Shown here: one piece after another, positions 1-32,000 of the stretch
Layout: every line of letters begins with the position of its first letter
Numbering within the stretch: position 1 is the first letter of the stretch
Origin: Candidatus Saccharimonadota bacterium
Lineage (GTDB): Bacteria > Patescibacteriota > Saccharimonadia > Saccharimonadales > UBA4665
NCBI GenBank assembly: GCA_016699935.1
Contig: CP064992.1
Span: forward strand, 630,001-662,000
DNA: 32,000 nucleotides
Reading direction: 5' to 3'
Program-made: the position numbers and the translations under genes
The notes under the pieces: model-generated
The model's input: the letters and a program-made list of their open reading frames with translations, nothing else
What the model was told of the DNA's origin: nothing
Databases searched by the model: none

Positions 1-7
1 GAGGGGT

Positions 8-331
8 ATGGATTGTTCGTCAGAAATTTCTCCGCAATCACTCGCGCTGCTTGCCTTGGCACGTGCTGGGGCGGAACGGTTGGGGTGCAGTATAGAACTA
101 CATGAATTGCTTGGTGCCGGTTATGTTTTAGGCGTCAGCTCTGAAAGGTTTGATTCAAGTCTAGCGCTTCATCTTTCAGATTTTGATGATACATCTGTTG
201 CAACTACGCAGGCCAAAACAATGGTCTTAGAGGGATACAAAAGCCTACTCAATGAGAAGATGGGTCTAACGCTTAAAGAAGAAACCGTTCAAGCGATAAC
301 AGATGCCGCTGATGTTTTCGCGGTGGCATGA
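8..331 (+). CDS. hypothetical protein (may be 5'-truncated by the window edge)
   Basis: The ORF is 107 aa and its frame stays open back to nt 2. I recognise no motif. It is packed against the next two + strand ORFs. Confidence 0.35.
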   Translation: MDCSSEISPQSLALLALARAGAERLGCSIELHELLGAGYVLGVSSERFDSSLALHLSDFDDTSVATTQAKTMVLEGYKSLLNEKMGLTLKEETVQAITDAADVFAVA

Positions 332-509
332 ACGAGAGCATATGATACATCACCTCGATGCTCACTATGCTGCTCTTTCATGGGCCGCAAAGACGATGGA
401 TAAATTACGTGGTTTTCCTGCAGAGATTGTTGCAAATCATGTTGTATGGGCGCTTGGTGAAATGACACCGCTCGAACAAGGTAAAAGGTTGAAGGGGGCC
501 TGCATTTGA
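303..509 (+). CDS. small hypothetical protein (start uncertain: ATG 303 or ATG 342)
   Basis: The ORF is 68 aa and overlaps the previous ORF by 29 nt if it starts at 303. Its stop lies 1 nt before the next start codon. I recognise no motif. Confidence 0.3.
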   Translation: MPLMFSRWHEREHMIHHLDAHYAALSWAAKTMDKLRGFPAEIVANHVVWALGEMTPLEQGKRLKGACI

Positions 510-510
510 T

Positions 511-1089
511 ATGGCAGATAGCCGATTGTTCGAAGCAGAAGGCGGGATTATCAATCCTGATATAACAGAGCTAATTATGCGATTTGTCCGCCCAGAATTG
601 TTTGAAGAAAGTGTTTCGGTGTATCGTCATGCGCAGGGAGCTAGTAAAGCGAACACGGGGATTTTATCATACGGTGTGCCTGTGCCACAGCTGACTAAAA
701 TTTTCGCGCGACTTATAGCTGAACAAGAAATGTACGGAAAAGATGGCTGGTTACCAGGAGTTATCATGCTCACGACTGTCATGAAAGGAGATTTCCTGCA
801 GGCTCTAGCAGACCATACGCAGGCAGATACGCCTTTGGGCGAACTTTCACGAATGATTTTTGATTGCCCAAGAATCAGTTTGCTTGATGATGACCCGAAT
901 CATCTTAACTTAATACCGGCAGATGACGCTCGTGCGGTGCTACCTATACGTTCGATTCGCGGTGGTACAAAAACAACTTCAACCTGCCCAGGGTGGTGCG
1001 CCGGTGATGTAGTTGATTTTCGCACTGCATCTCCAGGCAGACTAGCAGAGATACTGGGAATTCATTTAGTAGAGCAAGAAGATATTTAG
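511..1089 (+). CDS. hypothetical protein
   Basis: An uninterrupted 192-aa ORF that starts 1 nt after the upstream stop. I recognise no family motif. A Cys pair (CPGWC) lies near the C-terminus. Confidence 0.45.
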   Translation: MADSRLFEAEGGIINPDITELIMRFVRPELFEESVSVYRHAQGASKANTGILSYGVPVPQLTKIFARLIAEQEMYGKDGWLPGVIMLTTVMKGDFLQALADHTQADTPLGELSRMIFDCPRISLLDDDPNHLNLIPADDARAVLPIRSIRGGTKTTSTCPGWCAGDVVDFRTASPGRLAEILGIHLVEQEDI

Positions 1090-1128
1090 ATGTTGTGGTG
1101 AATACAACACAATAGGGCAAATACATCC

Positions 1129-1157
1129 TTGACTTAGTGGGTTTTGGTCTATACAAT
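1129..1157 (+). promoter_or_regulatory. sigma70-type promoter candidate for the 16S rRNA gene
   Basis: TTGACT (1129-1134), a 17-nt spacer, then TACAAT (1152-1157). It lies about 205 nt upstream of the mature 16S 5' end. Confidence 0.5.
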
Positions 1158-1362
1158 AGCCAGCTAGTGCTTTTGAGGTCTCTATTTAGTGTCTCTCGAA
1201 AACTGGTCATTAAAAATTGAATAGTGCAAGGTCCCCTTTTACGAGGGGGACAATCAACGTCAGTTCACATTTCCGGCATTTGCCGGAGTGAATTGTTTTA
1301 GAAATTTCGAATCATAGATTCATGAAAGTAAGTCAGATTCAATCTGGCGCTAAGACAAATTC

Positions 1363-2929
<1,567 letters not shown>

Positions 2930-3148
2930 AGGGAGAAACTAGCAGCGTGTTTCGCACCGTAGGTGAGAAACATGTGAGCTAGGTCGATGTCGATGGATTG
3001 TAAATCAGTACTGACAATCCAATTTCCATCGTTGCTCTTCGGAGCTACGAGGGACGACACATTCAGTTTCTGAATTTTATGTGATAACAACGTTGATTGC
3101 ACTATTCAGTTTTTAATCAGGAAAGCACCGATATAATCTGAATAACCA

Positions 3149-3183
3149 AAGAAGGCCATCACTTGCGAGAGGCCTTCTTTTTT
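3149..3183 (+). terminator. hairpin plus T-run after the 16S processing stem (possibly bidirectional, also facing the GNAT gene)
   Basis: AAGAAGGCC (3149-3157) pairs with GGCCTTCTT (3171-3179) and is followed by a T-run. On the opposite strand it is preceded by an A-run. Confidence 0.45.
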
Positions 3184-3281
3184 ATGATTTATCGCTCAGG
3201 TTAGATTGATCAATCTCTTAAAAAGTATGCTGATAAAAAGCGTGCGTCAGAGTCGTGGGGAAGCGGGAGTTAATATTATAT

Positions 3282-3890
3282 TTAATAGACACCGAGCTGC
3301 CATGGGTTACTCTGAGCGCTGCCGGAAACGGACGTTGCGGAGCTTATGAGCGAAATAATTCTTTGCTGTGCTAGTTGTATGCTGTGGCGCGGTATCACTG
3401 GATGCGGGGCGCTCGAAAAATGCGGTAGGTTCGGAGAGATGCGGGGATTGGCTTTTGCGTCGGCACGGGTGAAGCCGTTTTTAGGTGATACGCTTTCAGT
3501 TTTCATTATCGGCTGGGGCGGTAAGGCGCAGGAACTGTCGACCATTTTTGCAACCTCTAGGCAAATAAGGTCTATGATTTGGCTGCCCACATGCTGGCCG
3601 CGTAGACCGGGAGCGACGACGAGGCGGTGCAGGTAACCAGCGATGGGTGGTTGCTGGCCCCAGCGGCTAGGGTCGTCCCAAAAGAGCATAAAGATGGCAA
3701 CAATTTCTTCTTCGGTATAGGCTACGTACATATTCCCGCCGTTAATAATAGCTTTCAGCTGGCTTTCATCTGTCACGCTCTCGCCCCAAGCAAGATCGCC
3801 ACGGTACATCTTGCTGCGAATGCCATGCTCCAGAATAGCTCTAATGTCTTCTAAGTCTTCCTCTATAGCCTGAGCAATCCCAATATTCAT
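3282..3890 (-). pseudogene. GNAT-family N-acetyltransferase with a disturbed reading frame in the C-terminal third (possible sequencing artefact)
   Basis: The N-terminal 118 aa carry GNAT motif A (YLHRLVVAPGLRGQHVGSQII). The expected continuation NGRQFLRLTAPADNEN and KAYHLK(N)GFTR appears only by switching frames at homopolymer runs, for example T5 at 3546-3550 and 3478-3482. The true 3' end is uncertain. Confidence 0.7.
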
Positions 3891-3922
3891 ACTTGGATTA
3901 TACCAGGCATTGCTAGGGTAAA

Positions 3923-4978
3923 CGTAGAGAACTCAAGACCTTTGCAACATTTCAGCAGGAGTCTTGCACTGTAAACTCAAGTGTACTCGCTTGAAGTTGT
4001 AATATTCAAAGGTAATCGTCTAGTTTTGTTTGTATGTGCTTGGTGGTTATCTTGTAGGATATTGAGCTTCCAAGACATTCTTCCTGGACGGTGCGGTTAA
4101 AGCGTTCTATGTGTGCATTGTCATTAGGTCTCCCAGTCTGGTATGTCGGGTAGACATAACATTTCTTCTGAGCACTTGCTCAAAGTAATGGCTAAACTCC
4201 GGACCATTGTCAGCCTGCACCATATGGAAGTCAAAGCCAAACTCATTCCTGGCATGTAGCACCACACGTGCAGCCAAGCCAGGCAGAATGCGAGGATGGA
4301 TCTCGACGTAGGCCATACGGGTATACAAATCTATGACGGTATAGACATACCTTCTGCTCTTGGTTAATGGGCAAATATAGTGAATGGTGTCCGTTTCAAC
4401 CAGCTCACCAGGCCTAGTCACGTGGGGACGCCTTGGATTATCTGGACGCACCCGTTTCTTCCGAGCACCGTCAAAGCAGTGGTAACGCCGCAATATGCGG
4501 CGCACACTACTCAGGCTTACGTGTAAGCCATCCGTGCGGGCGATGTGGTACCAAACAACCTCAGCACAGCGTTTAAGTTGAGCCCGAAGCTCTAGTACTC
4601 GGGCAACAATATAAGGAGCAACAGCACGAGGACTGGTACATGGCCTGAGCTAATGGTGGAACCAGCCACTTGAGGGCTGCTTGCCTAAATACATTGCCGG
4701 CACTCCTGGTTGGTCGGTTATCGTTGGTAAGCTGAACGTTCTCATTGAGCGCCTCCCATTTCTGTTTCCAGCGCCAGACTGTACTGCGGTGTACACTGCA
4801 ACGGTTCGCTACCACCTGTAGTGGTAGCTTTTCACGGATGAGCAACTGCATGGCAATTGCTCTCGCTTTTGGTAAGTTAGGTTGGTAGAATAAGTATGGT
4901 AGGCTCCTTTCATTGTTATGTGGTAATAACAGTTTAGGACGCCTACCTTTTAGGTTGCAAAGGTGGTGAGTTACTACG
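3923..4978 (-). mobile_element. IS481-like insertion sequence (about 1.06 kb) with imperfect terminal inverted repeats
   Basis: IR-L at 3923-3948 (CGTAGAGAACTCAAGACCTTTGCAAC) matches the reverse complement of IR-R at 4954-4978 (CGTAGTAACTCACCACCTTTGCAAC), with an 11-bp perfect core. It encloses a single HTH + DDE transposase gene whose stop codon lies inside IR-L. Confidence 0.75.
3933..4913 (-). pseudogene. DDE transposase (N-terminal HTH plus rve integrase core), read through about 4 frameshifts
   Basis: The pieces are MKGAYHTYSTNLTYQK / ARAIAMQLLIREKLPLQVVANRCSVHRSTVWRW (HTH) and RPCTSPRAV...VSLSSVRRILRR. Catalytic residues sit in ETDTIHY (D), VQADNGPEF (D) and RPNDNAHIERFNRTVQEE (E). The tail is YYNFKRVHLSLQCKTPAEMLQRS*. 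The pieces lie in different frames. Two of the frame switches coincide with short homopolymers, near 4127-4136 and at 4008-4010. Confidence 0.8.
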
Positions 4979-4984
4979 GGTGGC

Positions 4985-5013
4985 TTGTTTTCAGAGGGTG
5001 TTTCCGGTAAAAT
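4985..5013 (+). promoter_or_regulatory. weak promoter candidate just outside the IS right end
   Basis: TTGTTT (4985-4990), a 17-nt spacer, then TAAAAT (5008-5013). It lies 20 nt upstream of the tRNA-Ala fragment. Confidence 0.3.
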
Positions 5014-5032
5014 ACGGCGGTAGTTTGGTTGA

Positions 5033-5076
5033 GGGGTGATAGCTCAGTTGGCTAGAGCACCTGACTAGCAAGCAGG
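5033..5076 (+). pseudogene. tRNA-Ala 5' half fragment (acceptor 5' strand, D-arm and anticodon arm only)
   Basis: This 44-nt stretch matches the first 44 nt of the intact tRNA-Ala at 5201 with 4 substitutions. The anticodon is mutated from TGC to AGC. No T-arm or 3' acceptor strand follows. Confidence 0.6.
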
Positions 5077-5200
5077 TGAGAAGTGCCAGCGGCACTTGCA
5101 AGGCAACTTTTCAGATTTCAAACTTGTTTGAAGTATGCTTTTTGAGGGGTCGCGGAACGTGACCCGGCGGACCCCGTCATTAACAATCAAATTTGGTCTT

Positions 5201-5277
5201 GGGGTGATAGCTCAGTTGGTTAGAGCACCTGCTTTGCAAGCAGGGGGTCCGGGGTTCGAGTCCCCGTCACTCCACCA
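5201..5277 (+). tRNA. tRNA-Ala(UGC)
   Basis: Manual cloverleaf: GGGGTGA/TCACTCC acceptor with the G3:U70 Ala identity pair. D-arm GCTC-AGTTGGTTA-GAGC, anticodon arm CCTGC-TTTGCAA-GCAGG, T-arm CGGGG-TTCGAGT-CCCCG. CCA is encoded. Confidence 0.95.
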
Positions 5278-5284
5278 AGGTTCT

Positions 5285-5353
5285 AATGAGACAAAACTAT
5301 CAGTTTTTCTCATCGCGCCGAGAAACGGAATGAATCCGTTTCGCGGGCTGCTC
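5285..5353 (-). repeat. two-hairpin module, copy A (inverted orientation relative to copies B and C)
   Basis: The reverse complement reads GAGCAGCC-[hairpin GAAACGGA/TCCGTTTC]-CGCGATGAGA-[hairpin AAAACT/AGTTTT]-TCTCATT. It lies 8 nt downstream of the tRNA-Ala CCA end. Confidence 0.65.
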
Positions 5354-5519
5354 TTTCGAAGCGCAGGACAGTGGTATTCATGGGGCGCAGTGCCTCAAAG
5401 CACAGCGTCTCCACCATTCGATTCACTTGTTCGCTTATGGTAAACCATTGACGTTCGGAGTTGAATGCTCCCAAGTAAGGACAATAAGCAAATTAATAAT
5501 TCAATTAGATCTGACTGAT

Positions 5520-5595
5520 GGGCGATTAGCTCAGCTGGTTAGAGCGCGTCACTGATAATGACGAGGTCGGAGGTTCGAGTCCTCATCGCCCACCA
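5520..5595 (+). tRNA. tRNA-Ile(GAU)
   Basis: GGGCGAT/ATCGCCC acceptor, D-arm GCTC-AGCTGGTTA-GAGC, anticodon arm CGTCA-CTGATAA-TGACG, T-arm GGAGG-TTCGAGT-CCTC, with CCA encoded. The 3' strand of the T-stem is one C short (CCTC instead of CCTCC), which is consistent with a homopolymer undercount. Confidence 0.85.
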
Positions 5596-5619
5596 ATCAG
5601 AGCTAATTGTCAGTTCATT

Positions 5620-5671
5620 TCTCGGTAGAGATTATGGTGAGGTCGGAAGTTCAAAGTCCTCATCACGTACC
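5620..5671 (+). pseudogene. degenerate copy of the tRNA-Ile 3' part
   Basis: GAGGTCGGAAGTTCAAAGTCCTCATCACGTACC (5639-5671) aligns with GAGGTCGGAGGTTCGAGTCCTCATCGCCCACC of the intact gene, with several substitutions and one indel. It is preceded by a faint D-arm/anticodon-arm remnant (CTCGGTAGAG, ATTATGGTG). Confidence 0.5.
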
Positions 5672-5775
5672 GTACATGTCATATTCTGCAAGTGCGGAAT
5701 TTTTGTGATATATATTACAAACACCTGCCGCATTGTCAGGGGCGAGGGTGTTGCAAAAACGACTACAGGTAGGGG

Positions 5776-5804
5776 TTGACCGCCCCTGTAAAAGAGAGTA
5801 GAAT
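5776..5804 (+). promoter_or_regulatory. sigma70-type promoter candidate for the 23S-5S unit
   Basis: TTGACC (5776-5781), a 17-nt spacer, then TAGAAT (5799-5804). It lies upstream of the 5' strand of the 23S processing stem (6137-6155). Confidence 0.45.
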
Positions 5805-6645
5805 TGTACGGATGCTTGAGTTTAGACAGTGAGGCTTCGGTAATACCGGCCAAACGGAAATAAACCGCCAAGCTTTAAGCTTAAACTCAAGCTAAAAACG
5901 CATCGTCGTCTTTTCTTTTTCGAAAGATATGGACACGGTGAAGTGTCTTGAGTCGCATTTTAACAAGTCAAATATGTTAGAGAAGAGAATTTGTTCGCTC
6001 GACATCGCTCGGGGTACCCCCTCGAGAGTTACAGCGAACAAGAAAGCAAGATTATCTGTTTTTCGAACAGATAATCACAGAAGACAAACGGCTATTGATA
6101 TTGATCACGGTGGTTTTCAAATTGCCATACGTGGTACATACCAATAACCAGTCAACCCGGCCCCTATTTTTACGAGTAGGAGTCCGGGATTGAACTCGAC
6201 CGCCGCAAGGCAGCTGAGTTCAATTGCACAAATGCGGAACAAACGAAGTTTGTTCTCGTTAAATCAAGCTCTGACTTTTGACGGATTTATTCCGGCAATA
6301 GTCTGTCCGCTAGAGGAAAAAGAGCAGCGAATCGACGAGGAAAATGTAGTTTTGTTTCGTTTTCGTAAAAAGTTACTCAAGCGCACACAAAGGATGCCTT
6401 GACATGTAATACCGAAGAAGGACGTGATGAGCTGCGAAAAGCTCCGGGGAACAGCCAAATATGTTTTGATCCGGAGATGTCCGAATGGGGAAACCCGGCT
6501 GGAGTAATGTCCAGTCACCGCTATCTGAATATATAGGATAGTGAGTAGGTAACCGCCTGAACTGAAACATCTTAGTAGGGCGAGGAAGAGAAAGTAAACA
6601 ACGATTCCGGTAGTAGTGGCGAGCGAATCCGGAACAGCCCAAACC

Positions 6646-6828
6646 TATTTTGCTTTTGCCTGGTAATTTATTACTGGCAAATAAGTTGGTAGACGAATGT
6701 AAATTACGGGGTTGTGACATTGCAAACATCCTTGTGTGGGAGTCCGCTTCGGCGGGAGTCCACACGAGGCAGCTAGATCTACCAGTGTCTAGCATAAGGT
6801 CAGAAATTGATGAGGCGAGCAGAAGCAA
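6646..6828 (+). other. 23S domain I expansion (about 180 nt where E. coli has about 30 nt, roughly E. coli nt 271-305)
   Basis: It lies between CAGCCCAAACC and CTGGAAAGTTGCGCC. It contains a UUCG-capped hairpin, GTGTGGGAGTCCGC-TTCG-GCGGGAGTCCACAC. Confidence 0.6.
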
Positions 6829-6896
6829 CTGGAAAGTTGCGCCATAGACGGTGATAGCCCGGTACGCCAAGTTTCATCAACCTTATATTTGCAAAC

Positions 6897-7049
6897 TTGC
6901 GTGGGACGCAAGATTTAGCAGACAAACAAATAGCATTTAGCAGAAATTGAGCAGCTATCAGGTTGCAGACGAAAACATCTGAAACCTGAAAAATGTTAAA
7001 TTCTGTCATCCGCGATTTGGTGCCTGATAAATCTCGCGTTTTACGCGAG
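6897..7049 (+). repeat. 153-nt TIR-bearing insertion element in 23S, copy 1 (domain I)
   Basis: It interrupts conserved 23S sequence between GGTGATAGCCCGGTACGCC... and ...GTCGAGTAGGTCGGGGCACGTG. It has the same length as the element at 7856-8008 and aligns with it over the full length. Its ends are inverted repeats. Confidence 0.8.
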
Positions 7050-7855
7050 TCTTAGTGTCGAGTAGGTCGGGGCACGTGAAATCCTGACTGAATCTGGGGG
7101 GTCCACCCTCCAAGGCTAAATATATTACATGATCGATAGAGAACAAGTACCGCGAGGGAAAGGTTAAAAGAACCCCGGGAGGGGAGTGAAATAGAACCTG
7201 AAATTGTGTGCGTACAAGGAGTCGGAGTCCCGCCTTTGGCGGGATGACGGCGTGCTTTTTGTAGAACGATCCAACGAGTTATTTGCTACGGCAAGCTTAA
7301 GTCATATGACGTAAGCTAAGCGAAAGCGAGTCTGAATAGGGCATTCAGTCGTAGTAAATAGACCCGAAACCAGGTGACCTAACCATGGGCAGGTTGAAGC
7401 GTCGGTAAAACGACGTGGAGGACCGAACCGTAGCGAGTTGCAACACGCCCGGATGACCTGTGGTTAGCGGTGAAATGCCAATCGAACCTGGAGATAGCTG
7501 GTTCTCCTCGAAATAGCTTTAGGGCTAGCGTTGTACGGTAGCTGATAGGGGTAGAGCTCTGTTTCGGACTGGGGGTCGTAAGATTACCCACCCTTGACAA
7601 ACTACGAATACTATCAGTGGAACTACAGCAGTCAGAACGGCGGGGCTAAGCTCGTCGCTCGAAAGGGAAACAGCCCAGATCACCATCTAAGGTCCCCAAG
7701 TCTATGCTAAGTGGGAAACGAGGTGGGGTTTCTTAAACAACTAGGATGTTGGCTTAGAAGCAGCCATTCATTTAAAGAGTGCGTAACAGCTCACTAGTCA
7801 AGAGGCCCTGCGCGGAAAATGTAACGGGGCTAAGCATAGCACCGAAGATGTGAAC

Positions 7856-8008
7856 TTGTGCATAGCACAAGATTTAGCAGAAAAACAGGTAGCATGTTTC
7901 AGAAATTTTTCAGGTATCAGGTTACAGACGAGCCGTCTGCCACCTGCCAAATGCAAAATTTCTGTTATCTGCGACTTGTGACCTGATAAATCATGCGCTA
8001 TGCATGAG
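7856..8008 (+). repeat. 153-nt TIR-bearing insertion element in 23S, copy 2 (helix 45 loop, the classical IVS site)
   Basis: It is inserted between GCACCGAAGATGTGAAC and TGGTAGAGGAGCGTTC. It shares the blocks GATTTAGCAGA, CAGAAATT, TATCAGGTTRCAGACGA and CCTGATAAATC with copy 1. Confidence 0.8.
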
Positions 8009-8505
8009 TGGTAGAGGAGCGTTCCTCTCAGCGTTGAAGTTGAACCGTGAGGTTTGGTGGAGCGTGAGGAAGTGAGAATGTTGGAATGAGTAACCATAAG
8101 GCAGGTGAGAATCCTGCCCACCGAAAGAGCAAGGTTTCCTGGGCCACGGTAATCGTCCCAGGGTTAGTCGGTCCTAAGCCGAGGCGCGTAGCGTAGGCGA
8201 TGGACAACGGGTTAATATTCCCGTACTGGCATGTATTTGTTATATGTGCGCGGCATAGTAGTAGGAGCGGATTCATGGTTATATCCGTCTAAGTGCGAGA
8301 AAAGCGTACGAATGAAACGACCATCAGGTTGAATTTCGATGAAAGTGCTGACTAGAAAAGCAATATAACGCGTGGTACATGCCACCCGTACCGCAAACCG
8401 ACACAGGTGCTCAGGTCGAGAAGACCAAGGTGTACGAGTGATTCTTCGTTAAGGAACTCGGCAAACAAGCGACCGTAACTTCGGGATAAGGTCTGCCCCC
8501 TCACT

Positions 8506-8756
8506 CTGTCTATGACAGGTGAGTATGCCAGTTTTCTTTTTGAAAACCTGGCGTGAATGTAAGTTTATAACTTCTTATGTTCACGACAAATCGAACAATT
8601 TTTGAGACATATCAGAAAGAAAGCTGTCCCAAACACACTAGATGCGTTATTGCTGCAAACTGTTCCCGAAAGGGAAATGAGCAGCCGGAGCAACGAATTT
8701 ATTTCGGTGCACCGCGCGATGAGAAAAACCGTAGGTTTTATCTCATTCACAGCTAG
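8506..8756 (+). other. 23S expansion of about 250 nt in the helix 63 region
   Basis: It is closed by GCCCCCTCACT (8495-8505) pairing with AGTGAGGGGGC (8757-8767). E. coli has about 45-60 nt here. It contains two-hairpin module copy B. Confidence 0.7.
8679..8747 (+). repeat. two-hairpin module, copy B (inside the 23S expansion)
   Basis: GAGCAGCC-GGA-[GCAACGAA/TTCGGTGC]-ACCG-CGCGATGAGA-[AAAACC/GGTTTT]-A-TCTCATT. Confidence 0.65.
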
Positions 8757-9207
8757 AGTGAGGGGGCCGCAGCTAAAGAACCCATGCAACTGTTTACCAA
8801 AAACACAGGTCTGTGCTAACACGAAAGTGGATGTATACGGGTTGACGCCTGCCCGGTGCTGGAAGGTTAAGGGGAGTTGTGTATGCAGCGAACTGAAGCC
8901 CCAGTGAACGGCGGCGGTAACTATAACCGTCCTAAGGTAGCGAAATTCCTTGTCAGGTAAGTTCTGACCCGCACGAATGGCGTAATGATATGGGTACTGT
9001 CTCAACGAAGAGCTCGGTGAAAGTGCATTGACGGTAAAGATGCCGTCTGTCCGCAGCAGGACGAAAAGACCCCGTGCAGCTTTACTATAGCTTGACATTG
9101 AGCCGGGTTATAACATGTGTAGTATAGGTGAGAGACTTTGAAGCCCAGACGCTAGTCTAGGTGGAGTCACCAGTGAAATATCACCCTTGTTATGATCTTG
9201 TTCTTTA

Positions 9208-9405
9208 CGGGGCCCTCAATTTGCGGAGCAAATGGAGGGCATTGATCATTTTTCATTGATAATTTACCATTAATTCTTCATTGTACATGTTTCAATTATG
9301 CATTTTAGAGTGCCAAATGAGACATGCTACCTGATCAATTAATGCAAAATGTCCAATGGTAATGGTAATGACCTCTGAATTTGATCCTCAAATTCAGGGT
9401 CCCGG
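9208..9405 (+). other. AT-rich 23S expansion (about 175 nt extra, helix 79 region near E. coli nt 2200-2225)
   Basis: It lies between CCCTTGTTATGATCTTGTTCTTTACGG and GGACCGTGTCTGGTGGGTAGTTT. It is flanked by hairpins GCCCTCAATTTGC/GCAAATGGAGGGC and CTGAATTTGA/TCAAATTCAG. The centre is strongly AT-rich and contains no ORF. Confidence 0.7.
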
Positions 9406-9710
9406 ACCGTGTCTGGTGGGTAGTTTAACTGGGGCGGTTGCCTCCTAAAGAGTATCGGAGGCGTTCAAAGGTTAGCTAACTACGGATGGAAATCGTAGTG
9501 ATAGTGTATACGCATAAGCTAGCTTGACTGTGAGGCCTACAAGCCGAGCAGGGACGAAAGTCGGAGTAAGTTTTCCGCTGTCAGTACATTTGTACAAGAG
9601 TGTGGTATCGGCAGCGCTTTCGGATAAAAGTTACGCCGGGGATAACAGGCTTATAGCATCCAATAGTTCACATAGACGATGCTGTTTGGCACCTCGATGT
9701 CGGCTCATCT

Positions 9711-9741
<31 letters not shown>

Positions 9742-9769
9742 CGGCTGTTCGCCGGTTAAAGAGGTACGT

Positions 9770-9803
<34 letters not shown>

Positions 9804-10266
9804 TTATATCCGCTGTGGACGCAAGGAAATTTGAGAGGATCTACCCCTAGTACGAGAGGACCGGGGCGGACGCACCGCTGGTGTATCAGTTGTTCTACCA
9901 AGGGCATTGCTGAGTAGCTATCGTGCGGAATAGATAAGCGCTGAAAGCATATTAAGCGCGAAACTAGCCTCAAGATTAGATTTCCCTATGATCCCCCAGA
10001 AAGACTATCTGGTTGATAGGCGCAAGGTGTACGCACAGCAATGTGTTTAGCCGAAGCGTACTAATAGGGACATTGACTTTTTACGACCTATGAAACGTGC
10101 ATTTTACGTGCATGTTTCATAGGCAAAAAGTGCATTGACTGGTTATTGGTGTGGTTTTACCATACTGGTAGCAACGTTTGTTTACATTGCTAGCTCTTTT
10201 CTAACATCCGTCTACTTTTGTAATGGACATCGACTGGCTCCGTCTCAATCTACCACTGATTGGGAA

Positions 10267-10337
10267 GAGCAGCCGGAGTCGAAAACTACGTTTTTCGACC
10301 CCGCGCGATGAGAAACCTGTGCAACAGGTGTCTCATT
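10267..10337 (+). repeat. two-hairpin module, copy C (23S-5S spacer, 12 nt upstream of 5S)
   Basis: GAGCAGCC-GGA-[GTCGAAAA/TTTTCGAC]-CCCG-CGCGATGAGA-[AACCTGT/ACAGGTG]-TCTCATT. Confidence 0.65.
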
Positions 10338-10349
10338 AGGCGAAGCCGC

Positions 10350-10463
10350 CTCGGTGCCCATAGCGAGAGGGAAATACCTGTTCCCATACCGAACACAGCA
10401 GTCAAGCCTCTCAGCGGTTACAATACTTGGGTCTTCTAGCCCTGGGAAAATAGCACGGTGCCG
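10350..10463 (+). rRNA. rrf: 5S ribosomal RNA
   Basis: CCCATAGCGAGAGGGAAATACCTGTTCCCATACCGAACACAGCAGTCAAGCCTCTCAGCG matches the loop A / helix II-III consensus. Helix I is formed by CGGTGCC (5') pairing with GGTGCCG (3'), including two G.U pairs. Confidence 0.88.
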
Positions 10464-10475
10464 TTTTTACGATAA

Positions 10476-10503
10476 AGCCCTCCACACATGGAGGGCTTTT
10501 TCT
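10476..10503 (+). terminator. rho-independent terminator after 5S
   Basis: AGCCCTCC-ACACAT-GGAGGGCT followed by a T-run. Confidence 0.7.
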
Positions 10504-10630
10504 ATATATCTAGCTCTCACCTGAAACCGACGAGGCACCGTGCTATTTTCTTTAGGAAAATGAATAATCAAAATAGCTACAGCAGCACTTTTGCTCATGC
10601 AAAAGTGCTTGCGGGTGCTGTTTGATGATC

Positions 10631-10660
10631 AAGCCCTCCACACATGGAGGGCTTTTTTCT
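10631..10660 (+). terminator. second, near-identical copy of the rRNA terminator
   Basis: The same AAGCCCTCCACACATGGAGGGCTTTTT(T)CTATAT sequence recurs about 155 bp downstream of the first copy. Confidence 0.6.
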
Positions 10661-10906
10661 ATATGGGAAAATTTATAGCCTGCCTTATGCGGGAGCTTGC
10701 TCCGGTATCGTAAGGCGTGCCCGTAAACCCATTTTCTGTGCTCGGTGGAGCTTTTGTCTCCACTTCATCCAGATAAAAGATCTTCTACAATCACATCTAA
10801 ACAAGGCTGATGAAATTGCGATTCCCGCGTAAGACGAGTTAACTATTCGTTTCATTGCAATTAAAAAGTTTTCAGCACGCATGAAGCCTGTTATGCTTAT
10901 ATAAGC

Positions 10907-12450
10907 ATGCGTAAGAGGAGCATTACTCACGAAGGTGGCTTTACGCTACTTGAACTGCTTATATCCATGACAGTCATTGAGTTATGAGTATAGGCTTATT
11001 CAGCCTGTTTACAGCTCTTGTAAGCACCAGTACGCTCGCAAAACAACGCTCAGTTGGTGGTGCGCTGGCAAGCAATCAGAAGGAATATTTACGGTCTTTA
11101 CCCTTCGACAGCCTTGCGGTAAGTGGCGGCAGCATTATTTCGAGCTCATATATACCAGCTACAATCACCAAAAAGATTAACGGTACTACCTACGTAATAA
11201 CAACGAGTATTAGCTATGTCGATGATGCGTATGACGGATGCGGCCCATATCCAAACCTCGATTTAAAAATAAAATATTGTCGGAATTATTCATCTCCTGG
11301 CAATAGTAGCAACAACCAACTGAACGATACTAATCCCGCAGACTATAAGATTGCCCATGTTGTGGTGAAGAATTCAAGTAATACTCGTCTTGCAGCCATG
11401 GATACGCATATTGCCGCTCGCGTTGCTGAAACAGCGAGTACGACGGGTGCATTATTTGTTACGGCAACAGATTCGTCGGGCAACGCAGTCCCCGATGCGA
11501 TAATCCGAGTTATAAATACTACAACAACCCCTGCGGTGAATGTCTCGGATACTACAGATGCAAATGGTATGGCAATATTTTATGGCCTACCACCTGATAC
11601 CGGGTTGGACTATGCCATTAGTGTGGAAAAAAACGGCTATTCATCAGTTCAATCCATCCGCCCATCGGGGTCATTGCAGCCAACATATTCAAATCAAAAA
11701 ATCCTCGCGCAGCAGTCATCATATCTTGCATTTGTTATCGCACCGATGGACACAAACAGTCTTATTATAGAGACAGTCAATACCTCTGGTGCAATACTTG
11801 GGAATGTAAGGGTTCAGGTGAAAGGAGGGTATAAAAAATATACCGAAATAACTGATAACTCATATTATTATGATAATCTGTCACCAACAGATGTGCGCGT
11901 GACGACCGATGTGAATGGGATAGCAACCGTAAGCAATCTCCCGCCGATTAATAGCTACATCTTCTGTGGGGCGAGTGGATCTGGTGGTTGCGCTGTGGGT
12001 GGAACCACATACTATCTTGCGTCAGCAGTGCCGTACGGTGGAACAAATAGTCTCGCGCCCATTACCGTACCGGTAGGCAGCCAGGTAAATCCGGTAACTT
12101 TCACGCATAACGGGTCGGAGTACATACAGAAGGTGCGTCTTATCCTTACGAACAATAGCTCTTTCCCGAGAGTGTTTAGTATGAGTCCAGATACGGCCAG
12201 TCTTAGTGACAATCTTCAAAATGTAGACATAGTTTATACCGGCGCCAACTTGTCAAATGCAACCGCTAGTCTCACCCAAAATGGCACGACTTATAGCGGT
12301 AATAGTTGCGTCGCGAGCGCCACGCAGCTAACCTGTAATTATAACCTAAACGGTATAACGACAGGTGATTTACAGGTTACCATTCAGAATGCAAGTGGAA
12401 CACTAATTTTGCCAACAACACCCCTTGGAGGTTTTCGTGCCAGCCCATAA
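10907..12450 (+). pseudogene. large type IV pilin-like protein (minor pilin or tip-adhesin candidate) with two carboxypeptidase-regulatory-like beta-sandwich domains; one frameshift right after the prepilin signal
   Basis: The leader MRKRSITHEGG|FTLLELLISMTVIEL (10907-10984, with G-1/F+1/E+5) ends at a TGA at 10985-10987. The hydrophobic helix continues in the next frame as SIGLFSLFTALVST (the 488-aa ORF at 10984-12450). Motifs TDSSGNAVPDAIIRVIN...TTDANGMAIFYGLPP...YAISVEKNGY and VNTSGAILGNVRVQVKG...TTDVNGIATVSNLPP suggest CarboxypepD_reg-type folds. Confidence 0.7.
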
Positions 12451-13036
12451 AGAACAGAATCAAAATGGTTTTACCATTCTTGAATTACTAATCGTTATGA
12501 TGATGATTGGTATACTTTCAACTATCTTTTTTGTTGTATTCAAGAGCACCCTCGTTAGCTATTTAGATTTACAAAGACAGGCATCAAGTTTTGGTCAGCT
12601 CAGCAATCAGGCTGAGAGAATTGCAAATGTTCTGCGCGGGACAACGAGTATCTCTAGTGCATCGGATAATGATCTTACAGTTTACTCATATTTTTATCCT
12701 TCGGACGCCTATGTTTCACAAGTTCGTTACTATGTCGTGAGTGGTGCCACAACAAAACTATACGCGGATCTCACTCCCATGAGCGCTAACCCACCGGTGG
12801 GCACGTTGCAAAATGATAAAAAGAAGAGTTTTGTGGTAATCGATAACTTTTACCAACCCAGTGGCGGCAAACTGTATAGCTACATGAATGCAAACGGCGC
12901 ATCCTTAACAACCCCTGTTACCGATCTCAGTGTCGTGAAGAGTATCCAAATTAATCTATCAACTCAACTTGAAAATGCACGCTCACAAGACATCAACGTT
13001 CAGGTAGTATTACGAAATAAGAAGAATAACCTATGA
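12425..13036 (+). CDS. type IV pilin-like protein (minor pilin/pseudopilin)
   Basis: The N-terminus is ...KEQNQNG|FTILELLIVMMMIGILSTIFF, a class III signal with E+5. It overlaps the upstream gene. The start is ATG 12425 or GTG 12437. Confidence 0.75.
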   Translation: MEVFVPAHKEQNQNGFTILELLIVMMMIGILSTIFFVVFKSTLVSYLDLQRQASSFGQLSNQAERIANVLRGTTSISSASDNDLTVYSYFYPSDAYVSQVRYYVVSGATTKLYADLTPMSANPPVGTLQNDKKKSFVVIDNFYQPSGGKLYSYMNANGASLTTPVTDLSVVKSIQINLSTQLENARSQDINVQVVLRNKKNNL

Positions 13037-14643
13037 AAGTACACATGAATAGCCAGAGAAGCTGCAAGCAAACCTCTCTCAATAACGAAGCTGGCTTTAC
13101 TTTGCCAACAGTGTTGTCATTTATTATAGCGATGGCCATTATTACGACAACGGCCATGATGGTAGTAATGAATAATCTTACATCGAGTGGAATTATTATT
13201 GGTCGCCAACAATCGCTGCACATTGCCGAAGCTGGGATTAACTACTACTTATGGCATATGGCGCATAACCCAACTGATTATAAAGACGGGAATGCAACTC
13301 CCTCAACTCCAGACGTTAATAAGGGTTATGGACCATACGTACACGATTACATTGATGCAAATTCTCAGAAGAAAGGGACGTTTACCCTGTGGATTAAGCC
13401 GAGCAGCAGTGGCTCAACCGTTGCGACTATCCGATCAACTGCTAAAACGAATGATGGTGTAACGAGAACGCTCGAGGCTCGTATAGGCGCGGCATCCTTT
13501 GCGAGCTACGGTTTGCTTTTCTGATGTCGAGTTTTGGTTTGGTGACTCAGAAACAGCGAACGGTCCTGTTTTTTCCAATCAAGGAGTACATATGGATGGG
13601 CCGAATACAGATACGGTTGGGAGCGCCAATGCGACCTACGTCCCGAGATCGAACTATGGTGGAGATGGTTCAACAAAAACGGCGTATGGTGTAGTACTGG
13701 CGTGATTAATCCTAATTGTACAACCCGCGATAAGTCGAATTGGCTCTATCCTCGACCTACCGTTGATTTCAACCAAGTAACTGGTGCGCTTTTTGTGTCA
13801 TGAAGAAAGTCGCCTTTGCTAACGATGCCTCGACTGCTGCTTTTGCAACCCAACCCAACCCATGTAACCTTACACCTACTGTTCGTTCGGCGGCCTATAT
13901 ACCTCGCTACAGCACTAGCTCGTTTAGTACTCGTCGGGGCTATTACATAGAGCTGAACGCCAATAATACGTACGATTTGTACCCGCGTGAGTAACGAAGA
14001 TGACACGCAGACTAATCACACAACTGCACTAACACGAACGGTAGTACAAACTGGCATTACCGTACCGAGCTCAGGAGTAATATTTGTTGAGGATAACGTA
14101 TGGGTTCGAACGGCATCAAACTTTACCGGACGTGTTACGATAGCGGCTGGACGACTTGGTAATGACACCAATGCAGCCGATATTAATATCGCCGGCGAAG
14201 TTCGTTATGGGAGCAAGAACGGATCAGATGCCATTGGCCTTGTTGCAGAAAATGATGTACTAATTGCTCCATACGCCATACCTCGCACAGGAGCATTTAC
14301 ATTTGAAATCAACGCCGCGGCACTTGCGCAGAGTGGATCGGTGACATACCCGGGTACGTATAAGGTAAATACAAGCCGCTGTACACGCGGTTGGGTCAAT
14401 CCGGATCAGAAGTTTGTATACTATGGCTCAGTTGCGACCAGACAGTATTGGACATGGAATTATACCCGTTCAAGTGCTTGTGGTGATGCAGCCTATAATG
14501 CTTCGTCGAATCGATACATATCTGGAGTCAAGCAAACAACAACCGATTATGATTACAACCTATACTACGCACCACCTCCGAGCTACCCGATAACTGGGGG
14601 TTACGACATACTGAACTGGCGAGAGGTTATCACTAAACCGTAG
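13033..14643 (+). pseudogene. PilX-like large minor pilin, read through about 4-5 frameshifts
   Basis: The start codon overlaps the upstream stop in an ATGA arrangement. The N-terminus is ...NNEAG|FTLPTVLSFIIAMAIITT, which lacks E+5, followed by a PilX_N-like QQSLHIAEAGINYYLWH. The sequence continues across frames as 13033-13524, 13499-13705, about 13700-13800 (TGVINPNCTTRDKSNWLYPRPTVDFNQVTGAL), 13800-13994 and 13987-14643. Confidence 0.65.
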
Positions 14644-14769
14644 AAGCTTTTATTCGAATGTTGTAATAATTAATTGAGCGATTTAAATAACGTGTGAAAT
14701 CTTACAACATTAACAATATAACAGATACAAATCGTAGTGGATAAAACGCCAAAGCGAGCCTTGTGACCG

Positions 14770-14799
14770 TTGACTTCGGTCGAAAGAAGTTAGTATGAT
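14770..14799 (+). promoter_or_regulatory. promoter candidate for the surface-protein cluster
   Basis: TTGACT (14770-14775), an 18-nt spacer, then TATGAT (14794-14799). It is bracketed by a 9-bp inverted repeat, CCAAAGCGA (14749-14757) and TCGCTTTGG (14811-14819). A strong RBS, AAAAGGAG, lies 7 nt before ATG 14874. Confidence 0.45.
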
Positions 14800-14873
14800 T
14801 GGATAGTATCGCTTTGGTCCCACAAAGCACTACAAACAAAAACACAACAAATAAAATAAAAGGAGTTACGCAT

Positions 14874-15483
14874 ATGCGTAAAAAGCTTAGTGCACTTGTA
14901 GCTCTGTTTGCAGTCGCAGGCGTGATGCTTCCAGCATCCGTTTTGCTGCCACAAACACGAGTCTTTCACAAGTCATAAAACCCAGGTACCCTGACGTATG
15001 ATATCGTCAATGGTTCCGGCGTGTCTGTTGCGAGCCCAGCTGTGTCTTTCCCAACGACAACATTTAGTTTCTCTTGCCAGACTCAAACGGCAACGTTTGG
15101 TACTGCAAGCCAAAAAGTCAAAATCGGTAACCCAATTCTTGGTGGGGTAAAGCTTGACATCAATGCTCAAACACCTGCTACAGACAACTGGACAGACGGT
15201 GCTAAGAACTACAGCTACAAAGACTCAGCTGGAGCTGGCTGTACGAACGGTCAAATGACTATAAGCGGCGGTACGTTTACTCAGACTGCTGGCGCCAACG
15301 TTCCTACCTACACAATGCCTGGTGGCGCTTTCACGAGCACTTCTCCTGTGACGCTCTTGAACAACACCAGCACAACTGCCTGGGAAGCTGAATTGACGGG
15401 TTATACCTTAGCCAGAAGATCCTGCCGAGCAAGCTGACGGCAACTATGCCATCAACATGGTAGTATCTGCTATCTCTCAGTAG
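14874..15483 (+). pseudogene. small secreted surface protein, WxL-like (CscB-like), with compensating frameshifts
   Basis: The signal peptide is MRKKLSALVALFAVAGVMLPAS. The segment VFAATNTSLSQVIKP is readable only in a shifted frame, between the T4 run at 14941-14944 and the A4C3 run at 14977-14983. The body is the ORF at 15021-15437. The C-terminal tail SQKI/PAEQADGNYAINMVVSAISQ* needs two more shifts. The domain is homologous to the C-terminus of the 17199-19672 protein. Confidence 0.55.
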
Positions 15484-15538
15484 AAAACCATAAACAGTTC
15501 TAGAAAAATGGCTCAAAGCATGTACAGTAAAGAGCAAG

Positions 15539-17149
15539 ATGAGAAAACGCCTGCAAACGTTGGGACCGCTGCTCGTAGTAAGCATCCTGCTCTTTACCCA
15601 TGCTTCAGTCTTTGCTCAAGCTGGCTCTATGGGGATAGCTCCCGCCAACCCTCTGGTTGGTAATCTTCGTTCTCGAAGCATTTTTATTCACACCCTGAAG
15701 GGTGGTGAGACGGTGGAGGATGGCGTTCGTGTGTTTAATTACTCAAAAGAAGCCAGGACGGTTAAGCTCGATGCGGTGGATTCAATTGCTGCTGTTGACG
15801 GGTCGTTTTCTTGCAAGCAAAATAGTGAAAAGAAAACAGAGGTAGGGCTGTGGATACGACTATCCGTAAAAGAAGTTGTCGTTCAGCCCGGTGCCAACGA
15901 GACCGTGCCGTTTACAATCACCGTACCAAAAGAGGCAGGTCCTGGCGAACACGGTGCCTGTATAACAGCACAAGATACCAAGAACATTGGCTCGAAAAGC
16001 GAGGGTGGAATTGCGCTCGGTTTTCGCAACGCTATACGTGTCGCTATCACCGTACCTGGTAAAATCGTCAAACAGCTTAATATCAAAAATATTGCTATTG
16101 GGCGTAACGATAAGGGCAATTACACCGTTTCTCCTGTCAGTAAAAACACGGGCAATGTTTCCCTGGACGCAACAAGCCGCGCCCAGCTGAAGAGTATTTT
16201 TGGGCAGCAAACGCCCGTACAAAAGGCGACCTACCCTGTTATGCCGGGTGCAACAACTGGTTGGGCGTTCGAATTTAAGCGTCCATTCTGGGGTGGTGTA
16301 TACAAAGCGCAGGTCTCTATTGCCTACGATTCCGATACAAACACTTATATTGGTGACACGACTGGCCAGGAACGAAAAGTCAGGGCAAGTACCGGCTATT
16401 TCATTATGGTGCCAACCTGGCAAGCGCTTGTGGTGGAAATTGCCGTGCCACTCGCGCTCGTCTTTATTCTCATCACGTTCCTTCGTCGACGTAGGTTACG
16501 TCGTCTTGCCCATAAACGGCTTCAGAAGTATACCGTCGCACCGGGAGATACCGTGATGTCTATTGCGGAAGTACATGGGATTGATTGGAAGCAGCTTGCC
16601 AAAGTGAATATTATAAAAGCACCGTACCTCATAGAGTACGGTCAGACGCTTCTGTTGCCTCAGCCAAAAAAGCGGCTGCGGCATAGGCGCGCCGAACGTA
16701 AGGGCTCCTGGGTGGTAGACGACGCTTCGCCAAAGACGCCCACCGAACAGCCGGCTCCACTACCTGGTGTACCTCAACCTCCTGCGGTAGCGCCAGTAGC
16801 ACCTGAAAATACCTGGCAAGCTCCGATAGCTCAAACCCAACCCCTCGCTCCAGTGCCACAGCGCTATCCTGTACCGCCGCACATACCAAATCCAGCATTT
16901 CCTGAGCCGGAAGAACCTGATTTTCCTGATTGGCGTGATGGAGCGAGCGACGAAGAACTGCGCACGCTAGGTGTGCTCAAGGATAGTGCGACCATGCCAG
17001 CACTGAGTAGCTCATGGAATCTTGAAGCAGATGAACCGACATCTCCAAAACCCAAAAATAGTACGCGCCCAAAGGTGGTAAAACGAAAGCATCACGCAAA
17101 GCTCCGGCTAAGCGCTCAACACGCAAGAAGTGATTGCCGCAAATTCTAA
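15539..17149 (+). CDS. cell-surface protein, DUF916/DUF3324-like (CscA-like), with a TM anchor, a LysM domain and a proline-rich tail
   Basis: Signal peptide MRKRLQTLGPLLVVSILLFTHASVFAQA. The pattern PANP...RSIFIHTLKGGETVEDGVRVFNYSKEARTVKLDAVDS...DGSF...VPFTITVPKEAGPGEH...RVAITVPG is typical of DUF916-type proteins. TM helix at aa 294-315 followed by RRRRLRR. LysM domain YTVAPGDTVMSIAEVHGIDWKQLAKVNIIKAPYLIEYGQTLLLP at nt 16529-16660. The P-rich region is at nt 16727-16933. Confidence 0.7.
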   Translation: MRKRLQTLGPLLVVSILLFTHASVFAQAGSMGIAPANPLVGNLRSRSIFIHTLKGGETVEDGVRVFNYSKEARTVKLDAVDSIAAVDGSFSCKQNSEKKTEVGLWIRLSVKEVVVQPGANETVPFTITVPKEAGPGEHGACITAQDTKNIGSKSEGGIALGFRNAIRVAITVPGKIVKQLNIKNIAIGRNDKGNYTVSPVSKNTGNVSLDATSRAQLKSIFGQQTPVQKATYPVMPGATTGWAFEFKRPFWGGVYKAQVSIAYDSDTNTYIGDTTGQERKVRASTGYFIMVPTWQALVVEIAVPLALVFILITFLRRRRLRRLAHKRLQKYTVAPGDTVMSIAEVHGIDWKQLAKVNIIKAPYLIEYGQTLLLPQPKKRLRHRRAERKGSWVVDDASPKTPTEQPAPLPGVPQPPAVAPVAPENTWQAPIAQTQPLAPVPQRYPVPPHIPNPAFPEPEEPDFPDWRDGASDEELRTLGVLKDSATMPALSSSWNLEADEPTSPKPKNSTRPKVVKRKHHAKLRLSAQHARSDCRKF

Positions 17150-17198
17150 TAGGGCTGCTATACTATAAGTAGTGCTTACGCTTATAGGATAATCTGGG

Positions 17199-19672
17199 AT
17201 GTATAAAAACACACAAGCGGAATTCCAATTTGTCTAGACTGTTAGAAAAAGTCCAGGTATTTGGTGCCGTGCTACTTTTTAGGCCTATCATTCATTGCGC
17301 CCATAGTTGTATCGCCGAAAGCCCATGCGGCTAACTTCACAATGCGTACTGGTTACTATCTGGGCACGGGAACTACGAAGACAATAAGCGGGCTCGGTTT
17401 TCAGCCCAGTTTTGTTATGATCAAGGCTTCGACGACGGCTGGCGTCGCTGTCTTTAAAACAAGCTCCATGGCGGCCAGTACAACGGCGTTCTTCAGTGCA
17501 ACTGCTGATAATGCGGTAACGAACATATCTTTTAGCGCCGATGGCTTTACAGTGGGCACACTTGCCAATGTGAATGCAGTGAATGTGTTGTACCGCTGGA
17601 CGGCGTTTAATGGTTCAGACTGTACCGCAACGGGATACTTCTGCGAGGGAACGTATACTGGAACCGGAGTTGCCGGTAGGGCCATCACGACGGGATTTCA
17701 ACCGAATATGGTAATGGTCAAGCGATCGACGGCAGTCGCAGCGCATTTTCGCACAACTTCCATGGCGGCAAACAGGACAGAATTCTTCACTTCTACTGCT
17801 GCAGATACGGCCGGGAATTATATAGCCTCATTGTCGGCAACCGGATTCACAGTTGGCAATACAGATAATACAAACACAGCAACGTACTATTATGTTGCTT
17901 TTCGCTCAGGTGCGGGTAGTTTTGCACAAGGGACGTATACGGGTAATGCGACGTCTCGAAGCATCACTGGTCTTGGCTTCCAACCGGACTTGGTATTCGT
18001 TAAAAATAGCACAAGTGCGACAGCCAAAATCGCCGTTCCATTATGTCAGGTGATAGGCACTTCGGAGACTTAGCTAGTTACGCTAGTGATCTTGTGGCAG
18101 ATGCCACTGGTATGATTCAGGGTATGCTCTCAGATGGGTTTCGGGTTGGCACAGGAGTAAACACGAATCAGACAGGCACTACGGAGTATTGGTTCGCGTT
18201 TGAGGCGCCCCTTCCTTCGGAAGCTCGAGCGGCTCGTTTTCAATGGCTCAGGGCACGTACACTGGTAACGGGGCAGTTCGTTCCATTACTGGTATTGGTT
18301 TTGCGCCAGACCTGGTGATGATAAAAGATAACGCGGCGAACTTTGCCGTGTTTCGTATTCGGCAAATGGTAGGTAATGCCACAGCCTACTTTGCATCTGC
18401 CACTGCAGATTTTACTGGAGGGATTACCTCACTGGATGCTGGCGGGTTTAGTTTGGGGACGAGTACTATTGTGAATACAAATGGCAACAGTTATCATTGG
18501 CAGGCGTTTGGAAACGCCTATACATCGGATACAAACAGTGGGTCGGCTGATTTTGCGACAGGGGTGTATTATGGAAACGGCCTGACAGCGCGACCTATAA
18601 CTGATACCCCATTCCAGCCCGATCTCGTTGCGGTCAAGCGGAACAACACAACTGCCGGTGCTTTCCGTACTAGTGCCTACGCAGGCGATCTCAGCAGCTT
18701 TTTTGGCGCTACAGCCGAAACTGCTGGGGTTGTACAGTCACTGAACGTGAACGGTTTTACGGTGGGTACAAATGCTGCATCGAACACGGGCGCATCGCTC
18801 TACCGCTGGTTTGCGTTCAAAACGGGCACGAATTTTAGCGTGGGCACATACACGGGAACCGGTGTTGCGGGACGACAGGTGAGTGCACCGTTCTGGTCTG
18901 ATCTTATTTGGGTAAAGCGGTCGACCACAGTTGTCGGAGCCCAATTACCGTCAACTCTGACCGGAGGAAACGCGCAGTACCTGACAAATACTGCCAATGC
19001 TGCAAATATGATAACGGAATCAATGCCAGTGGCTTTGTGGTAGGGACGAGTACTTCCACAAATACGAACGGCGGCGTCTATCGCCATGCGGCGTGGCGGG
19101 TACCTCCTAACGGGGCTCTTACGGTTGATATCGTCAATGCTGGCGGCACGAGCGTTGTGTCGCCATCGGTGAGCTTTGCAAGTCTGGGGCTTGTTTTCAG
19201 CTGTACGGAGAGCACCGCGAACCTGGGAATTGCAGCGCAAAAAATACGGGTAAGCAATATGACAGCAAATGCGAGCTGGGTGCTTTCAGTTGCGCCTACG
19301 GCAGGACCGACTGGTCTTTGGGATAACACCGGCGCTACGGCACACTACGACTTCAATGATACGACAGGTACACAGCCGGGTTGTGCTGATGGAATCGATG
19401 CAGATGCGTTTGCTGGAAAACTACGTGTTGAACCATCCGCAAGCAGCCTTGCGCCACAGACTGGATGTTCATCGTCAAACCTCAGCCTAGGATCAAATCA
19501 GGATTATACCCAAGGGGTAGTAGATTCAATCAGTCTCCTTACGGCTGCGGTCGGGTCGAATACTGAGTGCTATTGGGACGTGACGGGCATTCCTTTGCGT
19601 CAAACCATCCCTGCCGAGCAGATGCCATCATCGTATAGTCTTGGTCTAACCATAACTCTTATGGCACAATGA
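17199..19672 (+). pseudogene. large secreted surface protein with six ~100-aa tandem modules plus a C-terminal WxL-like domain (CscC-like); at least 4 frameshifts
   Basis: The likely start is MYKNTQAEFQFV (ATG 17199). A signal-like segment ...FGAVLLF/LGLSFIAPIVVSPKAHA follows across a frame switch. The modules are read from ORFs 17261-18073, 18043-18318, 18243-19043 and 18908-19672. The C-terminus (LTVDIVNAGGTSVVSPSVSF...ASWVLSVAP...IPAEQMPSSYSLGLTITLMAQ*) is paralogous to the 14874-15483 protein. Confidence 0.6.
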
Positions 19673-20062
19673 GGAAGATTCTAACAGTATTTTTCATTAC
19701 ACCAGAAACTGCAGCAATGAGTATCCCGGTAACCGTCAATGCGTTGGGCGTATCTGTTAGACAGGTAATCCGGCAGATAAGCTGTTGTGCTCACCACAGT
19801 TGTCCATGATGATGGTACGTCGAGCTACGTATTGTCGCCAGGGTGTGGGCACCTTATCGTGCCTCTTGTGGCGCAACCAACTGCAAGCAATACATTAACT
19901 TCATGCCATTTGCGTTGCCAACAGAGGAGAGGCGGCAAAGATTTTTTACGCCAGCAGAGTATATTTCTTGCATCTGACCACCGTTCACAGCCGCCTGGAG
20001 GCCATGTATTGCTCGCCTCAACCGGCATGCGTTATGGGTTTCGACTGACAGGTGAGTCAAAT
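19669..20062 (+). pseudogene. hypothetical secreted protein (frameshifted), translationally coupled to the upstream gene
   Basis: ATG 19669 overlaps the upstream TGA in an ATGA arrangement. The N-terminus is MRKILTVFFITPETAAMSIPVTVNALGVSV. The frame then breaks near 19780 and continues in the 19787 ORF frame (VLTTVVHDDGTSSYVLSPG...). I recognise no motif. Confidence 0.3.
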
Positions 20063-20446
20063 ATGGTACACGATCGTATCATAGAGATTGTCTCTACTGA
20101 CATCGATGCTGTAACGGTACGTTTTTGGCCGGGTGGTCAGCAGGTGGTTATTCACTTGGATGAGACCGTTAAGGTACAGGTGGCGTATGATGCCAATCCT
20201 GACGTTGTCATGACGCTCATGCAGCTTAACGCTGATGGTAGCGTTTTGCTTCGAGTGCATTTTCCTGAACAACAACAGCTCGCTGATTCCGCGAAAGGGC
20301 AAACCGATGTATATGTGGCAACCGTGCTCGGTCTGACTGCCACAACTCTGTTCCTCTGTGTATATTTAGACTACTGGATACTCGCAAGACGGTCACTACC
20401 TCCCAAGAATTGGTGGGTTATTCATGATCATGATCCTTTTTCATAG
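20063..20446 (+). CDS. hypothetical protein with a C-terminal TM anchor (position analogous to CscD)
   Basis: An internal ATG at 20063 is preceded by AGGTGAG. The 127-aa product ends in a hydrophobic helix, VYVATVLGLTATTLFLCVYLDYWIL, followed by ARRS. No LPXTG motif is seen. Confidence 0.4.
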   Translation: MVHDRIIEIVSTDIDAVTVRFWPGGQQVVIHLDETVKVQVAYDANPDVVMTLMQLNADGSVLLRVHFPEQQQLADSAKGQTDVYVATVLGLTATTLFLCVYLDYWILARRSLPPKNWWVIHDHDPFS

Positions 20447-20466
20447 ACATGTATAACCAGAAAGTG

Positions 20467-20495
20467 TTGACATAAGCAAATTGGTGTGATAGTAT
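20467..20495 (+). promoter_or_regulatory. promoter candidate for the KGG stress-protein gene
   Basis: Consensus TTGACA (20467-20472), a 17-nt spacer, then TAGTAT (20490-20495). This predicts a leader of roughly 130 nt. Confidence 0.5.
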
Positions 20496-20630
20496 AAGCA
20501 TAATTCGAAAGGATAAGAGGGTTTCATCTGTTTGTGAAAGCAGGTGAAGCCCTTTTCTTTTGAAGCAAATATATCATATATGAGTGCGTCAGGGTCCGTC
20601 CTTGACGCGGAGACACTGGGAGGTGTTATC

Positions 20631-20837
20631 ATGGCTGGAACAAAAGCAGGCGGCATGGCCGCAGCAGCAACCAATAAGAAAAAGTACGGTAGCGACTTTT
20701 ACGCCAAAATCGGCGCAAAAGGCGGTAAAAATGGCAAAACTGGTGGCTTTGCTGCTGGTGATGCAGGTCGTGAGCGCGCTCGTGTTTACGGTGCTATCGG
20801 TGGACGCATTAGCCGCCGTACTAAAAAAAGCGCCTAA
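20631..20837 (+). CDS. KGG-repeat general stress protein (YciG-like)
   Basis: The product is MAGTKAGGMAAAATNKKKYGSDFYAKIGAKGGKNGKTGGFAAGDAGRERARVYGAIGGRISRR. It is Gly/Lys-rich with repeated KGG-type motifs. The RBS GGGAGG lies 8 nt upstream. The longer 97-aa ORF start at 20544 is unlikely. Confidence 0.7.
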   Translation: MAGTKAGGMAAAATNKKKYGSDFYAKIGAKGGKNGKTGGFAAGDAGRERARVYGAIGGRISRRTKKSA

Positions 20838-20861
20838 AGCATTGCGTTTTTGCAATTGAGC

Positions 20862-20886
20862 CTTGAGTTTAGCTCAAGACTTTTTT
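20862..20886 (+). terminator. rho-independent terminator candidate
   Basis: CTTGAG-TTTAG-CTCAAG followed by AC and a T6 run. Confidence 0.5.
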
Positions 20887-21366
20887 GCTTTTCATCTCAA
20901 AATGTATCCGTTAAACCCAAAAAACAATTAGCAAATAACAAACTAGTTCAAGATCTCAATTTCCAAAGGAAAAAATTGCAAGAGTGTGCTACTAAATGCA
21001 GTTATTTGGAATTTGTGATTTGGAACTTGGGGCTTACAATACAGCCTTGCTGAGAATGACCAAATCCCAAGCACCTATGACCGAGCAATGACTACTGGTC
21101 TAAATGACTATGTGATGCTTCAAGCTTCAAATAAGAAATTCCAAATAAAGACGAAAGTTCTAAATACCAAACGGGCTACCTAGATTCGTGAAAACCCCAG
21201 TTGCTTATGTTTTAAATCTTGAAAATGGGACTCATTGTTCTTTGCTATTTGAATTTCCAAGTTCAGTCCTATCATCATCCGTGAATTGCTTGATCATTGG
21301 TGCTTGCTGTTTTGTCATCAGTGTTTAGCTATTTGATGATATCTCCATAAATCAACACCGACCACA

Positions 21367-21876
21367 TCACCTCTTACGTCTGTACGGGCGGCAAAGACGA
21401 GAACGGGTAACATGCCAGATAGCGCCACAGTTATGGCAACTGTAGGTATGGCGGTCGGTCTGTAGGCTGCGTCCGTAGCAGGTGGGGCAAGTGGCGCGGA
21501 CATGCAGCCAGTCGCGGTAGCTATCGAGACAATCTTCTACGTAATCTTGATCTAGCCGAACACGATATTTCTTAGCCAACTCATGGGCTTTTTCCCAAGC
21601 GGCGACCTCTATCTGTAGTAGTTCAATGTCGCTTTCGTAATCGGTGTGCGCCAGGAGCGCATGACCGAGTTCATGTAGAATCGCCCAGACACCGCGCTCT
21701 TCCTCAATTCGTTCCTTCTGGTATGAAACATGCTTTTTCCCTGCGTGCCACGCAAATTGACCCGACTCAACGAAAGATAACTCTGGGTAGTCTGCGCGCA
21801 GTTTCAGCAGAAGCTGAGGAGGTCTAGGCGTACTTTTGGCAGGCATAATCGTAACATCCATAAATAACGGCTTCAT
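21367..21876 (-). CDS. HExxH metallopeptidase-like protein (ImmA/IrrE-like motif) with a C-terminal zinc ribbon; start uncertain (21876, 21861 or 21846)
   Basis: Contains VWAILHELGHALLAH plus CPTC-x15-CHNC near the C-terminus. The first ~65-75 codons of the 233-aa ORF (21367-22068) are out-of-frame ROK sequence, so an internal Met is used here. Confidence 0.55.
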   Translation of the reverse strand: MKPLFMDVTIMPAKSTPRPPQLLLKLRADYPELSFVESGQFAWHAGKKHVSYQKERIEEERGVWAILHELGHALLAHTDYESDIELLQIEVAAWEKAHELAKKYRVRLDQDYVEDCLDSYRDWLHVRATCPTCYGRSLQTDRHTYSCHNCGAIWHVTRSRLCRPYRRKR

Positions 21877-22631
21877 CGGGCGTTTCGCCGGCAGTATAGG
21901 TGGAATCTGAAGCATCGGGGTTTCGTACTGTCTCAAATCTGCAAAAAGTGCGTCTTTGAACGCGCCAAATAGTGTCCTGCGCCACCGCCAACAACTATCA
22001 CCTCGGGTTGAAGAACGGCGATTAATTGTAGGAAACCTGGCGTGAGATTGCGAGAGATTTTTTTCCATATCGCTGGGTCGTGTATCTCTGATGCAGGCTT
22101 ACCGTATGTATTTGCGATCGCCCTGCCGCCTGCAAAATCCTCCCATGGTGTCATTTTGCCTTTGTATTCAAAAAGCATAGTACGACCACCACCGTCTCCT
22201 ATGGCAGTAATGATTTCATTATTGACCACAAGAGCTTCGCCAATCCCGGTACTAATCGTTATGTATAGAACCTTGTGATAGTCTTTGATTAACATTGATT
22301 CGGATAAAGCGGCCAATTTGGCATCGTTCTCCACCAACATGGGGCAAGCAAACAACTTCTCTAAATCGCGTTGGATGGGTACCTTGCGCCAAGGAAGATT
22401 ACTAAAGCTAACGCCTATGCCTCTTCTTCTATCAAATATTGTCACCGGCATACCTACGGTACCCGCACGGAAGTCTTTGGTTTTAAAACCGTCGACGGCT
22501 ATACCAAGTTCTCGCAAGAAATCATCGTAGTCTTTCGGCGTGGGGAACTTTACAGACTCACTGATTACCCCTTCGTTTGTCACGGCAGCTACAAGTGTTT
22601 TTGTTCCTCCAATATCGATGCAGATATACAC
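21824..22631 (-). pseudogene. ROK-family sugar kinase (glucokinase-like), with a C-terminus readable only through two frameshifts
   Basis: The N-terminus is MYICIDIGGTKTLVA, with ENDAKLAALSE and ISTGIG motifs. After VVGGGAG the expected continuation TLFGAFKDALFADLRQYETPMLQIPPILPAKRP lies in a second frame. The end DEAVIYGCYDYACQKYA* (stop at 21824-21826) lies in a third. The uninterrupted ORF is 21933-22631. Confidence 0.8.
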
Positions 22632-22991
22632 AGCATTCCTCCGCTTCTTTTCCTCCAGTGTAACATGATTTATACTGTACCGACATGAATTTTAACCGTG
22701 TATTGCATGATGTTAGGGTTGTGCGACAACGCTGGGCTGAATTACCTTGGGCAGTAAAGATAGTCGCTATGCCCGCTATACTAGGAAGCACTGCCTTGAC
22801 TGCTGTGTGCAAGGAGTGGTCCTTTAATCGCCATGCGGATGAGGTGTTCGAACCTCATCATACGTCAACCCCTTTACCGCCAGGCTAAAAACAGATATAA
22901 TACAGGTAATCTTACAGGTTGAGGTGGCCGTGAGTCTTGCTTGCTGTTGCTGGAACCTGAAGAAATACACTACAAAGGAGGCATGTAAGAT

Positions 22992-24062
22992 ATGCCAAAA
23001 TCAACTACTAACGTAACAATGGACGACCTACTAGCGGGGTCTGAGCTCAAGCAGCTCGAGACAGGCGATGTCGTCGAAGGAACCATCAGCTCGGTTCGGA
23101 AACACCAGGTTTGGATAGACCTAGGCCCGCGCGGAGTCGGTATCGTCATGCGCCGCGAAGTTAGCCATGGTCAGTCTCTCGAAGAGGGTGCTCAGGTCAC
23201 GGTGAGCGTCATTGACCCGGAAATGGACGAGGGCTATGCGCTGCTGAGTATGCGCCGCGCTGCTAAAGATCGTGGCTGGGATGAACTCCAGCGCGTGTTT
23301 GAAGCCGGTGAAATTATCGAGGTACAGGCATACGATGCCAACCGTGGCGGTTTACTTGTAGAGCTAGAAGGTATCCGAGGCTTCTTACCAGTGTCACAAC
23401 TGGCGGCAGGACACTACCCACGGGTGAGTGGCGCCGACAAAGATGAAATATTGCAAAAACTCAATGCGCTTGCCAATAAGCCACTGCGCGTTCGTATCCT
23501 AGACGTGAGTCGCAAAGACAACAAGCTCATTTTCTCGGAGAAGGAAGCGGTTAAGGACGACATGCAGGCTCGGTTCGCCGAACTGAAGGTAGGTGTTGAA
23601 GTCGAAGGCATTGTAACTGGCGTGATAGACTTCGGTGCGTTCATGAATGTCGACGGTATAGAGGGGCTTATCCACATCAGTGAAATCAGCTGGGAGCGCG
23701 TGGAAAACCCACGTGATTATGTCAAGGTTGGCGAAACCGTGAAGGCGAAGATTATCGCTATAGACAAAGACCGTCTTTCCCTTAGCCTGAAACAAATGAG
23801 CGAAGACCCCTGGCTGAAAGAGGTCAAGGCGTTCAAGAAGGGTGAAAAAGTCGAGGGTAAAATTACTCGAATTACGCCGTTTGGTGCATTTGTCCAGCTG
23901 AGTTCTAGTGTCGAGGCCTTGGTGCATGTGAGCGAAATGGGTGATGATGACAGTGTTGACCCAGAGAAGATTTTCCAGCTGAATGAGAAGAAGACGTTTA
24001 AGGTGCTCGATATCGACACCGAGGCGCGTAAAATCTCCCTTAGCCTCAAGAGTGTTAAATAG
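22992..24062 (+). CDS. rpsA: 30S ribosomal protein S1 (four S1 domains)
   Basis: The 356-aa product has repeated S1 motifs (GDVVEGTISSV..., GEIIEVQAYDANRGGLLVEL, GVEVEGIVTGVIDFGAFMNV, GEKVEGKITRITPFGAFVQL). The RBS AAGGAGG lies 11 nt upstream. Confidence 0.9.
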   Translation: MPKSTTNVTMDDLLAGSELKQLETGDVVEGTISSVRKHQVWIDLGPRGVGIVMRREVSHGQSLEEGAQVTVSVIDPEMDEGYALLSMRRAAKDRGWDELQRVFEAGEIIEVQAYDANRGGLLVELEGIRGFLPVSQLAAGHYPRVSGADKDEILQKLNALANKPLRVRILDVSRKDNKLIFSEKEAVKDDMQARFAELKVGVEVEGIVTGVIDFGAFMNVDGIEGLIHISEISWERVENPRDYVKVGETVKAKIIAIDKDRLSLSLKQMSEDPWLKEVKAFKKGEKVEGKITRITPFGAFVQLSSSVEALVHVSEMGDDDSVDPEKIFQLNEKKTFKVLDIDTEARKISLSLKSVK

Positions 24063-24106
24063 TTCGTATAGTGGCCCGTGCAGCGGGTAGAAAGGAGTAG
24101 GTTACT

Positions 24107-25873
24107 ATGGCAGCCTCAATCGAAGTGCCAGATAGTATTACCGTCGGTGAACTTGCCGAAGTGCTCCAGCTACCCGCTACAAGGCTAATTGGTGAGCTTT
24201 TCAAGAACGGTATAGTTGCCACAATCAATGAGCGACTTGATTTTGACACAGCCCAGATTATCGTTGGTGAGCTCGGGCTCGATGTCGAATTGCAGCGTAA
24301 AGTTGTCGAGGTAGAACCAGTAAAGCGCCAAAAGGCCGCGCAGACCGCAAGCGCTACTGACCGACCACCAGTTGTAGCCGTGATGGGGCATGTTGACCAC
24401 GGTAAAACCAGCCTCCTCGATGCTATCCGTAGCGCACAGGTCGCCAAAGGTGAAGCGGGCGGAATTACTCAACACATTTCGGCCTACCAGGTTGAGCACA
24501 AAGATCGCCTTATTACATTTCTCGATACGCCTGGTCATGAAGCATTTGCGGCAATTCGTCAGCACGGCGCCGACTTGACCGACATCGTCATCATCGTTGT
24601 AGCGGCTGATGATGGGGTGAAACCACAGACCATCGAAGCAATTCGCTATGCGAAAAATGCCGGAACAAAGATAGTCGTCGCTATCAATAAGATGGACAAA
24701 GAGGGGGCAAACCCCGGGCTCGTCATGGGGCAGCTCGCTGAGCAGGGAGTTGTCGCGGATGACAAGGCGTGGGGTGGTGACGTACCGATGGTCGAGGTTA
24801 GTGCTAAGACTGGCGATGGCTTGACAAACCTGCTCGATACGGTGTTGCTTGTCGCTGACATAGACGAGCTCAAAGCCGATGCGACAATCCCGGCTCGAGG
24901 GCTTATCATCGAAGCTCATGTTGAACATGGGCGGGGGCCGATTGCTCATGCGCTTATAGAAGAGGGGACGCTTAAAGCTGGCGATTTCATACTGGCTGGT
25001 GGCACGTATGCCAAAGTTCGTAATCTTGATGCCACGACCGGCAAACCAATCAAAAGCGCTGGCCCATCTACCCCTGTTATCATAAGTGGCTTCAAAACGC
25101 TCCCGGAATTCGGTGATCAGTTTGAGACGGTGAAGAATGAGCGTGATGCTCGTGAACGTGCGGCGGTCGTAGCATCTGAGCGAGCGCATGGCAGTAGTCG
25201 TAGCGATATGAGTAGTAGCGAGCTGCTCCGTATCATTAGTCGGACCGACAAACTTCAGGAACTGCCTATTATCATCAAAGCAGACGTACAAGGCTCACTC
25301 ACCTCTGTAGCGGACAGCTTAAAAAGTATCGAAACCGACGAAGTGGCAGTCCGTGTCGCTGGTTCGAGCGTGGGTGTCATCAACGATAACGATATTCATC
25401 TTGCCAAAAGTACTGGGTCTATCATTTACGGGTTTAATACCAGCGTGGCTAATAACATAAAGCGACTCGCCAATCGAGACAAGGTATCGATACGCCTATA
25501 CAGTGTTATATACCAGCTTATAGATGATGCTAAAAATGAACTGAGCAAACTTCTGGCGCCTGAAGTTACCGAAAAAGAGGTCGGCACACTTGAGGTGAAG
25601 GGAGTGTTCAAGACGACGAAAACAGAGGTTATATGCGGTGGGGAAGTCTTGAGCGGCAAATTGACTACACCAGCAATGGTGCGCGTACTGAGGGGCAAAG
25701 AACAAATTGGAACTGCGAAACTAAAGGGTCTCAAGCGCGGTCCTAATGCAGCGAATGATCTTGTCGAGGGCGAACTTGGAGGGCTTGAGCTCGAAACGAG
25801 TGCACGAATTGATCTTCAGATTGGGGATAAACTCGAATTTTACGTTGTCGAGACAAAGGAAAGGACGCTATAA
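24107..25873 (+). CDS. infB: translation initiation factor IF-2 (short form)
   Basis: The G-domain motifs are VVAVMGHVDHGKTSLLD, DTPGHEAF and NKMD. The C-terminal domains are typical of IF-2. The RBS is AAGGAG. Confidence 0.95.
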   Translation: MAASIEVPDSITVGELAEVLQLPATRLIGELFKNGIVATINERLDFDTAQIIVGELGLDVELQRKVVEVEPVKRQKAAQTASATDRPPVVAVMGHVDHGKTSLLDAIRSAQVAKGEAGGITQHISAYQVEHKDRLITFLDTPGHEAFAAIRQHGADLTDIVIIVVAADDGVKPQTIEAIRYAKNAGTKIVVAINKMDKEGANPGLVMGQLAEQGVVADDKAWGGDVPMVEVSAKTGDGLTNLLDTVLLVADIDELKADATIPARGLIIEAHVEHGRGPIAHALIEEGTLKAGDFILAGGTYAKVRNLDATTGKPIKSAGPSTPVIISGFKTLPEFGDQFETVKNERDARERAAVVASERAHGSSRSDMSSSELLRIISRTDKLQELPIIIKADVQGSLTSVADSLKSIETDEVAVRVAGSSVGVINDNDIHLAKSTGSIIYGFNTSVANNIKRLANRDKVSIRLYSVIYQLIDDAKNELSKLLAPEVTEKEVGTLEVKGVFKTTKTEVICGGEVLSGKLTTPAMVRVLRGKEQIGTAKLKGLKRGPNAANDLVEGELGGLELETSARIDLQIGDKLEFYVVETKERTL

Positions 25874-25880
25874 TACGGTT

Positions 25881-26446
25881 ATGTTGAAACTAGATAACAA
25901 TCTTCTCGCAGAACTTGGTCTTGGTAGTTTACCTGAGGACCAGAAAAAAGCGATGCTACAGCATATACGAGACACTTGAACTTCGTGTCGGTACCCAGTT
26001 AGCCAACCAGATGACCGATAAGCAGCTGAGGAGTTCGAGCGCTTCATCGATGCGGGCGGCGACCAAAACCAGGCCCAGGCACTTCAGTGGCTCGAGAGCA
26101 ACCTCCGAACTACAAACAGGTTGTGAATGACGTATTTGAGGCATTGAAGGTTGAGATCAAGGGCATGGCACCCCAGATCATTGCGACGCAACAGCAGCCA
26201 GCAGTCTCGCAACCTCAGGATGCTGTGAGTTACCGCCCAACCATACCAGCAGCCCCAAGTCGCCCAGACTCCACAGCCAGCACAATACAATCCTGTTGAA
26301 CCGACTCCGGATGAGCAAAAACCATCCAGCTGTATCTCGACAATGGTTACAAAGATGTTGCCATGGTCGTCGACGTTAATGGCAGACGCCTCTTACGTTC
26401 ACGCGCCCCGCTTGACACCGACCCAACCTACAAATCCATCGGCTAA
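25881..26446 (+). pseudogene. small conserved protein (resembles DUF5663-type proteins, from memory) with a Q/P-rich linker; at least 3-4 frameshifts
   Basis: The pieces in successive frames are MLKLDNNLLAELGLGSLPEDQKKAMLQHI, YETLELRVGTQLANQMTDKQL, EEFERFIDAGGDQNQAQALQWLESNLPNYKQVVNDVFEALKVEIK, Q/P-rich linker and IQLYLDNGYKDVAMVVDVNGRRLLRSRAPLDTDPTYKSIG*. Confidence 0.5.
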
Positions 26447-26954
26447 TTGATTAGCTAACGCGTGTCATACCCCGAGCCTAAGCTCAGGTTATCTTCATTT
26501 TGTCATTCCCGCGCCGGCGGGATCCAGACTTATACTCTCATCAGTGTATTCACTACGCCTTGTAATCTCACCAATCTTCACTCCCACCGGCGGTTATAAC
26601 TGCCTCAGTTAATTATAACCTCCGAACCCAATGTGTTTGAATAACACATCGCTACTTAGCCTAGCCACAAGGGCTTGACTGGCATCAGACAACTTGTGTC
26701 GCCTGTGCGACAATATTAAAAGGCAGCCTCACGGCTGCTGTTATGCCGATGGCCCAAGTCCTCTATGGTGCTAATATAACCTCAATTCGACATAAGCATA
26801 CCTCAAAGACTCTACTCGCCGTCAGCAGCGATGCGAGAGCAGCGCCTTTAGGGATGGGAACTTTTTGGCTGGATTTACTCCAGCCAAAAGTGGGGAGGCG
26901 AGCCCTCCACTTCTGAGGTCGACAGTTATGTCAAACTCAGGCTAATATACTCAA

Positions 26955-27031
26955 TGGTGGAGCATGGCGGAGTCGAACCGCCGACCTCGGCAATGCGAAT
27001 GCCGCGCTCTAGCCAACTGAGCTAATGCCCC
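26955..27031 (-). tRNA. tRNA-Ala(CGC)
   Basis: The reverse complement folds as GGGGCAT/ATGCTCC (with G3:U70), D-arm GCTC-AGTTGGCTA-GAGC, anticodon arm CGGCA-TTCGCAT-TGCCG and T-arm GGCGG-TTCGACT-CCGCC. CCA is encoded. Confidence 0.93.
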
Positions 27032-27065
27032 AATTACGGCTAGTATATCATTCACATTCACACCA

Positions 27066-28012
27066 TTAAAGTAGCCGGCCATACCCGGCGAGGAAGGCGG
27101 AGGTGGGCATGGCGGGTTTGCCTGCGGGTTTGAGTTCGTCTATGACGAGAATGCCGTCGGTGGTTTGGAGGCAAAGCTGCTTATCGGCAACAAATATTGT
27201 TTTATTATCTACGTTATCCACGCTGTTATCTGCCACATGTGCGGATGTTATAACCACATCTTTGCCGGCTACATTTGTGCGGCTCCCAGGCCAGCCAGAT
27301 AGGCGCGTACTTCTCTTTCTAGCTGTATGGCTGGTTTAGAAAGGTCCAATACGCCATCTATTTTGCTAATTTTATGTGAATAGCTGGCAATATGTGGGTA
27401 GTCAACCTCTGGTACTACAGCAGCGATTTTCCTGAGGAATGACCTGGGCACCTTCAAGATAGTGTGGGAGGTTATTTCGCAGGAGCGCAGCACTGAGTTG
27501 ATAAGACCATTTGTGAGCGACTGATTGGTTTCAGTTCCATCCAAATCGACGAGCCCAAATGCCAGGATATCGCCTTCGTCAAGCTTTTCGACAACTTTCA
27601 TAAGGCTCACTCCGGTTAGCTTCTGGCCACTGAGAATCGAAAAAGTTATTGGATCGGCTCCGCGCCACTCTGGCAGAAGGCTGAAATGGCTATTGATAAT
27701 CCCGAGCGGGAATGCATCTATGACGTCTTGCCGGACAATTATGCCGAAGTCAATCAGCACTCCCACACGGCTTACAAAGCTTTCCTGGGCGATTAATTCA
27801 GATAATTCTTTGGCATTATTTGCGGTTATAGTGCGAGTTCCAAGTTTTGTGGCCAATTCAAGCACTGGAACGGAGCCTTTGTGGTGAGGTGGCCTTGGTT
27901 TTGTAATAACGGCTTCGATAGTAAATGAATTTGTCAGCAAATCAAGTGACGCGGCTGCTACTGGGCCGGTGCCGAAAAAAACTATGCTCGGTTTATCCCC
28001 AGAGGTCGACAT
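27066..28012 (-). pseudogene. fmt: methionyl-tRNA formyltransferase, at least 1 frameshift near 27260-27290
   Basis: Contains IVFFGTGP and HFSLLPEWRGADPI (the SLLP-RG motif). The C-terminal domain continues in ORF 27066-27257. The gene overlaps def by 20 nt, the usual def-fmt arrangement. Confidence 0.85.
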
Positions 28013-28565
28013 TGTTTATTATGTCCTTTTCGTAGTCTAATGGCTCAAGTTTTCTTTCGCTGCTAAGCACAAAAAAAGCTTGAGCGTCGTCTTTGATATG
28101 GTCGATAAAAACTTTGCCGTTGGTATGGTCTATCTCGTGTTGAAAAACGCGAGCCAGGAAGCCCTCAGCGGTGAGGCGGATTTCTTTACCGTCCATACCT
28201 AAGGCTTTCACACGTACTTTGCTATGACGTGGCACCAAACCGTATACATTTTTTATACTTAGACACCCCTCGTAATCGGCGATTATCGCACCCTCGTATT
28301 TCGTTATTTCTGGGTTAATGAAAACCCGAAACGTCCGGTCAGTCTTGTCATCGAAATTATTACGTATGATGACCACACGATACAGCTGATCGATTTGTAC
28401 TGCGGCTAGAGCTACGCCTACTTCATGTTCACGACTATCTTCCCAGTCTAGCGTCGCCTTTTCCATCTCAGCGATAAGCTTACGAACTTCATCACCAATA
28501 TAGCCAATTTTTTTACTGCGCTCTCGCAGATGGTGATTAGGAAGTGTGATCAAAGATTTACTCAT
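27993..28565 (-). CDS. def: peptide deformylase
   Basis: Contains the deformylase motifs GVALAAVQI, EGCLS and QHEIDHTNG. Confidence 0.93.
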   Translation of the reverse strand: MSKSLITLPNHHLRERSKKIGYIGDEVRKLIAEMEKATLDWEDSREHEVGVALAAVQIDQLYRVVIIRNNFDDKTDRTFRVFINPEITKYEGAIIADYEGCLSIKNVYGLVPRHSKVRVKALGMDGKEIRLTAEGFLARVFQHEIDHTNGKVFIDHIKDDAQAFFVLSSERKLEPLDYEKDIINNVDLWG

Positions 28566-28668
28566 GGCACCTAGTATATCAGATAGTTGCTTCTGGATTT
28601 GTGCTTAACTTTGTGCCGAGCTAGACAGTCTTTTGCCAAAATATATCTACCTGAAAGTTGGCTTAGCA

Positions 28669-29295
28669 CTAAAGTATGGCATATCCTTCGATAAAGGCAC
28701 CGGAAAACATCAGGACAAGTCCACACACAAGCACACCACATTCGGACTTCGAAAGCCGAATTTTCGAGACATTTCGTACCCTGGTTTCTTTATCGTTGGT
28801 CTGTACAATGGCAATATGAGCAACGGCACACGCTATAAAGATCTGCCCCAAAATTTCCCATAATGCAGCTCTGTGGAAGATGGCAAAAACGCCAGTGATT
28901 CTTTCTGTGAAATGAGGTGCCAAAGTAGTTGCGGAGCTAAAAGACCATGTGCCAAGTACAACACCATCAAGACACATCAGGATTAACACCACTAAGTATC
29001 CAACAGAATAATAATGAGTATGAGACTGTTTTTTCTTGGCAAATAAACTTGCAGCTACAATTACGATCACCGACGTAAGATTGTATGTAAAAATTTGTAA
29101 ACCAAGAAGCGCTGGGTTATCTGTTGCCATCATATCTTGCAGAGGATTATTTTTTCTAAAAGAACCTTCGGGCAATAGGGCATATCCCGCAGTCGCGGCT
29201 AGCAAAAACACAGATAAAAATAGGGGTAGGGCACAACTCAATCTTGTTAATACGTCTGGGCTAGACAGTTTTCGCCGCCACATATCCATAAGCAC
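28669..29295 (-). CDS. polytopic membrane protein, possibly SpoIIM/DUF95-like
   Basis: The 208-aa product has about 5-6 hydrophobic helices. The segments HRAALWEILGQIFIACAV and GAFIEG are reminiscent of the SpoIIM family. This is a weak call. Confidence 0.45.
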   Translation of the reverse strand: MLMDMWRRKLSSPDVLTRLSCALPLFLSVFLLAATAGYALLPEGSFRKNNPLQDMMATDNPALLGLQIFTYNLTSVIVIVAASLFAKKKQSHTHYYSVGYLVVLILMCLDGVVLGTWSFSSATTLAPHFTERITGVFAIFHRAALWEILGQIFIACAVAHIAIVQTNDKETRVRNVSKIRLSKSECGVLVCGLVLMFSGAFIEGYAIL

Positions 29296-29340
29296 ATTGT
29301 AGCACCAAAGAGTTTGTGTGCGGCTCCTTTTCAGTGGTCG

Positions 29341-31334
29341 CTAGAGCAGGTTTACGGGGTCAAGGTCGTGGGTCCAGCCACTCCGGGGGAGGGTTTGGGC
29401 TATATCGACGAGAACCTGGCGCTGGGGACTTTTCACTATGAGCTGCCATTTGTATTTGCCTCCCTCACGGGGATGAAACGCGGGTGACGGACCTTCTGCG
29501 GTTAACCTGGGATGGCTTTTTTCTATCTGTTCTTTTAACTTCATTGCCGTTTTCTCGGCAGAGGTGCTTGTGGCACGCAGGCAGGTGAGCTTGAGTAGAT
29601 ATGTGAACGGAGGGAACTGAAAAGCGCGGCGCTCAGCTAGCTCTCGTTCGTAAAAGTCAATCCAGTTACGTTCGGTCGCAGCCACAATGGTCGGATGTGT
29701 TGGGTTATATGTTTGTATGATGATGGTGCCAGCTCTATGGCCGCGACCGGCGCGACCAATAACCTGGGTGAGGAGCTGAAACGTACGCTCGCTGGCGGTG
29801 TAGTCGGGGATGAGCAGGCTATTATCGGCGCTCAAAATTCCAACCACGGATAGGTTTGGCAGATCAAGACCCTTCGTTATCATTTGCGTGCCGACGATGA
29901 TGTCGACGCTGCCATTTTTGAGGGCTGCGAGCTGGTTTTCTAGCTGCTCTGCTTTGGAAGCATCGGTGTCAAACCGCATGACCCGGGCGTGTGGGAAAAG
30001 GCGTTTTATTTCTTCCACTACGGCTTTGGTACCAATGGTTTTGAGAATGATATCTGTCTCGCTGCAATCAGGACAACTACTCGGCAGTGGTTGTGTGCGG
30101 CCACATATATGACAGCGAACGCAGTGCGTATCACCGTGATAGGTCATGGCAAGGTCACAATGTGAGCACAATGCTTGCCAGCCGCAGCGGCTACACAGTA
30201 TGGCGCTGGCGGTACCTCGACGGTTGAGGAAGAGTAGGCTTTGCTGGTGGCTACCAAGAGCGGACCGAACGGCCGCAACAAGCGGGGTGGTGAGTATGCT
30301 GCTACGGGTCAGATTGCCATTGTCGCGCAAGTCGACAGTTTTGATGCTGACCTCAGCCGTACTAGTGACCGCCAGTGACTGGAGGGTAATAATTGGGCGC
30401 TTTTTTGCGCCTAAGAAGTAGTATTCTTCGATGCTGGGTGTGGCTGTGCCACTCACAAGACACGCACCATGCAGCTGAGCTAACTTTGCGGCAACGCGTT
30501 CAGTTCGGTAGTGGGGTGAGGAATCACTTTTGTACGCTTGGTCATGCGACTCATCTATAACAATGAGTCCAAGCTGTTGGACCGGTGCAAAAAGAGGGCT
30601 GAGCGTGGGCCGATGATTAAACATGGTGTTTGCTAGAGATGATTTCATACCAAATATCTCGGCGAGCTGCCGCGGTTAGCCGTGAGTGAAACACAAAAGA
30701 CTTTCTCGGTGAACACCGCCGTAAAAACTATCGGTGAGCTGTGCGGTGAGCCCGATTTCGGGCGTGAGAATGATGGTCGATTTATTTGCCGCGAGGGCGC
30801 GGCGCGTGAGCTCTATATATATGCGTGTCTTGCCACTGCCGGTGATGCCATGTAGCAGGTGGTAACCGACTGGCTGGATGGCTGAAAGTGCTGCTGATTG
30901 CTCGGACGTTAACGGTGGTAGTGGGGATTGAGGGTGGTGGATGGTGGATGGCATGGAAGGGGCAGTTGCTGTTCGCGTATTTTGGATTTGGAGTTTGGAA
31001 TTTATGTGGTCATCACCGCTTTTCTTGGGAAAAGCAGTTGTGGGTGGCAAGAACTGTCGAACAACACTACCAAAAGGAGCTGGATAGTACCCATACAACC
31101 AATCAATAAGGCTTAGCAGTTCACTAGGAGCGGCGGTGCGGGTGCGATGGCAGATATGCTTTTCGCCGAAAAACTAGGTTCCATCACCTCACGCAGTACA
31201 ATACCGAGTACACTCCGACTACGCAGCGCAATTCTTACAACGGAACCAGGCAATAGTGTAGATTCCGATGAATATGTCAGGGCGCTTTTGCCGTGGTACT
31301 GCAAGTCTCCGACTAGCACCTCGTAGTAATACAT
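29341..31334 (-). pseudogene. priA: primosomal protein N' (PriA helicase), split into three ORFs by frameshifts
   Basis: The N-terminal 3'-DNA-binding part is MYYYEVLVGDLQYHGKSALTYSS... (ORF 31113-31415). Walker A is LLHGITGSGKT (ORF 30676-31098). DEAH-like VIDESHD, the Cys-rich zinc region CSRCGWQALCSHCDLAMTYH...CHICG...CPDC and the helicase C-domain are in ORF 29341-30648. Confidence 0.85.
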
Positions 31335-31433
31335 AGCATCGATTATAGATGACCACCCATCGATAATCGAATTAAACCACCAAATCCTAGAGCTTGAAAA
31401 AATCCGCTCATACACATTAATTCAAAAATGATG

Positions 31434-31462
31434 TTGAAATGCAGCTCAAACGTTGTTATTAT
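31434..31462 (+). promoter_or_regulatory. promoter candidate for the wHTH regulator gene
   Basis: TTGAAA (31434-31439), a 17-nt spacer, then TATTAT (31457-31462). Confidence 0.45.
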
Positions 31463-31524
31463 GAGATGCAGTACGTTGTCGTAACGACAATAAAAGGCTT
31501 ATAGTAAAAGGTAGGGGTACAAGC

Positions 31525-31812
31525 ATGTTAGACGTTTTCATCACTAGCCGAGTTCGCCGCAAGATTATCGTTATCTATGCCAAATATCCAGATTTTAAAA
31601 CCCACGTGCGTGGTCTGGCTAAGCTCATCAAAGAAGACGCCGGCAATATCCAGCGCGAACTGAAGCGCCTTGAGAAAGCGGGCTTCCTGATAAGCGAAAA
31701 ACAGGGCAATACCAAGATTTATCACACGAACAAGCAATTCATCATCTTCAAAGAACTTCAAAGCATTGTCCTCAAAAGCCAACGCACCCAGCAAAAACGC
31801 CACGTCTCATAA
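31525..31812 (+). CDS. small winged-helix transcriptional regulator (ArsR/MarR-like)
   Basis: The 95-aa product contains a recognition helix and wing pattern, LAKLIKEDAGNIQRELKRLEKAGFLISEKQGNTKIY. Confidence 0.6.
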   Translation: MLDVFITSRVRRKIIVIYAKYPDFKTHVRGLAKLIKEDAGNIQRELKRLEKAGFLISEKQGNTKIYHTNKQFIIFKELQSIVLKSQRTQQKRHVS

Positions 31813-31959
31813 GAGAGATAAGGGTTAAGAGATACGAGTTAAGATCAGAAACTCGGGTCTGTCATGTATAGTTGGTCTACGAGCCGGGTGATACATGGTG
31901 AATTTTCTTGTCTCTCATCTCTTGTCTCTTATCTCTGTTCCTGCTATACTCCTACGGTT

Positions 31960-32000
31960 ATGATAGAAGTGACACGAAAAGACGGGAAAGAAAGTGCCGA
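31960..32000 (+). CDS. rpsU: possible 30S ribosomal protein S21, N-terminal fragment (runs off the window)
   Basis: MIEVTRKDGKESA resembles the S21 N-terminus pattern (x-V-x-V-R-K-N-E-S). Only 13 codons are visible. Confidence 0.35.
   Translation, partial: MIEVTRKDGKESA

What the first reader, a model, noticed from the sequence alone, without database searches (positions are those of the whole stretch)
6897..8008. Two paralogous 153-nt elements with terminal inverted repeats are inserted in two different helices of the 23S rRNA
Both inserts (6897-7049 and 7856-8008) are exactly 153 nt and interrupt otherwise conserved 23S sequence. The second lies in the helix-45 loop, the classical intervening-sequence site of Salmonella, Yersinia, Campylobacter and Leptospira. 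The first lies in domain I, at roughly E. coli nt 345-365. The two align end to end at roughly three-quarters identity. Shared blocks are GATTTAGCAGA, TAGCAT, CAGAAATT, TATCAGGTT[G/A]CAGACGA, TTCTGT[C/T]ATC[C/T]GCGA and CCTGATAAATC. Each has terminal inverted repeats of about 23-25 nt. In copy 1 the 5' end GCGTGGGACGCAAGATTTAGCAG matches the reverse complement of the 3' end, GCGTAAAACGCGAGATTTATCAG. In copy 2 the pair is TGCATAGCACAAGATTTAGCAG and TGCATAGCGCATGATTTATCAG. The RNA ends would therefore close into a long stem. The terminal hairpin also shows a compensatory change between copies (TTGCG..CGCAA versus TTGTG..CACAA). A homologous TIR-bearing element at two unrelated rRNA positions points to a small mobile IVS/MITE-like element that targets rRNA hairpin loops, not to ordinary lineage-specific expansion segments. 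I cannot tell whether it is excised, which would fragment the 23S, or retained.
Basis: partly seen in the sequence, partly recalled or inferred. Interest (0 to 1): 0.75.

Follow-up and report, generated by a model that had tools for sequence, protein, structure and literature searches.

The report
Mobile hairpin inserts in Saccharibacteria 23S
The two inserts are real copies of a roughly 154-nt non-coding hairpin family that sits at four different places in the 23S rRNA genes of Saccharibacteria and is missing from very close relatives, so these intervening-sequence-like inserts have moved between rRNA helices and between lineages.

Summary
Window 6896-7049 and 7855-8008 are two 154-nt units inside the 23S gene (6366-10085) of a complete Candidatus Saccharibacteria genome. 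They are 73-77% identical (z about 16 against shuffles). Each folds into one long hairpin, and all 49 shared pairs are kept, six through double changes.

Copy 2 replaces the tip of helix 45. Copy 1 branches from the 3' strand of the H16-H18 arm, near E. coli nt 363.

Three relatives have empty sites at both positions. Two of them share 96-97% 23S identity with the window and one shares 93%. The family recurs elsewhere: one of the closest relatives (CP064993.1) carries a member in helix 25, and a distant Saccharibacteria-like 23S fragment (L024) carries one in the hairpin after CCCAAAC (E. coli about 272). Element similarity does not follow host similarity.

I found no target-site duplication, no ORF, no Rfam match, and no copy outside 23S in the sequence I could search. 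The MITE label is therefore not supported.

The best reading is an IVS-type hairpin family that spreads by copy-and-paste among surface helices. It is probably an RNase III substrate, but excision versus retention is untested. This is a new variant of a known kind, of moderate to high interest.

The parts
6366..10085 (+). 23S rRNA gene that hosts the elements. It is about 800 nt longer than the bacterial consensus.
   Evidence: Rfam LSU_rRNA_bacteria, 2471 bits, model positions 1-2925. Inserts relative to E. coli are listed.
6896..7049 (+). Copy 1, a 154-nt hairpin unit branching from the 3' strand of the H16-H18 arm of domain I (after E. coli ~363).
   Evidence: Window-only relative to L013, L040, L041 and L024. 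Folds at -62.9 kcal/mol, z -7. CM R1 scores 138 bits.
6896..6912 (+). Copy 1 5' arm, CTTGCGTGGGACGCAAG. It is a 17-nt self-complementary mini-hairpin that also pairs with the 3' arm.
   Evidence: Read from the sequence. Pairing shown.
6912..7033 (+). Copy 1 conserved core, from GATTTAGCAG to CCTGATAAATC.
   Evidence: Four-member alignment and consensus fold.
7033..7049 (+). Copy 1 3' arm, CTCGCGTTTTACGCGAG (17-nt palindrome).
7855..8008 (+). Copy 2, a 154-nt hairpin unit that replaces the distal hairpin of helix 45 (E. coli ~1164-1185).
   Evidence: Relatives have 17-20 nt here: L040/L041 TTTCTAGATTTATCTAGGAG and L013 CTCGTGCTTTGCACGAG. Folds at -68.5 kcal/mol, z -8.3. CM R1 scores 143 bits.
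7855..7871 (+). Copy 2 5' arm, CTTGTGCATAGCACAAG. It is a 17-nt mini-hairpin, 13/17 identical to the whole native H45 hairpin of relative L013.
   Evidence: the 13/17 count is by direct reading of the two sequences.
7871..7992 (+). Copy 2 conserved core.
7992..8008 (+). Copy 2 3' arm, CATGCGCTATGCATGAG.
9236..9374 (+). Long AT-rich hairpin at the helix-79 site (after E. coli ~2212). Possible but unproven distant relative of the family.
   Evidence: CM R1 scores 33 bits on the minus strand and 29 on the plus strand. Sequence z is only 1.3-5.1. An unrelated AT-rich palindrome scores 35 bits, so this score range is unreliable.

Best explanation
These are two members of a non-coding, IVS-type hairpin family specific to Saccharibacteria 23S rRNA genes.

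Shown:
- The unit is about 154 nt. It consists of two 17-nt palindromic arms flanking a 122-nt core with conserved motifs.
- It is transcribed as part of the pre-23S, because it lies inside the gene.
- It is predicted to fold into one long stem that extends or branches from a helix at sites known to tolerate inserts (the classical IVS sites helices 25 and 45, from the literature).
- Pairing has been preserved through compensatory changes.
- Members occupy four different 23S sites in three genomes.
- Very close relatives have empty sites.

Inferred:
- The unit spreads by copy-and-paste of the whole hairpin into tolerant helices, and between lineages by horizontal transfer or recombination. It does not use classical transposition.
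- The arms resemble a native helix-45 hairpin, which suggests the family began as a helix-45 extension.
- In the cell, the quasi-continuous basal duplex of at least 22 bp is most likely cut by RNase III, as for classical IVSs. That would release the hairpin and leave 23S in pieces of about 530, 805 and 2077 nt.
- Retention as a surface expansion segment is the main alternative for this last step.
For: - Paralogy: 112/153 identical, z about 16.
- Hairpin folds: z -7 and -8.3. L024 and L040 members fold the same way, at -72 kcal/mol each, z -7.5 and -6.7.
- Pairing: 49/49 pairs kept in both copies, six double changes, and slid controls only 27-40% paired. In the four-member core, 36 pairs with five double changes.
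- Empty sites: L013, L040 and L041 at both positions.
- Host 23S identity: 0.964-0.970 for L040/L041 and 0.93 for L013, on 2820 shared columns.
- Extra members: L024 at Ec~272, nhmmer E 7e-34. L040 at helix 25, E 4e-11 with the two-copy profile and 2e-16 with a three-member profile that excludes it.
- Pairwise scores among members: z 8-17.
- Incongruence: the L024 host is only about 0.78 identical in shared 23S columns, and its other variable segments are 32-51% identical to the window's. Its element is nevertheless 71-77% identical to c1 and c2, about as close as they are to each other.
- Absence elsewhere: no Rfam family. No hits in phages, plasmids or viral contigs.
- Literature: short non-intron inserts are universal in Saccharibacteria 23S genes and are presumed to be IVSs (PMC11270868). 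Classical IVSs sit in helices 9, 25 and 45, form terminal stems cut by RNase III, and are sporadic (PMC4990558).
Against: - No RNA data, so excision is untested. Eukaryotic ribosomes retain expansion segments at the same helices (my own knowledge), so retention is structurally plausible.
- Only five Saccharibacteria 23S genes could be compared, and only four family members are known.
- The collection-wide scans needed exact end motifs and would miss diverged members. The rest of the 1.23-Mb genome could not be read.
- Presence in one genome of a clade can also be produced by repeated loss.
- Sense and antisense strands fold about equally well, so the data do not separate RNA-level from DNA-level constraint.
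- No insertion mechanism is identified.
Confidence: 0.6

Rival explanations
1. Retained bacterial expansion segments. The hairpins stay in the mature 23S on the ribosome surface and have multiplied by duplication of an existing helix into other helices, with no RNase III excision. The genetics match the best explanation, but the RNA fate differs.
For: - Two of the four sites (Ec~272 and Ec~363) are variable in length among these genomes; helix 25 and helix 45 differ from the short native form only where a family member is present.
- The same 23S carries other large inserts that are not family members.
- Paired positions are conserved after duplication, which fits a structural role as well as a processing role.
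- From my own knowledge, eukaryotic expansion segments occupy the H25 and H45 regions.
Against: - Helices 25 and 45 are the classical sites of excised IVSs (PMC4990558).
- The long near-perfect basal duplex is the typical RNase III substrate.
- The patchy presence among genomes with 96-97% identical 23S argues against any needed structural role.
Confidence: 0.3
2. A conventional MITE: a non-autonomous DNA transposon with terminal inverted repeats, moved in trans by a transposase. It is seen in rRNA only because insertions elsewhere were not sampled.
For: - The ends are inverted repeats.
- The L040 member aligns about equally well in both orientations, 48.8 versus 45.3 bits. If it is truly inverted, that would favour insertion as DNA.
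- Transposase remnants lie in the rRNA spacer (rve and HTH).
- Y1_Tnp genes occur in the relative's genome (L039).
Against: - No target-site duplication at any of the four sites (direct reading of filled versus empty sites).
- No copy outside 23S in the window, in about 190 kb of related Saccharibacteria loci, or in about 270 kb of mixed loci — pattern-scan hits from other organisms plus further Saccharibacteria loci.
- Exact-motif scans of 185,579 species genomes and 241 million metagenome records gave one true hit, which lies inside a 23S.
- The element has no similarity to the spacer IS remnants.
- The arm motifs do not occur near the Y1_Tnp genes.
Confidence: 0.07
3. Old, vertically inherited paralogous segments present in the common ancestor at several sites and lost repeatedly. 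No recent mobility and no horizontal transfer.
For: - Copies are 23-37% diverged, so none is a fresh duplicate.
- L013's short helix 45 (CTCGTGCTTTGCACGAG) looks like the element's arm and could be a deletion footprint.
Against: - It needs at least two or three independent precise losses for each of four sites.
- Each member is unique to one genome, even within a clade of 96-97% 23S identity.
- The L024 element is far better conserved relative to the window than any other variable segment of that host pair, 71-77% against 32-51%.
- c2 shares more sites with L024's copy than with c1 (22 versus 16).
Confidence: 0.1

Closest known systems
Bacterial 23S rRNA intervening sequences (IVSs) of helices 9, 25 and 45 in Salmonella, Yersinia, Campylobacter, Leptospira and Coxiella, excised by RNase III
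   Same: - Non-intron extra sequence inside the 23S gene.
- Replaces the tip of helix 45 (c2) or helix 25 (L040 member).
- The ends pair into a long stem.
- Sporadic among close relatives.
- Horizontal transfer is suspected (PMC4990558; PMC2801512).
   Different: - One homologous sequence family occupies four different sites, two of them non-classical (Ec~272 and Ec~363). In the papers I could search, I found no report of homology between IVSs at different helices.
- No ORF, unlike the Leptospira and Coxiella IVSs.
- Excision and 23S fragmentation have not been shown here.
Short non-intron insertion sequences catalogued in CPR rRNA genes (Tsurumaki et al. 2024, PMC11270868)
   Same: Same phylum and same kind of object. 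All 35 Saccharibacteria 23S genes examined had inserts of at least 100 bp. Of the 66 Saccharibacteria rRNA inserts, 64 were no longer than 250 bp and had no intron or homing endonuclease. Those at sites 23IS2 and 23IS4 were judged probable IVSs.
   Different: In the text I read, that survey classifies inserts by position, intron model and ORF. It does not report sequence families shared between sites, empty sites in close relatives, or host-element incongruence.
Rickettsia palindromic elements (RPEs) and other hairpin-forming bacterial repeats such as Correia and ERIC (from my own knowledge)
   Same: These are palindromic elements of about 100-150 nt that can sit inside functional genes at positions where the product tolerates them, and they fold as hairpins in RNA.
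   Different: Those families have many copies dispersed through the genome, mostly outside rRNA. This family has been found only inside 23S genes, with one or two copies per genome.
Eukaryotic and archaeal rRNA expansion segments grown by helix insertion (accretion model; from my own knowledge)
   Same: A new helix branches from or extends an existing surface helix without disturbing the core. Copy 1 is a branch on the H16-H18 arm.
   Different: Expansion segments are usually treated as growing in place. Here the inserted helix is a recognisable copy of a helix found elsewhere in the same rRNA and in other genomes.

Membership tests
RNase III-processed 23S IVS | Extra sequence inside the 23S gene at the tip of a helix where relatives have a short loop | tested here: met
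   c2 replaces 17-20 nt of helix 45. The L040 member extends helix 25. Three relatives have empty sites. c1 and the L024 member are at non-classical sites.
RNase III-processed 23S IVS | Termini pair into a long stem suited to RNase III | tested here: met
   The predicted basal stems have 13-15 contiguous pairs within a quasi-continuous duplex of at least 22 bp. Fold z scores are -6.7 to -8.3. This is a prediction only.
RNase III-processed 23S IVS | Sporadic distribution among close relatives | tested here: met
   Each member is present in only one of five compared 23S genes, including genomes with 96-97% identical 23S.
RNase III-processed 23S IVS | Removed from mature rRNA without religation, so that 23S is fragmented | not testable with these tools
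   No RNA data are available. Fragments of 530, 805 and 2077 nt are predicted if both copies are excised.
MITE / non-autonomous DNA transposon | Terminal inverted repeats | tested here: met
   The arms are inverted repeats. However, the whole unit is a hairpin, and each arm is itself palindromic.
MITE / non-autonomous DNA transposon | Target-site duplication flanking each copy | tested here: not met
   Filled sites compared with empty sites show no flanking direct repeat at any of the four sites.
MITE / non-autonomous DNA transposon | Multiple dispersed genomic copies, and a related autonomous element sharing the ends | tested here: not met
   No copies outside 23S in the loci searched with the covariance model or in the pattern scans. 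No similarity to the spacer IS remnants. The full genome was not available.
Group I / group II rRNA introns | Match to intron covariance models, or a homing-endonuclease ORF | tested here: not met
   Rfam searches at gathering and at E<=10 gave no intron hit. The copies differ by 1-nt indels, so no shared reading frame is kept.
REP/RAYT or IS200/IS605-derived palindromic elements | Hairpin ends associated with a Y1 (HUH) transposase gene, and dispersed copies | tested here: inconclusive
   Y1_Tnp genes exist in the relative CP064993.1 (L039). The arm motifs are absent from L039 and occur in L040 and the window only within the elements themselves. Only about 40 kb of that genome was seen.
Retained rRNA expansion segment | Present in the mature rRNA of the assembled ribosome | not testable with these tools
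   This needs RNA-seq, a gel, or a ribosome structure.

The most novel reading that the evidence does not exclude
This is an rRNA-specific mobile hairpin. It would be a non-coding, non-intron element whose transposing unit is the entire excisable stem-loop, possibly starting from the native helix-45 hairpin. It copies itself into other surface helices of 23S and crosses between Saccharibacteria lineages by a mechanism not yet described. Candidate mechanisms are re-insertion of the RNase III-released hairpin at the RNA level followed by reverse transcription or recombination, or palindrome-driven template switching at the DNA level. If true, it would be direct evidence for how IVSs and expansion segments arise and spread.
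Probability: 0.3. Interest if true: 0.8.

Novelty: new variant of a known kind. Interest (0 to 1): 0.6.

Why it matters
The origin of 23S intervening sequences and of rRNA expansion segments is an old open question. IVSs have long been suspected of being mobile because they are sporadic, but IVSs at different helices have been treated as unrelated. This case offers one recognisable sequence family at four helices in three genomes, with empty sites in near-identical relatives.

That makes the question testable in three ways:
- The family can be traced with a covariance model across Patescibacteria.
- Its movements can be dated against host trees.
- Its fate in RNA can be checked in cultured Saccharibacteria or in metatranscriptomes.

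There is also a practical point. Such inserts lengthen 23S genes and may fragment the 23S rRNA, which affects rRNA-based quality checks and phylogenies for these organisms.

Tried and rejected
- **nhmmer** silently failed because of an ambiguous query format. I repeated it correctly, which found no third strong copy in the window.
- **Genome-contig scan** with GATTTAGCAG..CCTGATAAATC gave 11 hits, about the chance expectation. The one Saccharibacteria hit (L006) is not in an rRNA gene and lacks the family's internal blocks.
- **Metagenome scan** gave 14 hits, of which only L024 is real. L023 reads as an ordinary non-hairpin stretch (it looks like the end of a gene) and L026 is unrelated.
- **Collecting more 23S genes through synteny** with the downstream pilin-like gene worked only for L013. 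The loci of P0011, P0022, P0051, P0016 and P0018 are not next to rRNA. Closer relatives (P0002, P0007) sit on contigs that break in the 23S 3' end.
- **The ORF upstream of 16S** (511-1089) has no homologue other than itself.
- **Other collections:** viral contigs with a looser pattern gave 82 hits but zero covariance-model matches. Phage and plasmid blastn found nothing. Rfam at E<=10 gave only chance hairpin matches.
- **Sense versus antisense fold energies** show no consistent asymmetry, so they cannot tell RNA-level from DNA-level selection.
- **A link to Y1 transposases** in the relative's genome was not supported.
- **Helix-79 hairpin as a fifth member:** it scores 33 bits, but an unrelated AT-rich palindrome in a Terrisporobacter contig scores 35 bits. 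I left this open.
- **** used a scoring scheme with free end gaps that gave no information. I redid it.
- **Orientation of the L040 member** relative to the others could not be settled, at 48.8 versus 45.3 bits.

Full report
**What is in the window.** Rfam places a complete rRNA operon in the window: 16S at 1363-2927, tRNA-Ala and tRNA-Ile at 5201-5594, 23S at 6366-10085 and 5S at 10350-10466. The 23S is 3720 nt against a 2925-position model. An exact protein match identifies the source as a complete 1,226,308-bp Candidatus Saccharibacteria genome in NCBI. Aligned to E. coli rrlH, the extra sequence falls after E. coli positions ~272, 283, 363, 1173 (helix 45), 1730, 1751 and 2212.

**Checking the observation.**
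Their global alignment score is 66, against -33 +/- 6 for 1000 shuffles.
- The repeat finder recovers the same pair at a constant offset of 959 nt.
- Each segment folds into a single long imperfect hairpin: -62.9 and -68.5 kcal/mol, z -7.0 and -8.3.
- On the two-copy alignment, all 49 consensus pairs form in both copies. Six pairs changed on both sides, four of them in the basal stem. Sliding the 3' partners by one to three columns drops pairing to 27-40%.
- Substitutions concentrate in unpaired columns. The hairpin has therefore been kept by selection since the copies diverged.
- There is no third strong copy in the window.

**Where exactly the copies sit.** Comparison with relatives sets the unit boundaries at 6896-7049 and 7855-8008, 154 nt each.
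- Copy 2 replaces the distal hairpin of helix 45. Its flanks GATGTGAA and TGGTAGAGG are shared with relatives, which carry 17-20 nt between them.
- Copy 1 lies between TTTGCAAA and TCTTAGTGTCGAGTAGG, on the 3' strand of the H16-H18 arm at about E. coli 363. Two relatives have an unrelated hairpin of about 50 nt at that site, and two have nothing.
- Copy 1 is therefore a branch helix rather than an insertion in a pre-existing loop.

**Relatives with empty sites.** Two syntenic genes gave three full 23S genes from related Saccharibacteria. The genes were a pilin-like gene downstream of 5S and a GNAT gene inside the 16S-23S spacer. The three loci are L013 (GCA_002746885.1), L040 (CP064993.1, a complete genome) and L041 (a JGI contig).
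- On 2820 columns shared with E. coli, the window is 96.4% identical to L040, 97.0% to L041 and 93.2% to L013.
- All three lack both copies.

**More members, at other sites.**
- A motif scan of JGI metagenomes returned one true homologue, L024, a 1046-nt fragment of a more distant Saccharibacteria-like 23S (about 78% identity in 757 shared columns). Its element (nhmmer E 7e-34) sits in the hairpin that follows CAGCCCAAACC, at about E. coli 272. The Ec~363 site in L024 is empty.
- L040 lacks both window copies but carries a homologous hairpin of about 165 nt in helix 25. The nhmmer E-value is 4e-11 with the two-copy profile and 2e-16 with a three-member profile that excludes it.
- The four members align with many invariant columns and share a consensus fold of 36 pairs, five of them with double changes.
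- Pairwise scores among members lie 8-17 standard deviations above shuffles.
- All four fold as one long hairpin continuing the host helix.
- A covariance model built from them finds only these four at high score (109-147 bits) in about 220 kb (the 32-kb window plus ~190 kb of related Saccharibacteria loci) and about 270 kb of other loci.

**Element history does not follow host history.**
- Over the full unit, c1-c2 are 73.9% identical, c2-L024 77.1% and c1-L024 71.2%. c2 shares more sites with L024's copy (22) than with c1 (16).
- The member in the closest host, L040, is the most divergent, at 63-69%.
- Between the window and L024, the other variable 23S segments are only 32-51% identical.
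- Each member is unique to one of five genomes.
- This pattern fits gain by copy-and-paste plus transfer between lineages, drawing on a larger unsampled pool. It fits poorly with vertical inheritance and loss.

**Anatomy worth noting.**
- Each terminal arm is a 17-nt palindrome: c2 CTTGTGCATAGCACAAG, L024 CTTGTGCGTTGCACAAG, c1 CTTGCGTGGGACGCAAG. The arms are therefore direct and inverted repeats at once.
- The base can form either one long stem or two mini-hairpins. The L040 member also has palindromic arms, but of a different sequence.
- The c2 5' arm is 13/17 identical to the entire native helix-45 hairpin of L013 (CTCGTGCTTTGCACGAG), and this arm travels with the unit to the other sites.
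- I infer that this subfamily began as an extension of helix 45 and that the moving unit is the whole stem-loop. The alternative is that L013's short helix 45 is a deletion footprint. This step is inference.

**What it is not.**
- No target-site duplication is visible at any of the four filled sites when they are compared with empty ones.
- The copies differ by 1-nt indels, so no reading frame is shared.
- Rfam gives no intron or other family match.
- The element shows no similarity to the IS remnants in the spacer.
- The arm motifs do not occur elsewhere in the window or near the Y1 transposase genes of CP064993.1.
- Scans of 185,579 species genomes, 241 million metagenome records, IMG/VR, phage records and plasmid records found no copy outside a 23S gene. 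Those collection scans required exact end motifs, so diverged members would be missed.
- The MITE label is therefore not supported on present evidence.

**How it most likely works.** Two of the four sites are the classical IVS sites, helices 25 and 45. IVSs are defined by a terminal stem cut by RNase III, sporadic occurrence and suspected horizontal transfer (PMC4990558; PMC2801512). A survey of CPR rRNA genes found that all 35 Saccharibacteria 23S genes carry inserts of at least 100 bp. Almost all of these inserts are short, without introns or endonucleases, and were judged probable IVSs (PMC11270868).

The units here have quasi-continuous basal duplexes of at least 22 bp. I therefore take RNase III excision, leaving 23S pieces of about 530, 805 and 2077 nt, as the most likely fate. 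Retention as surface expansion segments is the main alternative, because I have no RNA data. Sense and antisense strands fold about equally well, and the L040 member aligns nearly as well in either orientation. The data therefore do not say whether copying happens through DNA or RNA.

**Novelty.** Short inserts in Saccharibacteria 23S genes and IVSs in general are known. I did not find, in the papers I could search, any report of one homologous IVS-like family occupying several different helices, with empty sites in near-identical relatives and host-element incongruence. I rate it a new variant of a known kind. The literature search covers only open-access papers, so an earlier report cannot be excluded.

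**Limits.**
- Only five 23S genes and four family members were compared.
- The rest of the source genome could not be read.
- The collection scans depended on exact motifs.
- Helix numbers for the two non-classical sites rest on my reading of the Rfam consensus and the E. coli alignment.

Noticed in passing
window 3282-4851 (minus strand); L013:3293-3874; L040:10001-10576; L041:10001-10528: The 16S-23S spacer is 2.3 kb long and holds a GNAT acetyltransferase gene. That gene is conserved in the same spacer in three relatives. Next to it are remnants of an IS: an rve integrase core at 4107-4505 and an HTH at 4573-4851. The spacers of relatives carry other cargo, namely a 390-aa HTH_38 protein in L040 and a 1202-aa RCC1/WD40-like protein in L041.
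   Followed up: partly
window 9188-9386 (hairpin 9236-9374); L041:2149-2274; L013:8520-8661: A long AT-rich hairpin sits at the helix-79 site, with a CAUU/AAUG motif repeating about every 10 nt. It is present in the window, L041 and L013 but replaced by about 50 nt in L040. The window's copy is closer to L013's (69%) than to L041's (60%), against host relatedness. It contains ACCTGAT(C/A)AAT, which resembles the family's 3' motif, but covariance-model scores of about 33 bits are in the range of unrelated palindromes.
   Followed up: partly
window ~1441-1538: There is an insert of about 98 nt in the 16S gene near helix 6. The 16S of relative L013 is 93 nt shorter overall (1472 nt, against 1565 nt in the window). 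The insert is not a member of the hairpin family.
   Followed up: no
L013:6219-6333 (within the Ec~272 site): L013 has its own extension of about 200 nt at the same hairpin where L024 carries the family member. The sequence is unrelated (z about 0), so this site is repeatedly re-filled with different sequences.
   Followed up: partly
window 5201-5594; L013:4975-5270: The spacer tRNAs are ordered Ala then Ile on the rRNA strand in the window. In L013 the two spacer tRNAs lie on the opposite strand to the rRNAs, which implies an inversion within the operon.
   Followed up: no
window 8498-8640 and 8703-8784: Two further large inserts lie after E. coli ~1730 and ~1751 (helix 63 region). They are 75-79% identical to those of L040 and L041 where both are present, but the second is about half the length in L040 and L013.
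   Followed up: no
window 511-1089: This 192-aa ORF directly upstream of 16S has no homologue other than itself among 5.8 billion proteins and no Pfam domain.
   Followed up: yes
L039:1361-2026 and 17966-18583: The relative CP064993.1 has two Y1_Tnp (IS200/IS605-type or RAYT-like) genes within 17 kb. No link to the hairpin family was found.
   Followed up: partly

Follow-up and report, generated by a model that had tools for sequence, protein, structure and literature searches.

Four adjacent genes on the + strand of the window (the whole stretch of 32,000 nucleotides that was analysed) probably encode a divergent WxL/WxLIP-type cell-surface display system. They occupy positions 14874-20446 and run in the order 203-aa secreted protein, 536-aa membrane protein, ~805-aa secreted protein and ~260-aa membrane-anchored protein. 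An earlier reading of the sequence alone had claimed four genes in this order, next to pilin genes in a CPR-like genome, and each point was borne out: all four genes lie on the + strand, pilin-like genes are found upstream and the genome belongs to the Saccharibacteria. The 536-aa protein (hereafter the anchor) is a genuine homologue of Firmicutes WxLIP/CscA, having both Ig-like domains and a transmembrane (TM) helix. Homology to WxL of the domain shared by the small and large secreted proteins is only suggestive, the profile-profile similarity being above controls yet unstable. A WxL gene cluster has been defined as at least one WxLIP and at least two WxL proteins encoded by adjacent genes, with the WxL domain binding both peptidoglycan and WxLIP (Hassan, Chaudhuri & Williamson 2023, PMC10599100).

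The WxLIP-like anchor

The anchor is encoded by an intact ORF (15539..17149, + strand), and its product is 100% identical to Saccharibacteria protein P0065. A signal peptide (aa 1-26) precedes a PGBD/DUF916-like domain (~aa 29-172; 15623-16054), an HBD/DUF3324-like domain (~aa 175-290; 16061-16408) and a TM helix (aa 295-317; 16421-16489), which is followed by a basic stretch, a LysM (aa 331-374; 16529-16660) and a proline-rich tail of ~160 aa with the conserved motif FPEPEE..PDWR.GASDEELR.LG. Pfam PF06030 (DUF916) matched the anchor at 28.4 bits (cut-off 27.3) and is carried by most of 120 anchor homologues, an Acidimicrobiia member reaching 46 bits. Among PDB sequences, the anchor profile matched EfmWxLIP1 (E 3e-8). 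Alignment by hhalign to 98 canonical Firmicutes WxLIPs gave 98.9% probability and E 1.3e-17 over 239 columns, corresponding to template columns 48-302 of 398 and thus to both PGBD and HBD, whereas the Pfam PF11797 (DUF3324) HMM itself did not match the anchor. An AF2 model of the anchor (pLDDT 87) was compared with the PDB by Foldseek, and the top three matches were Enterococcus faecium WxLIP structures, including 9i1y_A (E 1e-13) and 9i25_C; 279 columns were aligned with the two-domain, 267-aa 9i1y_A. Just below these structures came the pilus chaperones CfaA, CsuC, Caf1M and FimC.

The sequence-only reading had called this a DUF916/DUF3324-like protein with a C-terminal TM anchor. The family assignment stands on PF06030, EfmWxLIP1 and hhalign, but the helix is not at the C-terminus. 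A short C-terminus after the TM helix is a criterion for WxLIPs, and in its place the anchor has the LysM and the ~160-aa tail. The LysM (PF01476) scored 38 bits against a cut-off of 20.9 (E 1.6e-9) and is present in nearly all of the 120 homologues. Because of the positive-inside rule, both LysM and tail are predicted to lie on the cytoplasmic side of the membrane.

A domain shared by the small and large secreted proteins

After correction of frame, the small protein is 203 aa long (14874..15483, + strand, from a six-frame reading) and consists of a signal peptide (MRKK...ASVFA|A) and one WxL-like beta domain (14985-15480). Its homologues (n = 57) are 200-231 aa long with query coverage of 85-100%, and the corrected protein shares 91% identity with P0001. 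Correction gives the large protein (17261..19672, + strand) a length of ~805 aa; its start is a TTG at 17261, or an ATG at 17199 given further shifts. Behind a signal peptide (...SPKAHA|A) it carries a passenger of six ~100-aa DUF7483 repeats, similar to phage tail fibre repeats, and ends in a WxL-like domain that contains ASWVLSV (19112-19669). Over residues 1-805 it is 64.6% identical to the 846-aa homologue of locus L003.

The proposed paralogy of the small protein with the C-terminal ~185 aa of the large protein was confirmed (BLASTP E 2e-13, 37% identity over 94 aa), and hhalign of the small and large sub-families gave 100% probability. The motifs that had been read by eye, [L/V]T[V/Y]DIVN...SP.VSF, ASWVLSV and IPAEQ...Y......Q at the terminus, were all confirmed and recur as conserved features of the family. 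The family comprises 739 representative clusters at 50% identity and is without a Pfam or NCBIfam model. Its domain either stands alone or lies at the extreme C-terminus, ending at the protein's last residues in all 150 of the 150 listed representatives, behind passengers that vary across the family (DUF7483, DUF2341, Laminin_G_3, CBMs and H_lectin).

Resemblance to WxL, the earlier claim for this domain, holds for its C-terminal or stand-alone layout and for the first W-x-L motif, which 125 of 148 family representatives carry and which reads WVL in the large protein; in the small protein of the present genome VKL takes its place, with loss of the first Trp. It does not hold for the second Trp-x-Leu position, which in the family is M/L/F-x-[LIV] and never Trp, nor for Pfam WxL (PF13731), which found neither the small protein nor the large C-terminus and none of 87 family members even at E<=10. 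Five canonical control proteins were matched by the same model (E 8e-6 to 3e-62), and a canonical large WxL was barely detected (26.4 bits, cut-off 25). NCBIfam gave nothing for the small protein or the large C-terminal domain, and the shared-domain profile gave nothing relevant among PDB sequences. The profile searches suggested by the sequence-only reading thus succeeded for DUF916 and gave no match for the PF11797 and PF13731 HMMs.

Canonical WxL and WxLIP sequences for profile comparison were collected by a genome scan for NQIDKxxxYFDL; no occurrence was found in the viral contigs scanned. A homologue search with a 51-aa fragment of 9i25_A returned two partial proteins only, and the plasmid match to which it led was riddled with frameshifts. 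Against 136 canonical small WxL sequences, the small family scored 35.4 in hhalign over 148 columns (62.6% for one alignment), and the conserved blocks were collinear: GxLsvD, W-x-L, VTLL, IPAEQ against VPG, and Y...T.T. By comparison, 150 column-shuffled trials never exceeded 17.6, and reversing the alignment gave 11.9. Sub-alignments of the family gave 2-8% against canonical WxL, unrelated beta-protein controls scored 20-22, and scores against canonical large WxL were at background level. The family HMM placed 5 of 172 canonical WxL sequences at or above 11.4 bits, as compared with 3 of 5160 shuffled sequences at or above 11.3 (~50-fold enrichment). At the first Trp, the HMMER and hhalign registers differ.

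One alternative accepts the anchor as a WxLIP homologue and takes the shared domain to be an unrelated fold, recruited independently as a partner or as a cell-wall anchor. The silence of PF13731 and NCBIfam, the weak hhalign results whenever sub-alignments were used or canonical large WxL was the target, the missing second WxL motif and the position of 9i25_A outside the top 50 Foldseek matches are all consistent with it. We nevertheless regard it as unlikely, given that the full-domain hhalign keeps the blocks collinear with a score double the highest among 150 shuffles, that the family HMM is enriched in canonical WxL over shuffled sequences, that the Pfam model scarcely recognises even a canonical large WxL and that the same small/large, C-terminal-only architecture is found beside a WxLIP. 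Were the fold unrelated, the cluster would be functionally equivalent to a WxL cluster though devoid of WxL domains.

The structure of the small protein was approached through an AF2 model of its orthologue P0001, which is all-beta (pLDDT 86.5). The best PDB folds found by Foldseek were the pilins CfaB, CsuA/B and FimG and the cannula subunit CanA, and the matches were weak (E 1e-3 to 0.2, TM 0.3-0.45); the solved long WxL domain 9i25_A was absent from the top 50. The structural comparison that had been proposed for these proteins thus supported the anchor, for which 9i1y and 9i25 ranked first, and returned no WxL chain among the top 50 for the small-protein model. Pilin-like folds in the small protein, together with the chaperones that rank next after WxLIP structures for the anchor, could point to a donor-strand-exchange fibre, a monoderm counterpart of pili of the chaperone-usher or Csu/CanA type in which the small protein polymerises, the large protein is a tip adhesin and the anchor serves as membrane chaperone or assembly platform. 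We consider such a fibre improbable. Beyond the weakness of the pilin matches, no usher family appeared among the Pfam matches of the cluster genes or their conserved neighbours, and the literature on canonical WxL systems describes complexes bound to peptidoglycan rather than fibres (PMC9772566, PMC10599100).

Frame disruptions, conserved setting and passenger repeats

Three of the four cluster genes (small, large and fourth) are frame-broken in the present assembly, while the copies in relatives are intact. About four shifts were located in the small gene (near 14940, 14978 and 15408-15425), three internal frame changes in the large gene (near 18022, ~18204 and 19016, by tblastn frame map) and at least one in the fourth gene (near 19790). 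Once the frame is corrected, the products align over their whole length with homologues that are intact. An in-frame TAA at 14976 was considered as a recoded stop and this was rejected, the homologous signal-peptide/mature N-terminus being found in another frame between two nearby shifts. Since these three genes are frameshifted, they represent either assembly errors or recent pseudogenes.

If the latter, the cluster in this genome would be a decaying pseudogene set from which no functional surface complex is made. Such decay is suggested by the distribution of the disruptions, ~15 in all, which fall within the small, large, fourth, 13033-14643 and ROK genes and spare the WxLIP-like, S1, IF2 and two upstream pilin genes, and by the NCBI annotation of the small gene as a 138-aa fragment only (P0013). 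Against it, the source, a 1.23-Mb single-contig MAG, was most likely assembled from long reads, and leftover indels are frequent in such assemblies. Indels aside, identity to intact homologues is 55-67% (91% for the closest small-protein homologue), there are no large deletions, frame returns compensate and intact orthologues exist in at least 60 other loci. Decay is judged rather doubtful.

Gene order is maintained in relatives. Among metagenome loci, the anchor gene starts no more than 500 bp 3′ of the small gene in 43 of the 50 that could be tested, the large gene is also present in 25 of 32 with room for it, and a canonical WxLIP HMM matches 42 of 52 neighbouring ORFs. Conserved synteny was also seen in L001-L004, L126 and L127. 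The metagenome loci with the small, WxLIP-like, large arrangement are mostly from Patescibacteria, with one from an Acidimicrobiia MAG. The small, anchor and large genes travel together across Patescibacteria, and the family is not CPR-specific, given the Acidimicrobiia locus. The four-part composition originally proposed (small, DUF916, large and fourth) is thus conserved in its first three members; the fourth gene is absent from L001 and L002.

This last part had been read as one or two small proteins, the final one ending in a TM helix and basic tail. Homology to a 237-aa protein of L003 (BLASTP E 5e-17) shows a single gene (19669..20446, + strand) for an accessory membrane-anchored protein of ~260 aa, with the C-terminal TM helix and basic tail as described (...RRSLPPKNWWVIHDHDPFS). 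Homologues, each with its TM helix at the C-terminus, are encoded 3′ of the large gene in L135, L137 and L138, and the L135 protein has the tail motif too. The fourth protein lacks an LPXTG, none is conserved in these three homologues, and the suggested equivalence to CscD was not upheld: the protein is anchored by its TM helix and ends in a cytoplasmic tail that is conserved.

A promoter-like site (TTGACT-18-TATGAT, 14770..14799, + strand) lies 75 bp 5′ of the small gene and is a consensus match only; with 10 of 12 matches it has the top score within 10.6-21.2 kb, and the total of 19 such sites is not above the 16 expected from shuffled sequence.

The passenger of the large protein contains six G.Y.G.[GA] repeat units and matches DUF7483 (PF24299) at 96 and 71 bits (E 3e-27). 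Its two ORF fragments in the window (E 2e-20 and 2e-23) and the intact L003 homologue (E 4.6e-51) matched phrog_24898, a PHROG with a tail-fibre annotation, and the repeats also match a virion structural protein PHROG. These matches would fit a prophage remnant with the large protein as its tail fibre. This origin is very improbable and was rejected on synteny and signal peptides: the cluster keeps a conserved chromosomal setting between pilin genes on one side and ROK/S1/IF2 on the other, and all of its proteins have Sec-type signal peptides by inspection. Other phage genes are also absent, further family members carry non-phage passenger domains and base composition is flat across the region.

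A display model and its relation to known systems

In the proposed WxL/WxLIP-type display system, the anchor has two Ig-like ectodomains that a single TM helix fixes to the membrane, and the small and large proteins, both secreted, have one ~170-aa beta domain in common. This domain may dock onto the first Ig domain of the anchor by beta-strand insertion, in the style of chaperone and pilin subunit, by analogy with the E. faecium model (the AlphaFold prediction in PMC10599100 and PDB 9i25, 'WxLIP bound to long WxL'). Docking would tether both the small protein, as a bare docking domain, and the large protein to the cell surface. The likely ligand of the six tail-fibre-like repeats that the large protein would project is a glycan or another cell's surface, which could be that of the episymbiont's bacterial host.

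Firmicutes account for about 91% of known WxL proteins, which in that phylum have been tied to adhesion and virulence (PMC9772566). No paper mentioning both WxL and Saccharibacteria was found in a literature search. WxL clusters have been regarded as a speciality of Bacilli, and a WxLIP homologue with a conserved partner pair is now seen across Saccharibacteria and other Patescibacteria. This suggests that WxLIP-type surface display, reported until now chiefly from Firmicutes, also exists in ultrasmall CPR bacteria as a large sister family that has escaped annotation. CPR biology thereby gains a concrete candidate for surface display and host attachment, and the WxL field an outgroup for finding the essential features of the complex; the WxLIP-WxL structures of E. 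faecium, released in 2026, offer a modelling template, and cultivated Saccharibacteria have become amenable to genetic manipulation (PMC10633639). More speculatively, and on balance unlikely in its full extent, Patescibacteria and some Actinomycetota might possess an undescribed phylum-wide sister of the Firmicutes WxL/WxLIP complex, in which a strand-complementing anchor displays interchangeable adhesins (here tail-fibre-like receptor-binding repeats) by which episymbionts recognise or hold their hosts, and the cytoplasmic LysM and tail couple surface engagement to an intracellular partner. If so, LysM would have a use inside the cell and the anchor a signalling role that canonical WxLIPs lack.

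The closest known systems are WxL locus A of E. faecium (SwpA, LwpA and DufA, the last being EfmWxLIP1; 9i1y, 9i25) and the WxL clusters as defined in PMC10599100. Their anchor likewise comprises signal peptide, PGBD, HBD and TM helix and is homologous by profile and fold, a domain-only small protein is accompanied by a large one with the domain C-terminal to variable passengers, the genes are adjacent and co-oriented, and the first W-x-L is kept in most members of the present family. The shared domain here differs in being unrecognised by Pfam WxL and in its missing second Trp, and the hosts are Patescibacteria and an Acidimicrobiia MAG rather than Bacilli. Canonical WxLIPs (337-365 aa) end shortly after the helix, whereas the anchor family adds a LysM and, in Saccharibacteria, also the long conserved tail. 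Passengers in these known systems are LRR, Ig or adhesin domains; here they are tail-fibre-like DUF7483 repeats. The Csc clusters of Lactiplantibacillus plantarum (Siezen et al. 2006, PMC1534035) also have four co-oriented surface-protein genes, with equivalents here of CscA (DUF916 plus TM), CscB (small) and CscC (large). Their CscD is a small, LPXTG sortase-anchored protein, in contrast to the TM-anchored fourth protein, which is missing in some relatives and in which similarity to CscD was not detected, and no link to carbohydrate-utilisation genes was seen here. Chaperone-usher and archaic (Csu, CFA/I) pili offer an analogy at the level of fold only (10-16% identity, weak subunit scores), with neither usher nor outer membrane here; what they share with the present cluster is the pairing of a two-Ig-domain protein with a small beta-sandwich subunit.

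Reading frames and products of the cluster

Reading frames in the window were mapped by placing intact homologues on it by tblastn, and the frame disruptions, about 15 in total, proved to be strongly clustered in 13033-22631, within the pilus-associated gene at 13033-14643, the small (14874-15483), large (17261-19672) and fourth (19669-20446) genes of the plus-strand surface cluster, and the ROK gene. By tblastn the large gene passes through frames 2, 1, 3 and 2, switching near 18022, ~18204 and 19016. The gene at 13033-14643 departs twice from its frame, each time with a return, and the ROK gene holds two shifts. Several disruptions in the window are compensating pairs after which the original frame is regained. 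No shifts were found by tblastn in the window's WxLIP-like (WxL-interacting protein-like) anchor gene (15539-17149), S1, IF2, or the genes for the 488-aa and 203-aa pilin-like proteins. The clustering fits failed polishing of strain-variable surface genes; real gene decay is a possible alternative. Recoding at the in-frame TAA at 14976 was rejected, because the conserved AATNTSLSQVIKP is read in a different frame, flanked by a shift on either side.

The window belongs to a Saccharibacteria genome. Two of its products match proteins from one contig labelled 'Candidatus Saccharibacteria bacterium': P0065, identical at 100% to the 536-aa protein encoded at 15539-17149, and P0013 (annotated IPL68_04225), which shares 99% identity with the ORF at 15021-15437. 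The corrected small protein (203 aa) aligns over its full length with homologues of 200-231 aa and is 91% identical to P0001, its closest intact homologue. Residues 1-805 of the corrected 805-aa large protein align with the intact 846-aa protein of the related locus L003 at 64.6% identity, giving a layout of six ~100-aa repeats followed by a C-terminal domain. Where the sequence-only reading had allowed one or two small proteins at 19669-20446, there is one gene, homologous to a 237-aa protein of L003 (E 5e-17). Judged by eye, all four products begin with a signal peptide of Sec type. The four-gene description thus stands after frame correction, amended in three respects: the frameshifts, the further domains after the anchor's transmembrane (TM) helix, and the single last gene.

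A WxLIP-homologous anchor and its partner domain

The anchor is a true WxLIP homologue. PF06030 (WxLIP_PGBD, formerly DUF916) matches it with 28.4 bits (cut-off 27.3) and is recorded in most of 120 anchor homologues; the DUF916 annotation is already in NCBI records, where several are named 'DUF916 domain-containing protein'. The solved EfmWxLIP1 of E. faecium (9i1y; chain C of 9i25) is hit by the anchor-family profile at E 3e-8. An AF2 model of residues 1-334 (pLDDT 87) shows a pair of beta-sandwich domains and, after them, a long helix, and its best three Foldseek PDB matches are 9i1y_A (E 1e-13), 9i25_C, whose entry reads 'WxLIP ... bound to long WxL', and 9i1y_B, aligned over 279 columns and both domains; chaperone-usher chaperones rank next. 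Against 98 canonical WxLIPs, gathered by scanning Firmicutes genomes for the conserved NQIDKxxxYFDL motif, hhalign gave 98.9% (E 1.3e-17, 239 columns across the PGBD and the DUF3324 domain, HBD), and the canonical WxLIP HMM matched 42 of 52 corresponding ORFs in metagenome loci. The proposed DUF916/DUF3324-like character is therefore upheld by PF06030, hhalign and Foldseek; the TM helix as C-terminal end is not, since it occupies residues 295-317 and is followed by an arginine run (RRRR) and LysM (38 bits). The stretch from this helix to the end of the protein is encoded by 16421-17149. Almost all of the 120 homologues have LysM, and short forms of ~380-390 aa stop directly after it. Saccharibacteria anchors continue with a ~160-aa acidic, proline-rich tail bearing the conserved motif FPEPEE..PDWR.GASDEELR.LG. 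By the positive-inside rule LysM and tail are predicted to be cytoplasmic, an unusual location for LysM.

The paralogy proposed between the small protein and the C-terminus of the large one was borne out (BLASTP E 2e-13; hhalign between the two sub-families 100%). Profile search with this shared domain against a set of 1.84 billion representative proteins gave 739 clusters at E<=1e-3, of which 370 reach E<=1e-30; no model in Pfam or NCBIfam covers it. Among the matches listed, the domain always makes up the entire mature protein (200-260 aa) or sits at the C-terminal end, as the final ~185 residues, of a protein of 300-2000 aa, with passengers including DUF7483, DUF2341, Laminin_G_3, SdiA-regulated, CBMs and H-type lectin. 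W-x-[LIV] is present in 125 of 148 representatives at the site of the large protein's WVL, and the C-terminus follows Y-x-[LI]-x-[M/L/F]-T-[LIV]; in the window's small protein V-K-L replaces the first W-x-L motif. The window's own passenger region consists of six tandem DUF7483 repeats (17330-19000; L003 counterpart 12484-15024). Phrog_24898 ('tail fiber protein') matches its two large-gene ORF fragments (E 2e-20 and 2e-23) and the intact L003 homologue (E 4.6e-51). The repeats also match phrog_19943 ('virion structural protein'), yet the large gene is chromosomal and syntenic.

Whether the shared domain is a WxL domain, as had been suggested, was addressed with 136 small and 36 large canonical domains from 120 Firmicutes loci. 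Five sampled canonical proteins were confirmed as PF13731, four small ones at E 6e-32 to 3e-62 and one large one barely (26.4 bits, cut-off 25). Judged by Pfam or by the dual-Trp motif, the shared domain does not qualify as a WxL domain. When 111 small members of the family were compared with the small canonical domains by hhalign, the result was 62.6% (P 7e-5, score 35.4, 148 columns) with collinear conserved blocks, against a maximum of 17.6 in 150 column shuffles and 11.9 for a reversed alignment. The family HMM likewise scored 11.4-17.5 bits on 5 of 172 canonical WxL domains, while only 3 of 5160 shuffled sequences reached 11.3 bits. Against this, sub-alignments gave 2-8% only, hhalign scores with canonical large WxL were at background level, unrelated beta-protein controls scored 20-22, and the register around the first Trp differs between HMMER and hhalign. 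Since these signals exceed the shuffles but are opposed on the latter points, homology to WxL is considered likely but unproven. An AF2 model of P0001, as proxy for the small protein, is all-beta (pLDDT 86.5); its nearest solved folds in the PDB, all weak Foldseek matches, are chaperone-usher pilins and the CanA cannula subunit, and the solved long WxL domain 9i25_A is missing among the best 50.

Conservation and surroundings of the module

In four Saccharibacteria loci (L001-L004) the gene order is pilin-like genes, small, anchor-LysM, large (intact, 1062 or 846 aa), an optional 237-aa TM protein, a KGG-type small protein, ROK, S1 and IF2. The distant loci L126 and L127 keep the order small, anchor-LysM, large with DUF7483, two unrelated ORFs separating anchor and large gene in L126. 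Neighbours are labelled Campbellbacteria or Patescibacteria in L126 and Acidimicrobiia in L127, where purine-synthesis genes are present; a further family member is labelled Andersenbacteria. Among 64 metagenome loci recovered with the shared-domain profile, the anchor gene starts no more than 500 bp downstream of the small gene, in the same orientation, in 43 of the 50 testable, and a large protein with the shared domain is also present in 25 of the 32 with room. NCBI labels the L127 contig, part of a MAG, Acidimicrobiia, and there the three-gene module has purine-biosynthesis and ribosomal protein genes as neighbours. The family thus extends beyond CPR, and exchange by lateral transfer between Actinomycetota hosts and episymbionts can be envisaged.

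Adjacency to pilin genes, noted in the sequence-only reading, holds in the window and in closer Saccharibacteria relatives but not elsewhere. Three type IV pilin- or minor-pilin-like genes (N_methyl motif; one with CarboxypepD_reg) lie directly upstream of the cluster at 10984-14643, syntenic with it in L001 and L002 and not in L003, L126 or L127. The fourth gene is found in some loci only; its product always ends with a TM helix, its tail motif recurs in L135, another comparison locus, and neither it nor its homologues have a conserved LPXTG. A promoter-like site at 14770-14799 and the absence of a strong terminator before 20446 make the cluster compatible with a single operon, though the evidence is weak.

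Downstream, a small glycine/lysine-rich protein (KKKYGSDFYAKIGAKGGKNGKTGGFAAG..., 20544-20837), with its own promoter-like and terminator-like sites, also follows the cluster in L001 and L003. A minus-strand ORF at 21367-22068, with HELGHALLAH (HExxH) and a C-terminal CxxC...CxxC, has conserved counterparts of 160-164 aa in L001 and L003; in the window it looks fused to, or overlapping, the end of the frameshifted ROK gene. Neither has a Pfam match. Model search placed an rRNA operon (16S 1363-2927, 23S 6366-10085, and 5S) in the window. The 23S match is 3720 nt long where the model has 2925 nt, leaving ~800 nt of inserted sequence, in which searches showed neither an intron family nor a Pfam domain. 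Within 1363-10466, two minus-strand features interrupt the operon between 16S and 23S: a gene for a GNAT acetyltransferase (3282-3890) and a split transposase of rve type (4107-4851). The order of the tRNA genes is also inverted relative to the usual one, with tRNA-Ala ahead of tRNA-Ile. Elsewhere, an Enterococcus-type WxL locus was noted in CP069367.1, which is labelled a Klebsiella pneumoniae plasmid. Its genes encode a small WxL protein, a WxLIP, an LPXTG-like protein and a large WxL protein sharing 79% identity with LwpA of E. faecium. The record, heavily frameshifted and nearly unannotated, has the appearance of a contaminated or wrongly assigned long-read contig.

Comparison with the Enterococcus system

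No paper in the searchable literature combines 'WxL' with 'Saccharibacteria' or describes the partner-domain family, the three-gene module of Patescibacteria or the LysM extension, and LysM and DUF916 are likewise absent from a paper on Saccharibacteria genetics. Beyond the observed anchor homology, modular small and large partner architecture and conserved gene linkage, a mechanism can be proposed by analogy with Enterococcus (PMC9772566, PMC10599100; title of PDB entry 9i25). By that analogy, the partner domain would dock on the first Ig domain of the anchor by strand insertion and would thereby be held at the wall or membrane, where the tail-fibre-like repeats of the large protein may serve as a binding module, with the cell's own wall and a host bacterium among the candidate ligands. 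The anchor differs from canonical WxLIPs at its C-terminus, which carries LysM after the TM helix and, in Saccharibacteria, the additional tail.
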